Source of the DNA: an uncultured Candidatus Saccharibacteria bacterium
Lineage (GTDB): Bacteria; Patescibacteriota; Saccharimonadia; CAILAD01; JADZBC01
Reading direction: 5' to 3'
Assembly: GCA_964413715.1 (NCBI GenBank)
Contig: CAYPSN010000002.1
Location: forward strand, 66,850 to 119,874
DNA length: 53,025 nucleotides
The notes below the pieces were generated by a model. It was not told the DNA's origin and did no database searches. It worked only from the letters and a program-made list of their open reading frames with translations. Numbering within the stretch: the first letter of the stretch is position 1; each line of letters begins with the position of its first letter. Positions 1 to 53,025 of this stretch are shown here, in pieces. The translations under genes and the position numbers were made by a program.

Positions 1-156
1 GATTCACGTGCGATTGGGCCAGACCCTCCAAGTGGCAACGCGTAACGGCCCGTTGGTTCTCGAACCAAGCGACCGTTACGGCGAGTGTCTTCATGGCCGA
101 TGGGTGCTTACAGCGCACCGAGGAATGGTGTTGCGTGTGATGGGCATCGCCAACTA

Positions 157-203
157 GCCCACGAGAGAATCCTACGATTCATTCGTGGGCTTCTCTCATT
201 TTT
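157..203 (+). terminator. Intrinsic-terminator-like hairpin
   Basis: GCCCACGA (157-164) pairs with TCGTGGGC (183-190), with an inner GAATC/GATTC helix, followed by TTCTCTCATTTTT. Confidence 0.5.
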
Positions 204-204
204 A

Positions 205-245
205 TGTCAATAATACTTGACATTTTCCATTATTTATGATAGTAT
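205..245 (+). promoter_or_regulatory. Sigma70-type promoter embedded in a TGTCAA-N6-TTGACA inverted repeat
   Basis: TTGACA 217-222, 17-nt spacer, TAGTAT 240-245. Perfect inverted repeat TGTCAA (205-210) / TTGACA (217-222). AT-rich block abutting GC-rich DNA. Confidence 0.6.
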
Positions 246-307
246 TCTTCTGATCTTCGGAAAGCCCGAAGGTAGTAAGTTGAGAACAAGGAAAGGGGGT
301 GATACGG

Positions 308-517
308 ATGGCAGACTCGAAGAGCAAGGACCCGACCGTTTGGCTGGTCTCCTACTTCGTAGCGGCGATCATCACGATCGTGCTACTAGGAGCAGCGCTG
401 AACATGCTGATGGCTGCATTGCCGGTCACGGTGATGCTGATCATCATCGGCGTCCTGGCCTGGCTGTACATCCGCGAGCGTCGCAACTTCGCGGAGTACC
501 GGCGCAACCACCCGTAG
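308..517 (+). CDS. Small hydrophobic protein (69 aa), GC-rich cassette, no recognisable family
   Basis: ATG 308 preceded by AAGGAAAGGGGG. Two hydrophobic stretches (VWLVSYFVAAIITIVLLGAAL, LPVTVMLIIIGVLAWLYI). High GC3. Confidence 0.55.
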   Translation: MADSKSKDPTVWLVSYFVAAIITIVLLGAALNMLMAALPVTVMLIIIGVLAWLYIRERRNFAEYRRNHP

Positions 518-649
518 CGAACGCTACCCAACAGTCAGCCTCGGCTGACAGATTGGAGGCGCCTATGCGCTTTCGAGGGTTGTGCGAGTGATCGTGCAGC
601 CCTGCGGCTGGCCTGATTCGGCCAACCCACTGCCCTTTCCTTCTCAACC

Positions 650-700
650 CACGTCATCAAATGTGTATTTGATCTGAAGAGTTCAAAAGAACGAAACGTG
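650..700 (+). ncRNA. Type III hammerhead ribozyme (HH8)
   Basis: CACGU-C (cleavage predicted after C655), stem I AUCAAA-UGUGUA-UUUGAU, CUGAAGA, stem II GUUC-AAAA-GAAC, GAAA, CGUG. All invariant core positions present. Small hairpin UGGCC/GGCCA at 609-624. Confidence 0.8.
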
Positions 701-711
701 AAAAGAAGAAT

Positions 712-1281
712 CTAGAGAGACTCAATAAACTGCTTAAACTGCGTAAAGCCTGTATACGTGTACCCTTGCATGCCAGACTCTATCGCCCCATCTACATTGC
801 GCTGCCTGTCATCAACAAATAAGATTTCTTCGGCCGGTACAGATACCGACGAAAGTATCTGAGCATAAAAACCCGGCTGGGGCTTAATTACACCCATCTC
901 CGAAGACACAAACACATATTCGAATATGCCAGTAAAATGTTCTTTTTGCAGCAACTCACGCAGCAAATGTGCGCTGGCATTACTTGCAATATAGAGCTGG
1001 TACCGAGGGGCGAGTTGGTTTTTAATATAGCTAAACAACATAGGCTCAATTGGGCTCACGCCATGCTCTCTAGCCCGCAAGACCTCTGCGTCTACGTCAG
1101 CAATCTTGCTTACTTGCTCGTAATACTCATCATCGTTGGCGAGTTCGCCTATGTCTCGCTTACGAAATAACTCATGCAACTTAGCCTTCACGTCTGGCGA
1201 CAGATCGGACTCATTTACCCAATTATGACCATAGTCATCTAACAGCACCCCAAAGCAGTCGAAGGCAATGGCACGAATCAT
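712..1281 (-). CDS. HAD-superfamily hydrolase
   Basis: N-terminal IAFDCFGVL motif I and FVDDRQRNVDGA motif IV-like. 189 aa. 4-nt overlap with polA stop. Confidence 0.7.
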   Translation of the reverse strand: MIRAIAFDCFGVLLDDYGHNWVNESDLSPDVKAKLHELFRKRDIGELANDDEYYEQVSKIADVDAEVLRAREHGVSPIEPMLFSYIKNQLAPRYQLYIASNASAHLLRELLQKEHFTGIFEYVFVSSEMGVIKPQPGFYAQILSSVSVPAEEILFVDDRQRNVDGAIESGMQGYTYTGFTQFKQFIESL

Positions 1282-4037
1282 AATTCCTTAAGACTCCCCC
1301 AGCTTTTGCCGCTGGATATATTCACTTCAATTGGAACCTCAAAAGTATGCACCCCAAGCATATCTTTCCTGAGCACTTCTGCGACTTCGCGAACTTGATC
1401 CTCGCCACACTCCACGATAAGTTCGTCATGAATTTGCAAAAGCATTTGCGCGCCACTGGGCAGAGTTTGGTGGATTTTAATCATGGCTAGCTTCATCATA
1501 TCGGCCGCCGTACCCTGCAGGGGCATGTTAACGGCTGCGCGTTCGGCCGCCGAGCGCACTATGTAGTTGCTGGACTTTACGTCTGGGCATGGCCTGCGGC
1601 GTCCAAAGAGCGTCTCGGTATAGCCCTGCTCGTGCGCCTGTTTCTTAATCCGATCAATGTAATCAGCAACACCTTTGCGCAACTCAAAATAGCGATCAAT
1701 AAAGGCTCGGGCCTCGTGGAAGTCCATGCCAGTAGCCTGGCTCAGGCCGTGGGGGTTCATGCCATACAGCACACCAAAATTAATGGTTTTGGCACTCGAA
1801 CGCTGGTCTTTAGTAACTTCGCTGGGGTCAATGCTGTACATTTCTGCAGCAGTAAGCAAATGAATGTCTACACCACTCTTAAACGCCTCTATCATCGGTT
1901 TGTCTTGGGCCAGTTCGGCAGCCAGGCGTAGTTCTATCTGGCTATAATCGGCCGAAACCAGCACTTTGCCATCTGCAGCCACAAAAGCCTTGCGAATTTC
2001 TCGCCCTAATTCCGTACGTGCTGGGATATTTTGCAAGTTCGGGTTCGTAGAACTCAAACGCCCAGTCTGCGCAATCGTTTGATTATAGCTGGTGTGTACT
2101 CGGCCGGTCTTTTCGTTGACCAACAATGGCAAGGCATCTACGTAGGTACTTTTGAGCTTGGCTGACTCACGATACTCGAACAGCAAATCGATGATTGGGT
2201 GTGTACCCCGTAGCTTTTCAAGCTCTTTGGCGGCGGTTGAAACACCAGTTTTGATCTTCTTCAAGTCTGCCGATTGAATCTTGAGCTTGTCGAACAAAAT
2301 CACCTTTAGCTGCTGCGTAGAAGCAATGTTAAACTTCTCGCCCGCAAGATCCCAAATTTCTTCTTCTATCTTCGTGAGGCGCGCATTGATTTGCTTGGCA
2401 AAGGCGTGCAAGAACTTGGTGTCGAGCTCTACGCCGACATACTCCATATCGCCCAAAACAGAAATGAGTGGCCACTCCATAGTTTCGGCTACTTCTTCTA
2501 CTTTGCCGTAGTCGTGGAGCTGCCTACCCAGCAAGTTGTACAGGCGCCAGCTCATGTCGGCGTCCTCGGCAGCATAGGTTGTGGCGTCGGAGATTGCTAC
2601 TTCGGCAAACGTTTTTTGTCCTTTACCCTTTGGGCCAATCAATTCAGTAATTTCGACCATTTCTACGCCCAGCTCGCCATATGCCAAAGCGCCTAGAGTT
2701 TGTGCACGCCCCATTGGATTAAGCAAAAACGCTGCCACCATAGTGTCGAAGCTAATTGGGCAGAGTACAACGCCATGTTGCTTCATAACTTGGTAGTCAA
2801 ACTTTATGTTGTGGCCAACTTTACCAATAGCAGTGTCCTCCAAGACAGGCTTAAGCGCCGAAAGTGCGGTGTCGATACTAAGCTGCTTGCCGTCACTGTG
2901 CCCTACCGGCACATAGTAAGCCTCGCCTTCCTGCCAGCTAAAGCTCATGCCGACCAAATTGGCATTCAATACGTCCAAACTATCTGTTTCGGTGTCGAAG
3001 GCAAATAACTTTTGCTTTTTAAGGTTACTCGCTAGTTCTTCGAGTTTTTCGGCCGTATCTACACATACATACTTCGCATTCTTCAGATGATCACGACTTG
3101 GTGCAGGCGTCTTATCACCCTCGACCGGCTGATCAAACAGGCTGTTTTGATCACTTATTGTGTTCACTGTATTGTGGCCCGGCAATTTGCTGAGCAAACT
3201 ACGGAATTCCAAGCGGTGAAATAAATCATGAACGTGTTTTTTGTCATAGTCGTGAATGTGTGCGCGACGTAAATCAAAGTCCAACTCCACATCTCGACTA
3301 ATCCGCGATAAGTCCAAGCTTAACTCGGCTAAGTCTCTGTTTTCTTCGAGCTTTTTGCGCACCGCTGGCTTCAGTTCATCCAAATGATCATAAATACCTT
3401 CAAGCGTTTTGTATTTTGACACCAGCTCGGTTGCCGTCTTATCACCTACACCAGGAACTCCAGGAATATTGTCGCTCGTATCTCCTTTGAGCGCCTTATA
3501 GACCACAAATTCTTCGGGAGTTACGCCATATTTTTCCTCAACCGCCGCGCGATCATACAGCACCGTATCACTAAATCCACGTCGCATTGTGTAGACTTTT
3601 ACATTATCATCAACCAGCTGCAGTTCATCCATGTCGCCGGTTACAATCACCACATCGAGCTCTTTAGAGTATTTATGCGCCAAAGTGCCGATCACGTCGT
3701 CGGCCTCGTAGCCCTCACGCTCCATCAGCGGCATATTAAAGGCCTCCACCACCTCGCGCGTTAAGGGCATTTGGTCGATCAATTCCTTGTCAGTTTCCTT
3801 GCGGGTACCTTTGTACTGCTCGTACATGTCGTGGCGAAACGTCTTACCGGGCAAGTCCCAGGCAACTGCCACATAATCAGGCTTGAGATCGGTCAGCGCC
3901 TTGAGCATGATGGTTACAAACCCATACACAGCGTTGGTCGGTATGCCATCCTTCGTCGACAAGTACGGAATGGCGTGATAGCCACGGTGCAATAGTGCGT
4001 GACCGTCGAACAATACGAGTTTCTTGCGTTTTTCCAT
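1278..4037 (-). CDS. polA: DNA polymerase I
   Basis: 919 aa with 5'-nuclease N-terminus, 3'-5' exonuclease region, motif A DYSQIELR, motif B RSSAKTINFGVLYG, motif C QIHDEL. Confidence 0.97.
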   Translation of the reverse strand: MEKRKKLVLFDGHALLHRGYHAIPYLSTKDGIPTNAVYGFVTIMLKALTDLKPDYVAVAWDLPGKTFRHDMYEQYKGTRKETDKELIDQMPLTREVVEAFNMPLMEREGYEADDVIGTLAHKYSKELDVVIVTGDMDELQLVDDNVKVYTMRRGFSDTVLYDRAAVEEKYGVTPEEFVVYKALKGDTSDNIPGVPGVGDKTATELVSKYKTLEGIYDHLDELKPAVRKKLEENRDLAELSLDLSRISRDVELDFDLRRAHIHDYDKKHVHDLFHRLEFRSLLSKLPGHNTVNTISDQNSLFDQPVEGDKTPAPSRDHLKNAKYVCVDTAEKLEELASNLKKQKLFAFDTETDSLDVLNANLVGMSFSWQEGEAYYVPVGHSDGKQLSIDTALSALKPVLEDTAIGKVGHNIKFDYQVMKQHGVVLCPISFDTMVAAFLLNPMGRAQTLGALAYGELGVEMVEITELIGPKGKGQKTFAEVAISDATTYAAEDADMSWRLYNLLGRQLHDYGKVEEVAETMEWPLISVLGDMEYVGVELDTKFLHAFAKQINARLTKIEEEIWDLAGEKFNIASTQQLKVILFDKLKIQSADLKKIKTGVSTAAKELEKLRGTHPIIDLLFEYRESAKLKSTYVDALPLLVNEKTGRVHTSYNQTIAQTGRLSSTNPNLQNIPARTELGREIRKAFVAADGKVLVSADYSQIELRLAAELAQDKPMIEAFKSGVDIHLLTAAEMYSIDPSEVTKDQRSSAKTINFGVLYGMNPHGLSQATGMDFHEARAFIDRYFELRKGVADYIDRIKKQAHEQGYTETLFGRRRPCPDVKSSNYIVRSAAERAAVNMPLQGTAADMMKLAMIKIHQTLPSGAQMLLQIHDELIVECGEDQVREVAEVLRKDMLGVHTFEVPIEVNISSGKSWGSLKEL

Positions 4038-4082
4038 AGCTGTATTATAGCTTATGCGAGCGCCATATGCTTTAATGTTGGT

Positions 4083-4454
4083 ATGAGCCTACAAGAGCCA
4101 ACCTTCAGGGATCCACATAGGGACGAAGGAGCACTACAGAAAGCAGCCGAAAGAAGAGCTGCGATTGAGCGCCACCTCTACCCCGTGCCCGATTTAGATC
4201 CAGACTATGGACTCGATGACGCCGCAGAAGAAGCCAGCCTTCAAGACACGACACCTGAACCAGATACTGAAGTGCAAGTTGGACAGCCCTCAGCACACGA
4301 TCAAATAGCCCAGGCTCGTGCCGCGCTCGAAGGTGCGAGGTCAAGCACCAGTGAGGGCCCAGACACCAGCAGCTCCAGTTGGGTTCCAAACGAAGATGAT
4401 TTCGATGAAAGTGGTAATTTAAAACCCGAATGGTATAACAAAAGAGCCCAATAA
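4083..4454 (+). CDS. Acidic, low-complexity hypothetical protein
   Basis: ORF-track frame 3999-4454. Internal ATG 4083 chosen because upstream codons overlap the polA start region. D/E/S-rich sequence. Confidence 0.4.
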   Translation: MSLQEPTFRDPHRDEGALQKAAERRAAIERHLYPVPDLDPDYGLDDAAEEASLQDTTPEPDTEVQVGQPSAHDQIAQARAALEGARSSTSEGPDTSSSSWVPNEDDFDESGNLKPEWYNKRAQ

Positions 4455-4464
4455 GGGCTCTTTT
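4440..4464. terminator. Bidirectional intrinsic terminator between convergent genes
   Basis: AAAAGAGCCC-AATAA-GGGCTCTTTT, flanked by A-run and T-run. Overlaps stop of 4083-4454 and lies downstream of rpoD. Confidence 0.7.
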
Positions 4465-4484
4465 GTTATTGCACTCTGTATATT

Positions 4485-5606
4485 CTAACCTAGATAGTCG
4501 CGCAACTTTTTAGCGTCTTTGTGCTTGCGAAGTTTCGCCAAGGCTTTTGCCTCAATCTGGCGAATACGCTCACGAGTAACACCAAACTCTTGGCCTACTT
4601 CTTCGAGCGTGTGGCCACGACCGGTTTCAAGACCAAAGCGCATGCGCAGAATCTTCTGCTCACGCGGTGTTAAAAGCGCCAAGGTTTCGTCAATGTGTTC
4701 TTTGAGTAGCTCGTAGGTTGCCGCTTCTTCAGGACTAACGCTGTCTTCGTCCTGAATAAAGTCACCCAAGCTAGAATCTTCATCCTCACCCACCGTAGCA
4801 TCTAAGCTAGTGGTATCTTGGGAAATCTTGATAATATGATTCACCTTATCGACATCAATTTCGAGCTCCTTGGCCAACTCTTCCGGCAACGGTTCGCGAC
4901 CAAGCTCCATAGTAAGACGGCGCTGGGTACGCACCAACTTGTTGATGGTTTCCACCATGTGAACCGGAATACGAATTACTCTTGCCTGGTCAGCAATCGC
5001 GCGGGTAATGGCCTGTCGAATCCACCACGTTGCATAAGTACTAAACTTAAAGCCCTTGGTGTAGTCGAACTTCTCTACCGCCCTTAGCAAGCCAGTGTTG
5101 CCTTCTTGGATCAAATCTAATAGGTCTAGGCCTCGACCAATGTATTTTTTAGCAATACTAACCACCAAACGCATATTGGCTTCTGCCAACGCGTCCTTGG
5201 CTGCCTTGTCGCCTTTTTCGATCCTTTTTGCTAAGGTAACTTCTTCTTCGGCCGTAATAAGCGGGATCTTACCAATTTCGCGCAAATACAAACGCACCGA
5301 GTCATCGGCAATGTCTTTGAGCGTTGCGTCATTTACGGCGTTTTCGATGTCTTCTTCGGGCTCAGTTTCCCAAATCAGCTTATCTTTCTGGTCAGTCACA
5401 TCAATGCCCTGCTCCATCAGCTTGGAATACAGCTCATCGAGTGCTTCGATGTTTTCTTCTGCATCAGGCACCGCCTGCATAACTTCTTGCTGGGTAACAA
5501 AACCCTGTTCACGACCCTTTGTTAAGAGTCGCTCCACCTCTGGTGTCAGCTCTTGCTTATCGTCCGCTGGACCAGCAGCCGACACAGGCAAATCTTTTTT
5601 TGCCAT
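4485..5606 (-). CDS. rpoD: Primary RNA polymerase sigma factor (sigma70 family)
   Basis: Region 2 [17 protein letters not shown], region 4.2 [24 protein letters not shown]. 373 aa. Confidence 0.95.
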
Positions 5607-5612
5607 ATATAT

Positions 5613-7394
5613 TCAATCCTCGTTTAGTATCGCCTGATATTCTGCCAAAAGGCGCTTTACGCTCTTTTGGTCTTGAGCGGCTTCAGCCTCAGCTATTTGC
5701 TTTGCTAACCGTCGCTTATTCAATTCTCGATTTAGTTTTTGCAATCTATGCACTTGGGTGTAGGCTTCGAGCCCAATGTCGTGCTCCGTTAAGTCGGAGT
5801 ATTCTTCTTCACCCTTTAACGCAAGAATTTTAACATCATTTTCGTGCTCTGGCAAGAGTTTTGCAAGCATGGGCAAATCGGCCTTGGGCTTTTTGCTTAT
5901 TGTTTCAAAGTATGGCCGAAAACGTTCGCTTGTTTGCGAAATACTAAGGTCACTTAATGCCACTCGCGCGGCAGGAAATGCCAAAATTAGCTTTAAAAAT
6001 GCCTCTTCGGTGCGCTCTTGCTTAGTAAGTTGCGAGGGCTTTGACTGGACTTGCGTCATGATATGCTGCTCCGAATCCACGCTATCCGAATATCGATCAA
6101 CAGCATTTGTTGGAGTTGGCTGTGTGTTAAAGCGCTCGAATTCCTCACGCAGCACTACCAGGTTACTACCCAGGAGTGGCGCTGAAAACTCAAGCGCGCG
6201 AGCTTGCTCTGCATTCGAAAGATCCTTAATAGTTTCAAAAATAAAATTCTGCTTCTTTTTGAGGTCTGCGCCGCTCGAACCTTTAAAGGTTTTGCTGGCA
6301 AATGAAATTAAATAATCAACCGCCGACTGAGCCGAAGTAACAGCCTGATCCCACAGCGCTTTGTCTTTTTTAACCAATTCATCGGGGTCTTTGGCGCCAT
6401 CAAAGCTAATTACTCGCAGCTCGATTGACTTGTCCGCCTGGTGCGCCAGAGCCAAAACCCGTTGCGTAGCTTTAATGCCAGCCACGTCTTGGTCGAAGCA
6501 AATTTTAATGTTCTTGGTAAGTCTGGCTAGAATCTTAAGTTGCTCAGCAGTAAGTGCGGTACCACTACAGGCCACAACCTGCTGAAAACCAGCATCGTGT
6601 AGAGCAACAACGTCCATATTGCCTTCGACGATCACAACCTCGTCATGTGCACGAATGGACTCTTTTGCCTGAGTGAGACCATAGATCGCCGTACTTTTGT
6701 TATAGATGGGCGTCTGAGGCGTATTAATATACTTAGCCCCAGCTTCATCACCCGGCAAGACACGCCCGCTGAATCCAACGGGTCGACCCTGACTGTCGAA
6801 TATCGGAAAAACTACTCTCCCCCGAAACATATCATAGGCGCTTGTCTTACCCTGCTTACGAGCCGCTACACCCGCTTGCACCATTTGGTCGTAGCTAAAG
6901 CCCTTTTTGCTCAAAAGACCCGTCAGGGCATCCCAGCTCTGCGGAGCATAGCCAAGTTGATAGTCCTTAATAGCTTGAGCACTCAAACCACGCTCTTGCC
7001 GCAGATAATCAAGCGCGGGCTTATTGCGCGAAAGCGAAAGGTGGTAGTACTTAACGGCAAGCTCTACGATGTCATAGAGTTTCGTTTTGCTCGGGCCTTT
7101 GCTGGACTGACCTCGTGGTTTTAACTGCACACCAGCTCGCTTGGCTAGGATCTCTAATGCTTCAGGGAAGCTGATGCCTTCCATACGCATTACAAAGGTA
7201 AAGATATCTCCGCCTTCGTCGGTAGAAAAATCATGCCATATGCCCTTTTCGGGACTCACCATAAAGCTGGGAGTTTTTTCAGCATGAAAAGGCGAGAGAG
7301 CTTTGAGGTTACGGCCAGCTGGCTTGAGCTGGATATAGCTACCGATCACATCGGCAATATCAAGTTTTTGTTTAATTTCTTGAACCTCATCCAT
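5613..7394 (-). CDS. dnaG: DNA primase
   Basis: PFHAEKTPSF primase zinc-binding-domain signature (Cys ligands substituted), TOPRIM VVIVEGNMDVVAL. Start moved to MDEVQEIK (ATG 7394). Directly upstream of rpoD. Confidence 0.9.
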   Translation of the reverse strand: MDEVQEIKQKLDIADVIGSYIQLKPAGRNLKALSPFHAEKTPSFMVSPEKGIWHDFSTDEGGDIFTFVMRMEGISFPEALEILAKRAGVQLKPRGQSSKGPSKTKLYDIVELAVKYYHLSLSRNKPALDYLRQERGLSAQAIKDYQLGYAPQSWDALTGLLSKKGFSYDQMVQAGVAARKQGKTSAYDMFRGRVVFPIFDSQGRPVGFSGRVLPGDEAGAKYINTPQTPIYNKSTAIYGLTQAKESIRAHDEVVIVEGNMDVVALHDAGFQQVVACSGTALTAEQLKILARLTKNIKICFDQDVAGIKATQRVLALAHQADKSIELRVISFDGAKDPDELVKKDKALWDQAVTSAQSAVDYLISFASKTFKGSSGADLKKKQNFIFETIKDLSNAEQARALEFSAPLLGSNLVVLREEFERFNTQPTPTNAVDRYSDSVDSEQHIMTQVQSKPSQLTKQERTEEAFLKLILAFPAARVALSDLSISQTSERFRPYFETISKKPKADLPMLAKLLPEHENDVKILALKGEEEYSDLTEHDIGLEAYTQVHRLQKLNRELNKRRLAKQIAEAEAAQDQKSVKRLLAEYQAILNED

Positions 7395-7449
7395 GAGGCC
7401 ATTATACGCCACTCCTAAGAATAAGAACAAAGTATGAATAAGAGACTAA

Positions 7450-7485
7450 GGGCCGGAGTAGAGCTTCGTTGCTCCACCCCGGCCC
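7450..7485 (-). terminator. GC-rich hairpin downstream of the 7500-7841 ORF
   Basis: GGGCCGG...CCGGCCC outer stem with inner GAGC/GCTC. Only a partly U-rich trailer. Confidence 0.45.
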
Positions 7486-7499
7486 ATTGCTGACCATGC

Positions 7500-7841
7500 T
7501 CAGACAGTAGTTGCCTGAACTCGCGTACCTCTCAGCTGACTACACTCCACATGCACCTTGCGTCGAGCAGTTCGATTCCGATTCTTGCGAGCTCGCTTCC
7601 GGCGCACCTGCCGACCAGCAAGCGAAACCGAGTTCTGCACGTACTGCATCGGCAGCCCCGCAACGATCTGCTCGATCGACCTACTGGAACCTGCTTCAAC
7701 CAGAGAGTGCACATGCGGATACATGATCCACACCGCCGCCCTGATTACCGGTTGCTTGCGGCAACCAGTTTCTTCGTACACCCTCCTTCTGAGAGCTTGG
7801 TTGATTGCCCGGGTAACGCGAGACTTTTCGCTTTTGGTCAA
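7500..7841 (-). CDS. GC-rich hypothetical basic protein with an HUH-like (PHVHSLV) segment
   Basis: 113-aa ORF, apparent TTG start, R/K-rich C-terminus. IMYPHVHSLVEAGSSRSIEQIV resembles the HUH strand-helix of Y1 (IS200/RAYT) transposases, but no catalytic Tyr region is present. Confidence 0.4.
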   Translation of the reverse strand: MTKSEKSRVTRAINQALRRRVYEETGCRKQPVIRAAVWIMYPHVHSLVEAGSSRSIEQIVAGLPMQYVQNSVSLAGRQVRRKRARKNRNRTARRKVHVECSQLRGTRVQATTV

Positions 7842-7921
7842 GGGTCGCCTTTATTAGTCGGTCACTCCGCCGCTCGGAGTGAGTAGCAAAATTCTACTCC
7901 TAACACTAAATAATTACAAGG

Positions 7922-8476
7922 CTAGATGAGTTCGTAAACGCTTTCGAGGGTGTCGCAGCCACGCAAACCAGCGAAGTGATTCTTACCTTTGTCTATGATG
8001 TTTTGTGCACCTAGTGCTATGCCAAGCTGCTCGCTCCACTCGGGTGGCACCACTCTGTCGTCATCAGAATATACACAATAAATTCTCTCTACCAATCCCC
8101 GAATGTGGTCAAAATTAACTTCAGGTAAAGCACGCTTTCCTTGTGTAGCTCGTTCGTGCCCAGCAAAACCTGCCACCAGAATAAGTTTGCCGAATTTCTT
8201 GCTGGTGGGGAGTGAATCCAGATAACGTAAGAGCACGTACACTCCCAGGCTATGTCCCACTAGCACAGTATTTTCATCAAATTCACCGATTTCTACACTC
8301 AGCTTATCAAGCCAAGCTTCTATATGTGGTTTTTCAGGGTTCGGCATGACTGGCGCTACCACGTCAATCCCCTCTTTGCGTAATTTCTCACACAACCAAG
8401 CTATCCAGCCCTGCCGTGGATCATCCGCCCAGCCGTGCACAATAATAACGCGTTTTTTTGAATTGCCGGTTTCCAT
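7922..8476 (-). CDS. Alpha/beta serine hydrolase (RBBP9/YdeN-like)
   Basis: VIIVHGW, nucleophile elbow GHSLG, YSDDDRVVP. 184 aa. Confidence 0.7.
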   Translation of the reverse strand: METGNSKKRVIIVHGWADDPRQGWIAWLCEKLRKEGIDVVAPVMPNPEKPHIEAWLDKLSVEIGEFDENTVLVGHSLGVYVLLRYLDSLPTSKKFGKLILVAGFAGHERATQGKRALPEVNFDHIRGLVERIYCVYSDDDRVVPPEWSEQLGIALGAQNIIDKGKNHFAGLRGCDTLESVYELI

Positions 8477-8505
8477 CGAATAACTATTTTATTCGAAATG
8501 GCTAT

Positions 8506-10038
8506 TTATTTCCAGGACCAGGTGCTTTCTAAGGTGGAGACGGCGTTTTTAGTAAACTCGTCGTTCGATGACATATTAATTTCAAAACTCGTTATCGTGT
8601 CGCTATCAAGCTTGTATTTACTGTTTTTCAGTACGACCACTATCATTGTTTTATTCTGTGGCGCTTCTGTAGTACCGGCATTAAAGACTACCTCTTGTGC
8701 ATCAAAGCCACCGAGAGTAATTTTGCGCTCCGACACCGTGTTGGCAGCCGTAACTTTGTTTGCCTCCTTGGAAGCCGCTACTGCTTTATCTAGACTATCA
8801 ACTTTTGTTATCGATGGCAGCACAGCAATCGTACTTACACCTTGCGAACCAAATGTAGCATCAACTTTACACGCTGAATCATCGGTAGTTACGGTATTGT
8901 CGGTCGGGAGGGCAAATTCAAAACACTTCTTTACAACCGCTACGTAGCCGTCGGGCACAGTAATAGTGGCTTCGAGATTTGCCGAGTCAGACTGCTGTTG
9001 CTCACCCGAAAGCGAATCAGCTGGTACTTCCGTAACCGGTTTTCTACCAAGAATAAGAGCCAAAATAACGATGCCAAAAATCAAAACTGCTGCGCCAATT
9101 CCGACGGCCATTAACACGCCTTTGCCACCTTTGCCGCCAGAACTAGGCGTTGCGGCCATGAGAGCAGGATCGCTATAAGGATCAACTGCAGCTGCTTGAC
9201 CAGCATTTGGATCATCAAGCATGGATTGCAAAGTTGGATCAGTAGCAGCTTGCGGCACCTGGCCATCCATTCCTGGCGCCAACGGTGCACCCGTTACAGG
9301 ATCAATTGCTGTTTGCTCAACTGCGGGCGCAGGCATGGGTTCGGGCATAGCCGGTGCAGCTGGCATAGGTGCAGACTCAGGAGCGATTGGAGCCACAACT
9401 GGCTCGGGCTGAGCTACAGGGGCTTCCGTGGCCATAGGAACGGCCGGTACTGCAGAAGCGTCCATCTCGAGAGGATTAGGAGGCAATGGCTCTGGCGCAG
9501 CTGGGTATGACGTAGCTGGAGCTCCAACGCCAGTATCTTGGCTAGGATCATATGCCTGTGTTGCAGCCGGAGCCGGCATTGCATTTGCAGCGGCATCAGG
9601 CACTACGGGTGCAGCTGGCGCTACTGGTTGGCCTGGAGTAACTGGCACAGCTGGGTCTGGCATAGTTGGCGTTGGCGCTACTGCTTGGCCCGGCATAGCC
9701 TGACTATCGCCAGCCAAAGGTGCTGCGACTGGCGCAGCTTGCACGCTAGGATTCGTAAAGCCCGCCATTGGGTCAGGATTCTCGGCAGCCATATGCGCAT
9801 CAACCACTGCATCGGCTGGATTAGCGGCAGGCGCTGCTGCAGGAGATGCTGGGGCAGCAGGTGGAGTCAATTGGGCGTTTAAAGCGTCTTGGAGGGCTGA
9901 GCCCCCAGAAGCAGCAGGCGCTGTAGGCGCTGGCGTGGCCGCATACGTTGGCGGTATTTGGGCGTCTAGATTAGCTGGCTGGCTCGCACCGTCAGCTGGA
10001 GCATTATTCAATGGAGATTGTGGATCTTGTGGAGTCAT
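8506..10038 (-). CDS. Pro/Ala-rich membrane-anchored protein
   Basis: About 300 aa of P/A low complexity, one TM (GVLMAVGIGAAVLIFGIVILALILG), then a roughly 170-aa globular C-terminal region. Confidence 0.6.
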   Translation of the reverse strand: MTPQDPQSPLNNAPADGASQPANLDAQIPPTYAATPAPTAPAASGGSALQDALNAQLTPPAAPASPAAAPAANPADAVVDAHMAAENPDPMAGFTNPSVQAAPVAAPLAGDSQAMPGQAVAPTPTMPDPAVPVTPGQPVAPAAPVVPDAAANAMPAPAATQAYDPSQDTGVGAPATSYPAAPEPLPPNPLEMDASAVPAVPMATEAPVAQPEPVVAPIAPESAPMPAAPAMPEPMPAPAVEQTAIDPVTGAPLAPGMDGQVPQAATDPTLQSMLDDPNAGQAAAVDPYSDPALMAATPSSGGKGGKGVLMAVGIGAAVLIFGIVILALILGRKPVTEVPADSLSGEQQQSDSANLEATITVPDGYVAVVKKCFEFALPTDNTVTTDDSACKVDATFGSQGVSTIAVLPSITKVDSLDKAVAASKEANKVTAANTVSERKITLGGFDAQEVVFNAGTTEAPQNKTMIVVVLKNSKYKLDSDTITSFEINMSSNDEFTKNAVSTLESTWSWK

Positions 10039-10097
10039 AATACGTAATGTTTAACCCAAGTATAGCAACTTTCGACTTCGAGTACAAAAAACTTATG

Positions 10098-10985
10098 CTA
10101 GTGCTCGAGCAAATAACGATCGTAGCGCGACCACTCTCCGCCTAACAGGTACATTGCCAGTTCTGTAGCCAAATGAACCGTCTTGAGCTGCTCATCGCGA
10201 GCAGGATTTACTTCGACTACGTCAATCGCTACAGGTTTAAGTAGAGCCAGTTTCCTACATAAATAACTCACCTCGCGAAAGCTCAAACCGCCCTGGTTAA
10301 TAATCCCGGTACCTGGTGCCTCAGTCTCATCTATAGCATCAATGTCCAGGGCCACATGTACAGGCCGGCCACCAACCAACTTATTCACCTCTTCCAGGGC
10401 GTAGGATATTCCCCGCTCAATAATTGCATCCATGCTCACTACGCGAATACCTTTGTGCTGCAGATACTCAGCCTCGTGTGCGTCAATGTCTTTTGCCCCG
10501 ATAATTATGACTTCATCTGTTCCGTAGTGCGGTCCGCCAAATTCGTCATACAACGCATCGCCCAAGACAGTACTCAATGGCATGCCGTGCAGATTGCCAG
10601 TGAGCGTTTCGTCGGGGTTCGAGCAGTCAGGATGAGCGTCGATATACACCACACAAGCATCGGCAAAGCGCTGCTTGGTAGCAAACATACTACCAAAGCC
10701 CACGGCATGGTCGCCGCCCAGCGTCAAAGCCACATCACCTGACTGAGTGTGTTGAAGAATTTGCGCACGCAATTCCTTGTTAAATTCAACGACTGCATCA
10801 TAATTACGCAGCCTACCCTTACTGGTCGGCTCGTGACGCACCTCAACTGGCTCAAGCACTTCTGCCTCTAGCGAATTGTGCTGCAGGGCATGCAGTAAAC
10901 TTTCGTGCAAAATCGCTGCTGGGCCTTGCTCTACCCCATCGCTATAACTTCCTAGTGCCAATGGTGCTGGAAATATCTTTAACAT
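10098..10985 (-). CDS. Arginase/agmatinase/formiminoglutamase family hydrolase
   Basis: Metal-binding motifs GGDHAVGFG, DAHPD, ALDIDAID. Confidence 0.8.
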   Translation of the reverse strand: MLKIFPAPLALGSYSDGVEQGPAAILHESLLHALQHNSLEAEVLEPVEVRHEPTSKGRLRNYDAVVEFNKELRAQILQHTQSGDVALTLGGDHAVGFGSMFATKQRFADACVVYIDAHPDCSNPDETLTGNLHGMPLSTVLGDALYDEFGGPHYGTDEVIIIGAKDIDAHEAEYLQHKGIRVVSMDAIIERGISYALEEVNKLVGGRPVHVALDIDAIDETEAPGTGIINQGGLSFREVSYLCRKLALLKPVAIDVVEVNPARDEQLKTVHLATELAMYLLGGEWSRYDRYLLEH

Positions 10986-11021
10986 CGCTGCTCATTATAC
11001 GCCCGTAAGCCACCATAACCA

Positions 11022-12362
11022 ATGATGTATAATACAGACATGATTAAGCAAATAAAAAACACCCTTCGCCCTCTTGTACCCCGCGAAGCACTCAACAAAT
11101 ATCACTACCCCGAAGCTCGCCTAGCCCAGTTTAAACACAAAAATCCTTCTGAAAAGATGGTGATTATTGGCGTAGTCGGCTCCAAAGGCAAAACCACAAC
11201 TGCCAACATGATTTGGGCTGCCCTCAGCGCCGACGGCAGCAAGGTTGGTCAAATCGGCACGGCCAACATTCGCATCGGCGAGCGCGAAGAACTTAACCGC
11301 CACCACATGACCATGCCTGGCGCATTTATTCTGCAGGGCTACCTCAAGCGCATGCTCGCTGCACGCTGTAAGTACGTAGTTATGGAAGTGCCGAGCGAGG
11401 GCCAAACGCAATACCGCCACGTTGGCATCAACTTCGACGTACTCGTGTTTACCAACGTAACGCGCGAAATTATGGCAGCGCACCGCAACAGTATGGAGAT
11501 TCTCCACCAGCACAACAAGCGGGTGTTTGTACAGATGGCTCGATCCAAACACAAAATCTTAGGTGGCAAAAAAATTCCCAAAATCATTGTTTTTAATGCT
11601 GATGCTCACGATGCCCCTGCCTACTCTGGCTTTAAGGCTGATCAAAAAATCAGCTACAGTGTTAAATCCAATAGTGACTATAAGGCTGTTGACGTAACGT
11701 CCAACGCGAAAGGCATCGACTTTAAAGTCAACGGCCATCCTTATCACCTGGGTATTCTCGGTACCATTAATGTTAGTAATGCTGCTGGTGCTATCGCCAC
11801 CGCTTTTGCTCTTGGCAAAGACGGCAGCGCGATAGCTAAGGGCCTCTCGGGCTTGCAGGTTATTCCGGGCCGCATGGAAGTTATTAATGAAGGCCAGGAC
11901 TTTACCGTAATCGTTGACTACGCCCACGAACAAGTCAGTATGCAAGCACTCATGGACGGTGCAGCAGCAATGAAGCCGAAGGGAGCTAAAATCATCACCC
12001 TACTCGGTGCCGAAGGTGGCGGCCGAGACGTAGAAAAACGCCCCGAAATGGGCGCAATTGCAGCAAAAGGTTCGGACAGCATAATTATTTGTAACGTCGA
12101 CCCCTACAACGACAGGCCGATGCAAATTATCGAAGATATCGCCAAGGGAGCCGAAGAAGTTGGCGCCAAAATCGGCAAGAACATGTACTGTATCGAAGAC
12201 CGCCGCAAAGCCATTGCCAAGGCACTTAAGTTAGCCAAAAAGAACGACATTGTACTGATTACCGGCAAAGGCAGCGAGCAGTCCATGGTGATCGGTAGTA
12301 AAACAATCCCCTGGGACGACCGTGATGTTGTGCGCGAAGAGCTTAAAAAACTAAGTAAATAA
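11022..12362 (+). CDS. Mur ligase family protein (MurE-like)
   Basis: P-loop GVVGSKGKTTT, VDYAHE motif, C-terminal Mur-ligase-like region. 446 aa. Confidence 0.7.
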   Translation: MMYNTDMIKQIKNTLRPLVPREALNKYHYPEARLAQFKHKNPSEKMVIIGVVGSKGKTTTANMIWAALSADGSKVGQIGTANIRIGEREELNRHHMTMPGAFILQGYLKRMLAARCKYVVMEVPSEGQTQYRHVGINFDVLVFTNVTREIMAAHRNSMEILHQHNKRVFVQMARSKHKILGGKKIPKIIVFNADAHDAPAYSGFKADQKISYSVKSNSDYKAVDVTSNAKGIDFKVNGHPYHLGILGTINVSNAAGAIATAFALGKDGSAIAKGLSGLQVIPGRMEVINEGQDFTVIVDYAHEQVSMQALMDGAAAMKPKGAKIITLLGAEGGGRDVEKRPEMGAIAAKGSDSIIICNVDPYNDRPMQIIEDIAKGAEEVGAKIGKNMYCIEDRRKAIAKALKLAKKNDIVLITGKGSEQSMVIGSKTIPWDDRDVVREELKKLSK

Positions 12363-12367
12363 ATTCT

Positions 12368-12739
12368 ATGGCATTACCCACCCCTCCTAAAGAAGCAATC
12401 TTTTACGAGGATAATTACGTTTATGCGTGCTTGGCTTCACATCCCCTAGCAGACGGCCACTCGGTAGTCGTTTGGAAGGAGCATAAACAAGACCTAAGCG
12501 AACTTAACAAAACTGAATATACGCACCTTATGAATGTCGTTGACCAAGTACGCAACGCCCTTATAAGCACCCTCGCTGTTGAGAAGGTGTATTTGATGTA
12601 CCTAGATGAGGTAAAGCATGTCCACTGGCACCTGATCCCAGCGCACAATCACGACGGCTTCAACGTGCTACAACACAAACCAGCCGAGCTTAAAGACTTT
12701 AGTATGGTTAAAGATATTTACGAGGAACTTAAGAAGTAG
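12368..12739 (+). CDS. HIT (histidine triad) family protein
   Basis: HVHWHLIP histidine triad. 123 aa. Confidence 0.85.
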   Translation: MALPTPPKEAIFYEDNYVYACLASHPLADGHSVVVWKEHKQDLSELNKTEYTHLMNVVDQVRNALISTLAVEKVYLMYLDEVKHVHWHLIPAHNHDGFNVLQHKPAELKDFSMVKDIYEELKK

Positions 12740-12822
12740 TAAATCCATAAAGCGGCAAAGCCCCAAGTCCACTATTAAGTCTATCTACAAAAGGACCGAA
12801 TCATTACTCTCGTTTTACAAGC

Positions 12823-12850
12823 TTGACATTTATATTTTTTATGCTAATAT
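12823..12850 (+). promoter_or_regulatory. Sigma70-type promoter driving a GC-rich ORF
   Basis: TTGACA 12823-12828, 16-nt spacer, TAATAT 12845-12850. AAGGAG RBS before GTG 12893. Confidence 0.6.
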
Positions 12851-12892
12851 AAATATGTTTCTAAAACCTGATCGACAACCCAAGGAGTAGCC

Positions 12893-13429
12893 GTGCCTAC
12901 CCGCACCGTCACAGACAAGACCCTCGCCACGACCTTCATCAAGGAGGTCATCGACGAGCAAGCAGGCAACCTGACTCAGCTGCATATCTGGCCGAGTGAC
13001 GCCGATCGGCGCAAGAAGCGCTGCCGTCGTCACGTCGAGACCGAACTCGTGGCGTTCGCCCGTCTCGTCGCCGCCATGGCGATGAAGGCGCCGGCGCAAC
13101 GTCCCGACTTCAACAGCCGTACCTGGCAGAACGACTGGGCCAACGGCGCAGTCGATGCCATCAAGGCAGCTGGCTACGACCAGCTCGAGGACCAGACCGT
13201 CAAGACGATCATGCGTCGCTTCCCACGTCGCGTCACCGCCGAGGCGAGCTGGATCAAGATCAGCCTCCTCAAGATCGCTTCGTACACCGCGCAGGTGGCA
13301 AGGATGATCGAGCTTGGTCTTCCGCCGGAGATGCTACTCATGAGTCACGAACAGGCTCAGCTGCACATGATGGAGATGGCCTTGTCGATCCACAACAACG
13401 GTGGAAAAGTCGCGATCGTCGCGGCTTAG
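12893..13429 (+). CDS. GC-rich hypothetical protein (178 aa)
   Basis: GTG start 6 nt after AAGGAG. High GC3. No recognisable motif. Confidence 0.55.
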   Translation: MPTRTVTDKTLATTFIKEVIDEQAGNLTQLHIWPSDADRRKKRCRRHVETELVAFARLVAAMAMKAPAQRPDFNSRTWQNDWANGAVDAIKAAGYDQLEDQTVKTIMRRFPRRVTAEASWIKISLLKIASYTAQVARMIELGLPPEMLLMSHEQAQLHMMEMALSIHNNGGKVAIVAA

Positions 13430-13436
13430 CCCCTCG

Positions 13437-13488
13437 CCCCCGTCCGGGCATCAACGCATTACAAAAATGCGAAGAGCCCGGACGGGGG
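13437..13488 (+). terminator. Long GC hairpin terminator
   Basis: CCCCCGTCCGGGC (13437-13449) pairs with GCCCGGACGGGGG (13476-13488), inner GCATT/AATGC helix, then CTCTTCGTTT. Confidence 0.6.
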
Positions 13489-13507
13489 CTCTTCGTTTAA
13501 GTGAAGA

Positions 13508-14413
13508 CTAATTGCGCTTACTTAAAGCCAACTGTGAATCCTTAACCGCGACAGGACACATACCTTCGTGCTTGGCTTCGCAATCTTCGCAGCAGATGAA
13601 TAATTGGTGACAATCTGGCTTAGTGCAATCAATGTAGCGATCGCTTGGCTTACCGCAGTGTTCGCAAGTTGCGAGTACTTTATTCCCCGCCTCGGTATCT
13701 GGGGCCAACGTCAAACGATCATCAAACACAAAGTTCTTGCCTTCGAAGTATCCATTGGGGAACTTCTCGAGGTACTTTACAATTCCACCTTCTAGCTGAT
13801 ATACGTCCTCGACGCCCTGTTCCTTCAACAAGATGCTGGCTTTTTCGCAGCGAATGCCGCCAGTGCAGTATGTGACTGCCTTGGCGCCCTTTGGAATCTT
13901 CACGTTCTTTACCTTCTCGGGCAATTCGTAAAACTTATCCGTCTTTGGCTGAATTGCATCCTTGAACCTGCCTACTTTGTACTCATAATCATTACGCATA
14001 TCGACCAGGACCATGTTCTCGCCCTTCTCAAACATCTCGTGGAGTTCTTCTGGCTTCAGATACGCAGCGGTCTTGCTCATATCCACTTCCCTACCCAGGG
14101 TAACAATCTCATCACGCTTTTTAACAATCAGCTTATGGAATGGCATACGGGGAGCTGGGCTCCACTTAAACACAATGTCGTTAAACTGTGGATGGGCATT
14201 CATGTAGCGAATGTATTCCTTCAACTGAGCGCGCGTGCCAGCTACGGTGCCATTTATGCCTTCTTCAGCTATCAAGATTCTGCCCAATATACCAATTCCC
14301 TTGCACACAAGCTTGTGTTGCGCGGCTTCGAATTCTGGATTCGGCACCTGAACAAACTTGTAGTACAAAAGTACAAAGATTGGCTTAGGATTTGGCTGTT
14401 TTTGCTTCGTCAT
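13508..14413 (-). CDS. trhO: Rhodanese-domain tRNA uridine(34) hydroxylase (UPF0176/YceA family)
   Basis: Rhodanese active-site loop CTGGIRCEKA, C-terminal Cys cluster. Start moved to MTKQKQ (ATG 14413). Confidence 0.8.
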   Translation of the reverse strand: MTKQKQPNPKPIFVLLYYKFVQVPNPEFEAAQHKLVCKGIGILGRILIAEEGINGTVAGTRAQLKEYIRYMNAHPQFNDIVFKWSPAPRMPFHKLIVKKRDEIVTLGREVDMSKTAAYLKPEELHEMFEKGENMVLVDMRNDYEYKVGRFKDAIQPKTDKFYELPEKVKNVKIPKGAKAVTYCTGGIRCEKASILLKEQGVEDVYQLEGGIVKYLEKFPNGYFEGKNFVFDDRLTLAPDTEAGNKVLATCEHCGKPSDRYIDCTKPDCHQLFICCEDCEAKHEGMCPVAVKDSQLALSKRN

Positions 14414-14500
14414 ATCAGATGAAATTATAGCCGAATCAGGGTAATATTTCCAGTCGGGTGTATAATGATAGCGCAGACACCCCGACCGAAAGGACTGCGC

Positions 14501-14752
14501 ATGAAAGTTTGGATCGACCAAGATATGTGCACCGGAGATGGCCTGTGCACCGAGATCGCACCAGAGATCTTCGTGATGGGAGACGATGGCCTGGCCTACG
14601 TCAAGGACGCCACGGGCACCTACGACGGCCACGACGAAGCTCATCCGCCCGGGCAGAAGGGCCTCGTCAACGTTCCTGCTGGCCAGGAGGATCTGGCCAT
14701 CGAGTCGTCTGAGGAGTGCCCTGGAGAGTGCATCTTCCTCGAGCCAGCCTGA
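14501..14752 (+). CDS. Small single-cluster ferredoxin, GC-rich cassette
   Basis: CTGDGLC...CPGECI cysteine pattern. ATG 14501 after GAAAGGA. TATAAT at 14461-14466. 83 aa. Confidence 0.8.
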   Translation: MKVWIDQDMCTGDGLCTEIAPEIFVMGDDGLAYVKDATGTYDGHDEAHPPGQKGLVNVPAGQEDLAIESSEECPGECIFLEPA

Positions 14753-14772
14753 ACGATCCTCTACTCCACCTA

Positions 14773-14805
14773 AGACCGATGTTCCTGCTCAGGGAACATC
14801 GGTCT
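14773..14805 (+). terminator. Intrinsic terminator after ferredoxin
   Basis: AGACCGATGTTCC-TGCTCAG-GGAACATCGGTCT followed by TTCACATTT. Confidence 0.7.
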
Positions 14806-14824
14806 TTCACATTTATTCAATTCA

Positions 14825-15256
14825 TTATCTGGAGTTTAGCGCCGCTACTACAATAATCGACAGCCACAACGCCTGAGAGAGTGTTATAGAAAATATCGAC
14901 CATGCCTTGTAACTATTCGGGGTATCCCAAAACGATTGACCGCTTAACTGCATAGTACGTTTACGCAAAGCATCTAAATTCAAGCCATTAACTGCCAGCA
15001 GTATCACCAAAGTCATCTTAACCTTAGTAAGTGGTTTAGTGAGATCAGGGCCAAGCATGGCGCCGCTTATCAGCATACCGACAAGACCTGTCCAAATAAG
15101 TGGTTGGGCCCACTTGGTAATTGCCAACATGCGCTCTCTGCCAATTTCACCTAGCAGCCAAAAGGCACCGATTAAATCAACGATCAGTACTGTGCCGTAG
15201 GCCAGTACTAGCGAGGCCATGTGGGCCAAAAAGAAAATCGTGCTCGTGCCATCCAT
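14825..15256 (-). CDS. Integral membrane protein, unknown function
   Basis: 143 aa with about four hydrophobic helices. Confidence 0.6.
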   Translation of the reverse strand: MDGTSTIFFLAHMASLVLAYGTVLIVDLIGAFWLLGEIGRERMLAITKWAQPLIWTGLVGMLISGAMLGPDLTKPLTKVKMTLVILLAVNGLNLDALRKRTMQLSGQSFWDTPNSYKAWSIFSITLSQALWLSIIVVAALNSR

Positions 15257-15300
15257 GCCTATAGTATGCTCCTTGGCTTGCGCTTATGCCAAGTAGAATT

Positions 15301-16119
15301 CTACCGAAGTCGATAGGTATTTTTTGTACGCCCCACAAAGCCTTCTTGCTCTAAGCCTGCAACGATTCTTTGTAAACGCTTCTTATCCTTCTCAAGGTGC
15401 TCTAAGTTAGCAAACAGTTTTGCTTGACTAAGTGGAGTGGCTAGCAGCTGCCTAAGCACTTCCCCGCGGATTTGCCTATCCGAGCCAGCGAACTTTGATT
15501 GCTTGGCATAGTGTTTGCTACGACGGTTGGGATTTGGCAGCTGAGTAGATAAATAACTCCCATAATCCATAAGCGCCCAATACCACTGGCGCGGCTGTTC
15601 ATGCTGCAAGGCCTGCTCAATGAGTGGCATCAGCTGCGCGTCTGCGACGTCCAGCCTGTCGGCGAAACAATGATGCAGAAACACTCTACGAATGTTGGTT
15701 TCAATGAATACAGTGGGCACATTGTAGGCAAAGGCCGCTATCGAGCCTGCTGTATTGGGGCCGATGCCTGGTAGTTTTTGCAACTGATCGGGGTCTTTAG
15801 GCAATTCACCGCCAAAGTCCTGCACAACCATATGCGCTGCACGCTGCAACCACAAGGCTCGACGGTTATATCCCAAGCCCTGCCATAGCCTCAGCACCTC
15901 GGCTTGCGGTGCTTCAGCAAGGGCTGCGAAATCAGGTAAAGCCTGCATGAATTCGCGGTATTTTGACACCACCCTATTAACTTGGGTTTGCTGCAGCATA
16001 ACCTCGCTTATAAAGATAGAATACGGGCTTGTGTCACTTCGCCATGGTAAATGATGTCGGCCATGCTCATCGTAATATAGTTGAGTAGCTTGCTTGAGCT
16101 GCTGAAGTTCCGGCTGCAT
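15301..16119 (-). CDS. HhH-GPD base-excision DNA glycosylase (MutY/EndoIII-like)
   Basis: VMLQQTQV, helix-hairpin-helix LPGIGPNTAGSIAAFA. No 4Fe-4S Cys cluster visible. Start moved to MQPELQQ (16119). Confidence 0.7.
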   Translation of the reverse strand: MQPELQQLKQATQLYYDEHGRHHLPWRSDTSPYSIFISEVMLQQTQVNRVVSKYREFMQALPDFAALAEAPQAEVLRLWQGLGYNRRALWLQRAAHMVVQDFGGELPKDPDQLQKLPGIGPNTAGSIAAFAYNVPTVFIETNIRRVFLHHCFADRLDVADAQLMPLIEQALQHEQPRQWYWALMDYGSYLSTQLPNPNRRSKHYAKQSKFAGSDRQIRGEVLRQLLATPLSQAKLFANLEHLEKDKKRLQRIVAGLEQEGFVGRTKNTYRLR

Positions 16120-16127
16120 GGCAAACC

Positions 16128-16853
16128 TTACGAATTTGTCCGCACCCGGCGCTCTTGTTTGCGCAAAAAACCTAGCCACGTCCAAAACGCCAAGTGATTT
16201 TTTGCCGAAGCCATGAAGTGACCAAGATACCTATTACGAATAACCTTGTGATGAATATGATGCGCCGCAAGCGCTTTCACAAGAATCTCTGTATTGCTTG
16301 GTAGTATGGTCGTATCTGCTTTGGAGTAGTAAAGCAGCACGGGACGCTTGCCGAGTTTATTAAGGCCTTCGGTCGCCTCGACAATTTTTAGTTCATTATA
16401 CATTCGCGCCTCTGTGTAGCTCCTTGTTTCATACAGTTTCTTAAAACCTACTGCATAAGGCGCATGCCATATGAACTCACTAGTACTACCACGAACAGTA
16501 TTGAGTACAACACCAGAAACTTCTGGCACTTGCTTTGTGACAGTCAAGGCAAGCTCCGAGCCCAAGCTATTACCAAAAGCAGCAAAATAACTAACCCCCT
16601 GCGCTTGAAAGCCAACAACATCAGACTGAACGTCTCGAATCAATTCTTTGACTTGGTCTACCAGGCCGCCATTATTACCGATTAGTATGTTATTCTCGGC
16701 CAGGCTGTATGCTACCACTCTGTATCCTGCCATGTTCATAATAAAGAACACGGGGCGATACACCCAAAAAGGCGTCTTCCATCCGCAGAAGTAAAAAACA
16801 ACCCCTCGTCTGGGTTTTCCATGGCACTGCTTAGTAAACGGGGCTGGCTGCAT
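16128..16853 (-). CDS. Alpha/beta-hydrolase-like protein
   Basis: GNSLG nucleophile-elbow-like motif. 241 aa. Confidence 0.5.
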   Translation of the reverse strand: MQPAPFTKQCHGKPRRGVVFYFCGWKTPFWVYRPVFFIMNMAGYRVVAYSLAENNILIGNNGGLVDQVKELIRDVQSDVVGFQAQGVSYFAAFGNSLGSELALTVTKQVPEVSGVVLNTVRGSTSEFIWHAPYAVGFKKLYETRSYTEARMYNELKIVEATEGLNKLGKRPVLLYYSKADTTILPSNTEILVKALAAHHIHHKVIRNRYLGHFMASAKNHLAFWTWLGFLRKQERRVRTNS

Positions 16854-16886
16854 AGCCCTATCATAGCATGAGAGTCTTAGCGGGCT

Positions 16887-17876
16887 CTAACCTTGCAATT
16901 CTGACTTTGTCCGCCAGGCAGCAACAATCGCCCGCGCAGCGTCGTGATCTTTGCAGTCCATAAGCTCAGCACGTAGTTCGGAAGCGTTTGGAAAACCATT
17001 TACGTATATTTTGAAAAACTTCTTGAGAGGCTCAAACCGCTTTGTTCCCTGCCAGGTTTTTTCGTGCAGATCTAAATGAAAACGTAAAATATCCATCAGC
17101 TCCTCACGGCTATGCGCACTCTGACCCTGCTCGAAAACAAAGATATTATGAAACACACCGCGACCTATCATAATTCCATCTACTCCCCACTGCTTAGCCA
17201 GCTGCTCGCCCTGCTTACGACTAAGCACGTCGCCATTGCCAACAATCACAGTTTCTGGCACGAGCTTATCGCGCAACTTAGCTACCTTGCCAATTTCATC
17301 CCAGTGGGCGGGCACCTTACTCATTTCTTTGGCAGTTCGGCCATGAATAGTGAGGGCCTGCAATTTATGACCCAACAGAAATTCGGCCCACTCCTCGGTC
17401 ATTATCTTCGAGATGCCAATCCGAGTCTTCACGCTAACTGGTAGCTTACCGCCACTGCCTTCCTGCACGGCACGAATAATTTCACCAGCGCGTTCATACT
17501 GGCCAATCATACCGGCGCCATTGCCACCTGCCACCACGTTGCGCTCCGGACAGCCCATGTTAATGTCGATGCCGGCAAAACCTAGCTTTACAAGCTCACC
17601 AGCCATTTTGTAATAATTCTCTGGATTCTTACCCCATATCTGCGCGATGAGTGGCTGCTCTACCTGGCTGTCCCAGCGCAATTTACGCCCCACCGAAACT
17701 TGACCAGGTGAAAAATAGCCGTCTACATTCGTAAATTCGGTAAAGAACAAATCAGGCTTCGCAGCCTTAGCAACGACTTGGCGAAACACCGTATCGCTCA
17801 CATCATCCAGTGGTGCGAGTACAAAAAAAGGCCTCACCAGCTCTGCCCATATGTTGTGTGGACTTTTTTTGTTCAT
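16887..17876 (-). CDS. dus: tRNA-dihydrouridine synthase
   Basis: APLDDVSDTVFRQ, DINMGCP (catalytic Cys), TIM-barrel FMN-type pattern. 329 aa. Confidence 0.85.
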   Translation of the reverse strand: MNKKSPHNIWAELVRPFFVLAPLDDVSDTVFRQVVAKAAKPDLFFTEFTNVDGYFSPGQVSVGRKLRWDSQVEQPLIAQIWGKNPENYYKMAGELVKLGFAGIDINMGCPERNVVAGGNGAGMIGQYERAGEIIRAVQEGSGGKLPVSVKTRIGISKIMTEEWAEFLLGHKLQALTIHGRTAKEMSKVPAHWDEIGKVAKLRDKLVPETVIVGNGDVLSRKQGEQLAKQWGVDGIMIGRGVFHNIFVFEQGQSAHSREELMDILRFHLDLHEKTWQGTKRFEPLKKFFKIYVNGFPNASELRAELMDCKDHDAARAIVAAWRTKSELQG

Positions 17877-17919
17877 AGCGCTATATTTTAGCGTTTTTAG
17901 CCTATAATGTTAAGTACTT

Positions 17920-19398
17920 ATGAACGACATTCGACCGAAAAAAGTGCCTGCACCAGGAGCGAAAAAGCCAGACATCGAGACTCCGCCGCCAGCTTTTACC
18001 TATGATCCCCTAAGTGATAAAGATGATTTAAGCAACCTAGGCGATAGCTCAAACATTCCTGAAAACCCTGCTGCACCGGCAAAAAGCCGACGAACTCGCA
18101 GTGGCAACAAAAAGCCCTTTAAGCAGCAGCGTTGGTGGAAGTGGCTCCTAGGACTAACTGTCCTTGGCGGAATCTTGATGTTCGCCTTCCTGTCTTTCCA
18201 GGTTAACAAGATAACGACCAACCCATTCAGCTGGGGCAAGCTCAAAGGTGAAAAAGAAGGCCGAGTTAATATTCTCTTACTCGGCGTTGGCGATCCTGGC
18301 CACGCAGGAGAGGGCTTGGCCGACACCAACATGGTCGTTAGCTTAAACACCAAGACCAACCAAGTTGCCATGATCAGTATTCCTCGAGATCTAAGAGTAA
18401 AGGTACCCGGCTATGGTTACCAAAAAATTAACAATGCCCATGCCGAGGGCGACATTCCGTTGGCCATCAAGACGGTCGAGAATACTCTCGACATTCCGAT
18501 TCACTACTACGTGCGTGCCAACTTTACCGGCCTAGAACAAGCCGTTGATGCCGTTGGTGGAATTACCATTGACGTTAAAGAACCGCTCTACGACCCTGAA
18601 TATCCCTGTGACAAGAACCAGTACCGTAGCTGCGGTTTTAAACTCAAAGCCGGTACTACCCGAATGGACGGCGCCCTGGCGCTAAAATACGCCCGTTGTC
18701 GCAAAGGCACCTGTGGTGACGACTTTGGTCGTGCGTTGCGCCAGCAGGAAGTCTTACAGGCCGTGCGTACCAAGGCAATGAGCATGTCTACCCTTACCAA
18801 CCCAGCTAAGCTTAACGCTTTACTTGGCTCAGCCGCGAATAACATTAAAACTGACCTCAGCATAAACAACATCATGCGCTTAAGTGATTTTTCGAAGAAA
18901 TTTGGCGATAGTAGCTCAACGATCAACGTGGTGTTTAGCCTTAAACCAAATGGCTTCTTAGAAAGTTCGGGTACCAGCAGTGACTTAGTGCCGGCCGATG
19001 GCGACTTTAGCGCAATACAAAACTTTGTAGCCAACGTATTTGTGTTGGGACTAGTCTGGAAAGAAGAACCAACTGTGATAATCGAAAACGGCACCACTAC
19101 CCCCGGCCTGGCCAAGAAGCTCACTACAACGATCGAAAATGGCAAATACCAAGACCTAATCAACATTTTAGCTATGACCAACGCGCCAACAAAAGACTAT
19201 GCTACAAGTAAGATTATTGATTACACCGGTGGCAAAAAACCAGCTACGGCCAAGTACCTGCAGAGCTTAGTAGGTGTTGAGCCAACTGACCCGGCCAAAA
19301 CAGCCGCAGGAAAACCAGAGACTTCCGTAGCAGACTTTGTGATTATCCTCGGCGCCGACTACGTAGCCAAAACAAGCACCACGCAGCAAAAACAATAA
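17920..19398 (+). CDS. LytR-CpsA-Psr (LCP) family cell-envelope protein
   Basis: N-terminal TM, NILLLGVGD...DTNMVVSLN...ISIPRDL LCP core. Confidence 0.85.
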   Translation: MNDIRPKKVPAPGAKKPDIETPPPAFTYDPLSDKDDLSNLGDSSNIPENPAAPAKSRRTRSGNKKPFKQQRWWKWLLGLTVLGGILMFAFLSFQVNKITTNPFSWGKLKGEKEGRVNILLLGVGDPGHAGEGLADTNMVVSLNTKTNQVAMISIPRDLRVKVPGYGYQKINNAHAEGDIPLAIKTVENTLDIPIHYYVRANFTGLEQAVDAVGGITIDVKEPLYDPEYPCDKNQYRSCGFKLKAGTTRMDGALALKYARCRKGTCGDDFGRALRQQEVLQAVRTKAMSMSTLTNPAKLNALLGSAANNIKTDLSINNIMRLSDFSKKFGDSSSTINVVFSLKPNGFLESSGTSSDLVPADGDFSAIQNFVANVFVLGLVWKEEPTVIIENGTTTPGLAKKLTTTIENGKYQDLINILAMTNAPTKDYATSKIIDYTGGKKPATAKYLQSLVGVEPTDPAKTAAGKPETSVADFVIILGADYVAKTSTTQQKQ

Positions 19399-19471
19399 TT
19401 ATTTCGCGGCCAAATAAAAACGCAAGGCAGGCACGCGTGACTTATCTACCAGATAAGGCTATACTATACAT

Positions 19472-19654
19472 ATGAACACTACCGGCATGACAAAAGAAGA
19501 AATCACCAAGCGTCTTGCCGAAGTCGAAGCCCAGCTCGAAAAATACTTTAATAAGGCCGATGTAACCGACCCTGCAATCGTTAAAAGCATGAGTGCGCGG
19601 GCCTTTGACGCACTCATCTCCGAACGCGACCGACTCAAGCGCTCCTTAGCCTAG
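19472..19654 (+). CDS. Small helical hypothetical protein (60 aa)
   Basis: ORF followed by hairpin CACCCA...TGGGTG. Charged helical sequence. Confidence 0.45.
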   Translation: MNTTGMTKEEITKRLAEVEAQLEKYFNKADVTDPAIVKSMSARAFDALISERDRLKRSLA

Positions 19655-19763
19655 CAATAATCACACGTAGTCACCCATACGCTCATGCTTGTGGGTGGTC
19701 TTTGATTATTGTAGTATCACCTTGTTCCTAGACATTTAAGCCAACAATGCACGGAGGTGCAGT

Positions 19764-20459
19764 GTGAAACAAGCAGCAATCGTAGCTGGCAAAGTCTTTG
19801 CGGGCTTCGTCCTGATAGCAATGGTCGCCTTCGGCTTCCACGTCGTACACCACGGCGCCAACGCCAGATGGCATGGCTATAGCCAAGCGCGTCGTGACGA
19901 GCGGGAAACGTGGATCAAGAGCCTGCAGAAGAGCAAGCTGGAAATCCTGCGCCGAGCCGACAACGAGGTGCGAACCGCCAAAGCTGGCTGGGGTGGACCC
20001 GAAAGAGTCAACGTGATCAAGCGAGGCGCCATGAGCAACATCAACGGCGTGCTCTACACCACCACCGACCTGGAAGTGATCGATCAAGGCCTGACCATCC
20101 AACGCTTGGTGCCAACCGAGATCACCGACCGATCGCCCTTCAAGTTCTGGTGGTGCAATAACAACTACCCCAAATGCAACCCAGGCATCGGCTTCAGCAC
20201 CACGATCGACGACAGTCGCAAGCCCTGGGAACAAGAGGTCAACAGGATCCTCTTCCAGCGAGACAACGACATCAAGAAATTGCCAGCGGTTGAGGAGTTC
20301 GAACGGACGCACACTGTGGACCAGCGTCCTGCCTCGCTGTGGGGAGCCGCCTTTCACTACGGGTTCATCATCTGGTGGACGGCAATGATGCTGGCTATCA
20401 GCTTTATTGCGTACCCAAGGTGGCGCAAGGGCTTCGTCGAGAACATCCTCCTCTTGTAA
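19764..20459 (+). CDS. GC-rich membrane protein with N- and C-terminal TM segments
   Basis: GTG 19764 after GGAGG. TMs AGFVLIAMVAFGF and YGFIIWWTAMMLAISFIAY. Followed by hairpin ATCGCC...GGCGAT. Confidence 0.6.
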   Translation: MKQAAIVAGKVFAGFVLIAMVAFGFHVVHHGANARWHGYSQARRDERETWIKSLQKSKLEILRRADNEVRTAKAGWGGPERVNVIKRGAMSNINGVLYTTTDLEVIDQGLTIQRLVPTEITDRSPFKFWWCNNNYPKCNPGIGFSTTIDDSRKPWEQEVNRILFQRDNDIKKLPAVEEFERTHTVDQRPASLWGAAFHYGFIIWWTAMMLAISFIAYPRWRKGFVENILLL

Positions 20460-20582
20460 CAAAATTCGCCACTTCTGGCGCGAGACTAAAAAATCGCCCC
20501 GGAGGTGGCGATTCTCGTTGAGGGTGATATTTATTGTTGCTAATTAGCGATCAGTTATACAAAAACGTATTTAAGACCAAGA

Positions 20583-20969
20583 TTACTTAAAGGAAAACTT
20601 CGTAGCACACCACTCGCCGTCTAAATCGCAGGTGGTTTTACTCACAAGTCCACTTGATTCACCGACTTCTTTTACGGAGTCTTCGCTTAGATCACCCTTT
20701 GACTCAGACTTTTGCCACGACACCCATAAAGCACCGTCTTTGTTCAAGCAGTTTTTAAGATACTCAAACTGCTGCTCTAAGTCGGCACGTGTTTCGGCAA
20801 AGTAATTAATTAGGTCGAATTCAACTTCTTCGAGGAAGTTTTCGACCCGTACAGAGTCAGGCAGATCACCGAGCTTATCTTCAAATCCTTCTGGTGGGTT
20901 GATAATAGTAATGCAATACTCGGGCTTAATGCCCAGCTTCTCGACCAATGATTTCTGTGCGCTATTCAT
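20583..20969 (-). CDS. DUF3052-like hypothetical protein
   Basis: Start moved to MNSAQK (20969). The family call is from memory and weak. Confidence 0.45.
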   Translation of the reverse strand: MNSAQKSLVEKLGIKPEYCITIINPPEGFEDKLGDLPDSVRVENFLEEVEFDLINYFAETRADLEQQFEYLKNCLNKDGALWVSWQKSESKGDLSEDSVKEVGESSGLVSKTTCDLDGEWCATKFSFK

Positions 20970-21039
20970 AGCTCTTGCCTCTTCAACCTTACTATACAAC
21001 TTTTACTGCAAGAAAGCTATTTAGACGGCGTGAACGAAG

Positions 21040-21068
21040 AAGGACCCCGAGTTTACCTCGGGGTCCTT
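21040..21068 (-). terminator. Hairpin terminator downstream of 21078-21428
   Basis: AAGGACCCCGAG-TTTAC-CTCGGGGTCCTT. Confidence 0.6.
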
Positions 21069-21077
21069 TAGGGGCTG

Positions 21078-21428
21078 TTACGACGGTCGCTGCCGCCTTG
21101 GTGAACGCCACTGCCAGAAGTAGACCAGCCTGAGCACAGGCCATGCCAGCACAGGCGCCTTGTGCGAACGCGAGCGACGAAGCACTACCACGCAGTAGTC
21201 CACCACATCTACGTCTTCCAGGTGCAGACCACGACGCTCTTCTGGCGTTAACTCACGAAGATGCTCTACCAGGAACTTGTCCTTCTTGAGCCAGCCATTC
21301 GGCTGATAGTCTTCGATCACATCGCAGCCTGCCCTGACTACTTGGCCAACTGCAAACTCAGGGGCCTGACTGGCTTCGTGTAGGCCGTAATACCTTGTCC
21401 CCACGCAGAGGACATAGCGTTTTGCCAT
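21078..21428 (-). CDS. GC-rich hypothetical protein (116 aa)
   Basis: ATG preceded by GAGGAGG. High GC3. No motif recognised. Confidence 0.5.
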   Translation of the reverse strand: MAKRYVLCVGTRYYGLHEASQAPEFAVGQVVRAGCDVIEDYQPNGWLKKDKFLVEHLRELTPEERRGLHLEDVDVVDYCVVVLRRSRSHKAPVLAWPVLRLVYFWQWRSPRRQRPS

Positions 21429-21540
21429 GATTCCTCCTCACACTTGCGATGATTTGGGATGAGTTAGTTATAAGGCAATCGCTGCGATTAATCCAGCATA
21501 AGTACTTTTTCGTAGTGCGTTCGGTAGTTATAATGAATAC

Positions 21541-22731
21541 ATGGATAGCAATACTCCCCTAGCCGAACAAATGCGCCCCAAACGTCTTGCTGATGTCATG
21601 GGGCAAAACCACTTACTCGGCGAAAACCAGTTTTTGCGAAGCGTGATAGAGCTTGGCAGGCCAACCAGCATGATTCTATGGGGGCCACCAGGCAGTGGCA
21701 AAACCACGCTAGCCCGCATTATCGCCACTGCAAGCGGATATGAATTCGAAGAAATCAGCGCGGTCACATCTGGACTGGCGGATGTCAAAAAAGTTATTGC
21801 GCGCGCCCAAGAGGCCAAGCAGGAAGATAAAAACTCCCTACTCTTTGTAGACGAGATTCATCGCTTCAATAAAGCCCAGCAAGATGCTTTTCTGCCTCAT
21901 GTAGAAAACGGCACCATCGTAATGATCGGCGCTACGACAGAGAACCCTAGCTTCGAGGTGATTGGCCCGCTGCTCAGCCGGAGTCGAGTGGTTGTACTCG
22001 AACCACTCAGTAAAGAAGATGTAGTCGCGATACTCAAGCGGGCAGCAAAGCAGTTAAAAGGCGTAAAGGTTAGCCCCAAAGCCATAGAGCTGTTGGCTTA
22101 TTTTTCAGGAGGCGATGCGCGCATGGCACTGACTGGTCTTGAAGCGGCGGCTGCGATTGAACACAAAAACATCTCGCCCGAAACCATCAAGCAAGCTATG
22201 CAGCAGAAAACAGCTCGATATGATAAAGGCGGCGAGTATCATTTCAATCTCATATCTGCCTACATTAAATCCATGCGCGGTGGTGACGCCGACGCTGCGC
22301 TATACTACCTGGCTCGCATGCTGGCTGGCGGCGAGGACCCTAAATTCATAGCTCGACGAATCGTCGTGTTTGCTAGCGAAGACATTGGCCTAGCTAGCCC
22401 TGGCGCACTCACCCTGGCGGTTTCTACCTTTCAAGCGGTAGAAAGAATCGGTATGCCCGAGTGTCAAATTGTACTCTCTCAGGCAACCATCACAATGGCA
22501 CGAAGTAAAAAGTCGCGCAGTAGTTATGACGCGATCATGGCGGCGAACCAAGCCGTACAGCAGCATCCAGACGCCCAAGTCCCATTGCATTTACGCAATG
22601 CCCCCACCAAGCTCATGAAGAATCTGGGCTACGGCAAAGACGCAAAGTGGGAAGCTGGCTACAAGCATCCAGATGGCTTCATACCCAAAGAACTTAAAAA
22701 CCAAAAAATCTACCCTGGCGAACCAGAATAG
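21541..22731 (+). CDS. rarA: Replication-associated recombination protein A (AAA+ ATPase, MgsA/RarA)
   Basis: Walker A GPPGSGKTT, Walker B LFVDEIHRFNKAQQD, MgsA C-terminal region. Confidence 0.9.
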   Translation: MDSNTPLAEQMRPKRLADVMGQNHLLGENQFLRSVIELGRPTSMILWGPPGSGKTTLARIIATASGYEFEEISAVTSGLADVKKVIARAQEAKQEDKNSLLFVDEIHRFNKAQQDAFLPHVENGTIVMIGATTENPSFEVIGPLLSRSRVVVLEPLSKEDVVAILKRAAKQLKGVKVSPKAIELLAYFSGGDARMALTGLEAAAAIEHKNISPETIKQAMQQKTARYDKGGEYHFNLISAYIKSMRGGDADAALYYLARMLAGGEDPKFIARRIVVFASEDIGLASPGALTLAVSTFQAVERIGMPECQIVLSQATITMARSKKSRSSYDAIMAANQAVQQHPDAQVPLHLRNAPTKLMKNLGYGKDAKWEAGYKHPDGFIPKELKNQKIYPGEPE

Positions 22732-22749
22732 ATTATAAGTTTTGAGCTT

Positions 22750-22772
22750 GCGGGGAGGCACTTCCTCCCCGC
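22750..22772. terminator. Bidirectional hairpin between convergent rarA and the GC-rich pair
   Basis: GCGGGGAGG-CACTT-CCTCCCCGC. Confidence 0.55.
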
Positions 22773-22782
22773 CGCTCAAGCC

Positions 22783-22902
22783 CTACTCGTTCCGAGAGAG
22801 CCACGCTTCGTGCGCCTTGGCGTCGACCCATGCCAAACCGACCACACCAGCCACAGCCCCGGCGACTGCCGTGACCAGCACAGCCACCATCCAGCGCCTC
22901 AT
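22783..22902 (-). CDS. 39-aa single-TM peptide, translationally coupled
   Basis: Not in the ORF track (too short). Its ATG overlaps the upstream stop as ATGA at 22899-22902. Sequence MRRWMVAVLVTAVAGAVAGVVGLAW. Confidence 0.4.
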   Translation of the reverse strand: MRRWMVAVLVTAVAGAVAGVVGLAWVDAKAHEAWLSRNE

Positions 22903-23498
22903 GAACTGAAGTCGCCTGGGAGGCGACCCGTCCGCCGGTACTCCTCGGCCATCCGTCGCTCAGCTGCGGCCCCGACGGCGTCGAAGTACGCACCATCCGA
23001 GAGCGGATCCCGACAGCGCCTCCCCCGACTCGGACCAATCCCGAGCACATCGTCAGCCGAAGCAGGCAAGAGCCCGGAGAACTGCCAGTCCCGTGGGCGG
23101 AATCGGTTTGCAGCAGATGGCCCGCCCCTGCCATCGAACACTTTGTGTTCGACCTGGTCGACGGCATCCCAGAACACCCAGTTGACGCCGAACAAGGTCG
23201 TCAGGCCGAACATCGCAGCCAGCCTGGGATGCCGGCGCACCACGCCGAGCAACGGCGAGAAGATCATGAACACAGCGCCCAAGATCGAACCGATGCCAAC
23301 CCAGACGCGCCTGCTGGGCTTGTCACTGCTGTAGTGACGGCCATGCCCTTCCGCCTCGCGCCTGGCAGACGCATCGGAGAACATGGCGATGAGCCAGAAC
23401 ACGACAGCCCCGATCAGGCTGCCCGCTGCAACTCGCATGAATTTCCGCACATTTCCCCCTAAGGTCTCGTTGATTGCGGTAGGCATATTTTGCACCAA
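22899..23498 (-). CDS. GC-rich membrane protein, unknown function
   Basis: 199-aa ORF with hydrophobic helices (LIGAVVFWLIAMF, VGIGSILGAVFMIF). The true start may be the internal GTG/ATG near 23450, where GC content rises. Confidence 0.5.
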   Translation of the reverse strand: MVQNMPTAINETLGGNVRKFMRVAAGSLIGAVVFWLIAMFSDASARREAEGHGRHYSSDKPSRRVWVGIGSILGAVFMIFSPLLGVVRRHPRLAAMFGLTTLFGVNWVFWDAVDQVEHKVFDGRGGPSAANRFRPRDWQFSGLLPASADDVLGIGPSRGRRCRDPLSDGAYFDAVGAAAERRMAEEYRRTGRLPGDFSS

Positions 23499-23527
23499 TA
23501 CTGCTTGTTATTCAAGCATAAGGAGAC

Positions 23528-24109
23528 TTAGGCTTGCTTGGTTAGTCGCAAGATTTGCTTGTTTGACTTGAGTAATTTTAGTTGGTCTTTCATCCAATAC
23601 GAATATACTCCAGGATCATGCGGGTCGTTTTCTACCTCCTTAAGCAGCCACCGCCAGCTTACCCACTTAAAATCAGCCACTTCGTGGGGATTAGGAGTCG
23701 GATCTTCATCAAGCACACCAGCATATATCGGACAAAATTCGTGCTCTACGATGCCATCGTAGGGCGGAGTTTTATAAATGTACTCACTCACGACGTTAAC
23801 AAGGTTTTTCACTGGCGGCAAACCAAGTTCATAGGCTAAGCGGCGAGTAATGGCGTCCTCATATGACTCCCTAGGAGCTGGGTGACCACACACACTGTTA
23901 GTCCATACGTTTGGCCAAATTTTCTTGCTGGCAGCTCTTTGTGTAATCAGCAACTCGCTCCGAGAATTAAACACGTAGCACGAAAAAGCACGGTGGAGTT
24001 TTGTATAAGCATGGTGGCTAGCAATTTTTGGGCCTGTTTCGCCCGTTGCCCTGCCATGCTCGTCAACAAAAACAATTAATTCTTTATTTAGCTGCTCAAT
24101 ACTTACCAT
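23528..24109 (-). CDS. idi: Isopentenyl-diphosphate delta-isomerase, type 1 (Nudix)
   Basis: TNSVCGHP...E...EHEFCPIY motifs. Start moved to MVSIEQ (24109). Confidence 0.85.
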   Translation of the reverse strand: MVSIEQLNKELIVFVDEHGRATGETGPKIASHHAYTKLHRAFSCYVFNSRSELLITQRAASKKIWPNVWTNSVCGHPAPRESYEDAITRRLAYELGLPPVKNLVNVVSEYIYKTPPYDGIVEHEFCPIYAGVLDEDPTPNPHEVADFKWVSWRWLLKEVENDPHDPGVYSYWMKDQLKLLKSNKQILRLTKQA

Positions 24110-24116
24110 GCTCCTA

Positions 24117-24824
24117 TTATACCTCGCCACGCAGGTAGCGCTGTCGCAACGGCTCGTCAAAACGCTCTATCGCATAACGCAGCATGGTGCGCGGCATTAC
24201 CTCGTAGTGCTGCTTCAGAAACTCCTCTTCGATTTCCTGGCCGCAGTTTTTACCTACCTCGCGCAGCATCCAGCCAACAGCTTTATGAATTAAATCATGT
24301 TTGTCATGGAGCAAAATTGTAGCAATGTCGAACGTATCTTTGCTCTGACCTAAGCTAATGAATTTTGCCGTGGCAATGATAGCAATGCGCCTCTCCCACA
24401 AGCTGCCTGACCGAGCAAGTTTACGCAAAATGCTCCGATCTTTGTCGACCAAAAAGTCCCCCACAATATGATGCGCCGAACTATCCACTAAATCCCAGTT
24501 GTTAATTCTATTCGTATGCTTTAAGTAGAAATTGTATAACTCTTTTTGCTCAATCGGTGATGCTTTTTTAAACTGGAGAACCAATATGAACAATGCCGTT
24601 AAGCGAGCTTCATGCTTGGAGTTCAATAAAAGTTCACGAATATCCTCAAGTGGCAGGTCGGCAAACTGCTTTGCGATCTTCCTTTGCACAGGAACCGTTA
24701 TCCCTAAGAACTCATCCCCTTCGCCATATTCACCTGAACCTGTTTTAAAAAACCACTCCGAACCCTTAGCTCGTGCTGGGTCGGCCTGTGCAATGAGAGC
24801 TGCTAATACATTACTGGCCTTCAT
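24117..24824 (-). CDS. DNA alkylation repair protein (AlkD-like HEAT repeat)
   Basis: INNWDLVD motif and HEAT-like repeats. 235 aa. Confidence 0.75.
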   Translation of the reverse strand: MKASNVLAALIAQADPARAKGSEWFFKTGSGEYGEGDEFLGITVPVQRKIAKQFADLPLEDIRELLLNSKHEARLTALFILVLQFKKASPIEQKELYNFYLKHTNRINNWDLVDSSAHHIVGDFLVDKDRSILRKLARSGSLWERRIAIIATAKFISLGQSKDTFDIATILLHDKHDLIHKAVGWMLREVGKNCGQEIEEEFLKQHYEVMPRTMLRYAIERFDEPLRQRYLRGEV

Positions 24825-25833
24825 GAGGTATAAAACCTTTTACTATTTCCATCAGTTGATCAGGTGGTATGCTGCTTTCTGAAGATCGAGGGCTACCACC
24901 AATGGTGTCCCCGCCACCCCAACAATCATGAGGCGGACATTGCTCTAGCTGATTGAGGTGAGCAAAAAGGCCAGGTAGGTCAAAATCTATATATGGCGAC
25001 AGCCTTCCGATAGCATATCGATACCGACCATTCGGGAGCTCTCGAACACTTACGTAGGCCTGCATTCCATCTGAAAGCATACCAACCTTTGCATGCCGAC
25101 CTGTCTCACGAACGAGCGAAACTATACCGGTTATTGCTAACGTTTCATAGCGAGTATCAAGCTCTATGGTGCCGCCTTGCCCACATAGATGATCAATAAT
25201 GCGAGCTTCAACCGCATCAATAACGGCCATGAATTCTTCGGGGTTTTTGCGCGTTAAACCACCTTCTGCCCTAAAACGATGGTATGGCTCAAACACCCAA
25301 AAGAATTCTGGTAATACCTCGTACTCCTCGGGCCAAGGGTAGAATCCCCCCGTACTATCCATCACGCCTTCCATCTCTACTAATCGATTGAGTGCTGGAT
25401 TCTCAATCTTGCGCGCAAAAGCTGGGTGTCGGAGTATAAAAACAGTGGTACAAACGTCTTCATCACAATCGTTTGCTAGAACCTTTGCAGTGGGGTTATG
25501 ATCAACCAAAAGTTTTTCGAATAAACCAATGCGGAGCTCTCGCAATGCCTGTTCGCAGGTAGCGAGTGTTGAATTGCGATCAACGCGTTCATGGTGATTA
25601 AGGTTAACCACAACTTTATGTAAGTCACGCTCAATAGGACCTTCTACACGGCCATCGATTGCAATGGTACGAGCCTCAGTAGTCGCTAGAAAGTCCTCCC
25701 ATGACGACACGACACCAGGCTCAATTTCTACGACTACGCCCTCAGCTCGTGATCGCTCGATTTCATTACGGTCGGCCAACGGAATCGATGGTTTCGGATC
25801 ATAATTTAGAGATATTTCTGGTTTAGGAGGCAT
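24811..25833 (-). CDS. Hypothetical protein (340 aa)
   Basis: Long ORF with backbone-like GC. Overlaps neighbouring genes by a few nt (operon-like). Confidence 0.55.
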   Translation of the reverse strand: MPPKPEISLNYDPKPSIPLADRNEIERSRAEGVVVEIEPGVVSSWEDFLATTEARTIAIDGRVEGPIERDLHKVVVNLNHHERVDRNSTLATCEQALRELRIGLFEKLLVDHNPTAKVLANDCDEDVCTTVFILRHPAFARKIENPALNRLVEMEGVMDSTGGFYPWPEEYEVLPEFFWVFEPYHRFRAEGGLTRKNPEEFMAVIDAVEARIIDHLCGQGGTIELDTRYETLAITGIVSLVRETGRHAKVGMLSDGMQAYVSVRELPNGRYRYAIGRLSPYIDFDLPGLFAHLNQLEQCPPHDCWGGGDTIGGSPRSSESSIPPDQLMEIVKGFIPHEGQ

Positions 25834-26066
25834 TATTTTGCTCGATGGTCAGTTCTTCCCCAGGATATGTGTGCCCAGACACGTTCATGAAGATAATAGA
25901 TGATTGTGCTTATAACGGCGGTCCAGCCCGTCAGCTGCAATGCACTATCTAGGCTATGGGTAAGTAAATATGTAACAACAAAAAGTTCTATTGAGATTAC
26001 TAACCGATAAGTAAAAGTCTTAGCTAGAGATCGATAGCTGTGTTCGTGGTGTTTGGGTCGTTGCAT
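25833..26066 (-). CDS. DUF2061-like small membrane protein
   Basis: RSLAKTFTYRLV... pattern. Start moved to MQRPKH (26066). Confidence 0.5.
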   Translation of the reverse strand: MQRPKHHEHSYRSLAKTFTYRLVISIELFVVTYLLTHSLDSALQLTGWTAVISTIIYYLHERVWAHISWGRTDHRAK

Positions 26067-26117
26067 ACACCCATTATACGCTATGCCACGCACTTCAAAA
26101 GTAGTGATGGCTGTAGA

Positions 26118-26363
26118 TTAACGGCGTTTTTTGCCAGGGAAAAACTTGGCTACCAAGTCGCCGAGAGCTATCAGCGGTGAGGCTACGTCCTTAACCGCTC
26201 CACTCACTTCACTCAAATCATCGAGTACGCCAGAGATCTGACTTGGAACTTCTTTGATGTCTTTCATGAAGCGAATAAAAAGTGTAGTCGCCACAATTGC
26301 TAGGACCAGGAATATGGCCAAAGTGACCGAAAGAATAATTACTAAGATTTCGAAAGCATTCAT
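26118..26363 (-). CDS. Small membrane protein (81 aa)
   Basis: N-terminal TM ILVIILSVTLAIFLVLAIVATTLFI. Confidence 0.5.
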   Translation of the reverse strand: MNAFEILVIILSVTLAIFLVLAIVATTLFIRFMKDIKEVPSQISGVLDDLSEVSGAVKDVASPLIALGDLVAKFFPGKKRR

Positions 26364-26468
26364 GATAATATTCTACAACTATTGTGCTAATTTGTCAATC
26401 ATGCACTTCGTTAACGATAAAGACGCCCCCTTGCGGAGCGTCTTTCTCATCCGTACTAGCAACTTTGC

Positions 26469-26870
26469 CTAGTCGACAGCCTTAACCTCGTCACCATGAA
26501 CCGTGAGAGCATAAATAACTAACACATTTATGGTAATGACGATGATCGACCAAATTGGGTAAATATTTACCGAAGCCAAGTTGGCTGCAGCACCTACAAG
26601 TGCGAGCAGAACACCAACGACTCGAGCCCAAACAGAGCCTTTCATTACACCGAACCCAGCGAGTAATACGGTGAGTCCAAGCAGCAAGTAGGTCCATCCC
26701 CACGTGCTGAAGTTGAACACCAATAGGTTCGCTTCGGTGGTTACTAGCCATTTGCTATTTAATAATACGGTAAGACCAGCGATCATCTGGAATGTACCTA
26801 GCAAGGTCATCATAAAACCTGCAAAGAACACCCAGCCTACCCAGCCGGTTACGTTGTTCTTGCTTGCCAT
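26469..26870 (-). CDS. Four-helix membrane protein, unknown function
   Basis: 133 aa with multiple hydrophobic helices. Confidence 0.55.
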   Translation of the reverse strand: MASKNNVTGWVGWVFFAGFMMTLLGTFQMIAGLTVLLNSKWLVTTEANLLVFNFSTWGWTYLLLGLTVLLAGFGVMKGSVWARVVGVLLALVGAAANLASVNIYPIWSIIVITINVLVIYALTVHGDEVKAVD

Positions 26871-26937
26871 AATACCTACTCCTTAATTACTCTTTTATTG
26901 TCCTCCTGCACCCGAACAATTGTCAATATTGAGTCAT

Positions 26938-28095
26938 TTAACGAGTGGAGCGCTGGGGAGAGGCAATAATACTCGTAAAAGCTGCGAGCCCGATAGAAGC
27001 CAGCATAACCTGCACGGCCTTAAGTGGCGTCTGGTTTGGCATAAAAGCCAAATAGAACACGGCTACAGTGCCCACTACTCCATAAATGTAAGCTCGGTTT
27101 TTTATGAGAAAACTATGTGTGGACTTAAAGAACCGCTGAACCGATTTAAACCAATGAAGTTTTCTTATATTGCGTGGAACAACTCGAGCCACAAGGCCTT
27201 TGTGCCACAAGAACGCTATAAGCATCACAATTGCAGAAACAATAATTGCCAACCGAGCGAAGTCTAAAAACGGTGGCATCAACGAGCTCCATAACGAGTT
27301 AAAGATTGGGCGATTGTTCTGATTCTCGAGCATGTTCAAGAGCGCGGGGCGCATAAAATTCACTCCCACGATAGCCAAAACGTTCACAGCTACTACACCA
27401 CCACAGATGCCCAACAAAGCAGTGTAGCGCTTTCTTGCTAAGGCCAACGCGCTCAAGAATGAGGCCATGATTGCATAGGGCAAAAGCGCATAGAGCGCAT
27501 CACTCGCTCGTACGAAAGCGCGCATTTGGTTCAGTCCAGCCCGCAAGCTAGCGTTAAACGTTTCTACACGCTCCACCTGCGTGGCGGCGTTCAAAAGCCC
27601 GGCATTATCGCTTTTTTCGGCAGCACTCTGTAACCACTGCTGAGCTTGAGATAAGTTAATTTTATAGGGTAACACCCGCGCTTGTTCCCCCTTAGCCGGC
27701 GGCATGCGCAGCACCTCAACAAGCCTTTGGTGCGCCGAACGATTAGCGCTCGTCCATAACTGCGTAAAACGATCACTCATGATCAGCTGAGTAGCCAGTG
27801 CATCGGCCTTCTCCCGCAAGAATTTACTGATTGTAGGAGCTAAGAAGACCAACTTGGGCGGTAAGACTTCTCGAATGTCGCCCGTTACATCACTGCCCTC
27901 GAACATTCTATCGACAATCTGACTACTGATAGCCTCGGCGACAGCTTTGTCTTGTGGGAGCTTAGAAACGGTAGCTACCCAATTGTCGGTATTGAGCACT
28001 TGCTGCTCGGTCCAGCGAACAATGCCAAACGTGGCAAACATTAAGCAACCTGTAACGATTAAGAACCAGCTTGTGAAACTTTTGAGCTTTTGCAT
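26938..28095 (-). CDS. Membrane protein, unknown function (385 aa)
   Basis: N-terminal TM plus a C-terminal multi-TM region. Confidence 0.55.
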   Translation of the reverse strand: MQKLKSFTSWFLIVTGCLMFATFGIVRWTEQQVLNTDNWVATVSKLPQDKAVAEAISSQIVDRMFEGSDVTGDIREVLPPKLVFLAPTISKFLREKADALATQLIMSDRFTQLWTSANRSAHQRLVEVLRMPPAKGEQARVLPYKINLSQAQQWLQSAAEKSDNAGLLNAATQVERVETFNASLRAGLNQMRAFVRASDALYALLPYAIMASFLSALALARKRYTALLGICGGVVAVNVLAIVGVNFMRPALLNMLENQNNRPIFNSLWSSLMPPFLDFARLAIIVSAIVMLIAFLWHKGLVARVVPRNIRKLHWFKSVQRFFKSTHSFLIKNRAYIYGVVGTVAVFYLAFMPNQTPLKAVQVMLASIGLAAFTSIIASPQRSTR

Positions 28096-28108
28096 GCGCT
28101 ACCTCTTT

Positions 28109-29209
28109 CTAACCCCTATTATACTCCTTACTCGTCACGACTTGCTGAGTAAAGAGGTAAAGCCAACCAAAACAAATACCAAAGCAGCCAAGTTCGAATG
28201 AAGTTAAACTCAGGTAGCCAACACGGGCATAAAGTACGTACGCACCGACGAGGCTAGCCAAAATAGCATATGACAGCACCATAAATTGCCTGGAAGCACT
28301 TGGCAGCAGCCACTTGAGCAGACCGATCATTACACCAAAACTGATGGCCACCAGACCTGCCGAAAAAACATGCATGAAAGCCTTATACGAGTCGGGCGTG
28401 TATGGAAAAAGCCCTACACCAGCCAAGCCCAGTGCAGCTATAATCATAAAAACCTGCACCGTCCGCAGTCGGTTTTTAGAAGAATCATTACTACTAACAA
28501 ACACCTCCTTGGCGTCTGAGATTACCTGGCGAGCCAGTACCACTAAGGCGAAGCCAGACAAAATAAGCGTGAGGTTAAAGATATAATATGATGCAGTCGC
28601 TTTTTGCGTAGCTTGACCGAGCGTGCTAAAGTTCGCCTGCCACCAGTCGGGTTCCTGCGTGGTTAGCATACTTACAATCACTCCACCGACCAAGAAAAGA
28701 CCTATTACATTCACGGTTTGTTTGCTAGAAATTCGAGCAGTCAATCGACTCATGACATAAGACGCAATACCGACGCTTAACCCAATTAAAAATGATGCGG
28801 TGTATTGGTCCAAACTCAGACCAATAAACGAATTAGCAAATATTCGAGCCGACCATATGCTGATTGCCCCAGCGGCCAACATATACACTATCCCCAAGCT
28901 GAGAGCATCCACAGCCACCACCCAACGACGCCGGTACATGCTGGCATCGACTCGTCGTGGACTAAATTGCCTTATGTATTGCCACACGAACATTGCAAGC
29001 ACCACCAACATAATAAGTGGTGTTACATAGAGTGCGATTGATGGGCGACCAGTGATGGCCAAGGCGGCACCGCCATTAAAAAACTGATTAAGAACTAATA
29101 CAATTATAGCCACTACAGGAGTGGCTATAAGGAGTAAATTCAATGAATTGTTTTCGGTTTTTCGACTATCAGCCGTAGTACTAACTGCTTTTTTTGCTCC
29201 TGTAGTCAC
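28109..29209 (-). CDS. Polytopic membrane protein (366 aa)
   Basis: About 10 hydrophobic helices. Confidence 0.55.
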   Translation of the reverse strand: MTTGAKKAVSTTADSRKTENNSLNLLLIATPVVAIIVLVLNQFFNGGAALAITGRPSIALYVTPLIMLVVLAMFVWQYIRQFSPRRVDASMYRRRWVVAVDALSLGIVYMLAAGAISIWSARIFANSFIGLSLDQYTASFLIGLSVGIASYVMSRLTARISSKQTVNVIGLFLVGGVIVSMLTTQEPDWWQANFSTLGQATQKATASYYIFNLTLILSGFALVVLARQVISDAKEVFVSSNDSSKNRLRTVQVFMIIAALGLAGVGLFPYTPDSYKAFMHVFSAGLVAISFGVMIGLLKWLLPSASRQFMVLSYAILASLVGAYVLYARVGYLSLTSFELGCFGICFGWLYLFTQQVVTSKEYNRG

Positions 29210-29227
29210 GGCTTCGAATCCTTTGCC

Positions 29228-29770
29228 TTACGCCTTGGCGAGCTTTTTAGCATCAAGCGACAGCGCAATGACAACTGGGCCCATAATGAGCGCGTACAAA
29301 CCTACGAGCCAAACGAAAGTCACACCTGCAGCAGCTGGTTGGAACAATAGGAAAATTCCTACTACGACACCAAGCAAACCGCCGATTATTGCCAGAGTCT
29401 TAGCACTCGCAAGCGTGTCAGAAGTTAGTGCGATCACTACTTCGGCAACACCGCGAACGATAAAGCTAAAGCCAAGCAATAGTATAAGAGTTGCGAATGT
29501 CACTTGTGGATGACGCACCAAGTAAAGGCCCAAGCCCAATTCCACTAAGCTTATCAAAAGTGCTGTGACCCAGCCTTTTTTACCCATAGACACCAGGCTC
29601 GTAACTGCCCCAACAATACCACCAACCAACAAAAATACACTAAATAAGTATACAAACGTTACGAGCGTAAGCCCTGGCCAAAACACCGCTGCTAGCCCAA
29701 AGAGCAATAAGGCCACGCCGCGGAGCGTCAAAAGCCACCAATTTGATTCTAATTTTTCTATCCCGTTCAT
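29228..29770 (-). CDS. HdeD/DUF308-like membrane protein
   Basis: WWLLTLRGVALLLFGLAAVFWPG repeat pattern. Confidence 0.6.
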   Translation of the reverse strand: MNGIEKLESNWWLLTLRGVALLLFGLAAVFWPGLTLVTFVYLFSVFLLVGGIVGAVTSLVSMGKKGWVTALLISLVELGLGLYLVRHPQVTFATLILLLGFSFIVRGVAEVVIALTSDTLASAKTLAIIGGLLGVVVGIFLLFQPAAAGVTFVWLVGLYALIMGPVVIALSLDAKKLAKA

Positions 29771-29874
29771 AATCCCTACCTCACATTATTACTACCTGCA
29801 TTCTATGCCTGAGCGAAAACCAGTGTCAAGCAAACTAATTTACATAATGATAATTACGGGTCTATAATGCGAGT

Positions 29875-30204
29875 ATGAAAGATCGCAAAACCGCAAGCAT
29901 ACTATTTGGTGTAGTCATTATCGTGTTTGGATTCATCTTCCTCCTTACCGCCCTCAACACAATTAAGACTACCTACGACCCAACCCCGTGGTGGCCAGCT
30001 CTACTCATTTTCGCTGGCGCATTATCAGCCGGTAGCGGCAACATCGCCATCCCATTCGGTATGCTGTCGGCAGGTGCAATCCTGTTAGCTCGCAACCTAG
30101 GCCTCTTTGCCTCCAACTCACCACTAAGCGGAATCTTACTTGTTCTTGTAGCGCTTGGTGTTCTTGCCATTGCCGCCTCGCCCAAAAGCAAACCTAGCGA
30201 ATAA
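29875..30204 (+). CDS. Small membrane protein (109 aa)
   Basis: Three to four hydrophobic helices. Confidence 0.5.
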   Translation: MKDRKTASILFGVVIIVFGFIFLLTALNTIKTTYDPTPWWPALLIFAGALSAGSGNIAIPFGMLSAGAILLARNLGLFASNSPLSGILLVLVALGVLAIAASPKSKPSE

Positions 30205-30657
30205 TTACTTATCTTTTTTCTTCGACTGAGCGTCTAGCTGCTCTTTACGCAAACGCAGCTTCTTGAGCTGTCGAATACTTGGCACAGGCAAATCTCGAAT
30301 ACTCAAATCAGGCTGCTCTTTCTTAGAAAGTCCCAACTGCGCCATGCCAACTGCGGCACCGATCGTCAGCCAAGTTGCTGAGTAGGCAAAACTTTTATTA
30401 AAAGCCTTACCAAGTCGCTCTGCGGTAGCCAGCGAATAAACGAAGCCAACATACGGCACCAGAGCAAAGAAAAACCACTTGCGCGGCAGGCCAACCGAAC
30501 CCATCAGTGTCATAAAGTTATAACCAGGTACAAATGCTGGCCACCAAGCAACTTGGAGCTTTTTAAAGACTAATGCTAAGCAGAAACAATACCATAGGTA
30601 CAGCAGAAACAATATGAGTACAGCACCAATGCCGGCAGTAACTATGACTTCTTTCAT
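30205..30657 (-). CDS. DUF5684-like membrane protein
   Basis: Hydrophobic N-terminal half and K-rich tail. The family call is from memory. Confidence 0.45.
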   Translation of the reverse strand: MKEVIVTAGIGAVLILFLLYLWYCFCLALVFKKLQVAWWPAFVPGYNFMTLMGSVGLPRKWFFFALVPYVGFVYSLATAERLGKAFNKSFAYSATWLTIGAAVGMAQLGLSKKEQPDLSIRDLPVPSIRQLKKLRLRKEQLDAQSKKKDK

Positions 30658-30674
30658 GCTTCTATACTAACACC

Positions 30675-31451
30675 CTAGGGGCGTAGAGTGCCAAAGAAGA
30701 CTTGCCATGCCAGTGCCGACTTGGCGACTAGGCTCAAAATAATGTAAGCGCGCTCTCCATACATATAGTCTTTCCACTTGCCAATGCCTTTGTATTGCAA
30801 AAACATGTTGAGTGCAAAGCAGTTGAAGAAGATGAAGATTGAAACGTAAATCCAATATACGAAGGTTGGAATATCGCCATTGCCGTAGGTGCTCGTAGCC
30901 CAGAACGATACTCCGACAATCACCCAAGGAATAATGCCGGCGATACAGCCAATGACGTAACTGAGCCAATTGGTTTTTTCGGTTGTTTGGTTGTGCACTT
31001 CCATAACGAGGCCAAGTAGATTCATAACCGCGACTAATCCAAATATGCCGATAAGTAATGACAGATCGTAAATTCCTACTAAAAGCGCAATCGCCACCAT
31101 CATAGTACTAGCCGAAAGCGAATATTCGATCCAGCGGGCACGATTAATTCCCGACGATAGGCCTTTGTTGTAGCGCTTGTTGTAAACCGTAGCGATAATC
31201 AAGTGAGCCAATGACGACATCGCCAAAAACGCCACCACCAAGTAGGCCAGTGGAACGTTAAAGAGAGTCTTGGTAGCCGGAATCAAGCTCTGGGTTTTAA
31301 CCTCGAAGTTTAAAAAGCTCGTTGTTACTGGTAGCGTAAAGTCCTTGCTTAAAAGCAAGATAGCCAGCGCCTGTACGGCATGCAGCGCAGCCATTTTTAG
31401 GTTAAACGACCGAAGTCCTGATTTTGTAATCTTTTTTGTTGCCACACTCAC
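30675..31451 (-). CDS. Heliorhodopsin
   Basis: 7-TM protein with RWIEYSLSAS (counterion Glu region), CIAGIIPW, and C-terminal GERAYIILSLVAKSALAWQVF carrying the Schiff-base Lys. Closely matches the heliorhodopsin family pattern. Confidence 0.85.
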   Translation of the reverse strand: MSVATKKITKSGLRSFNLKMAALHAVQALAILLLSKDFTLPVTTSFLNFEVKTQSLIPATKTLFNVPLAYLVVAFLAMSSLAHLIIATVYNKRYNKGLSSGINRARWIEYSLSASTMMVAIALLVGIYDLSLLIGIFGLVAVMNLLGLVMEVHNQTTEKTNWLSYVIGCIAGIIPWVIVGVSFWATSTYGNGDIPTFVYWIYVSIFIFFNCFALNMFLQYKGIGKWKDYMYGERAYIILSLVAKSALAWQVFFGTLRP

Positions 31452-31495
31452 CTCCTTGTTTAGGCCGATTATAACATAAGCGATGTGTAATAGGA

Positions 31496-32617
31496 TTAGC
31501 GTACGCTGTTATACGGAAGGCGGCGCTGGGGTTTTGTTAGTACTAACTGCCAGAGTTGAATGTGGCGAGCTTTAAAAGAAGCAGCGCACGAGAGCAAATA
31601 AAACTCCCACATACGATAAAATCGCTCACCATACTTGTCAGACAACTTCGGCCAAGCTTTTTTGAAGTTCTTATACCAAGCGAGTAGTGTCTTCTCATAG
31701 TCAGGGCCAAAATTATGTACATCTTCAATCACAAAGCTCTTTTCGCTCGCTTTAGCTAATTGCTTGATCGAAGGCAGCACAGCACCAGGAAATATGTAGC
31801 GATTAATCCAAGGCTCATTGGTGCTCGAAGACTTATTGTTGCCAATGGTGTGGAGCAAGAATATACCCTCGTCTTGCATAACCTCATTCACCTTGTCCAT
31901 AAAAGATTGATAGTTTTTCGGTCCAATGTGTTCCGCCATTCCAACCGACACCACCCTGTCGAATTTCTGACGCGTCGTGAATTCTCTGTAGTCCTTTTCC
32001 TCAACTTTTACTGGCATGTTCTTGGCGTGCTCTCGAATATATTTCGCCTGCTCACGCGCCGGTGTTATGCCAACTACTTCTACTCCATAGTTTTGCGCCA
32101 TGTGCATCGCCAGCCCGCCCCAGCCACAACCAATATCCAGAACTCTCATGCCTCGCTTCAGCTGAAGCTTCTGGCAGATCAATTCAAACTTAGCAACTTG
32201 CGCTTCATCAAGAGTTTTTGCATCTTTCCAGTACCCGCAGCTATATGCCATGGATGGCCCAAGCATTGGAATGTACAAATCGTTGCCAATGTCATAGTGC
32301 GCCCGAGCATTCTTGTAAGCCCGTCGCGTCGACTGTCGATTACGTAAACGCGCCCCCAGGTAGTCACGCAGTAGTTTAGCACTTGGTCGAATCCTCATGT
32401 CAGCACCAGCAGTGATAAGTCGATAAATAGTATCTTCCAGATCTTGACTCGACCACCATCCATCCATGTAGGATTCACCTACCCCGAGCGTGCCGTAGCC
32501 CAAAACCCTGCCATAGAATGCATCATTGTGCACCGTAATATCCCACTTGTTTTTGCCACCAAACTTCACGCCCGATGATCGGGTAAGTTGTTTTAGCTGT
32601 TGCTCTGCTGCCTGCAT
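31496..32617 (-). CDS. cfa: Cyclopropane-fatty-acyl-phospholipid synthase
   Basis: SAM motif VLDIGCGWGGLA. CMAS family length and C-terminal pattern. Confidence 0.85.
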   Translation of the reverse strand: MQAAEQQLKQLTRSSGVKFGGKNKWDITVHNDAFYGRVLGYGTLGVGESYMDGWWSSQDLEDTIYRLITAGADMRIRPSAKLLRDYLGARLRNRQSTRRAYKNARAHYDIGNDLYIPMLGPSMAYSCGYWKDAKTLDEAQVAKFELICQKLQLKRGMRVLDIGCGWGGLAMHMAQNYGVEVVGITPAREQAKYIREHAKNMPVKVEEKDYREFTTRQKFDRVVSVGMAEHIGPKNYQSFMDKVNEVMQDEGIFLLHTIGNNKSSSTNEPWINRYIFPGAVLPSIKQLAKASEKSFVIEDVHNFGPDYEKTLLAWYKNFKKAWPKLSDKYGERFYRMWEFYLLSCAASFKARHIQLWQLVLTKPQRRLPYNSVR

Positions 32618-32688
32618 AGCTACCTTTCATTATTGGCCATAATAATACACCCATTCTTCACGAAGAAAAAGAGCAAATTGAAGCTGGC

Positions 32689-33048
32689 TCAGCAGCGGCT
32701 GTCACCCCAAGCACTTAGGTCTTTGATCACCTTATGTAGAGAACGGCCCTTTTCTGTCAGTGTGTACTCAGCTCTTGGCGGAACTTCAGCATAAACTTTT
32801 TTTGCAATTATTCCGTCTTGTTCTAATTGAACCAATCTTGCAGTCAAAGTTCGTGGACTTACGCCTAATTCACTCTGCAATTCTCCAAACCGTTTTGTTC
32901 CACTCATAAGCCCATATAAGATCATAAGAGTCCATTTGCTACCGATAATTTCTAAAGATTTAGCCAGACCACAGTTAGCATAATCAATATTCGTAGTAGT
33001 TATAGGGGAGGATTTTGCCTGCATACTCCACATTATAGAGTGTGGCAC
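32689..33048 (-). CDS. HxlR-family winged-helix transcriptional regulator
   Basis: IIGSKWTLMILYGL...KRFGELQ...SPRTLTARLVQLEQDGII. Start uncertain (M1, M6 or M9). Confidence 0.8.
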   Translation of the reverse strand: MPHSIMWSMQAKSSPITTTNIDYANCGLAKSLEIIGSKWTLMILYGLMSGTKRFGELQSELGVSPRTLTARLVQLEQDGIIAKKVYAEVPPRAEYTLTEKGRSLHKVIKDLSAWGDSRC

Positions 33049-33114
33049 CAGCTTTTACTATCAAAAGTATACTTATGCTTATCAACCAGCCTTTGTTTAG
33101 CGTATAATACAGAT

Positions 33115-34623
33115 ATGAAACAGCCAAAATTACTCCGTGAGTTTGATGAAGCCAAAGACAAGGCACTTGAGGCCGCTCAAAAACTGAATGTGTACGCAGT
33201 AATTAGGTTCAATAAAAACGAGCGTATAGCGCTTAATTGGCAAAACGACGGCATAGAATCAGTCAGGATTAGTGCAAAAAATGGCGTTGGACTTTACGCC
33301 TTTACACCAAGCGGCCATGTCGGTTTCGCATCATCTAACGAAACATCACCAAAGAATGTTTGCAACTTAGTCAGTAGTGCCGCGGCTATTGCAAAGGCTA
33401 ACCAAAAAGCTGGCGCAGAGTCAGCCAAAGAAATGTTTGACTTGCCAGTGCAAGACAATGTCGGTGAAGACACACTGCATTATAGCGTTATCGAAGTAGC
33501 AGAGATTGATCAAGTCAGTCTGGCGAAATACGCTCGTACACTAGCCGACTTTGCCAAGAGCTGCGATACAAACATCACATCGACTGTAAATGTCAGTTAC
33601 GAGCAGGTCCAGTGGCGTATAGCCCGTAGTGATGGCACCGATGTAGACTTTGCTCTCCCCTACGCACGTGTCGCTATGAATATGACTTTACGTAAGGGTG
33701 AAACGTCTACACAGGGCTTTGTGCGACTATTTAATCCTAGCTTGAAGAAGCTTACTCAAAACATTGTAGCTGCAAAAAACGTAATCTCGCGAGAAGTAAA
33801 GATGATGAATGAACAGCTTGGAACGAAAGACGTTGCACAGCCCGGCACGGAACAGCCCATTTTAATTGCAGGTGATTTGGCGGGTACGCTTGTACACGAA
33901 GCCCTAGGTCACCCGGCTGAATCAGACGCCGTCGCAGAAAACTCTAGTGTGCTTGGCGATGAAAACAGCCGTTTCACAAAAGGAGAACAGGTTGCTGCCA
34001 AAGGCGTAACAGTGGTTGACCACGAAGAAGGCCTGAACCACGGCTTTCATCCGTACGGGGTTTTTGGCAATAAACGAGAGCCTGTGACCATTATTGATGA
34101 TGGTATTTTGCAAGAATCATTAAGTGATGTGTTTACAGCTGCTAAATCAGGTGTCAGCAACAAAAACACCGAGCGCAGCGAGGACTACAGCATGGTAGCT
34201 ATCCCACGTATGTCTACAACCTTCATCAAATTAGCACCCGAACTTCTTATAGACAAAGAGCTAGATAGTACAGAGCCTATTGCTGTTCAGAAGCTTCTAA
34301 AACAGCATGGTATTTTTAAGAAATATCCAAAGGTGCATTACCTTATTGGCTTCCGCGGCGGCTCTGTATTGCCCAAAACTGGCACTTTCATGTTTGGTTC
34401 CGGCTACACCTATGAACTCACGGCAAACAGTGTTCAGGCCGTTAAGCCAGCATCATTTAGCGGTGACGTGCTAGGCGCATTGCAAGCAATAGAGTTCGGA
34501 GCGGGCCAACTCACTACTGATGACTTTGGCTTCTGCGGCAAATCCGGCCAGCGCGCATTCGTAAGTGACGGCGGCCATGAATTGATATTCTTTAAGCCAA
34601 CAAAACATGTGGGAGTAGCTTAG
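33115..34623 (+). CDS. tldD: TldD-family metalloprotease
   Basis: HEALGHPAESD zinc motif. Start moved to MKQPKLL (ATG 33115), which lies 6 nt after TATAAT 33103-33108. Confidence 0.85.
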   Translation: MKQPKLLREFDEAKDKALEAAQKLNVYAVIRFNKNERIALNWQNDGIESVRISAKNGVGLYAFTPSGHVGFASSNETSPKNVCNLVSSAAAIAKANQKAGAESAKEMFDLPVQDNVGEDTLHYSVIEVAEIDQVSLAKYARTLADFAKSCDTNITSTVNVSYEQVQWRIARSDGTDVDFALPYARVAMNMTLRKGETSTQGFVRLFNPSLKKLTQNIVAAKNVISREVKMMNEQLGTKDVAQPGTEQPILIAGDLAGTLVHEALGHPAESDAVAENSSVLGDENSRFTKGEQVAAKGVTVVDHEEGLNHGFHPYGVFGNKREPVTIIDDGILQESLSDVFTAAKSGVSNKNTERSEDYSMVAIPRMSTTFIKLAPELLIDKELDSTEPIAVQKLLKQHGIFKKYPKVHYLIGFRGGSVLPKTGTFMFGSGYTYELTANSVQAVKPASFSGDVLGALQAIEFGAGQLTTDDFGFCGKSGQRAFVSDGGHELIFFKPTKHVGVA

Positions 34624-35906
34624 TGAAGCCGATTATTGAAACACTCTGTGAGCGTCTGGTCAAAGATACTGAAGTCCTCAAATACCAACTTAGCCATACT
34701 ACCAGCCAAGAACTGAGCGGTGGATTCTTAAACAATAAGCTAGGTGGAATTTATCGCCCAATTCAAGCACACAATGCTGCAAGGTTGGCGTATCAAATTG
34801 AGTTTAGTGACGGACAAGTTAGCAAGGGCGGTCTCCCCGCTAGTACTGAAATCGAGCAAATACTGCGGGTTATTCAGCAAGGCAAGCACTCACCTAGTGA
34901 GCCAATCGAGATTGCGCCTAAACAAAAGGTTCCTGCCGTCGAGCTCGTTGATCCAGACCTAAAGGCTAAAATACTACATGATCCGGCCTACGTTAGCACT
35001 AGCGTAAAACAGCTGCAGCAAGACACAGAGTCGAGCGCAATCGAAGACATCGAAGGTGAGATAGAACTTCGCCTTGGCACTACGCGTATCATGAATTCTC
35101 ATGGCCTCGATGTGTCATCCGAAGGCACACGTTACCATGCCTCAGTTGGCCTCAATAGCAGGGTTGGTTATTCGCACAATACGCGGCTGATTAAACAAGC
35201 GACTGGCATACTAAACTATTGTAGTCACTTTGAGCAAATCGCACTCGCTCTCGACAGCAAACCAGCTCAACTCGATTCCGGCACGTATCCAGTATTGTTT
35301 TCCGCTGGAACTGGCTGGGGAATCTTGAGTCAATTTCTGCGCCATAACCTCGACGGCTTCCAACTTAATGCCCGACAGAGTCGCTACACCTTAGACGACT
35401 TTTCTTCCAAGAAGCAAATTGCACACCCAGATTTTAGCTTACACTACGACCAAACATCCCCGATGGACTACCAAAGCTTCAAGTTCGATGGTGAAGGCGT
35501 AACAGCTCAAAAATTCACCCTTATTCAAGATGGTAAACTCACCGCACCTGTCTGCGACCTGAAGTCGGCTCGTCAATTAGGTTTCAAACCAAAATCTTTA
35601 GGTAGCCTAAAGACTAAAGTTGTTCAAGCAAAAACTTATGATGATTTCGTACACAATAATGAAACATTCTTGTTGGTTTTTGGTGTTTTGGGCCTGCATT
35701 CGGTTAACTCAGTAAGTGGTGACTATTCTCTGCCATCAGATAACGTGTTGTTGGTCAGAAATGGCAAAATTGAAGGGCCAATCAATGCAGTTCTCACAGG
35801 CAACTTTTTTGATAATCTGATGGAAACATCAACCCACTTCGTGAATGCATCGCATCTATTTGATTCGCCAGCTCTAACACTTAAGACTCAAGTAACCATA
35901 AAATAA
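34623..35906 (+). CDS. pmbA: PmbA/TldE-family protease partner
   Basis: GTG start overlapping the tldD stop by 1 nt. TldD/PmbA family length and C-terminal pattern. Confidence 0.75.
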   Translation: MKPIIETLCERLVKDTEVLKYQLSHTTSQELSGGFLNNKLGGIYRPIQAHNAARLAYQIEFSDGQVSKGGLPASTEIEQILRVIQQGKHSPSEPIEIAPKQKVPAVELVDPDLKAKILHDPAYVSTSVKQLQQDTESSAIEDIEGEIELRLGTTRIMNSHGLDVSSEGTRYHASVGLNSRVGYSHNTRLIKQATGILNYCSHFEQIALALDSKPAQLDSGTYPVLFSAGTGWGILSQFLRHNLDGFQLNARQSRYTLDDFSSKKQIAHPDFSLHYDQTSPMDYQSFKFDGEGVTAQKFTLIQDGKLTAPVCDLKSARQLGFKPKSLGSLKTKVVQAKTYDDFVHNNETFLLVFGVLGLHSVNSVSGDYSLPSDNVLLVRNGKIEGPINAVLTGNFFDNLMETSTHFVNASHLFDSPALTLKTQVTIK

Positions 35907-35918
35907 TCACAATTGGAG

Positions 35919-35946
35919 AAGGCCCAGAGTCGTAACCCTGGGCCTT
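35919..35946 (+). terminator. Hairpin after pmbA
   Basis: AAGGCCCAG...CTGGGCCTT. Weak U tract. Confidence 0.45.
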
Positions 35947-36091
35947 AAACCCTCCTGCGATGCCGGTCTACAACCAACTCAGATAGCCGTCGCATCGGCT
36001 AGTACACTATCCCCCTGTACTGGGGTCACTGCCATTATGTTGCCTGGCTGCAGTGAGGTGATTCTTTCAAATCTGCCACGGGCCAAGGCCC

Positions 36092-36409
36092 TCAGAACCG
36101 CGTGCTGCACTCCTTGGGGAGCATCAGCACGTCGCCCTTGTTGAACTTCTCCTTGCCGTAGACGCCGCTACGCTGGATGATGAGTCGCCGCCAGGCCTGG
36201 AGCGTCTCGCGCGCCGGTTTGGTCGTCTTGGCGAACTCATCGAGCGTCAGGGGCGTCTGGAGCGTCACCTTGGCCTGGCAGGCGTAGCGGTCGTTCAGCG
36301 AGTTGCCGTTCATGGCGTGGCTGACGGCTCCGCAGCTTGTCAGGACGAAGACGAGGAGCATTGCCGCAGTAACCGCGCGGCGCCGATGAGGGTTGATGTT
36401 GGTGTTCAT
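36092..36409 (-). CDS. GC-rich putative lipoprotein (105 aa)
   Basis: Start moved to MNTNINPHRRR. Signal peptide with lipobox LTSC (AAMLLVFVLTSCGA). Confidence 0.55.
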   Translation of the reverse strand: MNTNINPHRRRAVTAAMLLVFVLTSCGAVSHAMNGNSLNDRYACQAKVTLQTPLTLDEFAKTTKPARETLQAWRRLIIQRSGVYGKEKFNKGDVLMLPKECSTRF

Positions 36410-36798
36410 CTTTGAATGCACATAGATACACTCAAAGACGAACACCACTCACATGCTTCACCCCACCGCAGCACTCATCTACATAAGTGCTCTGGTAGGG
36501 CCACCGAGGATTTCTCCTCGATGGTACTCACCCTCCCGCGATACCGACTAGCTTTTTTTCACTAGTCGACTTCTGTTGCCAGGCCGTCGCTACGACCCCG
36601 GAAACCCTGTTAGGGAGTCCCCACCAAGACCGGCAGATCCGGAGTGAGTCCGAAGAGGACTCGCACCTTCTCCACCGGCGGCGGGACTGGTCCGAAGACC
36701 GTTCCAATTTCCCGTGCGTCGTCACCCGCAAGAACAAGCCAGGGATAACCCCGACTCACCCTTGGGGAACGGCCGCCCGGTGTGCGGTAGCACATCAT
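36410..36798 (-). ncRNA. Structured GC-rich non-coding segment immediately 3' of ssrA (tmRNA-related fragment?)
   Basis: No credible ORF. Many helices. 15-nt exact copy (36570-36584) of a tmRNA segment (36996-37010), flanked by a compensated helix (CGAC/GTCG versus CCGC/GCGG). Confidence 0.4.
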
Positions 36799-36799
36799 C

Positions 36800-37163
36800 G
36801 TGGAGCTGGAGGGAATCGAACCCTCGTCCACCAGGTAGCAAACTTACTCGCTACGACCATTCCTGGTTTTGAACTTTGCAGCAGTTCGAGGGCCAGGTCA
36901 CTTGTACTGTGCTTGCGCGCAGCCAGCTGCCAAGTCTTTCCTTGAAGTCACTGTACTTTCACAGTGTCAGCGGTCTATCCCTGCTGTCTTCTCCGCTTCT
37001 GTTGCCAGGCTGCGGTGAATCGGCCCCGAATCTAAGCTTTTTACGGCCCTTTTCGTAACCTTCGCTATCAGGCGGCGGTTATGAGTTTGCCCTGTTTTAC
37101 GAGTCTGAGCAACTCGGGTCGCAAGTAAGCTAGCTAGTCCCGATGTCGAAACCAGTCAGCCCC
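36800..37163 (-). ncRNA. ssrA: tmRNA (SsrA)
   Basis: 5' GGGGCUGACUGGUUUCGAC, 3' GGACGAGGGUUCGAUUCCCUCCAGCUCCA. Acceptor stem has a G3-U pair. Candidate tag frame GGC AAA CUC AUA ACC GCC GCC UGA UAG. Terminal CCA not fully encoded (CGA). Confidence 0.9.
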
Positions 37164-37172
37164 TAGGGCGCG

Positions 37173-37406
37173 TTACAGATAGCCAGCCAAGGTACGCGCA
37201 TCCTCGGCATCGTGGTGGTCCGACTGAGCGGCGGCACAGGCGTGCCCGGTCTCATGCCCGATGTCGAAACCAGCCTCGAAGATGAGGTACATCGTTTCCA
37301 TCAGCGACAGTCCCTGAGCTCGGGCTTCGACCAACAAGGCCTGAACCGTGAGCTCTACCGCTTCCTCGAAAACTTCTTCCGACATTTCCTCGGGGGTGAT
37401 GGACAT
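37173..37406 (-). CDS. Small acidic hypothetical protein (77 aa)
   Basis: ATG 37406 preceded by GGGAGGAAGG. Stop lies 9 nt before the tmRNA 5' end. Confidence 0.5.
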   Translation of the reverse strand: MSITPEEMSEEVFEEAVELTVQALLVEARAQGLSLMETMYLIFEAGFDIGHETGHACAAAQSDHHDAEDARTLAGYL

Positions 37407-37515
37407 AAGCCTTCCTCCCACGCTATGGAGTTGCGATTCAACTCCCCGGCGGGAGGCATCCGCCTCTTACCTCCGGCTGAGGAGTTGAATGGTGTGCGGC
37501 TTGTAAAAGTGCTCT

Positions 37516-37569
37516 GATAGTTTCGTCGTTTCCGACTCATCAGCCCGGACATACATCCGAGGACTATCC
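37516..37569 (-). ncRNA. Type III hammerhead ribozyme (HH6)
   Basis: Minus strand: GGAUAGU-C, stem I CUCGGA-UGUAUG-UCCGGG, CUGAUGA, stem II GUCG-GAAA-CGAC, GAAA, CUAUC. Cleavage predicted after C at 37562. Confidence 0.8.
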
Positions 37570-38733
37570 ACTCACGAACTCACAATGGAGCTCGCGAGCG
37601 ACCCTGGGGAGCCTCTGCAGGTTTTTTAAACCGTGCAAAGTCTACAACCCAGGGAAGGATTGTCCGGCTTTCACTCGATGGAGTGACCCGGAGCGGCTTA
37701 CCTTCGGCCGCGGCGTGATTGCGTTCGCTTCGGAGGGCACATTGGTTTTCAGGCCGCTGTGTCCGGGGTGACGAAACGCACTTTCAGCTAGTGAAGTTAA
37801 CCCCAGATCATTTGTTGATTTCCTACCGCTCTCGCGGTCGCGCGCCCATGTTGGGCCCAACACGTCGAGGTTTATACTCCTCGCAGGCTGATCTCTTCTC
37901 CTCTTCTGCCGTTATCCTCTTCCCGGGCTTGTTCCGGTCTACGCGGGCCTCCCCTGGGAGGCCAAAGGGCGACTTTACTAGCATCGAATCTGGGAGCTGC
38001 ACACTCGCGTGGCGCTCACCATGAGATGGGGGCTGGTAAAGCTAGGTCAGCTCTTTACCATGTCGGACTTCATACCACGCGTGCAAGCGTAGCCGACTTT
38101 GACCACAGATGCTGGTTTTACCCAGCTTAGGGGGATCCCCCCTGAGCACTCTGCAGCACCCTTATCCTCAGTCGTCTTCTTGGCATCCACCCCGGCCAGG
38201 GCTTCAACCATGCTGCGGGGCTATCCGCAGCTCCCTCTTTTCAGATTGGGCTTGCCAGGCCCAAACCTTGAGGTATGGCCCGACGGCGACTGATTTCCTG
38301 CCCTTTGCCTGAAGCACGTTTGTACGTGATCCGGACTCCCATGAATGGCGGGCAGGTGGCCTTGACTCTTAGCTTGCGGCTTCGAGCTGTACCACCATTC
38401 TTTTCCGATACACCTGCCTTGGCGGGCAGAATATACCACTAACTTCGTCAGCCCCGCCAAGGACCGCGATACTTGCTAAATGCGTTGGATCCTACCAAGA
38501 GGCACACTGTCACAAGCATGGAGATTTAAATGATGCCTATGGCATCACTCTGCAAAACACCGGGAGTAGGTGCGTTGCATATCATCCCTCGCGGGACTGT
38601 CAGGCTCTCCACAGCCAGGGTGCTGGGTGTTCTGTCTTGCTGTGATGTAAATATTTACAGAACCCAGCGCCTTGACTGTTGAGAACCTTTGACGATTATT
38701 TTGTAACGTTCTATGCAGTTGTTATCTGCACTG
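37570..38733 (-). ncRNA. Large (about 1.16 kb) GC-rich ORF-less structured RNA candidate
   Basis: Lies between promoter 38740-38768 and HH6. Only short Arg/Pro/Gly-rich ORFs. Numerous long helices, for example CCUUGGCGGG/CCCGCCAAGG (38413-38461) and CUGGGUUCUGU/ACAGAACACCCAG (38618-38663). Confidence 0.45.
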
Positions 38734-38739
38734 TTGAGT

Positions 38740-38768
38740 ACTATACACATTAGTCTATTTTTTGTCAA
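38740..38768 (-). promoter_or_regulatory. Consensus sigma70 promoter for the ssrA-containing transcript
   Basis: Minus strand TTGACA (38768-38763), 17-nt spacer, TATAGT (38745-38740). Confidence 0.6.
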
Positions 38769-38774
38769 TACTTT

Positions 38775-38803
38775 TTGTCAGTTTTTTTACACTTTTTTAT
38801 AAT
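38775..38803 (+). promoter_or_regulatory. Divergent sigma70-like promoter
   Basis: TTGTCA 38775-38780, 17-nt spacer, TATAAT 38798-38803. Would give a roughly 100-nt AT-rich transcript ending at the 38894-38913 hairpin. Confidence 0.4.
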
Positions 38804-38884
38804 TTTATCTATTGCTAACCTGTTGGAGCATTCGAAAAAGATAAGACTTAATAGCATAAGCATGATAGGTTTTGCCAACTTTTT

Positions 38885-38913
38885 ATAACAAAAAAGACCC
38901 TTAGTCGGGTCTT
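38885..38913 (-). terminator. Intrinsic terminator (strong on the minus strand)
   Basis: AAGACCC-GACUAA-GGGUCUU followed by UUUUGUUAUAAAAAG on the minus strand. Confidence 0.7.
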
Positions 38914-39346
38914 GATTGTGATGATTGCTTTGTGGGTGGTCGGGGTGGTGCGGATCCATGCGGATCCGCACCACCCTCGACCTTATCAACGAACCCCTGC
39001 TGCTTCAACTACGCTTGGACAGCGCGCGCCTAGTTGCCTTGTGGCTTGCGGCGTTTGACAGCATGGAGAGTTGGCCCTGACTTGACCAGGGCATGGGCGA
39101 CCTTGTATTCAGTAGCCCCAACTGCGTTGGTTAACCAACGTGGAGTCGTGGCCTAGATGCCATCTCCCATGTATTTACCTCCTGGTTCGCCCTGGTAAGG
39201 GCTGGATGTGGTGCCCTTCGTTGAGTTCGGGGGAGCGAGCATTGCCCGCTCCCCCTCGCTCCAGCCGCCCCCAACAGGGGGATGTTAGAAGGATTACAGA
39301 CCCTCTCCCATGACTTCCCCCTTGGGTAGATCGGCAACGATAGGCA
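38914..39346 (-). ncRNA. About 430-nt GC-rich ORF-less transcript candidate bounded by a promoter and a terminator
   Basis: Promoter 39353-39381 and terminator 38885-38913. Contains a 14-bp perfect hairpin GGTGGTGCGGATCC/GGATCCGCACCACC (38946-38977). Only spurious-looking ORFs. Confidence 0.5.
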
Positions 39347-39352
39347 CTTAAT

Positions 39353-39393
39353 ATGATATCAGATTGTTTCAAATTTGTCAAATAATATTGACT
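39353..39393 (-). promoter_or_regulatory. Sigma70 promoter within a TGTCAA-N6-TTGAC inverted repeat
   Basis: Minus strand TTGACA (39381-39376), 17-nt spacer, TATCAT (39358-39353). Inverted repeat 39376-39393 directly after the TrmB-like gene stop. Confidence 0.6.
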
Positions 39394-40155
39394 TTATTTT
39401 TTATCCTTAGTCCACGCTAGTTCAAATAGCTGCCTGAGAGCTCCTACGATTTCCTTACTCTCAATAACGATGCCTGCTGAAGATTTACCTTCGCTTCCAT
39501 AAGAAATCAGGAGAGCCCTGTCCTCGTACAAGTTGATGTCTGCCTGAACAGGGCTATTGAGGCGCATTGTTTCCCTCAATAAGCCTTTATCTGACGGCAC
39601 TTCATCCTTAAATGAGTATATAAGTTTACTAGATAGTCTTTTCTTTAAACGATTTTTAGGGCTAGTTTTTTCTATGTCAGGCACAAGACGAGTCACTTCA
39701 TCGTAATTGCTCATAGCGTATATCGTAGAGCCCACTCGAGCTTTTCTCCGAGTGTCCGAGGTGGTACTATTGATGCCCTCAAGGCCTTTGTAAAAACGAA
39801 CCACGGGAGCCTCTCCAGCAGAACCATGCTCCTGCTGCTTCAAACTCGGCATCAGGTTCTTCAGCTCGCTCTTCTTCGTTTCAATACTCGACTTTTGGCT
39901 GTCCAAGTAACGTTCGAGTGCCTCGGGTGGTTCGGCTACGAAAACAGTTTTTTTACCTTCTGTAGACTGGCTTACTAATCCCATTTCGGCTAGTTCATCT
40001 AGTATTACGTAAGTGGTAGCACGGTTAACCTCGGACTGCTGTGCGATCTTTTGTGCACTAGCTGAACCTAGAAAAAGCGCGGCCACGTACACACGTGCCT
40101 GCTTGTCGGCCAGGCCTACAGATTGTAATTTAGCTGCGAGTTCAATAATTTGCAT
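39394..40155 (-). CDS. TrmB-family transcriptional regulator (paralog 1)
   Basis: N-terminal wHTH LGLADKQARVYVAALFLGSASAQKIAQQSEVNRATTYVILDELAEMGLV, a coiled-coil linker and a C-terminal domain. Start moved to MQIIEL (40155). Confidence 0.8.
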   Translation of the reverse strand: MQIIELAAKLQSVGLADKQARVYVAALFLGSASAQKIAQQSEVNRATTYVILDELAEMGLVSQSTEGKKTVFVAEPPEALERYLDSQKSSIETKKSELKNLMPSLKQQEHGSAGEAPVVRFYKGLEGINSTTSDTRRKARVGSTIYAMSNYDEVTRLVPDIEKTSPKNRLKKRLSSKLIYSFKDEVPSDKGLLRETMRLNSPVQADINLYEDRALLISYGSEGKSSAGIVIESKEIVGALRQLFELAWTKDKK

Positions 40156-40162
40156 GTGTTTA

Positions 40163-40191
40163 AATATACTACATTTGTCAAAATTTGTCAA
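40163..40191 (-). promoter_or_regulatory. Promoter of TrmB paralog 1 (apparently leaderless)
   Basis: TTGACA (40191-40186), 17-nt spacer, TATATT (40168-40163), then 7 nt to ATG 40155. Second TGTCAA copy at 40176-40181. Confidence 0.55.
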
Positions 40192-40266
40192 CAATATATC
40201 AATTTAACCTGTACAAATACGTAATAATGTTGTAGAATAAGTTGTCTCTACCGAAAGGGGACTTCC

Positions 40267-40545
40267 GTGGCAACCAGAACATGGTCAGATTTCTTGGCCA
40301 CCACCGGTGGCCTCTACGACATCAAGGTCGACACTTCTGGCACAGAGCCACAGGTCTGCACTGATGGATTCGATTACACCAAGCTCGAGAGGCGCACCCT
40401 CGACTCTCTAGACTGCGGCATTACTCGAATCTTCATCAACAACGCGATTCAGCACGGTAAACCCCCGTCTCCCCTAGCCGGAAGACATGGACGAACCTGC
40501 ACCTCGTGCCAGACCTACATGGCAGGCGCTCAAAACGCCAATTAA
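40267..40545 (+). CDS. GC-rich hypothetical protein (92 aa)
   Basis: GTG 40267 after AAAGGGGA. High GC3. Confidence 0.45.
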   Translation: MATRTWSDFLATTGGLYDIKVDTSGTEPQVCTDGFDYTKLERRTLDSLDCGITRIFINNAIQHGKPPSPLAGRHGRTCTSCQTYMAGAQNAN

Positions 40546-40546
40546 G

Positions 40547-40580
40547 CTAGGCCGCACCCCATCCACGGGGTGCGGCCTAG
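40547..40580 (+). terminator. GC hairpin terminator
   Basis: CTAGGCCGCACCCC-ATCCAC-GGGGTGCGGCCTAG. Confidence 0.6.
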
Positions 40581-40588
40581 AATACTTT

Positions 40589-41989
40589 ATGGACAATTTC
40601 GTTCGTGGTATTATTGGTTTGATAAGCACAAGAGTAATCATGCCGCCGAAAGAACATATTGCAAGACCGCAAGAAGATGAATCAAGGAGGGTTTTTCCGA
40701 GAATATCGCCCACCGAGGATCCTCTCGATAAGCTCACCGTAAAACAGCTATCCGACCTACCTGAATCAGTTCATGACCTGACTGAAAAAGACGATTACCG
40801 GGAGACCGATGTGCCATTATACGCCGCAATTAAGGCGGAACAAAGGCTTGAGGATAGAGCCCCGACTACTGCGGATGACGAATTGACGCTAGAAGAGTTA
40901 ACGAGAATTAATGACAATATTGATGCCTTTTTGCAGATTCATAATATCGACCTAGATGAAGCACGTCACGATCCAAAATTTGTTCACTCATTAGCGAACA
41001 TGGGTCTAGCTCAGATGGAGCGCGTAGTACTTATGGGCAAGATCCTCGACACGATGCCAAACTTGCTAACGGACGATGCAACTGTACAAAGCCACAGATT
41101 CGAGTCAGCAGATGACCACGTATTTCGACTTTGCATTAATCAATTGCGAGCTTTTCGACAGCTCCCCACCAGCGGAGTAAGCCTCGCAGAAAACGAAGCT
41201 TATGACCCAGCGTGGCGCCGTAAGATTGCACTCATGGCCGATAAAATCCTAAAGGAATTACTGCTTGCAGACAAACAAGAAGGCGAGGAGAAAACACCTG
41301 ACCCCGAAATAGAAGCTGCCGCTAGAAAGTTACTCGAGATTCCTCAGAGTAACGTTGAGGCTGCATTCATTCAGCTTTTAGCGCAAGGCAACATTGAACA
41401 TATCGACTGGAGGCTACTGCCAAAAGAAGTAACCGGCAAGCCTGGCAGGGATCGAAAAGAGCTTTTACCGGAAGAGGTCACAACTCGTGTTTTCAGCCCT
41501 GAAAGAGCTCAAAATTTTATGGATTTCTACGATGCTTTTGGCGGCAAGATCGTCACAACGGAGTTCGACTCAGAAAGCACCAAATACCCATATTACGGTG
41601 TGATATTCGAGGTAGAAGGCAGCAAACAAACGTCTGAAGGGACAAGGATTCCAACAACTTTTGAAGTCGCATATTTAGAAAGAACTGCGGAGAATATGCG
41701 ATTTAGGAGGTCGAAGAATCCAAACCCACAACCTGGCGAACCATTATATAAAGTCCTCTTAGAGCGCGGTAGCCTGGAGCCTACAACCGAGGGTCATGAC
41801 GGAACGTACATTCTTGTAGCGGAGAAGCCTGGTGAATGGAAAGGAACTTTTGCCAAAGACGTTAGTCGTGCAGAAGCAAAGATGCGGAGAGCCCGTATGG
41901 TTCCCCATCGAGGTGAAGATAGGGGTCAATGGATGGATCGAGTTCTAGCAGTAATACAAGAAGAGCTGGACAAAGCAGAGAACGAATAG
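40589..41989 (+). CDS. Acidic hypothetical protein (466 aa)
   Basis: ORF-track frame 40487-41989. Start placed at the first ATG after the terminator (40589). Weak RBS, so the start is uncertain. Confidence 0.55.
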   Translation: MDNFVRGIIGLISTRVIMPPKEHIARPQEDESRRVFPRISPTEDPLDKLTVKQLSDLPESVHDLTEKDDYRETDVPLYAAIKAEQRLEDRAPTTADDELTLEELTRINDNIDAFLQIHNIDLDEARHDPKFVHSLANMGLAQMERVVLMGKILDTMPNLLTDDATVQSHRFESADDHVFRLCINQLRAFRQLPTSGVSLAENEAYDPAWRRKIALMADKILKELLLADKQEGEEKTPDPEIEAAARKLLEIPQSNVEAAFIQLLAQGNIEHIDWRLLPKEVTGKPGRDRKELLPEEVTTRVFSPERAQNFMDFYDAFGGKIVTTEFDSESTKYPYYGVIFEVEGSKQTSEGTRIPTTFEVAYLERTAENMRFRRSKNPNPQPGEPLYKVLLERGSLEPTTEGHDGTYILVAEKPGEWKGTFAKDVSRAEAKMRRARMVPHRGEDRGQWMDRVLAVIQEELDKAENE

Positions 41990-42004
41990 TCAAATCACTT
42001 AAAC

Positions 42005-42032
42005 TAAAAAACTCGAGTAATCTCGAGTTTTT
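42005..42032. terminator. Bidirectional intrinsic terminator
   Basis: AAAAAACTCGAG-TAAT-CTCGAGTTTTTT. Confidence 0.8.
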
Positions 42033-42036
42033 TAGT

Positions 42037-42126
<90 letters not shown>

Positions 42127-42156
42127 CGAACTGGTATAGTTTAGCCGAAAACCAGG

Positions 42157-42936
42157 TTATTTTCTAGACTTGCCGCTACCAGCGTTCGCGCTTGCAACTC
42201 CTGTTTTTACCAATGTAAAAATCTGCTTCATTGCCTCGGCTATCTGTGGGCTCTCTATAATCGTACCGATAACTTCTTCGCCGTATGAAATCAGTGCGGT
42301 TTTGTTGCCATACACATATAGGTTCACAGGCGCCGTAAAGGCTTCGCGCGGCGCCCAGGCCATGTCTCGGAGCATTGCTTTGTCATGTTCACGACCGTAG
42401 CGGATATTATCTTCTTCAGCCGGTTCTATACCGTGCGCTTTTATACCCAGTTTGGCCCGCTGCTCCATGTGCTTGTACAAATCTTTGCCCAACACGTTAA
42501 AGTCAGCATCCGAGCGGATAAAGTAAATGTCTTTACCCGTCCTACGCTGGTCTTCGTACATCTTTATAATCCCTTCTTTACCCTGGAAGAAGCGCACGCC
42601 AGGCTGATGCTGATAGGTGTAGAAGTAATTCAGTAGCTGCGGCATGCTGTCTCGCACCAGTTTTTCGGTAGCAAGAATCTCCTTACGTTTTTCTTCGATA
42701 AGTCGCTCTAAATTTGTGGGGTTGGCGGGATGATAACTCAGCTTTTTGCCAGATTCATCCTTCTCAACAAGACCTAGTGCGCACAACTTGTCGAGAATCA
42801 TATAACAATTTGTACGTGTTTCACCAATCTTTTCAGCCAACTCTGGGGGTGTTAAATCACCAAACTTTATAAGCGTAATATATGCTTTTGCCTGGCTTTT
42901 GGTTAAGCCTATTTGTTGTAAGAGTTCTGCATTCAT
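42157..42936 (-). CDS. TrmB-family transcriptional regulator (paralog 2)
   Basis: IGLTKSQAKAYITLIKFGDLTPPELAEKIGETRTNCYMILDKLCALGLV wHTH. 259 aa. Confidence 0.8.
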   Translation of the reverse strand: MNAELLQQIGLTKSQAKAYITLIKFGDLTPPELAEKIGETRTNCYMILDKLCALGLVEKDESGKKLSYHPANPTNLERLIEEKRKEILATEKLVRDSMPQLLNYFYTYQHQPGVRFFQGKEGIIKMYEDQRRTGKDIYFIRSDADFNVLGKDLYKHMEQRAKLGIKAHGIEPAEEDNIRYGREHDKAMLRDMAWAPREAFTAPVNLYVYGNKTALISYGEEVIGTIIESPQIAEAMKQIFTLVKTGVASANAGSGKSRK

Positions 42937-42942
42937 GCTTCA

Positions 42943-42984
42943 ATTCTACTCTCTATATTCATTTTTGTCAAGCGTATTTTGACA
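42943..42984 (-). promoter_or_regulatory. Promoter of TrmB paralog 2 (leaderless) within a TGTCAA-N7-TTGACA palindrome
   Basis: TTGACA (42971-42966), 17-nt spacer, TAGAAT (42948-42943), then 6 nt to ATG 42936. Palindrome spans 42966-42984. Confidence 0.6.
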
Positions 42985-43033
42985 TAAATGTGTTAATTTT
43001 CTATCTGTAAGGTAAGTATTTGTTTATTTTATA

Positions 43034-43062
43034 TTGACTATTTAATGCTTTTATTATATACT
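43034..43062 (+). promoter_or_regulatory. Strong sigma70 promoter of the hammerhead-punctuated operon
   Basis: TTGACT 43034-43039, 17-nt spacer, TATACT 43057-43062. GC content jumps immediately downstream. Confidence 0.65.
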
Positions 43063-43119
43063 TCCCCAGGCTCAAGCAACCCCGCTAGAGCCAGCACCTC
43101 GACACGCCTAGGAGGCGAC

Positions 43120-43272
43120 ATGCACGACGATCAAGAGTGGTTCGACAACCGGGACCTCCTCCCCCGCGGAATCATCCTCGGAGTGAGGCCGAAGCCCACG
43201 AACACGCAAAGCAACACGCTGAGCGACGCACTCGAAGACCTGCTGGAGCGGCGCTTCCTGCGCCGACTCTGA
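43120..43272 (+). CDS. Small hypothetical protein (50 aa), first ORF of the operon
   Basis: ATG 43120 follows GGAGG by 5 nt. Sequence MHDDQEWFDNRDLLPRG... Confidence 0.45.
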   Translation: MHDDQEWFDNRDLLPRGIILGVRPKPTNTQSNTLSDALEDLLERRFLRRL

Positions 43273-43316
43273 CGAGGCAACAAGGTAAACGGGGCGGTAC
43301 CTACAAACCCGCCCCC

Positions 43317-43373
43317 CTGACTCGGAGAGTAACGCGCTCTCCCTGACGATGACCGCGCACGGTCGAAAGTCAG
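43317..43373 (+). ncRNA. Type III hammerhead ribozyme (HH1) preceded by a hairpin
   Basis: CUGACU-C (cleavage after 43323), stem I GGAGAG-UAACGCG-CUCUCC, CUGACGA, one extra U, stem II GACCG-CGCA-CGGUC, GAAA, GUCAG. Hairpin GGGGCGG/CCGCCCC at 43291-43315. Confidence 0.8.
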
Positions 43374-43397
43374 CCGCACCTTGAACCAAGGAGAACA

Positions 43398-44003
43398 ATG
43401 AGCACCCCAGCCCTACTGAAAGTCGTCCTGACGGGCGGTCCCTGCGCCGGAAAGACCACGGTCTTCCGCCGCATCGAGCAAGAGTACGGACACCTGGTAA
43501 CGCTGGTGCCCGAAGTAGCCACCATGCTGCTCTCGAGCGGCTACCCCATGCCCGGACGCGACCTCGACTGGTCGCCCGGCTGGCGAGACAGCTTCCAGCG
43601 AGCCATCGCCACGGTCCAGGAAGAGGTAGAGGCGGCCTACGAAATGCGAGCTAAGGAGCGAGGTCACCGCCTCCTCCTGACCGACCGAGGCCTGATGGAC
43701 GGAGCGGCCTACTACGACAGCCGAGCTGAGTTCCTGAGCGCAACCGGAATCGACCATGGCACTGCCCTGGCTCGATACCAGGCGGTCATCCACCTCGAAT
43801 CCGTCGCCATCGCTCAGCCGGAGCTCTACTCGAAGGGCAACAACCCCTTCCGCTTCGAGACACTTGAGGAGGCCATCCCTCTCGAGGCCAAAACCCGAAG
43901 CGCTTGGGCTGGCCACCCACAGCACACCATCCTGGAGGGCGCCGACCTCGACTACAAGGTTAGCGGTACGCTCAGGGTGCTCGCGGCCTACCTGCAGGCA
44001 TGA
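43398..44003 (+). CDS. P-loop NTPase/kinase-like protein (AAA_28/NadR-kinase-like)
   Basis: Walker A GGPCAGKTT. Roughly 200-aa single-domain P-loop protein. RBS AAGGAG. Confidence 0.65.
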   Translation: MSTPALLKVVLTGGPCAGKTTVFRRIEQEYGHLVTLVPEVATMLLSSGYPMPGRDLDWSPGWRDSFQRAIATVQEEVEAAYEMRAKERGHRLLLTDRGLMDGAAYYDSRAEFLSATGIDHGTALARYQAVIHLESVAIAQPELYSKGNNPFRFETLEEAIPLEAKTRSAWAGHPQHTILEGADLDYKVSGTLRVLAAYLQA

Positions 44004-44041
44004 GCAGTGCAAGGTTCCGGGAGGTCCTTTAAAAACCTCCC

Positions 44042-44094
44042 CTGACTCGCGGAGTGAGTGCTCCGCCTGACGAGCCGGAAACGGCGAAAGTCAG
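44042..44094 (+). ncRNA. Type III hammerhead ribozyme (HH2) preceded by a hairpin
   Basis: CUGACU-C (cleavage after 44048), stem I GCGGAG-UGAGUG-CUCCGC, CUGACGA, stem II GCCG-GAAA-CGGC, GAAA, GUCAG. Hairpin GGGAGGU/ACCUCCC at 44019-44041. Confidence 0.85.
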
Positions 44095-44117
44095 TCCGCA
44101 CCTTGAAGGAGGCTTAC

Positions 44118-44696
44118 ATGCCCACTGAACCGAACAACCCTATCGACGAGATCTTCATCTCGGTCGATATCGAGTGCGACGGGGACATCCCCGGCGACTA
44201 CTCGATGCTCAGCATCGGGGCCACTACCCTCGGCAACAGGTACGATCGCGACTTCTACGTCGAACTCCGGCCCATGACCGAACGGTACAACCCCGACAGC
44301 CTGGCAGTAGCCAGCCTGGACCGCACTCGTCTGCTCCGCGAGGGAGTGCCAGCTCAGGTAGCGATGGCTCGGTTTGCAGCCTGGATCGAGGAAGTCCGCG
44401 GACTCCATGGAGACGCCAAAGCGGTGTGTGTCACTCTCAGCGAGTGGGATAACGGCTGGCTCTACTGGTACTTCGTCCACTTCCTGGGCCAAAAGCCCCT
44501 CGGCTTCACCGGCATCGACATCAAGAGCTACTTCATGGGCAAGCATGACCTGAAGGAGTTCGCGGGCACACCCCGAACCGAGATGCTGAAGCACTACCCG
44601 AGTGAGATCGAGCACACGCACAACGCGCTCGACGACGCCCGGGAGCAAGCCGAGATCTTCTGGGCAATGTACCGAGCCCAGCCTCCACAGGCCTAA
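44118..44696 (+). CDS. DEDDh 3'-5' exonuclease (DnaQ-like fold)
   Basis: ExoI SVDIECDG, ExoIII HNALDDAREQA. ATG 44118 after GAAGGAGG. Confidence 0.75.
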   Translation: MPTEPNNPIDEIFISVDIECDGDIPGDYSMLSIGATTLGNRYDRDFYVELRPMTERYNPDSLAVASLDRTRLLREGVPAQVAMARFAAWIEEVRGLHGDAKAVCVTLSEWDNGWLYWYFVHFLGQKPLGFTGIDIKSYFMGKHDLKEFAGTPRTEMLKHYPSEIEHTHNALDDAREQAEIFWAMYRAQPPQA

Positions 44697-44738
44697 GAGA
44701 CACAGAGGTAACCGGGGTGGTACCTACAAACCCGCCCC

Positions 44739-44791
44739 CTGACTCGCGGAGTGAGTGCTCCGCCTGACGAGCCGGAAACGGCGAAAGTCAG
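44739..44791 (+). ncRNA. Type III hammerhead ribozyme (HH3) preceded by a hairpin
   Basis: Ribozyme sequence identical to HH2 (cleavage after 44745). Hairpin GGGGUGG/CCGCCCC at 44714-44738. Confidence 0.85.
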
Positions 44792-44816
44792 TCCGCACCT
44801 TGAACTAAGGAGACCG

Positions 44817-45119
44817 ATGAGAATCGTTCGTCAAGGATCTATCCCGCCCGACCGCAACATCCAGCGAGGAACTTGCAGGCACTGCGGCACAGTGGTGGAA
44901 GCCAACATAACCACTGAGTGCAACCGGCGTACAACGACCAGGGACATTTACACTGATTATGACCCGGATGGACGACCGCCCTACTACTACAGCAAGACTG
45001 TCACGACCGAATACTTTGAGACGGGTTGTCCAGTCTGCTCAAGGCCAATCTGTGTATCCTCGAGGGAAATCTCGAGTACCCATCGGCCGGATGCACCAAA
45101 AGAAAAGTGGAGCATGTAG
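44817..45119 (+). CDS. Small zinc-ribbon-like protein (100 aa)
   Basis: CRHC...CPVC cysteine pairs. ATG 44817 after AAGGAG. Confidence 0.5.
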   Translation: MRIVRQGSIPPDRNIQRGTCRHCGTVVEANITTECNRRTTTRDIYTDYDPDGRPPYYYSKTVTTEYFETGCPVCSRPICVSSREISSTHRPDAPKEKWSM

Positions 45120-45161
45120 GTAGGCGCACAAGGTTCCGGGAGGTCCTTTCAAAACCTCCCC

Positions 45162-45216
45162 CGACTCGGAGAGTAATGCGCTCTCCCTGACGATGACCGC
45201 GCACGGTCGAAAGTCG
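45162..45216 (+). ncRNA. Type III hammerhead ribozyme (HH4) preceded by a hairpin
   Basis: CGACU-C (cleavage after 45167), stem I GGAGAG-UAAUGCG-CUCUCC, CUGACGA, extra U, stem II GACCG-CGCA-CGGUC, GAAA, GUCG. Hairpin GGGAGGU/ACCUCCC at 45138-45160. Confidence 0.8.
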
Positions 45217-45247
45217 GTATACTGTATAATCTACGAAAAGGAGTTGC

Positions 45248-45883
45248 ATGACCGCACAAGTTATTACCATCGATGGAGGCGCTGGCGTAGGTGGCAGCAC
45301 CACGGCCGAAGCACTAAGTAAGGCACTCGGCTGCGAACACCTCAACGTCGGTGAAATCTACCGCGCCCTCACCTTCGAACTGGTTAGCCTCGGCTGGACG
45401 AAGAAGCAGATTATGAGCTCACCCATGCTGGCGGCCGAGCTGGCGGCCGGATTCAAGCTACAGATTGCTAACGGCAGCGTGGCTAGCGTGAATGGTCAAG
45501 ATTGCCAAGGCAAGCTACACGCAGCAGAAATCAGCAAGCTGGTTCCGACTGTTGCGGCCATTCCCGAGATGCGAGCTACCGCCAAGAAGGTAGAGAAGAA
45601 CTTCATTGCAACTCGGCCACTCAGCATCATCGAGGGTCGAGCGGGCGCCTGGAGTATCCCGCAAGCAGTGCTAAAAATCTGGCTGCATTGCGATCCAGAA
45701 ATCGCCGCCAAGCGGCGCGGCTGCACCGTAGCAGAGATCCTGGAGCGCAACCTAGCGGATGCTACACGCGAGCACTCGCCTATGATCAAGCACCCAGATG
45801 CAGTCGCCATCGACACGGGCAAGCTACTCCCGGCCGAGATTGTGCAGCGCATCACGCAGCTCTACCGCGAACTGGCAGAATGA
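45248..45883 (+). CDS. Cytidylate kinase-like P-loop kinase
   Basis: ITIDGGAGVGGST...LNVGEIYRAL resembles the Cmk N-terminus (IDGPxxxGKST...DTGxxYRA). P-loop Lys replaced (GVGGST). TATAAT at 45225-45230 upstream. Confidence 0.6.
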   Translation: MTAQVITIDGGAGVGGSTTAEALSKALGCEHLNVGEIYRALTFELVSLGWTKKQIMSSPMLAAELAAGFKLQIANGSVASVNGQDCQGKLHAAEISKLVPTVAAIPEMRATAKKVEKNFIATRPLSIIEGRAGAWSIPQAVLKIWLHCDPEIAAKRRGCTVAEILERNLADATREHSPMIKHPDAVAIDTGKLLPAEIVQRITQLYRELAE

Positions 45884-45927
45884 CGCGGACAGCTAGGTTC
45901 CTGGGGAGTCCTACCAAAACTCTCCCC

Positions 45928-45977
45928 CGATTCAGCAGATTATGTCTGCTCTGATGAGCCAAGCATGGCGAAAATCG
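45928..45977 (+). ncRNA. Type III hammerhead ribozyme (HH5) preceded by a hairpin
   Basis: CGAUU-C (cleavage after 45933), stem I AGCAGA-UUAUG-UCUGCU, CUGAUGA, stem II GCCA-AGCA-UGGC, GAAA, AUCG. Hairpin GGGGAGU/ACUCUCC at 45903-45925. Confidence 0.85.
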
Positions 45978-45995
45978 GTTATAGTTAGGAGAATA

Positions 45996-46520
45996 ATGAA
46001 CGAAGTTATCGAAATTGAACGCAAGTGGGTCCTCGATGGGCTACCTGAGGGGATCGTTCCGATAAAAAGCCATGAAATCGAACAGGCATACCTAGATGTT
46101 CGTGGTCTACGTTTGCGTAAAAAAGATGAGGGATACTTAATAACCTACAAGAGCAAGGGCGACTTAGCCCGCAGTGAGTGGGAGCAAGAGATTCCCGCTT
46201 GGACTTATGATGGGCTCAAAGCAGAAGCACGTGCGGTACTTCATAAAACTCGTCACGTCTACAATGGCGGCGAGGTGGCCCTAGAGCTCGATGAATACCA
46301 TGGCGAACTCGAAGGACTCTACACAATCGAAGCCGAATGGGCACTGGAAATCCCTAGCACACTCACCCTGAAAGCAAGACAAGAGCTGATTCAAGATGCC
46401 GAGAAGGCTGCCAAAAGCTACATTCTGCCCTATCAGTTCTCTAACGCTCACGAGGTCACAGGCCTTAAAGCTTATAGCAACCGCTCATTGGCAGTTCACG
46501 GCCTACCGAAGCCTAACTAA
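45996..46520 (+). CDS. CYTH-domain (triphosphate tunnel metalloenzyme) protein
   Basis: N-terminal EIERKW signature. ATG 45996 after AGGAGA. Backbone-like GC. Confidence 0.75.
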   Translation: MNEVIEIERKWVLDGLPEGIVPIKSHEIEQAYLDVRGLRLRKKDEGYLITYKSKGDLARSEWEQEIPAWTYDGLKAEARAVLHKTRHVYNGGEVALELDEYHGELEGLYTIEAEWALEIPSTLTLKARQELIQDAEKAAKSYILPYQFSNAHEVTGLKAYSNRSLAVHGLPKPN

Positions 46521-47569
46521 CCAAGTTCCTTCTTGAACTTCTCGACTAGTTCAACTGGAGCAGGGTCGATCTCGTTTAAAATGCCCATATATGCCGAAAC
46601 GTAGTCACCGAGCATAATTGTGCTAAGTAGCTGCTGAATGTGTGTGTTTCCTACTACTTCTACTTCGACAGGCTCGTAGCCGTGCTTAGCCAGCACTTGG
46701 CGCGTCACAACAAATCGTTTTTTTATACGTTCGCCATCGAGACTAGAATGAAGTTCCACCACCTGAGCATGCTTGTTTTCAGGAAACAGCCAACCTTGCA
46801 TTTCGTTATGATTCAGCTCAGGAAATACATTAGCGCTCGCCATTTGCTTGGCGTTTTCGTTAATATCAATCTTCCATTTATACGCCGCCGATGCCAACGT
46901 GGGGCCAGCATATATAATAGCGCCTTTGCCATGCAGTTGCTTAGCAATCTTTCGCGCCACAGAATCATCTGGTGCATCTAGATTCCACTGGGCCTTTTGT
47001 GTATCCAAATAGTCTGCTACATTTTGCAGCTCACGGCGCATGTCAACTTTGGAAGTTAAGCCAAGGTTTTCTAAAATGCATATTAACGCCTTAATGTCGG
47101 CGAAGACTCCTAGTCGAGGCTGAGAATAATGCTCGAGTTCAATATCTAAAAGCACTCTGTTTTTGGCCGACTTTTCGAGCAAGCCTCCACTCGACATAGT
47201 AATCACTTGTGAGTTATTGCGCTGTGCATCCTTTAGGCAACTTAGCGCCTCTTCTGTGTTACCTGAAGCGCTCGAAACTATTACAAGAGTTCGGTCATTC
47301 ACATAACCTGGCAAGCTATAGCCACGCACGACTTCAAGAGGAACAAGTAACTGCTCATTCAGCCAATTCTTCACAATCATGCCAGCCAAAGCTGAGCCGC
47401 CCATACCGGCAAAAATTATGTTGTGCACGCCTAATCCAAGCTCGGTACTGAGTTTGCCTCGCATGCTGTCAGCAAAGTTCAGTCGTAACTGTGCCGGTTG
47501 TGCGTCAATCGCATCGAAGATGTGGTGTTTGTCATATTTAGCTCGTTCGTCAGCCTTTACCATAACCAT
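46517..47569 (-). CDS. Bifunctional phosphoglucose/phosphomannose isomerase family (SIS domain)
   Basis: FAGMGGSALAG, VIVSSASGNTEE SIS motifs. Start moved to MVMVKADE (47569). Confidence 0.75.
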   Translation of the reverse strand: MVMVKADERAKYDKHHIFDAIDAQPAQLRLNFADSMRGKLSTELGLGVHNIIFAGMGGSALAGMIVKNWLNEQLLVPLEVVRGYSLPGYVNDRTLVIVSSASGNTEEALSCLKDAQRNNSQVITMSSGGLLEKSAKNRVLLDIELEHYSQPRLGVFADIKALICILENLGLTSKVDMRRELQNVADYLDTQKAQWNLDAPDDSVARKIAKQLHGKGAIIYAGPTLASAAYKWKIDINENAKQMASANVFPELNHNEMQGWLFPENKHAQVVELHSSLDGERIKKRFVVTRQVLAKHGYEPVEVEVVGNTHIQQLLSTIMLGDYVSAYMGILNEIDPAPVELVEKFKKELG

Positions 47570-47619
47570 ATTATACACGGTGTGTTTACTCCTGTCCGCC
47601 GTCAGATTATAATAAGTCA

Positions 47620-48480
47620 ATGAGCCCCGGCAGACCAGAAACTCAACCAAGAAACGAAACTCCTGACGCCAAGATGCAGGGCAGTGAGAAGATAGACCTT
47701 CTTCCTGGGCTAGAGGAACAAAGTCCAGAGGAGTTTGAATGGGCTGTGAGCGACTATTTTAAGGACGTGCAATCGGCAAGACAGCGTGCTATTGAAGAAA
47801 GACACCCAAACCCTTCTGCCGCTGCTAAAGAATTCGTATATAAAAAACATGTAGAGGGTGCTGAGTTCAAAGAACTAGGCAAGCTCTGTGAGATCCTTTT
47901 TCTTGCCCCCCTGGCAGCCGACATACAAGAACGCCTTGACCCTATCAATGATGAGTTAAGTAACCTAAATAACCGATATAGAGACAGAGAAAGTCGACCA
48001 CCAGAAGTTCAGCTCAGGATTGCAGAGCTTAAAAAGCTAAAGAAGCCATTATTAGATAGCATGATGCCCTTCAATCATTTACTTCGCGACTTTGTGATTG
48101 ATAACGGCGACCACATTTCTCACGAAAACCTTGAGAATTGGCTGAGTAAAGCAAATAACAATGTCCCCGGACCATTTAAGAAAATTTTATCTGGGTTCGC
48201 CGTGGAAGCAGCCTGTAACAGGTTTGTCATGCAAGGACTTGCGGGCGAAGATATCGCGTGTCGCAAAAGTACTATCGAAGAAGACAAGGCAGGTATTGAT
48301 ATGGTTATTATCTACCAAGGAAGAGAGATCAATGTAGATGTTAAGACTGGCGGCAATATTGCGGACGGACTAGGAAAAGTTAGCGAGCTAGACATCGAGA
48401 GAAATGAAGTAAGTGGTTTTGACATAAGCCCAAACGCGAGGATTGCTATAGCTAGACGTATACGTAATATGTTGACATAA
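47620..48480 (+). CDS. Hypothetical protein with a possible PD-(D/E)xK-like C-terminal motif
   Basis: 286-aa ORF (alternative start M19 at 47674). GIDMVIIYQGREINVDVK resembles D...(D/E)xK. Confidence 0.5.
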   Translation: MSPGRPETQPRNETPDAKMQGSEKIDLLPGLEEQSPEEFEWAVSDYFKDVQSARQRAIEERHPNPSAAAKEFVYKKHVEGAEFKELGKLCEILFLAPLAADIQERLDPINDELSNLNNRYRDRESRPPEVQLRIAELKKLKKPLLDSMMPFNHLLRDFVIDNGDHISHENLENWLSKANNNVPGPFKKILSGFAVEAACNRFVMQGLAGEDIACRKSTIEEDKAGIDMVIIYQGREINVDVKTGGNIADGLGKVSELDIERNEVSGFDISPNARIAIARRIRNMLT

Positions 48481-48500
48481 ATTAACAAAAGTGCTATTAT
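48472..48500 (+). promoter_or_regulatory. Sigma70 promoter overlapping the end of the upstream gene
   Basis: TTGACA 48472-48477, 17-nt spacer, TATTAT 48495-48500. Confidence 0.55.
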
Positions 48501-48527
48501 ATACTCTCATCAACCGAGGAGGTGAAG

Positions 48528-48689
48528 ATGAGCGACCGACGAGCTTGTGAGATGATCTCCGAGCACACCGTCAGTCATCCCCCGCACACAGCAGAAGCTC
48601 GCGCTGTCGTAATTGCACATATCGCTGCCTGCGATACCTGCAAGAACAAGTACGGAGCGGCAATCGCCGCATGGGACAACAACAACTGA
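48528..48689 (+). CDS. GC-rich 53-aa Cys/His-containing peptide
   Basis: Not in the ORF track (under 60 aa). ATG 48528 after GAGGAGG. Sequence MSDRRACEMISEHTVSHPPH...CDTCKNKY. Followed by 11-bp hairpin 48688-48721. Confidence 0.45.
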   Translation: MSDRRACEMISEHTVSHPPHTAEARAVVIAHIAACDTCKNKYGAAIAAWDNNN

Positions 48690-48737
48690 GGCTCCATGGA
48701 TCGCAAGGTTCATGGAGCCTCTGCTCGTTCATATAAG

Positions 48738-48764
48738 AAAAGGCCGAGTTAATCTCGGCCTTTT
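48738..48764. terminator. Bidirectional intrinsic terminator (also serves groEL)
   Basis: AAAAGGCCGAG-TTAAT-CTCGGCCTTTT. Confidence 0.8.
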
Positions 48765-48785
48765 CTTATCTAGAAGTAAGCGTGC

Positions 48786-50728
<1,943 letters not shown>

Positions 50729-50772
50729 TTCTACCTCCTTGTTAATTACACACAATTACTCTTTAGTAAGCA

Positions 50773-50799
50773 TTAGCACTCTAATGCTCTGAGTGCTAA
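50773..50799 (-). promoter_or_regulatory. CIRCE operator (HrcA binding site)
   Basis: Perfect TTAGCACTC-N9-GAGTGCTAA upstream of groES. Confidence 0.9.
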
Positions 50800-50854
50800 A
50801 CCTAGTGTACAAAAATCCCCCATTGAGCGTCAAGACCCAATTGATGGGCGTTTC

Positions 50855-50894
50855 TGTAATGAAAAGCCCGTCCCTAGATGTTAGGGACGGGCTT
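50855..50894 (-). terminator. Intrinsic terminator overlapping the stop of the SLOG-like gene
   Basis: AAGCCCGTCCCT-N7-AGGGACGGGCTT (50864-50894), followed on the minus strand by UUUUCAUUAC. Confidence 0.7.
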
Positions 50895-51356
50895 GTTGAG
50901 TACCGCCAACCAGTTGATGAGGATCTGCGACAGACGGCGCTCGGCCACTTTGCCAATGCCCGGGCTGCTGCTTTCACGACTACCTGCCACATTGAGTGTT
51001 AGGATGTCGTTCTCCACCAGCCAGCCTACCACCTCAACCGGGTCGCACTTGTGGAGCAGGTTCACTACGAGACACGGCTTGCCCTGTTCGTTGGCCACGT
51101 TACGAGTCAGCTTTGAGCCACCGCGCAGCGAACCACGAACAAGGATCAGCGTACCGTCGGACTCACACACATTCCTGCGTGTGCGCTGCCGGTAGCCCGA
51201 ACTCGGAGTCTCTTTGACAGAGTATTTGTCCGAAATCTGACCACGCTCGTTGTAGCGTCCCTTCGGCACCCAGCCGCCCGTTGGTATGCCCAGCTTGATG
51301 GCTGCATCCAGAGCCGCTTTGTCTACGCCGGTTTGAGCACCGCTAACGATCTTCAC
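50874..51356 (-). CDS. YpsA/'MoCo-carrier'-type SLOG-family protein
   Basis: IVSGAQTGVDKAALDAAIKLGIPTGGWVPKGR signature. GTG 51356 after AAGGGAGG. Overlaps the upstream ORF end by 14 nt. Confidence 0.65.
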   Translation of the reverse strand: MKIVSGAQTGVDKAALDAAIKLGIPTGGWVPKGRYNERGQISDKYSVKETPSSGYRQRTRRNVCESDGTLILVRGSLRGGSKLTRNVANEQGKPCLVVNLLHKCDPVEVVGWLVENDILTLNVAGSRESSSPGIGKVAERRLSQILINWLAVLNKPVPNI

Positions 51357-51939
51357 GGCGCCTCCCTTTGTAGAGCTGCATGTCGCCATCCTGGCCCAGC
51401 ACGTAGACTGGCAGCCCATCGTAGAACAACGAGGCCTTGGCCAACCCGACAATTACGTCGGGGTCGGGGTAGATTCTCGACCACCGAGTCGCCCTATTCT
51501 CAAGGACGAGTGGCCAGAACTCTCCCCAGTAGGCTTCCCCCTGATCCTCTTCCGCCAGCTCTTCCTCGAGCGGGTCTACGGACATGTCGTCCAAGCCTGA
51601 AAGTGCTTCGACATCGCAGTCGAACCCGGTGACACCACCTTCTTCGGCAATTCGCATCCTCAGATCGAAGAGCTCCGGGTCGTCGCCAACTACGACGGCG
51701 TAGACACGGCCTGCACCGCTCTGGATTCGTGAATCCAGGCGGCCGAACCACACACCGAACATGTCGAGCCACGACATGACACAGGCCTCGTGCGGCGCCA
51801 CCAGCTCGATGCCCTCCCCGCCGTGATCGACCGCGGGCAGAGTGACGACGGTTGGGCGCCGTTCCCGCAACTTCGCGCACAGAAACGCGAACTTCTTGAC
51901 TGGTACGTTGCCAATGACGACGATGATGTCGCGCATCAT
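51343..51939 (-). CDS. GC-rich hypothetical protein (about 198 aa)
   Basis: Start at tandem ATG ATG (51939 or 51936) after AAAGGAGGA. No motif recognised. Confidence 0.5.
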   Translation of the reverse strand: MMRDIIVVIGNVPVKKFAFLCAKLRERRPTVVTLPAVDHGGEGIELVAPHEACVMSWLDMFGVWFGRLDSRIQSGAGRVYAVVVGDDPELFDLRMRIAEEGGVTGFDCDVEALSGLDDMSVDPLEEELAEEDQGEAYWGEFWPLVLENRATRWSRIYPDPDVIVGLAKASLFYDGLPVYVLGQDGDMQLYKGRRREDR

Positions 51940-51987
51940 TCCTCCTTTGTAAAGAGCGTGAATTGGGCCTTCCAACTCAACGTGCAG

Positions 51988-52016
51988 ATTATACAAACTT
52001 TATGTATTTTTGTCAA
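51988..52016 (-). promoter_or_regulatory. Perfect-consensus sigma70 promoter for the GC-rich two-gene operon
   Basis: TTGACA (52016-52011), 17-nt spacer, TATAAT (51993-51988). Confidence 0.65.
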
Positions 52017-52052
52017 TAATATTTGTATAATTTGAAGATTTATGCTTTATTT

Positions 52053-52093
52053 TGTCAATATCTATTTTGACAAACGCTGGAATGTGCTACAAT
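52053..52093 (+). promoter_or_regulatory. Promoter of TrmB paralog 3 within a TGTCAA-N8-TTGACA palindrome
   Basis: Palindrome 52053-52072. TTGACA 52067-52072, extended -10 TGcTACAAT 52085-52093, then 6 nt to ATG 52100 (leaderless). Confidence 0.55.
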
Positions 52094-52099
52094 ATGGAT

Positions 52100-52837
52100 A
52101 TGGAAAATACCCTACACGAACTCGGCCTGTCAAAATCTCAGGCTCGCGCCTATATGATACTTATTGATAACGGAAGACTCGACCCTCTTTCGTTGGCCAA
52201 AAAAACTGGCGAGGCTAGAACGAACGCTTATATGATTATGGAGCGGCTAGCGGACTTGGGGCTTGCTGTGCGCGACGAAGTGAAGAAGAAGCGAATCTAT
52301 CGCCCATCAAGCCCGTTGGGACTCCAAAGATTGGCTGAAAGACAGAGAGCGAAAGCGCATGAGCAAGAAAGAAAAATTAAGCAAGCCATGCCAGATCTTC
52401 TCCGCTATTTTCATGAAAAGTACAGCCAACCTAGTGTTAGGTTTTTACAGGGCCATGATGGAATCAACCAAATTTACAAGGATCATTTGGCGCAAGATGG
52501 AGATATTTATGTATTTCGCACCCAAGAAGATTACAAGTACTACGGTGATGACCTAAATAGCTATTTGGAAGATAAGGCAAGAAAAGGAATAAAAACCGAA
52601 ATTATATCACCTCAATCCAAAATTGCGCTGCAAAACTTTAAAAACAACCCACTTGGACGAGAATTCACATGGGTACCAGAAGAAAGCTATACGGCTCCTG
52701 TCGAGATATCTATATATGGTAATAAAGCAGCCTTCACGTCATTTGGCGAGGAAGCAGTCGCTCTAATAGTGGAAAGTCCCCAAATCGCAAAAGCATTACG
52801 CGAGATTTTTCTTCTGGTTAAAACAAGGGGTATATAG
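52100..52837 (+). CDS. TrmB-family transcriptional regulator (paralog 3)
   Basis: LGLSKSQARAYMILIDNGRLDPLSLAKKTGEARTNAYMIMERLADLGLA wHTH. Start moved to MENTLHEL (52100). Confidence 0.8.
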   Translation: MENTLHELGLSKSQARAYMILIDNGRLDPLSLAKKTGEARTNAYMIMERLADLGLAVRDEVKKKRIYRPSSPLGLQRLAERQRAKAHEQERKIKQAMPDLLRYFHEKYSQPSVRFLQGHDGINQIYKDHLAQDGDIYVFRTQEDYKYYGDDLNSYLEDKARKGIKTEIISPQSKIALQNFKNNPLGREFTWVPEESYTAPVEISIYGNKAAFTSFGEEAVALIVESPQIAKALREIFLLVKTRGI

Positions 52838-52851
52838 CTAAATAGTGTGAT

Positions 52852-52904
52852 GCAACTTTCGTCCTTTTGGACTCATCAGAATAACCCGACAGTTATTGAG
52901 TTGC
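52852..52904 (-). ncRNA. Type III hammerhead ribozyme (HH7) preceded by a UUCG-capped hairpin
   Basis: Minus strand: GCAACU-C (C at 52898), stem I AAUAAC-UGUCGG-GUUAUU, CUGAUGA, stem II GUCC-AAAA-GGAC, GAAA, GUUGC. A 10-bp hairpin CACCCCGGGC-UUCG-GCCUGGGGUG at 52905-52928 lies immediately 5' on that strand. Confidence 0.8.
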
Positions 52905-53025
52905 CACCCCAGGCCGAAGCCCGGGGTGAGGAGTTTATGTGGCTTACTCCTGTGCCTGCGTAGCTGGGGTAGCTACTTGTTGTGTTGCGGCTTAGTTGCC
53001 GCTGCTGTCCACGATGACGGGGGTC

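What the first reader, a model, noticed from the sequence alone, without database searches (positions are those of the whole stretch)
38885..39393. Self-contained 430-nt GC-rich non-coding unit with its own consensus promoter and terminator
On the minus strand, TTGACA-N17-TATCAT (39381-39353) is followed by about 430 nt of roughly 60% GC sequence. A strong intrinsic terminator (stem 38913-38894 plus a U-tract) closes the unit. The longest ORFs (68 aa) are Arg/Pro/Gly-rich and lack an RBS. The RNA contains a perfect 14-bp hairpin (38946-38977) extended by GGUCG/CGACC, and repeated CAUGGGAGA segments complementary to UCUCCAUG (about 39063-39070). Its size fits RNase P RNA, but I could not find the GGAAAGUCC / ACAGAANNNGGCUUA P4 signatures, so the class is open.
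Basis: partly seen in the sequence, partly recalled or inferred. Interest (0 to 1): 0.65.

Follow-up and report, generated by a model that had tools for sequence, protein, structure and literature searches.

The report
Structured Saccharibacteria RNA carrying two minigenes
This is a separate gene for a roughly 460-nt, tightly folded RNA, found so far only in Saccharibacteria (TM7) and absent from Rfam, with two ribosome-binding-site-equipped reading frames of only five codons built into its helices, so it is probably an RNA switch operated by ribosomes and is not RNase P RNA.

Summary
On the minus strand there is a near-consensus extended -10 promoter (39381-39353), about 460 nt at 58% GC, and an intrinsic terminator (38913-38888). 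The fold is far more stable than shuffles (z = -9.8).

It is not RNase P RNA. It gave no match to any Rfam family that exceeds chance, and the P4 signature sequences are absent.

The organism is a Saccharibacterium (TM7) from activated sludge. The same unit, with its own consensus promoter, follows the orthologous TrmB-like gene in 41 of 43 related loci. Its 5' domain (39347-39211) is a conserved multi-helix junction. 17 homologues fold into it independently. A covariance model found 27 members, with 43 of 47 pairs showing compensatory changes.

One is SD-AUG-GGA-GAG-GGU-CUG-UAA (MGEGL, 39311-39294). The other is AGGAGG-N7-AUG...UAG (MGDGI, 39170-39153). SD-led short ORFs are about five times commoner than in shuffles. 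All 27 members have the first minigene, with the SD paired to a CCCCU strand and the stop codon in the apical loop.

My best reading is a ribosome-operated RNA switch or dual-function RNA. The function is inferred, and no RNA-seq evidence was obtainable.

The parts
39377..39392 (.). Palindrome GTCAA-N6-TTGAC overlapping the -35 box; looks like an operator
   Evidence: 4 matches in the window against 0.57 expected. The same GTCA-N8-TGAC arrangement sits at the promoter in most related loci (sequences).
39353..39381 (-). Sigma-70-type promoter: -35 TTGACA (39381-39376), 17-nt spacer ending in TGA, -10 TATCAT (39358-39353). Predicted start about 39348-39346.
   Evidence: 11 of 12 matches, TG extension. 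A promoter in the same place was found in 41 of 43 orthologous loci.
39211..39347 (-). Conserved 5' junction domain. P1: 39347-39336 with 39222-39211. P2: 39335-39332 with 39267-39264. P3 base: 39326-39316 with 39282-39270. P3 tip: 39310-39301 with 39292-39283. P4: 39261-39244 with 39240-39223.
   Evidence: MFE helices; z = -7.7. CM hits have exactly these ends. Covariation.
39315..39323 (-). Shine-Dalgarno sequence 1 (AAGGGGGAA), in the 5' strand of P3
   Evidence: The columns are G in 18-24 of 27 members (helix 6).
39294..39311 (-). Minigene 1: AUG GGA GAG GGU CUG UAA (MGEGL). The stop codon lies in the apical loop of P3.
   Evidence: A 4-5 codon ORF sits here in all 27 CM members, using all three stop codons.
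39268..39282 (-). Anti-SD strand UCCCCCU, then UGUU, then GGGGG. It can pair with SD1 (long P3) or fold on itself as a CCCCC/GGGGG hairpin.
   Evidence: Long P3 in the MFE of every homologue. The local hairpin is the RNAalifold consensus for six relatives.
39189..39202 (-). Small linker hairpin GCCCU-UACC-AGGGC
   Evidence: The equivalent hairpin in relatives shows compensatory changes (columns 155-170).
39178..39183 (-). Shine-Dalgarno sequence 2 (AGGAGG)
39153..39170 (-). Minigene 2: AUG GGA GAU GGC AUC UAG (MGDGI). The stop sits in the loop of the GGC-AUCUAG-GCC hairpin.
   Evidence: A second minigene is present in nearly all members.
39062..39069 (-). UCUCCAUG, the long-range partner of the minigene 2 start region (39171-39163)
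   Evidence: CCAUG is retained at the equivalent place in L015, L017, L005 and L007 (read from the sequences).
38938..38982 (-). Very stable 3' hairpin: 15-bp perfect stem plus the GGUCG/CGACC extension
   Evidence: (compensatory changes at columns 393-396). Analogous long hairpins precede the terminator in other clades.
38914..38937 (-). Tail left unpaired in the single-sequence fold, containing the conserved CAAAGCAAUCAUC (38932-38920)
   Evidence: In four close relatives AAUCA pairs with UGAUU at the minigene 2 stop (columns 220-224 with 436-440).
38888..38913 (-). Intrinsic terminator: 7-bp stem, 6-nt loop, T6
   Evidence: Conserved in relatives.

Best explanation
Window 39381-38888 (- strand) is an independent gene for a ~460-nt structured RNA. 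It belongs to a family found here only in Saccharibacteria, and there it always lies directly downstream of the same TrmB-like regulator gene.

What is shown. The unit has a conserved consensus promoter and terminator. Its 5' multi-helix junction is conserved and shows covariation. Two minigenes are built into helices. In the first, the SD is paired with a conserved CCCCU anti-SD strand, the AUG lies in the stem, and the stop codon lies in the apical loop.

What is inferred. The RNA acts as a ribosome-operated switch. A 30S subunit can load on SD1 while the RNA is still being made, or whenever the anti-SD strand folds into its alternative local CCCCC/GGGGG hairpin. Translating 4-5 codons and terminating in the loop opens P3. 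Translating minigene 2 opens the long-range helices that hold its start codon and, in relatives, tie its stop codon to the 3' tail. Ribosome traffic, meaning initiation, charged-tRNA supply or termination capacity, would then set the conformation of the RNA. That conformation would decide whether its 3' module (stable hairpin, conserved tail, terminator) is available or stable.

The act of translation matters more than the peptide. The last sense codon varies freely, and the Gly codons coincide with the G-rich stem strand.
For: Independent gene:
- Promoter and terminator are present.
- A second consensus promoter follows the terminator at 38768-38740.
- 41 of 43 orthologous loci have TTGACA-N16-18-TAnnnT right after the TrmB stop codon.

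Structure:
- z = -9.8 for the whole RNA.
- 17 divergent homologues each fold by MFE into the same P1/P2/P3/P4 layout, with z from -3.0 to -9.7 and a median of -5.5.
- A CM built from 3 sequences hit the window at exactly the ends predicted by MFE (39211-39347).
- The second model found 5 unseen members and 11 more in metagenome contigs, each 55-70 nt after the TrmB gene.
- On 27 sequences, 87.8% of cells are paired, against 62.7% when shuffled and 39-51% when slid. 43 of 47 pairs show compensatory changes. The covariation score is 0.63, against 0.21 and at most 0.14 in the controls.

Minigenes:
- 53 SD-plus-start ORFs of 12 codons or fewer lie in the first 260 nt of 40 RNAs, against 9.8 +/- 3.4 in shuffles (maximum 21).
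- 41 of them have Gly in the last four residues, against 2.9 +/- 1.6 in shuffles.
- All 27 CM members have minigene 1 with 4-5 codons. UAA, UAG and UGA are all used, and nine different last residues occur.
- Among the 24 members scored, the SD has at least 3 of 5 nt paired in 21, and the stop has at least 2 of 3 nt unpaired in 21.
- Within the window clade the changes in minigene 1 are mostly third-position (GAG/GAA, GGU/GGC, CUG/CUC).

Alternative pairing: the local CCCC/GGGG hairpin is predicted by RNAalifold. The long P3 is predicted by every single-sequence fold.

Not a protein gene: tblastx matches occur in all frames.
Against: - No transcript was seen. No RNA run holds this stretch, and metatranscriptome contigs cover only the neighbouring RNA and tmRNA of relatives.
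- Translation was not observed. In the folded RNA both SD1 and the AUG are paired, so initiation may be poor. The SD/AUG/stop pattern could partly be a by-product of a G-rich palindromic stem.
- The covariation counts come from a model-fitted alignment, which leans towards the structure.
Its close relatives score 21-27 bits with the second, the same range as chance hits in GC-rich genomes. Membership of the window therefore rests on position, architecture and minigenes as much as on score.
- No target or output was identified. The conserved tail has no better-than-chance complement in the window.
Confidence: 0.5

Rival explanations
1. The unit is an mRNA whose products are the tiny peptides themselves (fMet-Gly-Glu-Gly-Leu, fMet-Gly-Asp-Gly-Ile and relatives). 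These might act as signals or metabolite-like effectors in an epibiotic bacterium. The structure would serve only stability and translational control.
For: SD, start and stop are conserved, and Gly is enriched (32% of residues) with Ile or Leu as the commonest last residues. Longer variants keep a C-terminal GG-x-G-[ILF] motif, for example MNKFGGEGLPG, MGMIKVGGGI and MTARIGGGI.
Against: Nine different last residues occur among the 27 close members, and ORFs can be as short as 4 codons. The Gly codons coincide with the G-rich stem strand, so RNA pairing alone could explain them. About 400 nt of conserved structure is a great deal for a 5-codon message.
Confidence: 0.15
2. The RNA is a decoy or sponge. 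The SD/AUG elements mimic translation-initiation regions to bind 30S subunits or an RNA-binding protein (CsrA-like, S1, or the neighbouring TrmB-like protein) without productive translation.
For: There are two strong SD motifs and many GGA/GGG motifs. The promoter is near consensus, which suggests high abundance. SD1 is held in a conserved helix.
Against: A decoy needs no in-frame stop codon at a fixed distance, yet all 27 members keep one while the loop sequence around it varies. No binding partner was identified.
Confidence: 0.12
3. The unit is a long leader or attenuator. Translation of the minigenes controls read-through of the 38913-38888 terminator into the downstream unit (long RNA, hammerhead, small ORF, tmRNA), as with mgtL/mgtP or trpL.
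For: Short ORFs embedded in alternative structures upstream of a terminator are the classic attenuator layout. In the L042/L045/L046 clade a single minigene precedes a conserved ~70-aa ORF on the same transcript.
Against: A separate consensus promoter follows the terminator in the window and in relatives. Downstream genes differ between lineages. The terminator lies about 240 nt beyond minigene 2, separated from it by a very stable independent hairpin, so no alternative pairing with it is evident.
Confidence: 0.1
4. It is a diverged housekeeping RNA: RNase P RNA, 6S RNA, SRP RNA or a T-box leader.
For: The size is close to RNase P RNA. Some CPR RNase P RNAs fall below Rfam's noise cut-off (PMC8172020).
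Against: No hit to RF00010 or RF00011, or to 6S, SRP or T-box models, even at E<=10 on 531 nt, and none in 19 related loci at gathering score. There is no GGAAAGUCC-like or ACAGAANNNGGCUUA-like sequence. The diverged CPR RNase P RNAs described in PMC8172020 were still found with RF00010 and kept many conserved features. The conserved core here is an SD/anti-SD helix carrying a minigene.
Confidence: 0.02

Closest known systems
Leader RNAs with embedded short ORFs (Salmonella mgtA leader with mgtL; mgtCBR leader with mgtM and mgtP; trpL/hisL attenuators). Comparison from my own knowledge.
   Same: A structured RNA of a few hundred nt, in which one or two very short SD-led ORFs overlap alternative helices, so that ribosome position decides the fold.
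   Different: Those are 5' leaders of the operon they control. This unit has its own terminator and is followed by a separate promoter and by different genes in different lineages. Its ORFs are far shorter (4-5 codons), and no regulated gene is evident.
Dual-function sRNAs (SgrS/SgrT, RNAIII/hld, SR1/SR1P). Comparison from my own knowledge.
   Same: A stand-alone RNA gene with promoter and terminator, a conserved structure, a translated small ORF, and a 3' hairpin with a tail left unpaired in the single-sequence fold and a terminator.
   Different: Their ORFs encode 26-43 aa peptides with functions of their own. Here the ORFs are 4-5 codons with variable last residues, there are two of them, and they lie inside helices. 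No base-pairing target is known.
Phage lambda bar minigenes (AUG-AUA-stop with a strong SD). Comparison from my own knowledge.
   Same: Very short SD-led ORFs, often ending in Ile or Leu plus a stop codon. Such minigenes promote peptidyl-tRNA drop-off.
   Different: The bar minigenes are not embedded in a conserved structured RNA gene. Whether drop-off happens here is unknown.
tmRNA (RF00023), present 1.7 kb downstream at 36798-37163
   Same: A ~360-nt structured RNA with an internal short reading frame. It is genomically linked in many Saccharibacteria.
   Different: tmRNA has a tRNA-like domain and a frame entered without SD or AUG. This RNA has neither a tRNA-like end nor an Rfam tmRNA match, and it has classical SD-AUG starts.
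Bacterial RNase P RNA (RF00010, RF00011)
   Same: Similar size, high GC content and a multi-helix fold.
   Different: No model match, no CR-I or CR-V/P4 sequences, and a different conserved core.

Membership tests
Bacterial RNase P RNA | Match to the Rfam covariance models RF00010, RF00011 or RF00373 | tested here: not met
   No hit at gathering score. None at E<=10 on 3.5 kb or on 531 nt. A match below about 13 bits would not have been listed.
Bacterial RNase P RNA | Universally conserved CR-I (GAGGAAAGUCC) and CR-V (ACAGAANNNGGCUUA) strands that form P4 | tested here: not met
   Pattern searches with 2-3 mismatches find nothing in 38885-39393. GGGGGAAGUCAUGGG resembles CR-I in the window only and is GGGGGCAUCAUGGG in relatives.
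Bacterial RNase P RNA | Pre-tRNA 5' leader cleavage activity | not testable with these tools
   Needs an in-vitro assay.
tmRNA | tRNA-like domain formed by the 5' and 3' ends, and a tag ORF without SD or AUG | tested here: not met
   The only RF00023 match in this region is 36798-37163. ARAGORN finds no tmRNA or tRNA in the unit.
T-box, 6S, SRP, OLE, ROOL, GOLLD, raiA and other curated RNA families | Rfam 15 model match | tested here: not met
   where the only sub-threshold hits are hairpin look-alikes (IhtA, rli61, miRNAs). One search finds no hit in the homologous units of 19 loci.
Ribosome-dependent attenuator or leader RNA | Short SD-led ORF overlapping mutually exclusive helices | tested here: met
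   SD1 pairs with the anti-SD strand in the long P3, or the anti-SD strand forms a local hairpin. The minigene 2 start is paired to 39069-39062.
Ribosome-dependent attenuator or leader RNA | A terminator whose formation competes with an ORF-dependent helix, directly upstream of the regulated gene | tested here: not met
   The terminator is an isolated hairpin about 240 nt after minigene 2. A new consensus promoter follows it, and downstream genes are not conserved.
Dual-function sRNA | Stand-alone promoter-to-terminator RNA gene with conserved structure | tested here: met
Dual-function sRNA | Demonstrated translation of the ORF and a base-pairing target | not testable with these tools
   No usable RNA-seq or Ribo-seq data. 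No target in the window.
Protein-coding gene | A conserved long ORF with frame-consistent similarity | tested here: not met
   tblastx hits occur in all three frames with frame switches in the window clade. In contrast, the L042/L045/L046 clade shows single-frame hits.

The most novel reading that the evidence does not exclude
A previously undescribed class of ribosome-gated RNA. It would be an abundant structured RNA whose two 4-5-codon minigenes are its working parts. It could report translational capacity, such as the supply of charged tRNA from the host in an amino-acid-auxotrophic epibiont. Or it could throttle translation itself through peptidyl-tRNA drop-off or ribosome capture. It would act within a conserved RNA island that also holds a hammerhead ribozyme and tmRNA, and so might link to ribosome rescue.
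Probability: 0.15. Interest if true: 0.85.

Novelty: new variant of a known kind. Interest (0 to 1): 0.68.

Why it matters
Saccharibacteria and other CPR bacteria have tiny genomes, and almost nothing is known about how they regulate themselves. This RNA gene is conserved, driven by a near-consensus promoter and heavily structured. It has kept its place next to one regulator gene across lineages whose TrmB orthologues are down to about 51-56% identical to the window's, so it is likely to matter to the cell.

Its layout is unusual. Two minimal translation units, each with an SD, an AUG, 3-4 codons and a stop in a hairpin loop, are built into a junction that shows covariation. This gives a directly testable case of ribosomes acting as the effector of an RNA switch in a stand-alone RNA.

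The finding also has a practical use. This GC-rich gap should not be annotated as RNase P RNA or left as an unexplained spacer, and the model built here supplies a working definition of the family.

Tried and rejected
- RNase P, 6S, SRP, T-box and tmRNA: rejected.
- A long protein-coding gene: rejected for the window clade.
- RNA-seq support: tried five ways and uninformative, plus one ambiguous 151-nt contig on L043 that also spans the promoter.
- Metagenome scan with an exact 23-mer from the neighbouring leader: no hits. The genome scan with a 27-mer from the same leader returned only the two known relatives.
- MAFFT alignments of distant members were not consistent with the structure. RNAalifold on them recovered only P2, P4 and the local CCCC/GGGG hairpin. 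I therefore used iterated covariance models instead.
- A context-free genome scan for the P4 motif returned only the four known Saccharibacteria loci plus chance hits in GC-rich genomes.
- A search for a target of the conserved 3' tail within the window gave chance level.
- Literature searches found no description of this RNA.
- A consistent downstream regulated gene was not found.

Full report
**1. The observation**

- The promoter is TTGACA-N17-TATCAT (39381-39353) with a TGn extension, matching 11 of 12 consensus positions.
- The terminator is a hairpin at 38913-38894 followed by T6.
- From the predicted start (about 39347) to the end of the T-run the RNA is about 459 nt at 57.7% GC. The window as a whole is 49.6% GC and the upstream gene 44%.
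- The perfect hairpin has 15 bp, not 14 (38976-38962 with 38957-38943). It is extended by GGUCG and CGACC across a bulged A.
- CAUGGGAGA occurs at 39312-39304 and 39171-39163, and UCUCCAUG at 39069-39062. Their pairing needs one bulged G.
- The whole RNA folds at -221.8 kcal/mol, against -164 +/- 5.9 for dinucleotide shuffles (z = -9.8).
- The two 68-aa ORFs exist but are not conserved as proteins. tblastx between relatives matches in all three frames with frame switches.

**2. What it is not**

Rfam 15 finds only a tmRNA (36798-37163, - strand) and tRNA-Ser (42041-42127 by Rfam; 42038-42127 by ARAGORN) at gathering score.

Permissive scans of 3.5 kb and of the 531-nt unit alone (E<=10) give no RNase P, 6S, SRP, T-box or other plausible match. 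They return only hairpin look-alikes. The RNase P P4 signature strands are absent.

A published survey of complete CPR genomes included two Saccharimonadia. It found diverged but recognisable class-A RNase P RNAs in all of them using RF00010 at lowered thresholds (PMC8172020). An unrecognisable RNase P is therefore not expected in this lineage.

**3. Organism and context**

The upstream gene (39394-40194, - strand) encodes a TrmB-family regulator. Its closest relatives are in Saccharibacteria MAGs. The window sequence itself is found in activated-sludge and wastewater metagenomes.

In every close relative the gene order is the same:
1. The TrmB-like gene.
2. This unit, with its own promoter and terminator.
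3. A second consensus promoter (window 38768-38740).
4. A long GC-rich RNA ending in a type III hammerhead.
5. tmRNA.
6. Genes for TldD/PmbA on the opposite strand.

I collected orthologous TrmB loci from GTDB species representatives, other assemblies and JGI metagenomes. In 41 of 43 of them a TTGACA-N16-18-TAnnnT promoter begins within a few dozen bases of the TrmB stop codon. The unit is therefore a conserved, separately promoted gene.

**4. A conserved structured 5' domain**

I folded the first ~130-150 nt of 17 homologues one at a time. Their mean column identity in MAFFT is only 48%. Each fold gave the same architecture:
- A closing helix, P1.
- A short helix, P2.
- A long hairpin, P3.
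- A GC-rich hairpin, P4.
- Often a small hairpin, P5.

Each homologue is much more stable than its shuffles, with z from -3.0 to -9.7 and a median of -5.5.

A covariance model built from three sequences of another clade (L019, L023, L027) gave one hit in the window. It covered 39211-39347 on the minus strand, which is exactly the domain ends I had derived from the MFE. The score was weak (19.5 bits, E about 1 in 638 kb).

A second model built from the 12 hits then found more members:
- Five members it had not seen.
- Eleven more in independent metagenome contigs, each 55-70 nt downstream of a TrmB gene and preceded by a consensus promoter.

Pair statistics on the 27-member alignment:

| Measure | Observed | Shuffled control | Slid control |
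|---|---|---|---|
| Cells forming a standard pair | 87.8% | 62.7% | 39-51% |
| Covariation score | 0.63 | 0.21 | at most 0.14 |

43 of 47 pairs have compensatory changes.

Two caveats apply. The alignment is fitted to the model. The window-clade relatives score only 21-27 bits, a range also reached by chance hits in GC-rich genomes. For the window clade the case therefore rests on four things together: position, orientation, architecture and the minigenes.

**5. The minigenes**

Both copies of CAUGGGAGA are the start of a five-codon ORF behind a strong Shine-Dalgarno sequence:
- AAGGGGGAA-N3-AUG GGA GAG GGU CUG UAA (MGEGL, 39311-39294).
- AGGAGG-N7-AUG GGA GAU GGC AUC UAG (MGDGI, 39170-39153).

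Close relatives carry AUG GGA GAA GGC CUC UGA (MGEGL, with three third-position changes and a different stop) and AUG GGU GGA GGU CUC UAG (MGGGL).

All 27 model-defined members have a first minigene of 4-5 codons. Examples are MDGI, MDGL, MGGY, MGGV, MEGV, MGAL and MNTG. All three stop codons are used and nine different last residues occur. Nearly all members have a second minigene about 100-150 nt downstream.

Across 40 loci, counting only the first 260 nt of each RNA:

| Count | Observed | Shuffles |
|---|---|---|
| SD-led ORFs of 12 codons or fewer | 53 | 9.8 +/- 3.4 (maximum 21) |
| Those with Gly in the last four residues | 41 | 2.9 +/- 1.6 |

These counts are inflated by relatedness, but the enrichment holds across clearly separate clades.

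More distant loci have a different 5' region but keep one longer minigene with the same C-terminal pattern: MTARIGGGI, MGMIKVGGGI, MNLLMGGGGL and MNKFGGEGLPG. In one clade (L042/L045/L046) that minigene precedes a genuine ~70-aa ORF on the same transcript.

**6. How the minigenes sit in the structure**

In the single-sequence folds of the 24 members scored:
- SD1 is paired (at least 3 of 5 nt) in 21.
- The AUG is paired (at least 2 nt) in 20.
- The stop codon lies in the apical loop (at least 2 of 3 nt unpaired) in 21.

The partner of SD1 is a conserved CCCCU/CCUCC strand. The G and C columns of this helix are conserved rather than covarying (helix 6). That is what one expects of a functional SD and its anti-SD.

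The same anti-SD strand can instead form a local hairpin with the G-run that follows it (window CCCCC-UGUU-GGGGG). RNAalifold chose this hairpin on an alignment of six relatives. The two conformations exclude each other: one hides SD1 and the other frees it.

In the window, the AUG of minigene 2 pairs with 39069-39062 about 100 nt downstream. CCAUG is kept at the equivalent place in four relatives (sequences). In those relatives the UGAUU at the stop of minigene 2 pairs with the conserved AAUCA of the 3' tail.

The loop codon before the stop varies freely while the stop stays in frame. The Gly codons coincide with the G-rich stem strand. I therefore infer that translation itself, rather than the peptide, is under selection.

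**7. Most likely mechanism (inferred)**

I read this as a ribosome-operated RNA switch.
- Ribosomes load on the nascent RNA, or on the SD-free conformer.
- They translate 4-5 codons and terminate in the hairpin loop.
- This prevents or opens P3 and the long-range helices of the second domain.
- Ribosome traffic thereby sets whether the 3' module (stable hairpin, conserved tail, terminator) is available or stable.

I put about 0.85 on 'a conserved structured RNA gene with selected minigenes' and about 0.3 on this particular mechanism.

The rivals are listed in the Rival explanations section with what would refute each: peptides as the product, a 30S or protein decoy, an attenuator of the downstream unit, and a housekeeping RNA.

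**8. What is missing**

- There is no direct evidence of transcription or translation. No RNA run holds the stretch. Metatranscriptome contigs map only to tmRNA and to 37970-38605 of the neighbouring RNA, at 90-95% identity, so they come from relatives. Lower thresholds and related loci gave nothing usable.
- No target, ligand or partner is known.
- Whether the adjacent TrmB-like protein controls the promoter is untested. A GTCAA-N6-TTGAC palindrome overlaps the -35 box there (and the sequences).

**9. Novelty**

No Rfam family matches the unit in the window or in 19 related loci. Full-text searches found no description of it.

In kind it resembles leader RNAs with short ORFs and dual-function sRNAs. 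It differs in three ways: it is a stand-alone gene, its two ORFs are minimal, and they are embedded in a junction that shows covariation. I rate it a new variant of a known kind, with a modest chance that it is something more unusual.

Noticed in passing
window 37515-38768 (- strand): A second self-contained unit. A consensus promoter (38768-38740) drives about 1.17 kb of GC-rich, heavily folded RNA (-480 kcal/mol) with no conserved ORF, ending in a type III hammerhead (37569-37515; 43.9 bits against a gathering score of 48.5). Blocks such as UUCGAUGCUAGUAAAGU are conserved in L002, L004 and L011. Metatranscriptome contigs of relatives cover 37970-38605. No Rfam family matches the long RNA.
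   Followed up: partly
loci L002, L004, L005, L011, L022, L023, L026, L031, L032, L033, L036, L037, L039, L042, L045, L046; window 37520-37543: The hammerhead core CUGAUGAG...CGAAAC recurs on the same strand 1-2.7 kb downstream of the TrmB gene in many Saccharibacteria. It reaches Rfam's gathering score in L032, L037 and L039. L004 and L011 have two copies in tandem orientation; in L004 they are about 500 nt apart, which could release a defined RNA segment. tmRNA follows in at least 11 loci, so TrmB, minigene RNA, hammerhead and tmRNA form a conserved RNA island.
   Followed up: partly
window 37173-37421 (- strand): An 82-aa ORF between the hammerhead and tmRNA, with a conserved C-terminal motif G-x-x-x-G-H-x-x-G-H-x-C-A ... 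G-Y-L. Homologues lie downstream of the minigene RNA in L033, L037 and L039. It was not scanned against Pfam here; the gene calls that may correspond to it (L005 7813-7959, L015 7124-7270) carry no Pfam hit on record, though that correspondence was not checked.
   Followed up: partly
window 36798-37163 (- strand): tmRNA is found by Rfam (104.6 bits) but not by ARAGORN. The central pseudoknot region aligns poorly, so this is a diverged tmRNA.
   Followed up: no
window 40153-40191 (- strand): The TrmB-like gene appears leaderless or nearly so. TTGACA-N17-TATATT ends 7 nt before the ATG (40155) that begins the 253-aa form found in databases.
   Followed up: no
window 206-221 and 39377-39392: Two near-identical palindromes, GTCAATAATACTTGAC and GTCAAATAATATTGAC, each including a TTGAC -35-like element. 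These may be operators for one regulator. The pattern GTCA-N8-TGAC occurs 4 times in the window against 0.57 expected.
   Followed up: no
window 36092-36448 (- strand): A lipoprotein-like 118-aa ORF in a 60-65% GC block just downstream of tmRNA. It is conserved in L002 and L004 (sequences). The GC-rich stretch 35906-36798 is therefore at least partly coding.
   Followed up: partly
window 43100-44000: A block of 61-67% GC, against about 50% for the window, containing an AAA_28 ORF (43398-44003, + strand) mirrored by an equally long antisense ORF. It may be foreign DNA.
   Followed up: no
L042, L045 and L046, about 190-410 nt after the promoter: In this clade the transcript downstream of TrmB has one minigene (MNKFGGEGLPG, MKKILGGDGFPG or MSKYGGEGLPG). 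It is followed by a genuinely conserved ~70-aa ORF ending in CPHKVR[IL] (single-frame tblastx hits). This is a coding variant of the same locus.
   Followed up: partly

What the first reader, a model, noticed from the sequence alone, without database searches (positions are those of the whole stretch)
43034..46520. Operon in which every intergenic gap carries a hairpin plus a type III hammerhead ribozyme (five ribozymes in 2.7 kb)
One strong promoter (TTGACT-N17-TATACT) drives six co-directional ORFs. I saw no intrinsic terminator between them. Every one of the five gaps contains a 7-bp hairpin immediately followed by a complete hammerhead. The layout is: stem III 5' strand ending in U, cleavage-site C, stem I hairpin, CUGANGA, stem II hairpin with a G-C closing pair, GAAA, stem III 3' strand. 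An SD sequence and start codon follow 15-30 nt later. This means the polycistron should cut itself into monocistronic pieces. Each upstream piece would end in a hairpin plus a 2',3'-cyclic phosphate. Each downstream piece would begin with a 5'-OH and the folded ribozyme body directly ahead of its RBS. Bacterial hammerheads are known, mostly in prophage-like contexts. I am not aware of a described bacterial operon in which a hairpin-ribozyme module separates every cistron.
Basis: partly seen in the sequence, partly recalled or inferred. Interest (0 to 1): 0.95.

Follow-up and report, generated by a model that had tools for sequence, protein, structure and literature searches.

The report
Hammerhead ribozymes punctuating a Saccharibacteria operon
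A six-gene operon of an uncultured Saccharibacteria-like bacterium carries a complete self-cutting hammerhead RNA, each preceded by a small pseudoknot, in every gap between genes; this is a clean, conserved, non-phage example of a known but poorly understood arrangement.

Summary
Five type III hammerheads lie at the stated coordinates, with cleavage sites after C43323, C44048, C44745, C45167 and C45933. The whole window holds eight; shuffles give 0.01. A covariance model built only from relatives recovers exactly these eight (E 4e-19 to 2e-9). Across 51 distinct relatives, 14 of 16 stem pairs show compensatory changes. One promoter-like site precedes the six ORFs and no terminator-like site lies between them.

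Two corrections. First, the "7-bp hairpin" is stem 2 of an H-type pseudoknot with an A-rich loop, and it covaries. Second, arrays of hammerheads flanking single genes were described in 2011 (PMC3088659), there in prophages, so the novelty is overstated.

What appears new:
- The host is a Saccharibacteria/Patescibacteria lineage.
- The locus is a conserved chromosomal site with no phage signal.
- The same gene set (Zn-ribbon, DEDD exonuclease, AAA_28, CMP kinase, CYTH) is punctuated in several candidate-phyla lineages.
- Gene order is permuted and the modules are mosaic.
- The pseudoknot-hammerhead composite itself.

Most likely function: protein-independent cutting of the polycistron into monocistronic mRNAs. 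Each would have a pseudoknot-capped 3' end and a ribozyme-capped 5' end. Cleavage itself is inferred, not shown.

The parts
43034..43062 (+). Promoter-like site TTGACT-N17-TATACT of the operon; the divergent TrmB promoter-like site is at 42971-42943 on the - strand
   Evidence: 10 of 12 matches (+) and 11 of 12 (-). The same layout occurs in L003, L006 and L100.
43069..43115 (+). Primary 5' UTR: 5' hairpin GGCUC..GAGCC (43069-43092), GCACCUC box (43094-43100), SD UAGGAGG (43109-43115)
   Evidence: Equivalent hairpin, box and SD in L006, L003 and L100.
43120..43272 (+). g1, 50-aa ORF with no family match
   Evidence: C-terminal similarity to the first ORF of L006.
43283..43315 (+). Pseudoknot 1 (type A): S1 AGGUA 43283-43287 with UACCU 43298-43302; S2 GGGGCGG 43291-43297 with CCGCCCC 43309-43315; A-rich loop ACAAAC
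43317..43373 (+). Hammerhead 1 (body type X, extra U after A9); cleavage after C43323
   Evidence: (39.8 bits, E 2e-9)
43376..43382 (+). GCACCUU box in the 5' UTR of g2; partner unknown
43398..44003 (+). g2, AAA_28 P-loop NTPase/kinase-like protein
   Evidence: PF13521, E 5.6e-21
44011..44041 (+). Pseudoknot 2 (type B): S1 AAGG 44011-44014 with CCUU 44026-44029; S2 GGGAGGU 44019-44025 with ACCUCCC 44035-44041; loop UAAAA
44042..44094 (+). Hammerhead 2 (body type Y); cleavage after C44048
   Evidence: RF00008, 39.6 bits; (71.9 bits, E 4e-19)
44098..44104 (+). GCACCUU box in the 5' UTR of g3
44118..44696 (+). g3, DEDD 3'-5' exonuclease
   Evidence: PADLOC PDLC00753, E 1.9e-46; PDB 7t2s, E 1.6e-24
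44706..44738 (+). Pseudoknot 3 (type A)
   Evidence: (D4)
44739..44791 (+). Hammerhead 3 (body type Y, identical to hammerhead 2); cleavage after C44745
   Evidence: D1
44795..44801 (+). GCACCUU box in the 5' UTR of g4
44817..45119 (+). g4, 100-aa Cys-rich (zinc-ribbon-like) protein
   Evidence: homologues after hammerheads in L006, L087, L091 and L098
45130..45160 (+). Pseudoknot 4 (type B)
   Evidence: (D3)
45161..45217 (+). Hammerhead 4 (body type X; stem III CCGAC/GUCGG compensated within the module); cleavage after C45167
   Evidence: 40.7 bits, E 1e-9; D2
45248..45883 (+). g5, cytidylate-kinase family protein
   Evidence: PF02224, E 1e-30
45894..45925 (+). Pseudoknot 5 (type B'): S1 UAGG with CCUA, a compensated variant
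45927..45978 (+). Hammerhead 5 (body type Z; stem III CCGAU/AUCGG); cleavage after C45933
   Evidence: (60.5 bits, E 1.2e-15)
45996..46520 (+). g6, CYTH (triphosphate tunnel metalloenzyme) protein; always the last gene of such arrays; its end overlaps the end of the convergent PGI gene
   Evidence: PF01928; PDB 2fbl, 3typ

Best explanation
The operon is transcribed from one promoter as a single RNA (inferred). In each gap a cis-acting type III hammerhead folds and cleaves 3' of C17 (inferred from an intact catalytic core and covarying stems).

This converts the polycistron into monocistronic mRNAs with built-in end structures. Each upstream piece ends in an H-type pseudoknot with an A-rich third loop, followed by a 7-8 nt tail carrying a 2',3'-cyclic phosphate. 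The pseudoknot starts 7-11 nt after the stop codon, which I estimate to be about at the edge of the terminating ribosome's footprint. I propose it acts as a 3' stabiliser against 3'-5' exonucleases. Each downstream piece starts with a 5'-OH and the compact stem I/stem II ribozyme body, then a conserved GCACCU(U/C) box, the SD and the start codon.

The first cistron has the same plan, with an ordinary 5' hairpin in place of the ribozyme body. Each cistron therefore gets its own decay rate and an insulated translation start from one promoter, without a protein endonuclease.

The repeated, mosaic modules also look like substrates for recombination. That would explain the permuted gene order and the gain or loss of genes among relatives.
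For: Intact ribozymes.
- All consensus core positions are present and 8 motifs occur against 0.01 expected.
- R1, built from other loci, finds exactly these.
- Pair counts: 98.8% paired with 14 of 16 pairs changed on both sides in 10 sequences. In 51 distinct sequences, 95.7% paired and covariation score 0.75 against 0.20 shuffled and at most 0.14 slid.

One transcription unit.
- One promoter-like site and no terminator-like site.
- All ribozymes are in the sense orientation.

Conservation of position.
- Syntenic loci reached through AAA_28 or GroEL homology (L003, L005, L006, L100) have a hammerhead in every gap.
- More distant candidate-phyla loci (L007, L008, L010, L012) have hammerheads with unrelated stem sequences next to the same genes.

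Cis action.
- Stem III changes are compensated within a module: CCGAC/GUCGG in W4 and CCGAU/AUCGG in W5.

Pseudoknot.
- S1 of at least 4 bp at loop-1 lengths of 1-6 nt in 32 of 43 modules, against 3-7 of 43 when the 5' strand window is slid upstream.
- S1 classes include AAGG/CCUU, AGGG/CCCU, UAGG/CCUA, AGGUA/UACCU, GAGGC/GCCUC, UUGAC/GUCAA and AAGUC/GACUU.
- Official count on a gapless subset: one S1 pair is AU in 6 and GC in 6 sequences; 93% of cells are paired against 42-64% when slid.
- A stand-alone pseudoknot follows the last gene of L100. This fits a role at 3' ends.

Precedent.
- Clustered bacterial hammerheads cleave in vitro and were proposed to process polycistrons (PMC3088659; review PMC6765202).
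Against: - There is no cleavage assay and no RNA-end mapping.
- Rfam's gathering score is not reached (39.6-43.9 against 48.5), and HH1, HH4 and HH5 are not reported by Rfam at all.
- HH1 and HH4 have an extra U after A9 whose effect on rate is untested here.
- RNAfold's minimum-energy fold pairs the stem III 3' strand with the CUGAC of the core rather than with the true 5' strand. An inactive alternative fold may therefore compete.
- The stabiliser role of the pseudoknot and of the ribozyme body is inference. In Bacillus the 5'-OH product of glmS cleavage is a substrate of RNase J1 (my recollection of the literature), so cleavage could destabilise rather than stabilise.
- AAA_28-CYTH pairs exist without any hammerhead in 7 other candidate-phyla loci. 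The ribozymes are therefore dispensable for the gene pair.
Confidence: 0.7

Rival explanations
1. Cleavage mainly lowers expression. Each hammerhead exposes a 5'-OH end that a 5'-3' exonuclease of the RNase J type degrades. The array would then set a decreasing expression gradient along the operon, or act as a brake, rather than produce stable monocistronic mRNAs.
For: The chemistry is the same as in the best explanation. The glmS precedent is mentioned in the review. Three other hammerheads in the window sit after genes, two of them at convergent junctions, where cutting off read-through RNA would be useful.
Against: The conserved 5' UTR plan (ribozyme body, box, SD) mirrors the primary 5' UTR (hairpin, box, SD). 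That suggests the downstream pieces are meant to be translated. A conserved pseudoknot at the new 3' end argues for stabilisation of at least the upstream piece.
Confidence: 0.15
2. The pseudoknot-hammerhead modules are selfish or neutral repeats that spread into the gaps of this operon and drive rearrangements, with no selected role in expression.
For: The modules are mosaic repeats: PK-A or PK-B combined with HH-X or HH-Y. Gene order is permuted and genes are gained or lost between close relatives: window, L003, L006 and L100. The AAA_28-CYTH pair exists without hammerheads elsewhere. Two Saccharibacteria genomes lack hammerheads around groEL.
Against: The modules are always in the sense strand and always between stop codon and SD. 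Spacing from the stop codon is fixed at 7-11 nt. All catalytic nucleotides are kept and stems are compensated over divergence down to about 50% protein identity. The type B pseudoknot occurs nowhere else in the 53-kb window.
Confidence: 0.08
3. Pairs of hammerheads excise each gene as an RNA with 5'-OH and 2',3'-cyclic phosphate ends. This RNA is then circularised or re-joined, as in retrozymes or viroid-like RNAs.
For: Type III hammerheads flank each gene in tandem. The stem III sequence CUGAC/GUCAG is shared by modules 1-3.
Against: Stem III variants are compensated within a module, not between the modules that would meet in a circle: W4 CCGAC/GUCGG and W5 CCGAU/AUCGG. No ligase or reverse transcriptase lies in the locus. 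Perreault et al. looked for spliced or circular products in their arrays and found none.
Confidence: 0.03
4. The pseudoknot is a ligand-binding aptamer that stacks on stem III and makes the hammerhead allosteric, giving metabolite-controlled processing of a nucleotide-metabolism operon.
For: It has the H-type pseudoknot topology with an A-rich loop, as in small pseudoknot riboswitch aptamers. It abuts stem III with 0-2 nt between them. The genes are nucleotide-related.
Against: Loop 1 is not conserved between pseudoknot classes: UUCC, AAAC or CU. No Rfam family matches even at E 10 on a single module. A pseudoknot also stands alone without a ribozyme in L100.
Confidence: 0.04

Closest known systems
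Clustered hammerheads flanking single genes in bacterial prophage regions (Perreault et al. 2011, PMC3088659: Clostridium scindens, Azorhizobium caulinodans, Agrobacterium tumefaciens)
   Same: Several cis-acting hammerheads in one orientation separate individual genes of a polycistron. They were proposed to process long transcripts into single-gene mRNAs, and three arrays were shown to cleave in vitro.
   Different: - Here there is no phage context: 0 operon-type matches in IMG/VR, no blastn match to phage genomes and only weak PHROG hits.
- The site is conserved between trmB and pgi in Saccharibacteria-like genomes.
- All five gaps are occupied.
- Each ribozyme is fused to an upstream pseudoknot.
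- The same gene set recurs in several candidate-phyla lineages.
Rfam RF00008 Hammerhead_3 (type III hammerhead of viroids, satellites and others)
   Same: Same core, same three-helix junction open at stem III, same cleavage site.
   Different: Scores are 39.6-43.9 bits, below the gathering score of 48.5. Stem II is short with a tetraloop. Two copies carry an extra U after A9. Three of the five are not reported by Rfam.
Protein-dependent processing of bacterial operon mRNAs with 3' hairpin stabilisers (RNase E, III or Y sites; established knowledge, not tested here)
   Same: The outcome is the same: segments of one transcript acquire different ends and stabilities.
   Different: The catalyst is the RNA itself. 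The ends are 5'-OH and 2',3'-cyclic phosphate rather than 5'-phosphate and 3'-OH.
Synthetic ribozyme insulators and ribozyme-processed synthetic operons (RiboJ-type parts; my own knowledge)
   Same: A hammerhead placed upstream of an RBS removes upstream context and leaves a defined 5' UTR.
   Different: This is a natural, conserved system and has an added element at the 3' end of the upstream piece.
H-type pseudoknots with an A-rich third loop (for example small riboswitch aptamers and viral frameshift pseudoknots; my own knowledge)
   Same: Topology S1-L1-S2-S1'-L3(A-rich)-S2' with no spacer between S2 and S1'.
   Different: No Rfam family matches. Loop 1 is not conserved between classes. 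The position is in a 3' UTR directly fused to a ribozyme.

Membership tests
Hammerhead ribozyme, type III | Conserved core C3 U4 G5 A6 N7 G8 A9 ... G12 A13 A14 | tested here: met
   All five operon copies and the three others have CUGANGA and GAAA in place. HH1 and HH4 have one inserted U between A9 and G10.1.
Hammerhead ribozyme, type III | A15.1-U16.1 pair and a cleavage-site nucleotide H17 that is not G | tested here: met
   U-A in 48 of 48 distinct bodies. H17 is C in 47 and A in 1. The scan itself required a paired 15.1-16.1 position and excluded G at position 17, so only the uniform U-A and C identities are informative.
Hammerhead ribozyme, type III | G10.1-C11.1 pair closing stem II | tested here: met
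   G-C in 48 of 48 and in 49 of 50 cells in A5.
Hammerhead ribozyme, type III | Three helices around the core, supported by covariation | tested here: met
   14 of 16 pairs change on both sides; 95.7-98.8% of cells are paired against 24-43% when partners are slid. Caveat: A5 is fitted to the model. A4 is a gapless MAFFT alignment.
Hammerhead ribozyme, type III | Open end at stem III; stems I and II closed by loops | tested here: met
Hammerhead ribozyme, type III | Score at or above the Rfam RF00008 gathering threshold | tested here: not met
   39.6 bits for HH2 and HH3, and 43.9 bits for the copy at 37515-37569, against 48.5. HH1, HH4 and HH5 are not reported. E-values of 1e-6 to 1e-8 are still significant.
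Hammerhead ribozyme, type III | Mg2+-dependent site-specific self-cleavage giving 2',3'-cyclic phosphate and 5'-OH | not testable with these tools
   Needs in vitro transcription or end-specific RNA-seq.
Hammerhead ribozyme, type III | Loop I-loop II tertiary contact for activity at physiological Mg2+ | not tested
   Loops are present (5-7 nt and 4 nt), but no contact could be inferred from sequence.
Prophage-associated hammerhead gene clusters (Perreault 2011) | Several hammerheads flanking single genes in one orientation | tested here: met
Prophage-associated hammerhead gene clusters (Perreault 2011) | Prophage or integrase context | tested here: not met
   No integrase or phage structural genes among the called genes within about 10 kb on either side. 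PHROG hits are only generic. The operon-type pattern has 0 hits in IMG/VR and blastn to phage genomes finds nothing. The locus is syntenic in four relatives.
Retrozyme / viroid-like circular RNA with hammerheads | Hammerhead halves that pair across the circle junction; circular RNA product | tested here: not met
   Stem III compensation is within modules, not across adjacent modules. Circular RNA itself is not testable here.
Known pseudoknot riboswitch aptamers (Rfam) | Match to a curated covariance model | tested here: not met
   No match up to E 10 on a 131-nt stretch.

The most novel reading that the evidence does not exclude
The unit [ribozyme body - 5' UTR box - ORF - pseudoknot - stem III 5' strand] is an exchangeable gene cassette whose borders are the RNA cleavage sites. 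The trmB-pgi locus of these Saccharibacteria would then be a cassette array, integron-like in behaviour. Genes would be shuffled, gained and lost at hammerhead junctions, either by recombination at the conserved CCCC-CUGACUC junction or through an RNA intermediate. A related possibility is that the pseudoknot-hammerhead pair is a general, protein-free system that replaces terminators and processing nucleases for defining mRNA ends in reduced genomes. Three further hammerheads in the window sit after genes or upstream of the tmRNA gene.
Probability: 0.1. Interest if true: 0.85.

Novelty: new variant of a known kind. Interest (0 to 1): 0.6.

Why it matters
The biological role of bacterial hammerheads is still described as largely elusive (PMC6765202). 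Most known clusters sit in poorly conserved prophage regions, where function is hard to infer.

Here the ribozymes occupy every gap of a recognisable operon at a conserved chromosomal site. The relatives form a natural comparison series: the same genes with ribozymes in permuted order, a reduced array, and the same gene pair with no ribozymes. That makes it directly testable what cleavage does to mRNA stability and translation.

The fused pseudoknot suggests that both new RNA ends are designed, an idea not raised in the papers I could read. I found no paper linking hammerheads with Saccharibacteria or the candidate phyla radiation. These organisms have small genomes.

Tried and rejected
1. Outer helix P0 between the AAGGU upstream of the hairpin and the ACCUU box downstream of the ribozyme. 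RNAfold predicts it for module 1. It is rejected as a general feature. In the L087 family S1 changed AAGG to AGGG with loop CCUU to CCCU, but the box is ACCUC. Lineages with GAC-type pseudoknots keep an AACCUUA box with no upstream partner. The box also occurs in the primary 5' UTR of g1, which has no ribozyme before it.

2. The box as an anti-SD that sequesters the RBS. The longest pairing is 3.63 against 3.11 for shuffled boxes, which is no support.

3. Circular or spliced RNA. Rejected on the pattern of stem III compensation.

4. Pseudoknot as a known aptamer. No Rfam match and loop 1 is not conserved.

5. Prophage or plasmid origin. No phage match. The plasmid collection was not searched.

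6. A functional link between the encoded enzymes and ribozyme-made RNA ends. This is weakened because the AAA_28-CYTH pair is adjacent without hammerheads in 7 other loci.

7. MAFFT alignments A2, A3 and A6 were out of register in the pseudoknot or stem III. They were not used for counts. The gapless subsets A4 and A7 and the model-based A5 were used instead.

8. Swapping pseudoknot partners between modules gave a weak control (mean 2.95 against 3.72). Most S1 classes share an AGG/CCU core. The slid-window control is more informative.

9. Exact recombination breakpoints between the window and L003 could not be placed, because all modules resemble each other.

Full report
**Observation**

I read 42800-46800 and scanned the window with a type III hammerhead descriptor. 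The descriptor asks for a stem III 5' strand, U16.1, H17, a stem I hairpin, CUGANGA, a stem II hairpin, GAAA and a stem III 3' strand.

It finds five motifs on the + strand: 43317-43373, 44042-44094, 44739-44791, 45161-45217 and 45927-45978. It also finds three more elsewhere: 650-700 (+), 37516-37568 (-) and 52852-52904 (-). Two hundred dinucleotide-preserving shuffles give a mean of 0.01 motifs and a maximum of 1.

Rfam at gathering thresholds reports only a tmRNA and a tRNA. In E-value mode RF00008 hits HH2 and HH3 at 39.6 bits (E 2.7e-6) and the copy at 37515-37569 at 43.9 bits. All are below the 48.5-bit gathering score.

I built covariance model R1 from ten hammerheads of other loci (A4). 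With filters off it finds exactly the eight window copies, at E 4e-19 to 2e-9. The next match is at E 0.46.

The promoter-like site TTGACT-N17-TATACT is at 43034-43062. There is no terminator-like site in 42900-46750, where shuffles give 3.6.

**Genes and organism**

| Gene | Coordinates | Assignment |
|---|---|---|
| g1 | 43120-43272 | 50 aa, no family |
| g2 | 43398-44003 | AAA_28 P-loop protein |
| g3 | 44118-44696 | DEDD 3'-5' exonuclease (PADLOC PDLC00753 1.9e-46; PDB 7t2s 1.6e-24) |
| g4 | 44817-45119 | Cys-rich small protein |
| g5 | 45248-45883 | cytidylate kinase family |
| g6 | 45996-46520 | CYTH, related to 2fbl and 3typ |

- The operon has 0.55-0.65 G+C in flanks of 0.40-0.48.
- It lies between a divergent trmB-like regulator and a convergent pgi, next to tRNA-Ser.
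- GroEL of the window is 75-79% identical to proteins named Candidatus Saccharibacteria, and 76% to one named Patescibacteria group.
- The best AAA_28 relatives in species-representative genomes are candidate-phyla bacteria at no more than 50% identity.
- There is no phage signal. Only generic PHROG hits appear. The operon-type hammerhead pattern has 0 matches in IMG/VR. blastn against phage genomes finds nothing.

**Relatives**

Contigs carrying AAA_28 homologues of 79%, 60% and 53% identity (L003, L005, L006) are syntenic, with trmB, the operon and pgi. They were reached through the protein, not the ribozyme. Every gap in their operons still holds a hammerhead.

Gene order differs:
- Window: g1, AAA_28, exonuclease, Zn, CMK, CYTH.
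- L003: lipoprotein, exonuclease, AAA_28, CMK, CYTH.
- L006: g1-like, AAA_28, Zn, CYTH.
- L100 (reached through GroEL, 85% identity): reduced to lipoprotein, hammerhead and an 80-aa protein.

More distant loci also have type III hammerheads next to AAA_28 and CYTH, with unrelated stem sequences. These are L007 (a Parcubacteria group MAG), L008 (Buchananbacteria), L010 and L012. L010 has five in 2.6 kb.

An exact-pattern scan of metagenomes gave 13 further loci with arrays of three or four hammerheads around the same gene families.

Over 1.0 Mb in 97 sources, R1 finds 57 hammerheads. All are in these lineages. None is in the roughly 70 other AAA_28 loci. Seven of those loci have AAA_28 and CYTH adjacent, 0-60 nt apart, with no ribozyme. 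Two Saccharibacteria genomes with 79% GroEL identity have no hammerhead within 10 kb of groEL.

**Covariation in the hammerhead stems**

| Alignment | Cells paired | Pairs changed on both sides | Covariation score |
|---|---|---|---|
| A4 (gapless, 10 sequences) | 98.8% (24-41% when partners slid) | 14 of 16 | 1.03 (0.30 shuffled) |
| A5 (model-fitted, 51 distinct sequences) | 95.7% | 14 of 16 | 0.75 (0.20 shuffled; at most 0.14 slid) |

The invariant pairs are A15.1-U16.1 and G10.1-C11.1, as expected for the family. Two caveats apply. The descriptor and the model select for pairing, and A5 is fitted to the model. The diversity of pair types, and the loci found through proteins, are the independent part of the evidence.

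**The "hairpin" is a pseudoknot**

In each module the 7-bp hairpin is preceded, 2-6 nt upstream, by 4-6 nt that pair with the first nucleotides of its loop. The rest of the loop is A-rich. The order is S1 5' strand, L1, S2 5' strand, S1 3' strand, L3 (nCAAAA), S2 3' strand. Stem III follows after 0-2 nt.

- S1 comes in compensated classes: AAGG/CCUU, AGGG/CCCU, UAGG/CCUA, AGGUA/UACCU, GAGGC/GCCUC, CGAC/GUCG, UUGAC/GUCAA and AAGUC/GACUU.
- S1 of at least 4 bp occurs in 32 of 43 distinct modules at L1 of 1-6 nt. It occurs in only 3-7 of 43 when the upstream window is slid by 6-36 nt.
- On a gapless subset (A7) one S1 pair is A-U in six and G-C in six sequences. 93% of cells are paired, against 42-64% when slid.
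- Rfam has no match for this element.
- In the window the pseudoknots start 7-11 nt after the stop codons.
- In L100 a type B pseudoknot follows the last gene with no ribozyme after it.
- Among 73 distinct type III hammerheads from phage contigs, 41 have a hairpin abutting stem III but only 5 look pseudoknotted. I ran no control for the chance rate of such abutting hairpins. A structured element in front of stem III may therefore be common, with the pseudoknot form specific to this group.

**Other module features**

The modules are mosaics. The HH-Y body is identical in modules 2 and 3. HH-X is shared by modules 1 and 4, PK-A by 1 and 3, and PK-B by 2 and 4.

A GCACCU(U/C) box (AACCUUA in distant lineages) follows stem III by 3-8 nt in 30 of 40 distinct 5' UTRs. 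It is also present in the primary 5' UTR of g1, at 43094-43100, behind an ordinary 5' hairpin. I could not find its partner. Pairing with the upstream AAGGU does not covary, and pairing with the SD is not above shuffles.

Stem III variants are compensated within a module: CCGAC/GUCGG and CCGAU/AUCGG. This argues for linear cis cleavage rather than circles.

**Mechanism**

- *Shown:* intact, covarying, sense-oriented hammerheads in every gap; a covarying pseudoknot in front of each; one promoter-like site and no terminator-like site.
- *Inferred from established hammerhead chemistry:* cleavage 3' of C17, giving 2',3'-cyclic phosphate and 5'-OH ends.
- *Inferred:* the polycistron is cut into monocistronic mRNAs. 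Each has a pseudoknot-capped 3' end and a ribozyme-capped 5' end. This gives every cistron its own stability and an insulated translation start. The repeated modules also promote recombination that permutes and deletes genes.

The rivals are a destabilising role, selfish repeats, circular RNA and an allosteric aptamer. They are listed with their evidence in the rival explanations.

**Comparison with what is known**

Perreault et al. 2011 (PMC3088659) described multiple hammerheads flanking single genes or short gene blocks in prophages. They showed cleavage of three polycistronic arrays in vitro and proposed processing into single-gene mRNAs. A 2019 review (PMC6765202) still calls the roles of bacterial self-cleaving ribozymes largely elusive.

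The kind is therefore known. The variant is new as far as I could search. Full-text searches linking hammerhead or ribozyme with candidate phyla radiation, Patescibacteria or Saccharibacteria found nothing relevant, and a search for hammerhead with CYTH found nothing either.

The new elements are the host lineage, the conserved non-phage locus and gene set, full occupancy of the gaps, the fused pseudoknot, and the comparison series with and without ribozymes.

**Verdict**

The feature is real. It is a new variant of a known kind and of moderate to high interest.

Noticed in passing
window 37516-37568 (-), with 37173-37421 (-) and tmRNA 36798-37163 (-): A sixth hammerhead (Rfam 43.9 bits, R1 60.3 bits) lies upstream of a small acidic ORF and the tmRNA gene on the same strand. 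In relative L100 the ORF is absent and the hammerhead (17540-17592) ends about 80 nt before the tmRNA. The ribozyme may therefore cut the tmRNA precursor away from upstream RNA.
   Followed up: partly
window 37580-38720 (-) and 38900-39330 (-): These are two G+C-rich stretches of about 1.15 kb and 0.43 kb with no ORF above 80 aa on either strand. Each lies behind its own promoter-like site. The shorter one ends in a hairpin plus T-run. No Rfam match was found even in E-value mode. Parts are conserved in L100 (38976-38607 at 80% identity; 37912-37438 at 86%), but the middle is not. They are candidate unknown structured RNAs.
   Followed up: partly
window 52852-52904 (-); L003 9615-9666 (-); L100 9110-9161 (+): This hammerhead sits about 90 nt after the stop codon of a gene that runs off the window end (annotated Band_7 in L001). 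It is preceded by two hairpins and faces a convergent trmB paralogue. In L003 and L100 the same ribozyme lies between a 578-aa gene and groES. It looks like a 3' UTR or read-through-cutting hammerhead.
   Followed up: partly
window 649-701 (+): This hammerhead (R1 59.5 bits) follows ORF 217-591 and faces the convergent gene 712-1281 (-). It is the second case of a ribozyme at a convergent gene junction.
   Followed up: no
window 43094-43100, 43376-43382, 44098-44104, 44795-44801; many related loci: A conserved GCACCU(U/C) box (AACCUUA in Parcubacteria-like loci) lies 8-25 nt upstream of the SD in 30 of 40 distinct 5' UTRs. It also occurs in the primary 5' UTR, which has no ribozyme before it. 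It is absent before the A+T-richer last genes. No pairing partner was found.
   Followed up: yes
L100 about 13460-13492 (-): A type B pseudoknot (AAAGG-UUCCA-GGGAGGU-CCUU-AUAAA-ACCUCCC) stands alone after the last gene of a reduced operon, with no hammerhead after it. It is either a 3'-end element in its own right or the scar of a deletion at the junction.
   Followed up: partly
window 39394-40194 (-), 42157-42936 (-), 52052-52837 (+): Three TrmB-family regulator paralogues lie within 13 kb. Each sits next to a G+C-rich transcription unit in an A+T-richer genome. These units are the ORF-free RNAs, the hammerhead operon and a two-gene island at 50874-51996 (-). That island encodes a cpYpsA-like protein and has its own promoter-like site and a hairpin with a T-run that looks like a terminator.
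   Followed up: no
window 43336-43373 and the equivalent part of each module: RNAfold's minimum-energy structures pair the stem III 3' strand (GUCAG) with the CUGAC of the catalytic core (CUGACGA) instead of the true stem III 5' strand. Core and stem III 5' strand share the same pentamer, so an inactive alternative fold is possible.
   Followed up: no
window 45225-45230: A perfect TATAAT preceded by TG lies just after hammerhead 4 and 18 nt before the g5 start codon. It could be an internal promoter for g5-g6. It is not conserved in L003 and was not called by the promoter scan, which found no -35.
   Followed up: no
L103-L182 (IMG/VR contigs): A generic hammerhead pattern with stem II GNCCAARAGGNC is very common in viral contigs (at least 120 loci). 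Of 73 distinct type III copies, 41 have a hairpin of at least 5 bp ending within 3 nt of stem III. L168 carries a pseudoknot of the same GAGCA/UGCUC type as L012.
   Followed up: partly

What the first reader, a model, noticed from the sequence alone, without database searches (positions are those of the whole stretch)
43281..45216. Hairpin and ribozyme parts are shuffled between modules, with a long-range closing helix that competes with the Shine-Dalgarno sequence
Two hairpin types occur: type A GGGG(C/U)GG-UACCUACAAAC-CCGCCCC and type B GGGAGGU-CCUUU(A/C)AAA-ACCUCCC. Two ribozyme bodies occur: type 1 with GGAGAG/CUCUCC and GACCG/CGGUC, and type 2 with GCGGAG/CUCCGC and GCCG/CGGC. They appear in all four combinations: HH1 = A+1, HH2 = B+2, HH3 = A+2, HH4 = B+1. 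That pattern implies recombination at or near the cleavage site. In HH1-HH3 the whole module is bracketed by CAAGGU (43281-86, 44010-15, and 44703-09 with one bulge) and ACCUUG (43378-83, 44100-05, 44797-802). The ACCUUG segment can alternatively pair with the following SD (ACCUUGAACCAAGGAG in HH1). Cleavage, which removes CAAGGU, could therefore change RBS accessibility. In HH4 the 3' bracket is missing, and the sequence switches there to lower GC with a TATAAT box. This looks like a recombination breakpoint at the ribozyme's 3' edge.
Basis: partly seen in the sequence, partly recalled or inferred. Interest (0 to 1): 0.7.

Follow-up and report, generated by a model that had tools for sequence, protein, structure and literature searches.

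The report
Pseudoknot-plus-hammerhead spacers between operon genes

Summary
The sequence observation is essentially right. There are four modules, plus a fifth at 45894-45978. Each is a hairpin followed by a type III hammerhead with a complete catalytic core. The two hairpin types and two ribozyme bodies occur in all four combinations.

In about 40 homologous modules from Saccharibacteria/Patescibacteria assemblies, the upstream AAGGU covaries with the first bases of the hairpin loop. Examples are AAGG/CCUU, UAGG/CCUA, CAGG/CCUG, AGGG/CCCU, AGGUA/UACCU and GAGGC/GCCUC. This forms an H-type pseudoknot next to hammerhead stem III.

The proposed CAAGGU/ACCUUG bracket shows no covariation. Only AGGU/ACCU is conserved, and each half occurs without the other. 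Shine-Dalgarno occlusion is weak and specific to this window. The "GC switch" after HH4 is only a roughly 30-nt AU-rich leader.

Recombination is supported. HH2 and HH3 share 69 identical nucleotides. The orthologous operon, always beside a divergent TrmB gene, has different gene content and order in different genomes, with a module at nearly every gene junction.

The most likely function is ribozyme processing of the polycistronic mRNA. This would leave a pseudoknot-capped 3' end and a ribozyme-capped 5'-OH end. It is a new variant of the known clustered bacterial hammerheads. Cleavage is untested.

The parts
43034..43062 (+). Sigma-70-like promoter (TTGACT-17-TATACT) at the head of the GC-rich operon, divergent from the TrmB gene (42157-42936, minus strand).
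   Evidence: 10 of 12 consensus matches. No other full promoter-like site and no terminator-like site on the + strand up to 46700. This is a consensus match only.
43283..43373 (+). Module 1 (HH1).
- Pseudoknot: S1 AGGUA 43283-87 pairs with UACCU 43298-302; hairpin 43291-43315.
- Type III hammerhead: stem III C-UGAC 43317-21 with GUCAG 43369-73; predicted cleavage after C 43323; stem I 43324-42; core CUGACGA 43343-49; extra U 43350; stem II 43351-64; GAAA 43365-68.
43374..43397 (+). Leader 1: CCGCACCUUG plus SD AAGGAG (43388-93), ahead of the AAA_28 gene start at 43398.
   Evidence: The GCACCU leader is conserved in relatives, but it does not covary with the 5' flank.
44011..44094 (+). Module 2 (HH2).
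- Pseudoknot: S1 AAGG 44011-14 pairs with CCUU 44026-29; hairpin 44019-41.
- Hammerhead 44042-44094: predicted cleavage after C 44048; core 44067-73; stem II GCCG-GAAA-CGGC 44074-85.
   Evidence: (Hammerhead_3, 39.6 bits, E 2e-06, below the gathering score of 48.5).
44095..44117 (+). Leader 2: UCCGCACCUUG plus SD GAAGGAGG, ahead of the exonuclease gene start at 44118.
44706..44791 (+). Module 3 (HH3).
- Pseudoknot: S1 AGGUA 44706-10 pairs with UACCU 44721-25; hairpin 44714-38.
- Hammerhead 44739-44791: predicted cleavage after C 44745.
- Positions 44736-44804 are identical to 44039-44107 of module 2.
44792..44816 (+). Leader 3: UCCGCACCUUG plus SD UAAGGAG, ahead of the Zn-ribbon-like gene start at 44817.
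45130..45217 (+). Module 4 (HH4).
- Pseudoknot: S1 AAGG 45130-33 pairs with CCUU 45145-48; hairpin 45138-60.
- Hammerhead 45161-45217: stem III is CCGAC/GUCGG, a compensatory change relative to HH1-3; predicted cleavage after C 45167; extra U 45194.
- It is followed by an AU-rich leader (45218-45247) in place of GCACCU.
45894..45978 (+).
- Pseudoknot: S1 UAGG 45894-97 pairs with CCUA 45910-13; hairpin 45903-27.
- Hammerhead: stem III CCGAU/AUCGG; predicted cleavage after C 45933; core CUGAUGA 45951-57.
- It precedes the CYTH gene.
   Evidence: Orthologous modules: L015_7927 and L041_4793.
43120..46520 (+). The six genes that the modules separate:
- 50-aa ORF, 43120-43272
- AAA_28 P-loop protein, 43398-44003
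- DEDD 3'-5' exonuclease, 44118-44696
- 100-aa Zn-ribbon-like protein, 44817-45119
- cytidylate kinase, 45248-45883
- CYTH protein, 45996-46520
43281..43286 (+). It overlaps pseudoknot strand S1. It can pair with ACCUUG in this window, but that pairing is not conserved or covarying elsewhere.
   Evidence: (drawn in the MFE fold of HH1 only).

Best explanation
Each intergenic spacer of this operon is a compact processing module about 125 nt long. The genome is most likely a Saccharibacteria (Patescibacteria) chromosome.

The parts of a module, in order:
1. A median of 7 nt after the stop codon comes an H-type pseudoknot. S1 has 4-5 bp (the 'AAGG(U)' flank paired with the first bases of the hairpin loop). 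L1 is about 4 nt (UUCC). S2 is the 7-bp GC-rich hairpin. L3 is an A-rich xCAAA(A).
2. Zero to two nucleotides later comes a type III hammerhead with a short open stem III of about 5 bp plus the A15.1-U16.1 pair.
3. When another gene follows, there is a conserved GCACCU leader and a Shine-Dalgarno sequence. The start codon lies a median of 25 nt after the ribozyme.

Inferred mechanism:
- The operon is transcribed as one RNA from the promoter at about 43034-43062.
- Each hammerhead cleaves itself after the C of the GACUC/GAUUC triplet.
- The upstream mRNA then ends 7-8 nt after a stable pseudoknot, with a 2',3'-cyclic phosphate.
- The downstream mRNA starts with a 5'-OH and the folded stems I and II of the ribozyme.
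- Every cistron becomes a separate message with structured, exonuclease-resistant ends, and its translation start is insulated from whatever gene lies upstream.
- The pseudoknot probably also keeps upstream coding sequence from interfering with ribozyme folding, and it may stack on the short stem III.

Because the modules are about 100-nt direct repeats, they recombine. This gives gene conversion and cassette loss, gain and reordering, and it produces the A/B x 1/2 mosaic.

Shown: the module anatomy, the covariation, the distribution in other genomes, the mosaicism, and the variability of the locus.
Inferred: that cleavage actually occurs, that the ends protect the RNA, and that the modules insulate translation.
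For: Hammerhead identity:
- The core is complete in all five modules: CUGAYGA, GAAA, UC before the cleavage site, and a G-C pair closing stem II.
- Hammerhead_3 hits HH2 and HH3 at E 2e-06.
- In 32 homologues, 14 of 17 RNAalifold pairs carry compensatory changes in stems I and III and in the hairpin.
- Stem III changes in a compensatory way inside the window: CUGAC/GUCAG, then CCGAC/GUCGG, then CCGAU/AUCGG.
- The extra U of body 1 is conserved alongside a covarying stem II in L019_7171 and L022_586.

Pseudoknot:
- It sits in the same register in about 27 of 33 modules.
- Permutation test: own partners 4.33 versus shuffled partners 3.85+-0.10, with 0 of 2000 shuffles as good.
- Pair count: 13 double-change cells versus 4.8+-1.7, and covariation 0.193 versus 0.106, with 0 of 500 shuffles as high; slid controls reach at most 0.12.
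- By my reading of modules fetched afterwards, 8 of 9 keep it, including the new variants AGGC/GCCU and CAGGU/ACCUG.

Packaging: stop codon to pseudoknot is a median of 7 nt; ribozyme end to start codon is a median of 25 nt.

The module goes with the upstream gene's 3' end. Terminal modules keep the pseudoknot or hairpin and the ribozyme but lack the leader and SD. Examples: L013_5518, L016_3338, L023_5977, L033_140, and window 52853-52903 after a Band_7 gene. One (L031) is followed by an intrinsic terminator.

Single transcript: one promoter-like site and no terminator-like site across the operon.

Recombination.

Precedent: clustered hammerheads that flank single genes of varying identity cleave in vitro and in vivo, and were proposed to process long transcripts (PMC3088659).
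Against: - There are no cleavage or transcript-end data for any of these modules.
- Rfam scores are below the gathering threshold. HH1, HH4 and HH5 are not reported at all at E<=10.
- Nearest-neighbour folding prefers an inactive pairing of the core CUGAC with GUCAG. That model cannot represent hammerhead tertiary structure or pseudoknots.
- Pseudoknot S1 is short. Its outer pair is unpaired in 9 of 29 modules. Several of the compensatory variants come from related genomes, so the number of independent events is roughly 5-6, not 13.
- A minority of modules use a plain hairpin instead of a pseudoknot, so the pseudoknot is not obligatory.
- The role of the conserved GCACCU leader is unexplained. 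A transient AGGU/ACCU pairing cannot be excluded.
Confidence: 0.6

Rival explanations
1. A long-range helix, CAAGGU/ACCUUG, closes the whole module. After cleavage removes CAAGGU, ACCUUG is free to pair with the Shine-Dalgarno sequence, so ribozyme cleavage changes translation of the downstream gene.
For: - The 6-bp complementarity is present in HH1 and HH2, in HH3 with a bulge, and in L018_653.
- The MFE fold of HH1 draws this helix.
- The local ACCUUG/SD hairpins are -4.1, -3.3 and -2.5 kcal/mol in HH1-3. Modelled SD accessibility falls slightly after cleavage: HH1 0.12 to 0.01, HH3 0.14 to 0.10, HH2 0.61 to 0.50.
- The inner AGGU/ACCU pairing is possible in 15-19 of 20 homologues.
Against: - There is no covariation: 0.066 versus 0.070 shuffled, with 292 of 500 shuffles as high. 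The outer two pairs form in 6-7 of 20 modules.
- A module's own flanks pair no better than flanks taken from different modules.
- Where the 3' element varies (ACCCC, ACCUC, ACCUA), the 5' side does not compensate.
- GCACCU is present with hairpins that have no AAGGU flank and with the alternative motif X. AAGGUUCC is present without ACCU in HH4, HH5 and the terminal modules.
- AAGGU has a covarying partner in the hairpin loop.
- In most relatives the SD hairpin is only 3 bp, -0.6 to -2.1 kcal/mol. Mean SD accessibility is 0.46 both before and after cleavage.
Confidence: 0.12
2. The modules are primarily the boundaries of exchangeable gene cassettes. The array would be integron-like but without an integrase, sitting at a chromosomal hotspot beside TrmB. 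Recombination at or near the ribozyme junction moves the genes. This could happen at the DNA level between repeats, or through ribozyme-bounded RNAs that circularise and are copied back. RNA processing would be secondary.
For: - The same locus (TrmB divergent on one side, PGI or FemAB on the other) carries from 2 to about 6 genes in different orders, with a module at nearly every gene junction.
- Exo and AAA_28 are swapped between the window and L041. AAA_28 keeps body 1 upstream and hairpin B downstream. Exo keeps body 2 upstream and hairpin A downstream.
- AAA_28 is present in L024 and absent in L023, exactly between two modules.
- The operon is GC-rich relative to its flanks in three lineages.
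- Hammerhead products (5'-OH plus 2',3'-cP) are ligatable ends. This last point is general knowledge.
Against: - No integrase or reverse transcriptase was seen among the neighbouring genes examined.
- No GTTRRRY-type core sites were seen by direct reading.
- The body-to-gene linkage has exceptions. cmk is preceded by body 1 in the window but body 2' in L041. AAA_28 is preceded by body 2' in L018.
- With only two types on each side, the agreement seen is near chance.
- The within-genome identity of bodies is explained more simply by gene conversion between repeats.
- Perreault et al. looked for circular or spliced products of clustered hammerheads and found none.
Confidence: 0.15
3. The pseudoknot is a sensor that switches the ribozyme on or off. 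It could respond to a small ligand, as a preQ1-I-like aptamer would, or to the terminating ribosome.
For: - The topology, the AGGUUC sequence and the A-rich L3 recall preQ1-I aptamers. This resemblance is recalled from memory, not tested beyond the Rfam scan.
- The pseudoknot starts 5-13 nt after the stop codon in most modules. From general knowledge of ribosome footprints, that is about where a terminating ribosome's footprint ends.
Against: - There is no PreQ1 or other riboswitch hit, even at E<=10.
- S2 is a 7-bp GC-rich helix, and there is no L2 that could hold a ligand-pairing base, so the fold should form constitutively.
- Some modules replace the pseudoknot with a plain GC hairpin.
- The same pseudoknot also precedes the non-hammerhead motif X.
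Confidence: 0.06
4. The hammerheads are inactive relics. The spacers would then work only as structured intercistronic elements, for example RNase III or RNase Y sites, or as stabilising hairpins.
For: - Rfam scores are sub-threshold.
- There is an insertion in the core of body 1.
- In relatives, a non-hammerhead stem-loop motif (X) occupies the same position. So a protein nuclease could be doing the cutting.
Against: - Every core position stays at consensus across about 45 modules, while the stems vary and compensate. That is the signature of selection for catalysis.
Confidence: 0.07

Closest known systems
Clustered type I-III hammerhead ribozymes that flank single genes in bacterial and prophage DNA (Perreault et al. 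2011, PMC3088659)
   Same: - Several hammerheads lie close together on one strand and flank single genes whose identity is not constant.
- Those hammerheads were shown to cleave within about 2-kb polycistronic RNAs.
- They were proposed to cut long transcripts into gene-length mRNAs.
   Different: - Here the array lies in a chromosomal operon at a conserved locus of Saccharibacteria. No integrase or phage genes were seen nearby.
- Each ribozyme is preceded by a conserved, covarying H-type pseudoknot and followed by a conserved GCACCU leader.
- In relatives, a different structured motif can stand in for the hammerhead.
- I found nothing in the searchable library that describes this pseudoknot-hammerhead pairing, or hammerheads in Saccharibacteria or Patescibacteria.
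RiboJ-type synthetic ribozyme insulators (a hammerhead plus a hairpin placed between promoter or upstream gene and the RBS). Recalled from general knowledge.
   Same: A self-cleaving hammerhead removes the upstream RNA context. The downstream gene therefore starts with a defined, structured 5' end a fixed distance from its SD.
   Different: RiboJ is engineered and has no upstream 3'-end-capping pseudoknot. Here the arrangement is natural, repeated five times in one operon, and conserved across genomes.
H-type pseudoknots with an A-rich third loop (the preQ1-I aptamer, and viral frameshift or readthrough pseudoknots 6-9 nt after the decoded codon). Recalled from general knowledge.
   Same: The topology is S1-L1-S2-S1'-L3-S2', with no L2 and an A-rich L3. 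The AGGUUC sequence is shared with preQ1-I. The spacing after the stop codon is a median of 7 nt.
   Different: - There is no Rfam match.
- S2 is long and GC-rich.
- No open reading frame continues past the stop codon.
- The element sits at what becomes a 3' end.
Integron cassette arrays
   Same: A conserved locus holds a variable string of promoterless, same-strand genes, each separated by a structured repeat. Gene order and content differ between close relatives.
   Different: No integrase was found. The repeats are ribozymes, not attC sites. The exchange is explained most simply by homologous recombination between repeats.
RNase III processing hairpins between phage T7 early genes. Recalled from general knowledge.
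   Same: Structured intercistronic elements cut a polycistronic RNA and leave stabilising hairpins at the 3' ends.
   Different: Here the cutting is predicted to be done by the RNA itself. Motif X in the relatives may be closer to this model.

Membership tests
Hammerhead ribozyme, type III | Conserved catalytic core: C3-U4-G5-A6-N7-G8-A9, G12-A13-A14, the A15.1-U16.1 pair, and H17 at the cleavage site. | tested here: met
   All five modules carry CUGA(C/U)GA, GAAA and U-C before the cleavage site. Body 1 has one extra U between A9 and stem II. That U is conserved in homologues.
Hammerhead ribozyme, type III | Three helices around the core, with stems I and II closed by loops and stem III open, supported by covariation. 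| tested here: met
   In RNAalifold on 32 modules, 14 of 17 pairs carry compensatory changes; stem I has up to 18 double changes per pair and stem III up to 6. Stem II was misaligned by MAFFT, but it pairs in every copy read directly.
Hammerhead ribozyme, type III | Reaches the Rfam RF00008 gathering score. | tested here: not met
   HH2 and HH3 score 39.6 bits against a gathering score of 48.5, with E 2e-06. HH1, HH4 and HH5 are not reported at E<=10. This is a curated score cut-off, not a structural criterion.
Hammerhead ribozyme, type III | Site-specific self-cleavage that gives 2',3'-cyclic phosphate and 5'-OH ends. | not testable with these tools
   This needs in vitro transcription or end mapping.
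Hammerhead ribozyme, type III | A tertiary contact between loops 1 and 2, needed for fast cleavage at low Mg2+. | tested here: inconclusive
   Body 1 and its relatives can pair loop 1 GCG with loop 2 CGC (seen by eye). Body 2 has a GAAA loop 2. No formal test was run.
H-type RNA pseudoknot | Two helices with crossing pairs, each supported by covariation. | tested here: met
   S2 (the hairpin): compensatory changes. S1: covariation 0.193 versus 0.106, with 0 of 500 shuffles as high, and 0 of 2000 permutations as good. Pair types at the two variable positions are AU, CG, GC, UA and GU.
H-type RNA pseudoknot | Loop lengths that can span the helices. | tested here: met
   L1 is 3-6 nt across a 7-bp S2. 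L2 is 0. L3 is 4-6 nt across a 4-5-bp S1. Feasibility was judged from general knowledge of pseudoknot geometry. No 3D model was made.
preQ1-I riboswitch | A match to the family covariance model, and an L2 cytidine that pairs with the ligand. | tested here: not met
   There is no PreQ1 hit at E<=10 in 42900-45700. There is no L2 between S2 and S1'.
Integron cassette array | An adjacent tyrosine-recombinase IntI gene, and attC sites with RYYYAAC/GTTRRRY cores. | tested here: not met
   The neighbouring genes are TrmB, PGI, GroEL and FemAB. No integrase domain appears or 62-64. The module ends (CAAGGUUCC ... GCACCUUG) do not fit GTTRRRY on direct reading.
Other known self-cleaving ribozyme classes (twister, twister-sister, pistol, hatchet, HDV-like, hairpin), considered for motif X of the relatives | A match to the Rfam covariance models. 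| tested here: not met
   No ribozyme family is reported at E<=1 over L041, L043, L044 and L045, or at E<=10 over L045 1000-2300.

The most novel reading that the evidence does not exclude
Saccharibacteria keep a ribozyme-bounded, plug-and-play cassette operon next to a TrmB regulator. Every cassette carries its own self-cleaving 5' boundary and pseudoknot-capped 3' boundary, so genes can be lost, gained and reordered by recombination at the ribozyme junction without disturbing expression. In some lineages the hammerhead has been replaced at the same position by motif X (H0 hairpin-CCCNA-CCARRG..CUCG..CGAG..CUYUGG-CCGGG..CCGG). Motif X matches no Rfam family and could be an undescribed self-cleaving ribozyme class.
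Probability: 0.2. Interest if true: 0.85.

Novelty: new variant of a known kind. Interest (0 to 1): 0.6.

Why it matters
The biological role of bacterial hammerheads has been open since hundreds were catalogued in 2011. This system makes the question directly testable, for four reasons:
- Five ribozymes sit in one operon.
- Each has a defined partner structure upstream, the pseudoknot, which stays on the upstream product.
- Each has a conserved leader downstream.
- There are many natural variants, including terminal modules with no downstream gene, and relatives in which the ribozyme is swapped for another motif.

The system points to a natural counterpart of synthetic ribozyme insulators, and to a ribozyme-based way of forming mRNA 3' ends. 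It shows how repeated ribozymes can make an operon modular and recombinogenic. The position-equivalent motif X is a concrete candidate for finding a new ribozyme by the same guilt-by-association logic that yielded twister-sister, pistol and hatchet.

Tried and rejected
- **Rfam at gathering thresholds** found only the tmRNA and a tRNA. The hammerheads appear only below threshold.
- **Viral contig scan** with GACTC..CTGACGA..CGAAAGTC returned 8 loci, all chance matches inside coding sequence with no stems. The family was not found in IMG/VR with that pattern.
- **Exact-protein look-up** of the AAA_28 protein returned only contigs identical to the window. There were no differences over 43000-46600, so it gave no comparative information.
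- **Closing helix:** tested in two ways and not supported.
- **SD/anti-SD switch:** modelled and found weak and not conserved.
- **GC-switch breakpoint at HH4:** rejected.
- **Internal promoter at the TATAAT after HH4:** no -35 match.
- **preQ1-like aptamer:** no hit.
- **Integron:** no integrase and no attC cores.
- **Phage origin of the genes:** PHROGs gave only weak generic nucleotide-metabolism hits. NCBIfam named only cmk.
- **MAFFT alignments of whole modules** put the pseudoknot and stem II out of register. I therefore used sequence-anchored fixed-length extracts (A4, A5). The anchors were the last G of the 5' G-run, and the first C of the loop or leader C-run. The anchor pair is paired by construction and carries no information.
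- **No covariance model was built.** The regex scans found the copies, and the model would not have captured the pseudoknot.
- **Motif X** was compared by hand with HDV-like, twister, pistol and hairpin-ribozyme architectures, without a convincing fit.

Full report
**What is in the window**

- There are two hairpin types. Type A is in HH1 and HH3. Type B is in HH2 and HH4.
- There are two ribozyme bodies. Body 1 is in HH1 and HH4. Body 2 is in HH2 and HH3. All four combinations therefore occur.
- CAAGGU, or CAGAGGU in HH3, lies upstream of all four modules. ACCUUG lies downstream of HH1-3 only.

Each body is a type III hammerhead. Reading 5' to 3', it has these parts:
1. Stem III 5' strand, (C)UGAC.
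2. U-C, followed by the predicted cleavage site.
3. Stem I hairpin.
4. Core CUGACGA.
5. Stem II hairpin.
6. GAAA.
7. Stem III 3' strand, GUCA(G).

The pattern CTGANGA..CGAAAGTC matches four times against 0.00 expected. A looser pattern and a stem-aware script found four more hammerheads:
- a fifth module, HH5, at 45894-45978 in the same operon;
- 650-700 on the + strand;
- 37517-37567 on the - strand;
- 52853-52903 on the - strand.

Rfam reports HH2, HH3 and the 37.5-kb copy as Hammerhead_3, but below the gathering score (39.6-43.9 versus 48.5 bits). Body 1 has an extra U between A9 and stem II.

**Genomic setting**

The window is cellular DNA. It encodes PolA, DnaG, a Mur ligase, LytR, GroEL, a tmRNA and tRNA-Ser.

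The modules separate six + strand genes:
- a 50-aa ORF;
- an AAA_28 P-loop protein;
- a DEDD exonuclease;
- a 100-aa Zn-ribbon-like protein;
- cytidylate kinase;
- a CYTH protein.

A sigma-70-like promoter at 43034-43062 precedes them. There are no other promoter-like or terminator-like sites on that strand up to 46700. A divergent TrmB gene lies upstream.

The operon is GC-rich, at 0.50-0.64 per gene against about 0.45-0.50 in the neighbouring genes. It is actually after HH5. cmk is 58% GC, and only a roughly 30-nt leader after HH4 is AT-rich.

**Relatives**

One degenerate pattern that does not include the disputed flanks was scanned once against GTDB representative genomes and once against JGI metagenomes. 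It returned 13 and 17 loci. Nearly all of the named ones are Candidatus Saccharibacteria, Saccharimonadia or other Patescibacteria assemblies. Several carry 3-4 modules in a row.

A stem-aware scan gave 47 distinct hammerheads. Contigs that encode homologues of the exonuclease added more.

RNAalifold on 32 full modules recovers the hairpin, stem III and stem I. Compensatory changes occur in 14 of 17 pairs. The core never varies. These are therefore ribozymes under selection, although cleavage itself is untested.

**The partner of AAGGU**

Across the family, the upstream AAGG(U) is complementary to the first nucleotides of the hairpin loop, in a constant register. The linker is 3-6 nt and the pairing starts at loop position 0-2. 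The two sides change together. Observed pairs are:
- AAGG/CCUU
- AAAGG/CCUUU
- UAGG/CCUA (window HH5)
- CAGG/CCUG
- CAGGU/ACCUG
- AGGG/CCCU
- AGGUA/UACCU (type A)
- GAGGC/GCCUC
- CGGGGU/ACCUCG
- CAAG/CUUG

Two tests support this pairing.
- **Permutation test.** This test re-optimises the register for every shuffled partner, so it is not biased by fitting. Own partners score 4.33 and shuffled partners 3.85+-0.10. None of 2000 shuffles reaches the observed value.
- **Pair count.** On a sequence-anchored alignment, there are 13 double-change cells against 4.8+-1.7 shuffled. Covariation is 0.193 against 0.106, and 0 of 500 shuffles are as high. All slid controls are lower.

Of nine modules fetched afterwards, by my reading eight keep the pairing. 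They include the new variants AGGC/GCCU and CAGGU/ACCUG.

The result is an H-type pseudoknot:
- S1 has 4-5 bp.
- L1 is about UUCC.
- S2 is the 7-bp hairpin.
- There is no L2.
- L3 is A-rich, xCAAA(A).

Its 3' strand ends 0-2 nt before hammerhead stem III.

Two caveats apply. S1 is short, and the variants represent perhaps 5-6 independent events.

**The closing helix and the SD switch**

- Own flanks score 4.21 and shuffled partners 4.32+-0.12. 1683 of 2000 shuffles are at least as good.
- Covariation is 0.066 against 0.070 shuffled, and 292 of 500 shuffles are as high.
- Only AGGU/ACCU is conserved. The outer two pairs form in 6-7 of 20 modules.
- When the 3' element changes (ACCCC, ACCUC, ACCUA), the 5' side does not follow.

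The two halves also occur independently of each other.
- GCACCU follows modules whose 5' element is a long GC hairpin with no AAGGU (L016_1542, L023_4885, L035_2869).
- GCACCU also follows the non-hammerhead motif X.
- AAGGUUCC precedes modules that have no ACCU. These are HH4, HH5, L015_7927 and all the terminal modules.

So AAGGU belongs with the hairpin, and GCACCU belongs with the downstream gene's leader.

Pairing of the leader with the SD reaches 4-5 bp in this window only, at -4.1, -3.3 and -2.5 kcal/mol. In all but one relative it is a 3-bp CCU/AGG contact of -0.6 to -2.1 kcal/mol. Modelled SD accessibility is the same before and after cleavage, mean 0.46 versus 0.46. A transient switch in this particular genome cannot be excluded, but comparative evidence does not support it.

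**Mosaicism and recombination**

- HH2 and HH3 are identical over 69 nt, from CCCCUGACUC to CACCUUGAA.
- HH1 and HH4 differ at 3 positions over the body. Two of the three are the compensatory stem III pair.
- The pseudoknot halves pair up the other way, HH1 with HH3 and HH2 with HH4.

The closest relative is L041, whose exonuclease is 86% identical. It has the same locus, but with the order 101aa-Exo-AAA28-cmk-CYTH. Its two type-2 bodies are identical to each other and differ from the window's two (stem II GCUC-GAAA-GAGC versus GCCG-GAAA-CGGC). That is concerted evolution within each genome.

Mapping the window's proteins and all the modules onto every locus shows the operon beside a divergent TrmB gene wherever enough flank was recovered. 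Its gene content and order vary:
- L021: two small genes.
- L019: Exo-AAA28.
- L024: Znr-Exo-AAA28-CYTH.
- L023: Znr-Exo only.
- L043 and L045: further small genes.

A module sits at nearly every gene junction.

The simplest cause is homologous exchange between direct repeats of about 100 nt. The evidence that each gene travels with its upstream body and its downstream pseudoknot is suggestive only. AAA_28 and Exo fit that pattern, but cmk and L018 do not.

**Function**

The modules fill the spacers tightly. The stop codon to the pseudoknot is a median of 7 nt. The ribozyme end to the start codon is a median of 25 nt.

Modules at the end of a transcription unit keep the pseudoknot or hairpin and the ribozyme, but they lose the leader and SD. 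The copy after the Band_7 gene at 52853-52903, which is conserved in L012 and L015, is one example. L031 is followed by an intrinsic terminator.

This points to 3'-end formation for the upstream gene as the constant role. After cleavage:
- The upstream message ends 7-8 nt past a pseudoknot, with a cyclic phosphate.
- The downstream message begins with a 5'-OH and the folded ribozyme.

This fits the proposal of Perreault et al. for clustered hammerheads (PMC3088659), and it resembles synthetic ribozyme insulators. End protection and insulation are inferences, not results.

**Comparison with what is known, and novelty**

Clustered hammerheads that flank genes of varying identity are known. I found no description of the following points in the searchable literature:
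- the covarying pseudoknot partner;
- the conserved leader;
- the chromosomal TrmB-adjacent hypervariable operon in Saccharibacteria;
- the substitution of the hammerhead by another motif.

I therefore rate this a new variant of a known kind.

**Side lead**

In L042/43, L044-L046 and L048-L050, some or all junctions of the same operon carry motif X in place of a hammerhead. Motif X has these parts, in order:
1. A GC hairpin, or the same pseudoknot.
2. CCCNA.
3. A 6-bp helix that covaries (CCAAGG/UCUUGG, CCAGAG/CUCUGG, CACUAG/UUAGUG).
4. A conserved CUCR..YGAG helix enclosed by that 6-bp helix.
5. A CCGGG..CCGG hairpin.
6. The usual ACCUU leader.

This is based. Motif X matches no Rfam family. 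It may be an RNase III-type site or an undescribed ribozyme. It is absent from the window.

Noticed in passing
window 650-700 (+): A further type III hammerhead, CACG-UC|AUCAAA..UUUGAU-CUGAAGA-GUUC-AAAA-GAAC-GAAA-CGUG. It lies after the ORF at 217-591 and converges on the polA operon. An imperfect hairpin, GGCUGGCC..GGCCAACC, lies about 22 nt upstream. No pseudoknot is evident.
   Followed up: partly
window 37517-37567 (-): A type III hammerhead (Hammerhead_3, 43.9 bits) on the same strand as the tmRNA gene (36798-37163) and about 350 nt upstream of it. It sits inside a GC-rich stretch (36-38 kb, GC 0.57-0.59). A called 77-aa ORF lies between the two. Whether the hammerhead is linked to tmRNA transcript processing is unknown.
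   Followed up: no
window 52853-52903 (-), with hairpins up to about 52960: A hammerhead preceded by two hairpins, AGGAGU..ACUCCU and CACCCCGGGC-UUCG-GCCUGGGGUG. It lies just after the stop codon of a Band_7 gene and converges on a TrmB-family gene. It is conserved in L012 (4885-) and L015 (2915+). This is a terminal module with no downstream gene.
   Followed up: partly
L045 1275-1400, 1759-1865, 2128-2244; L043 5752-5889, 6755-6874; L046 207-317; L048 1-89; L049 1312-1420, 1683-1799; L050 1099-1220, 1486-1617, 2519-2653: Motif X is a conserved three-helix element that takes the place of the hammerhead at junctions of the orthologous operon. It has the same upstream hairpin or pseudoknot and the same ACCUU leader. 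Its P1 helix covaries. It has no Rfam match at E<=1 or E<=10. It is either a candidate nuclease site or a new ribozyme.
   Followed up: partly
window 43350 and 45194: Body 1 carries an extra U between core A9 and stem II (CUGACGA-U-GACCG). The U is conserved in homologues whose stem II has changed (L019_7171, L021_4199, L022_586). This may be why the Rfam model misses these copies.
   Followed up: partly
window 43060-45900; also 9-10 kb, 13-14 kb, 22-24 kb, 36-38 kb and 51-52 kb: These are GC-rich islands (0.54-0.61) in a genome of about 0.47-0.50 GC. The operon studied here is GC-rich relative to its flanks in L041 and L043 as well. So the composition travels with these genes across lineages. 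The other islands were not examined.
   Followed up: partly
window 43374-43383, 44095-44105, 44792-44802, and homologues: The conserved leader (G)CCGCACCU(U/C)(G/A) resembles the 3' end of 16S rRNA (..CACCUCC..). That makes it an anti-SD look-alike, not an SD complement. Its role is unexplained. A second, AU-rich leader type (GGUAUA..) follows HH4, HH5 and L015_7927.
   Followed up: partly
L021 3844-4522, compared with window 43120-46520: In a relative whose TrmB is 83% identical and whose PGI is 84% identical, the whole operon between those two genes is just two small genes with one hammerhead module. This shows cassette-scale gain or loss at a fixed locus.
   Followed up: partly
window 43343-43347 and 43369-43373, and the equivalent positions in HH2-4: The stem III 5' strand CUGAC has the same sequence as the start of the core CUGACGA. 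Nearest-neighbour folding therefore pairs GUCAG with the core instead. This is a possible inactive alternative conformer, and the adjacent pseudoknot might disfavour it.
   Followed up: no

What the first reader, a model, noticed from the sequence alone, without database searches (positions are those of the whole stretch)
43324..45933. ORF units flanked by same-strand hammerheads could be excised and circularised (retrozyme-like geometry)
Cleavage at consecutive ribozymes would release four unit-length RNAs: 43324-44048, 44049-44745, 44746-45167 and 45168-45933. Each would carry a 5'-OH and a 2',3'-cyclic phosphate, which are the ends required by RtcB-type ligases. In each unit the 3'-terminal stem III strand (CUGACU, CGACU or CGAUU) can pair with that unit's own 5'-proximal GAAA-GUCAG or GAAA-GUCG strand. 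A circle would therefore rebuild a complete hammerhead. This matches the architecture of eukaryotic retrozymes and viroid-like RNAs, but here each unit would encode a protein. The idea is speculative and directly testable.
Basis: inference. Interest (0 to 1): 0.65.

Follow-up and report, generated by a model that had tools for sequence, protein, structure and literature searches.

The report
Hammerhead-punctuated operon in a Saccharibacterium
Five real self-cleaving hammerhead ribozymes sit between the genes of one operon in an uncultured Saccharibacteria (TM7) chromosome and most likely cut a long transcript into single-gene mRNAs; the proposed circular RNAs are geometrically possible, could not be tested here, and are not favoured by the evidence.

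Summary
Five type III hammerheads lie on the + strand at 43317-43373, 44042-44094, 44739-44791, 45161-45217 and 45927-45978. The ribozymes are well supported: all core nucleotides are present, and across 31 distinct homologues 99% of pairs form and 14 of 16 pairs show changes on both sides. The window is core chromosome of a Saccharibacterium from activated sludge, not a phage.

The array has one promoter, no internal terminator and a divergent TrmB regulator. Homologous arrays with 1-5 hammerheads occur at the same site in related genomes. Each array hammerhead directly follows a covarying H-type pseudoknot. Its stem III 3' strand can also pair with the catalytic core.

Circularisation could not be tested, because no usable RNA data exist and RtcB could not be searched. 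Several lines argue against it as the purpose. Single hammerheads conserved at 3' UTRs cannot make circles. Stem III covaries within each ribozyme, not across units. Folding predicts the end-joining helix in 0.05-19% of molecules. Perreault et al. 2011 proposed circles for similar bacterial clusters and did not detect them. Best reading: a ribozyme-punctuated operon, a new variant of a known kind.

The parts
42157..42936 (-). Divergently transcribed TrmB-family regulator that flanks the array. It occupies the same position in related genomes.
   Evidence: Pfam TrmB 5.6e-13. The orthologue is 82-83% identical and next to the array in L003, L005 and L007. A TrmB gene also sits next to the L090 array. 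Its own promoter-like site is at 42971-42943.
43034..43062 (+). The only sigma-70-like promoter site upstream of the array (TTGACT-17-TATACT), in an AT-rich spacer.
   Evidence: The same promoter and leader sequence are conserved in L007.
43120..43272 (+). First cistron, 50 aa, with no family match. It lies upstream of the first hammerhead, so it cannot be part of a circle.
43283..43315 (+). Pseudoknot 1 (S1 AGGTA/TACCT, S2 GGGGCGG/CCGCCCC, A-rich loop 3), ending 1-2 nt before hammerhead 1.
   Evidence: Descriptor scans.
43317..43373 (+). Hammerhead 1, type III, with an extra U between A9 and G10.1. The cut falls after 43323.
   Evidence: It is 57/57 identical in L005 and has 1-nt differences in L003 and L007.
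43398..44003 (+). Unit 1 ORF: AAA_28 P-loop NTPase, 201 aa.
   Evidence: Pfam 5.6e-21. Homologues occur in the arrays of L003, L087 and L090.
44011..44041 (+). Pseudoknot 2 (AAGG/CCTT, GGGAGG/CCTCCC).
44042..44094 (+). Hammerhead 2, canonical type III. The cut falls after 44048.
   Evidence: Rfam Hammerhead_3 39.6 bits; model R1 72.3 bits.
44118..44696 (+). Unit 2 ORF: DEDD 3'-5' exonuclease, 192 aa.
   Evidence: Pfam RNase_T and Rv2179c-like, weak. PADLOC PDLC00753 'Effector exonuclease' 1.9e-46. PDB 7t2s 1.6e-24.
44706..44738 (+). Pseudoknot 3 (AGGTA/TACCT, GGGGTGG/CCGCCCC).
44739..44791 (+). Hammerhead 3, identical in sequence to hammerhead 2. The cut falls after 44745.
44817..45119 (+). 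Unit 3 ORF: 100 aa with CxxC...CxxC motifs and no family match.
45130..45160 (+). Pseudoknot 4 (AAGG/CCTT, GGGAGG/CCTCCC).
45161..45217 (+). Hammerhead 4, the U-insert subtype, with stem III CCGAC/GUCGG. The cut falls after 45167.
   Evidence: 34.2 bits; not used to build the model.
45248..45883 (+). Unit 4 ORF: cytidylate kinase-like, 211 aa.
   Evidence: Pfam Cytidylate_kin 1e-30. NCBIfam cmk scores 85 bits, below its cutoff of 135.
45894..45926 (+). Pseudoknot 5 (TAGG/CCTA, GGGGAG/CTCCCC).
45927..45978 (+). Hammerhead 5, with stem III CCGAU/AUCGG. The cut falls after 45933.
   Evidence: The orthologue in L003 (7877-7928) differs only in the loops and at N7.
45996..46520 (+). Last cistron: CYTH-domain protein, 174 aa. 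It follows the last hammerhead, so it cannot be circularised. It converges on the pgi gene (46517-47650, - strand).
   Evidence: Pfam CYTH 7.7e-9. PDB 3typ and 2fbl. The L003 homologue is 50% identical.

Best explanation
The region is a chromosomal operon of a Saccharibacterium. One promoter (43034-43062) faces away from a TrmB regulator gene, and six short cistrons are separated by five copies of a roughly 125-nt junction module. Each module runs: stop codon, H-type pseudoknot, type III hammerhead, short 5' UTR with a Shine-Dalgarno sequence.

As the long transcript is made, each hammerhead cuts itself 3' of C17. This turns the polycistronic RNA into single-gene mRNAs. Each upstream product ends in the pseudoknot plus CUGACUC with a 2',3'-cyclic phosphate, a structured 3' end that should resist 3' exonucleases. 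Each downstream product begins with a 5'-OH buried in the stem I and stem II hairpins.

After cleavage, the stem III 3' strand (GUCAG) can re-pair with the identical-looking core segment (CUGAC, positions C3 to N7). That would release the upstream product and make the cut effectively irreversible.

The likely benefit is independent stability and translation of each cistron, in the manner of a natural insulator or a ribozyme-defined 3' end.

Shown here: the ribozymes, their conservation and covariation, the pseudoknots, the operon layout and the synteny. Inferred: cleavage in vivo, the protective role of the ends and the post-cleavage refolding.
For: - The eight hammerheads are clearly distinct from background in the window.
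- Across 31 distinct homologues, 99% of cells pair, 14 of 16 pairs change on both sides, and the covariation score is 0.867. Shuffled controls give 0.207 and slid controls about 0.10.
- Orthologous hammerheads in relatives differ in loops or by compensatory changes.
- There is one promoter-like site upstream and no promoter-like or terminator-like site on the + strand within 43063-46520.
- Singleton hammerheads sit at the 3' ends of genes followed by a convergent gene (650, 52904). They follow a hairpin, and 52904 is conserved in L003, L004, L005 and L006, which fits a role in forming 3' ends.
- The pseudoknot abuts 18 hammerheads, out of 32 descriptor hits in 360 kb. In L005 and L007 it closes the last cistron without any hammerhead.
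- The alternative core pairing is predicted in all 18 array hammerheads scored. It has all five pairs in 17 and is as stable as or more stable than the active fold in 15. It is absent from the singletons with a different stem III.
- Perreault et al. 2011 showed that three comparable bacterial tandem arrangements cleave as predicted in vitro, and proposed processing into single-gene mRNAs.
Against: - No RNA data exist for this organism, so cleavage in vivo is not shown.
- RNA-run contigs for the homologous L090 array span three cleavage sites uncut. Their depth is very low and DNA carry-over is possible.
- The nearest-neighbour model puts the inactive alternative fold level with, or up to 2.9 kcal/mol below, the active fold even in the precursor. 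Cleavage could therefore be slow or gated.
- Two of the five ribozymes carry an extra U next to stem II, and activity of that subtype is assumed from its conservation.
- This reading does not explain why the arrays are GC 0.60-0.65 in genomes of about 0.48, or why gene order differs between genomes.
Confidence: 0.6

Rival explanations
1. After double cleavage, each unit's 3' end pairs with its own 5'-proximal GUCAG strand. The ends are then sealed by RtcB or by the hammerhead's own reverse reaction, giving protein-coding circular mRNAs, possibly as intermediates of retrozyme-like mobility.
For: - The geometry is real: the unit-closing helix has 5/5 Watson-Crick pairs in units 1 and 2, and 4/5 plus a mismatch or wobble in units 3 and 4.
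- The ends would have the chemistry RtcB needs (established knowledge).
- Partition-function folding gives the end-joining helix 13% and 19% occupancy in units 1 and 2.
- The alternative core pairing could protect a sealed circle from re-cleavage.
- Stem III is unusually uniform across array hammerheads while stems I and II vary freely.
- Gene order and phylogeny of the cassettes are incongruent between genomes.
Against: - Three of the eight hammerheads in the window are singletons that cannot give circles, and two of those are conserved in relatives.
- The first and last cistrons have the same junction design but only one flanking ribozyme.
- Stem III covaries within each ribozyme (103/105 Watson-Crick) and not across units (67/75). 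Seven of the eight units whose neighbouring ribozymes differ carry a wobble or mismatch.
- End-joining occupancy is 0.05% for unit 3 and 1.2% for unit 4, and the circular minimum-energy folds form 0 of 6 stem III pairs.
- No RtcB, reverse transcriptase or integrase is among about 40 window ORFs.
- No back-joint appears in the few RNA contigs available.
- Perreault et al. could not detect circular or spliced products for analogous clusters.
Confidence: 0.08
2. The junction modules act mainly at the DNA level. As conserved roughly 125-bp repeats, they mediate homologous recombination that shuffles, deletes or imports single-gene cassettes among Saccharibacteria. RNA cleavage is then a secondary or separate property.
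For: - The PGI-TrmB interval holds 5, 3, 1 and 1 hammerheads in the window, L003, L005 and L007.
- Junctions are about 98-100% identical between genomes whose flanking proteins are 82-84% identical, while cassette proteins are 42-50% identical.
- The window's AAA_28 protein is closer to that of the more distant L090 genome (60%) than to that of L003 (42%).
- Gene order differs between arrays.
- Hammerheads 2 and 3 and their flanks form an identical roughly 70-bp direct repeat.
- The arrays have an anomalous GC content in every genome.
Against: - The ribozyme helices show compensatory changes, which means selection on RNA pairing rather than on DNA identity.
- No recombinase lies nearby.
- No cassette-boundary deletion or insertion joints appear in four metagenomes that hold the locus.
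- The same gene families recur in all arrays, as expected for an inherited operon with rearrangements.
Confidence: 0.12
3. The hammerheads are conditional switches, not constitutive cutters. The active fold and the core-sequestered fold are balanced. Cleavage, and hence expression of the downstream cistron, is gated by translation of the upstream ORF (its stop codon lies about 7-25 nt before the pseudoknot), by the pseudoknot stacking on stem III, or by a factor.
For: - The two folds are within 0-2.9 kcal/mol in every array hammerhead, and the bistability is specific to the array subtype.
- The pseudoknot ends 0-2 nt from stem III, where coaxial stacking could tip the balance.
- The stop codons lie close to the pseudoknots.
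Against: This is purely predicted. Nearest-neighbour energies ignore hammerhead tertiary contacts. There are no kinetic or in vivo data, and no ligand-like conserved pocket is evident.
Confidence: 0.15
4. The motifs are inactive relics or chance matches, and the region is an ordinary operon.
For: Rfam's gathering threshold is not reached. Two copies carry an extra core-adjacent U.
Against: E-values run from 1e-7 to 1e-20 against noise below 10 bits. All core nucleotides are present in all five. There is extensive covariation and positional conservation across genomes.
Confidence: 0.02

Closest known systems
Clustered hammerhead ribozymes flanking single genes in bacterial (mostly prophage) DNA (Perreault et al. 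2011, PMC3088659; reviewed by de la Pena et al. 2017, PMC6155905)
   Same: Several same-strand hammerheads within a few kb, each in an intergenic spacer, flank individual small ORFs whose identity is not constant. The proposed role is processing of a long transcript into single-gene mRNAs. Circular products were considered there too.
   Different: - This array lies in core chromosome of a Saccharibacterium (polA, rpoD, dnaG, groEL nearby), with no integrase or phage genes.
- It is a syntenic, TrmB-adjacent operon conserved across several species.
- Every array ribozyme is fused to an upstream covarying pseudoknot.
- Every array ribozyme has a stem III that mimics its own catalytic core.
- Two full-text searches found no paper that mentions hammerheads together with Saccharibacteria or CPR bacteria.
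Retrozymes (plant and animal non-autonomous retroelements with hammerheads; Cervera et al. 2016, PMC4918200)
   Same: Type III hammerheads occur in direct repeats, unit RNAs of a few hundred nucleotides are released by double self-cleavage, and a circle would rebuild a hammerhead.
   Different: Retrozymes are eukaryotic and non-coding. They carry long terminal repeats, a primer-binding site and a polypurine tract, show target-site duplications, and depend on a retrotransposon reverse transcriptase. Here each unit is an mRNA with a Shine-Dalgarno sequence and an ORF, the repeat is a roughly 125-nt intergenic module, no reverse transcriptase was seen, and no circles have been shown.
Viroid-like circular RNAs and satellite RNAs with hammerheads
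   Same: The ribozyme class and the cleavage chemistry.
   Different: Those are RNA replicons without a DNA copy, usually with ribozymes in both polarities and rod-like or branched folds. This locus is genomic DNA present in many metagenomes. It has ribozymes on one strand only.
Engineered ribozyme insulators and circularisation cassettes (RiboJ-type insulators; twister-flanked 'Tornado' circles sealed by RtcB). Cited from my own knowledge.
   Same: A cis-cleaving ribozyme followed by a hairpin standardises the 5' end of each cistron. Ribozyme-generated 5'-OH and 2',3'-cyclic phosphate ends held together by a stem are RtcB substrates.
   Different: Those are synthetic designs. Here the end-joining stem is only 5-6 bp, and a local helix is predicted to out-compete it.

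Membership tests
Hammerhead ribozyme, type III | Conserved core: C3 U4 G5 A6 N7 G8 A9, G12 A13 A14, and H17 at the cleavage site | tested here: met
   All five array copies and the three singletons carry CUGANGA...GAAA and UC.
Hammerhead ribozyme, type III | Three helices around the core, with stems I and II loop-closed and stem III open, supported by covariation | tested here: met
   99% of 483 cells pair. 14 of 16 pairs change on both sides. The covariation score is 0.867, against 0.207 for shuffled and about 0.10 for slid controls.
Hammerhead ribozyme, type III | Core-adjacent pairs A15.1-U16.1 and N10.1-N11.1 intact, with no insertions in the core | tested here: inconclusive
   A15.1-U16.1 and G10.1-C11.1 are invariant. 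Hammerheads 43317 and 45161 have an extra U between A9 and G10.1. This subtype is conserved in L003, L005, L007, L090 and L093 with covarying stem II. From my own knowledge, such an extra A or U is tolerated in some viroid hammerheads. It was not assayed here.
Hammerhead ribozyme, type III | Reaches the Rfam RF00008 gathering score | tested here: not met
   39.6 bits against 48.5 for two copies, and three copies are not reported. This is a threshold of one model, not a biochemical criterion.
Hammerhead ribozyme, type III | Site-specific self-cleavage | not testable with these tools
   It needs in vitro transcription or end-specific RNA-seq. No RNA run holds the locus.
Clustered gene-flanking bacterial hammerheads (Perreault 2011) | Two or more same-strand hammerheads within a few kb that flank individual ORFs | tested here: met
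   Five within 2.7 kb, each in an intergenic spacer.
Clustered gene-flanking bacterial hammerheads (Perreault 2011) | Prophage or integrase context (frequent, not obligatory) | tested here: not met
   The window holds housekeeping genes and no integrase or phage structural gene among about 40 ORFs. There is no phage DNA match, and only hits below 35% identity to jumbo phages for the exonuclease. The pattern finds 0 viral contigs.
Retrozyme | Non-coding unit between the ribozymes | tested here: not met
   Each unit holds an ORF led by a Shine-Dalgarno sequence, and three of the four have Pfam domains.
Retrozyme | Hammerheads embedded in long terminal direct repeats, with a primer-binding site, a polypurine tract and target-site duplications | tested here: not met
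   The repeats are roughly 125-nt junction modules that are about 71% identical overall. There are no LTR-sized repeats. The primer-binding site and polypurine tract were not specifically searched.
Retrozyme | Accumulates as circular RNA and is copied by a reverse transcriptase | not testable with these tools
   There are no RNA reads. No reverse transcriptase is in the window, and the whole genome was not available.
Viroid-like or ribozyme-bearing RNA replicon | No DNA stage; ribozymes of both polarities or rolling-circle multimers | tested here: not met
   The locus is present in DNA metagenomes inside a chromosome. There are no ribozyme hits on the - strand of 43-46 kb.
Integron cassette array | IntI integrase plus attC recombination sites | tested here: not met
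   There is no integrase in the window. The junctions are ribozyme and pseudoknot modules, not attC-like imperfect palindromes.

The most novel reading that the evidence does not exclude
The units are released and sealed, by RtcB or by hammerhead self-ligation, into translatable circular mRNAs in a bacterium. The core-mimicking stem III would act as the switch that protects the circle from re-cleavage. The circles, or the conserved junctions, would also underlie the shuffling of cassettes between Saccharibacteria.
Probability: 0.08. Interest if true: 0.85.

Novelty: new variant of a known kind. Interest (0 to 1): 0.5.

Why it matters
The biological role of prokaryotic hammerheads is still described as an open question (PMC6155905). 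This locus offers an unusually clean case. It is a chromosomal, syntenic operon conserved across several species, in which every intergenic spacer is a pseudoknot-plus-hammerhead module. Natural variants with one to five modules exist, and singleton copies sit at plain 3' UTRs.

This suggests a concrete and testable logic for bacterial mRNA end formation without terminators or RNases: a 3' pseudoknot cap, a 5'-OH structured leader and product locking by core mimicry. That is relevant to CPR bacteria with minimal RNA-processing machinery. The module could also be useful as a natural insulator part. If circles were found, they would be the first ribozyme-made circular mRNAs known in bacteria.

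Tried and rejected
- Rfam at its gathering threshold found no ribozyme. E-value mode found two sub-threshold Hammerhead_3 hits, so I built my own model.
- The RNA run search for the array found nothing.
- RNA runs for the homologous L090 array gave only four short low-depth contigs. Three of them span cleavage sites and none has a joint, which is uninformative.
- The RNA run for the tmRNA/hammerhead region held only tmRNAs of other organisms at 90-95% identity.
- DNA contigs from four metagenomes showed no cassette-boundary joints. Unitigs simply break at the repeated ribozymes.
- Phage origin was rejected: 0 viral contigs with the pattern, no phage DNA match, and only remote jumbo-phage hits for the exonuclease.
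- The integron, retrozyme and viroid-like readings were rejected on their defining features.
- Literature searches for hammerhead plus Saccharibacteria or CPR, and for RtcB plus Saccharibacteria or CPR, gave nothing relevant. A search for the 'A9 and G10.1' insertion found nothing in the library.
- The MAFFT alignment of the pseudoknot region was not in structural register. The pseudoknot therefore rests on a descriptor scan and its specificity for ribozyme-adjacent sites, not on a formal pair count.
- RtcB could not be looked for in the whole genome. Only the window and flanks of 10 kb or less were accessible.
- The mobile-cassette idea was weakened by finding the same gene families in all arrays.

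Full report
**Observation**

The sequence at 43317-45978 contains five textbook type III hammerheads on the + strand. Each has, in order:
- a 5-nt stem III strand, then UC at the cleavage site;
- a hairpin (stem I);
- CUGANGA;
- a second hairpin (stem II);
- GAAA, then the complementary stem III strand.

A structural regex over both strands of the window returns eight such motifs:
- + 650;
- + 43317, 44042, 44739, 45161 and 45927;
- - 52904 and - 37568.

A covariance model built from five of them was run with filters off over the whole window. It returns exactly these eight and nothing else above 10 bits. The two that were not in the training set (43317 and 45161) score 32-34 bits, E about 1e-7.

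Rfam at its curated threshold reports only a tmRNA and a tRNA. In E-value mode it lists 44041-44095 and 44738-44792 as Hammerhead_3, at 39.6 bits against a gathering score of 48.5.

The predicted cuts fall after 43323, 44048, 44745, 45167 and 45933. Each unit carries one ORF with a Shine-Dalgarno sequence:

| Unit ORF | Product |
|---|---|
| 43398-44003 | AAA_28 NTPase |
| 44118-44696 | DEDD exonuclease |
| 44817-45119 | 100-aa CxxC protein |
| 45248-45883 | cytidylate kinase-like |

**Are the ribozymes real?**

The model was run over the window and related loci, and the 33 matches (31 distinct) were aligned. On that alignment:
- 99% of base-pair cells form standard pairs;
- 14 of 16 pairs show changes on both sides;
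- the covariation score is 0.867, against 0.207 for shuffled partners and about 0.10 for partners slid by 1-3 columns.

The only invariant pairs are A15.1-U16.1 and G10.1-C11.1, as expected for this ribozyme class. The alignment was fitted to the model, which leans towards the structure, but the margin is very large.

Orthologous copies in other genomes differ in loops or by compensatory changes. For example, the copy upstream of the tmRNA has stem II GUCGG/CGAC in the window and GUCAG/UGAC in L005.

Hammerheads 43317 and 45161 carry an extra U between A9 and G10.1. This subtype recurs with a covarying stem II in L003, L005, L007, L090 and L093, so it is conserved and not a lesion. Its activity was not tested.

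**Context**

The window is core chromosome of a Saccharibacterium (TM7). It holds:
- GroEL, 84-85% identical to Saccharimonadia MAGs;
- polA, rpoD, dnaG, a Mur ligase, dus, mgsA, a heliorhodopsin, tldD/pmbA and groES/EL;
- a tmRNA and tRNA-Ser.

It is found in activated-sludge and wastewater metagenomes. No integrase, reverse transcriptase, RtcB or phage gene is among the roughly 40 ORFs scanned.

The array region has a GC content of 0.56-0.61, against about 0.47 for its surroundings. An AT-rich spacer holds two divergent promoter-like sites. One serves a TrmB regulator gene (42157-42936, - strand). The other, at 43034-43062, serves the array. No further promoter-like or terminator-like site lies on the + strand before the array ends against the convergent pgi gene. 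The simplest reading is one primary transcript with six cistrons and five ribozymes.

**Relatives**

The interval between pgi and trmB is syntenic in the closest genomes but differs in content:

| Genome | Hammerheads | Cistrons |
|---|---|---|
| window | 5 | six |
| L003 | 3 | lipoprotein, small coiled-coil protein, AAA_28, CYTH |
| L005, L007 | 1 | lipoprotein, coiled-coil protein |

More distant Saccharibacteria have equivalent high-GC arrays of two to four hammerheads (L087, L090, L096, L098). These draw on the same gene families (AAA_28, DEDD exonuclease, CYTH, coiled-coil proteins) in a different order.

The junctions are far more conserved than the genes. The first junction is about 98-100% identical across four genomes. 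Flanking proteins are 82-84% identical, and cassette proteins only 42-50%. The window's AAA_28 protein is closer to that of the more distant L090 genome (60%) than to that of L003 (42%).

Exact pattern scans find this ribozyme subtype only in Saccharibacteria or unnamed MAGs:
- 11 and 8 stretches among one genome for each of 185,579 species;
- five metagenome contigs;
- no viral contig.

There is no phage DNA match.

1. **An upstream pseudoknot.** Every array hammerhead is preceded, at 0-2 nt, by an H-type pseudoknot. It consists of:
   - S1 (AAGG/CCTT, AGGTA/TACCT, TAGG/CCTA, CAGGT/ACCTG or CAAG/CTTG);
   - a short loop 1;
   - a GC-rich S2 of 6-7 bp that is fully compensated between copies (GGGAGG/CCTCCC, GGGGCG/CGCCCC, GAGGGG/CCCCTC, GGGGCAG/CTGCCCC);
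   - an A-rich loop 3.

   A generic descriptor gives 32 hits in 360 kb of both strands, and 18 of them abut a hammerhead. In the window, five of eight hits are the five junctions. In L007 and L005 the last cistron ends with this pseudoknot and no ribozyme. The pseudoknot therefore belongs to the 3' end of each cistron.

2. **A stem III that mimics the core.** In all array hammerheads the stem III 5' strand, C[U/C]GA[C/U], is nearly the same sequence as core positions C3-N7 (CUGAN). The stem III 3' strand can therefore pair with the core instead. This forms an inactive hairpin around stem II. The nearest-neighbour model rates it as stable as, or up to 2.9 kcal/mol more stable than, the active fold in most copies. 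The singleton hammerheads with a different stem III (650, 37568, 52904 and its orthologues) lack this option.

**Bearing on circularisation**

The geometric claim is true but follows automatically from tandem, paralogous type III hammerheads. Four lines of evidence argue that circle formation is not what shapes the locus.

- **Singletons and end cistrons.** Three of the eight hammerheads in the window are singletons. Two of them (650, 52904) sit after a gene whose downstream neighbour is convergent, and 52904 is conserved across five genomes. The first and last cistrons of the array have the same junction design but only one ribozyme.
- **Covariation is in cis.** Stem III covaries within each ribozyme (103 of 105 pairs Watson-Crick across six arrays). 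The unit-closing combinations have 67 of 75. Seven of the eight units whose neighbouring ribozymes differ carry a wobble or mismatch.
- **Folding predictions.** In partition-function folds of the released linear units, the end-joining helix is occupied 13%, 19%, 0.05% and 1.2% of the time (units 1-4). The core-sequestered alternative takes 81-99%. Circular minimum-energy folds form none of the six stem III pairs. These are model predictions that ignore tertiary contacts.
- **Literature.** Perreault et al. 2011 described clustered hammerheads flanking single genes. They showed in vitro cleavage of three such arrangements, considered spliced or circular products, and could not detect them. A 2017 review still calls the role of prokaryotic hammerheads open.

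Against this, the data do not exclude a minor circular fraction. The alternative fold would even protect a sealed circle.

The direct tests were not possible:
- No RNA run holds the locus.
- The few RNA-run contigs for L090 are too sparse.
- The tmRNA-region run held other organisms' tmRNAs.
- The genome beyond the window could not be searched for rtcB.

**Conclusion**

The best explanation is a ribozyme-punctuated operon. Pseudoknot-plus-hammerhead modules convert one transcript into single-gene mRNAs with defined, structured ends. Core mimicry by stem III releases the product and blocks religation, or perhaps gates cleavage.

This is a new variant of a known kind. The gene-flanking cluster arrangement and the circle idea date from 2011. 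The following appear undescribed in the literature I could search:
- the Saccharibacteria chromosomal setting;
- the conserved TrmB-adjacent operon;
- the coupled pseudoknot;
- the bistable stem III.

Two observations remain unexplained: the persistently high GC content of all arrays, and the incongruent relationships among the cassette genes.

Noticed in passing
window 43283-43315, 44011-44041, 44706-44738, 45130-45160, 45894-45926; L007 4118-4152 (-): A covarying H-type pseudoknot with an A-rich loop 3 ends 0-2 nt before every array hammerhead. In L007 and L005 it closes the last cistron without any ribozyme. It is probably a 3'-end cap for each processed mRNA.
   Followed up: partly
window 43343-43373, 44067-44094, 44764-44791, 45187-45217, 45951-45978: In array hammerheads the stem III 3' strand (GUCAG, GUCGG or AUCGG) can pair with the catalytic core C3-N7 (CUGAC or CUGAU). 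This gives an inactive hairpin predicted to be as stable as the active fold. Singleton hammerheads with other stem III sequences lack it.
   Followed up: partly
window 650-700 (+), 52852-52904 (-): Two singleton type III hammerheads sit just after a hairpin at the 3' end of a gene (ORF 217-591, and a Band_7 gene), each followed by a convergent gene. The Band_7 copy is conserved in L003, L004, L005 and L006, and the L006 copy has a long insertion in stem II.
   Followed up: partly
window 37516-37568 (-), 37173-37406 (-), 36798-37163 (-): A hammerhead lies about 110 nt upstream of a 77-aa ORF, which ends 9 nt before the tmRNA gene on the same strand. It is conserved in L005 (11998-12050) with compensatory changes. 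L005 has a second hammerhead-like motif at 12501-12554 with a CCGAUGA core. The tmRNA may be co-transcribed with a ribozyme-processed leader.
   Followed up: no
window 43060-46000; also 301-700, 9101-10000, 12901-13500, 22601-23500, 35901-38500, 50801-52000; L087 1001-2500; L090 6001-7500: The hammerhead arrays are GC 0.60-0.65 in genomes of about 0.47-0.50, in every species examined, although their proteins are only 30-60% identical. Several other short high-GC islands in the window were not examined. The cause is unexplained.
   Followed up: partly
window 44118-44696 with 43398-44003, 45248-45883 and 45996-46520: The exonuclease matches PADLOC 'Effector exonuclease' PDLC00753 (1.9e-46) and PDB 7t2s. 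With the AAA_28 NTPase, the CYTH protein and the CMP-kinase-like protein, the operon looks like nucleotide or nucleic-acid metabolism, or possibly defence. Its function is unknown.
   Followed up: partly
window 45218-45232; L003 about 7862-7876 (-): Directly after hammerhead 4 the 5' UTR reads TATACTGTATAAT, which resembles a -10 element but has no matching -35. L003 has TATAAT right after its last hammerhead. These may be weak internal promoters.
   Followed up: no
window 42167 > 46521: One low-depth contig in wastewater run X4 joins 42167 to 46521, skipping 4353 bp that hold TrmB and the whole array. Only 30 nt lie on the shorter side. It could be a strain without the locus or an unrelated genome.
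   Followed up: no
window 45652 > 45782: Contigs in runs X1 and X2 skip 129 bp (43 codons, in frame) inside the cytidylate-kinase-like gene, at a depth at or above that of the full form. This may be a shorter allele or a paralogue in the community.
   Followed up: no
window 30675-31451 (-): A heliorhodopsin gene (Pfam 1.7e-99) lies in this Saccharibacteria chromosome segment.
   Followed up: no
window 39394-40194 (-), 42157-42936 (-), 52052-52837 (+): Three TrmB-family regulator paralogues lie within 13 kb. Two of them are next to hammerhead-bearing transcripts.
   Followed up: no
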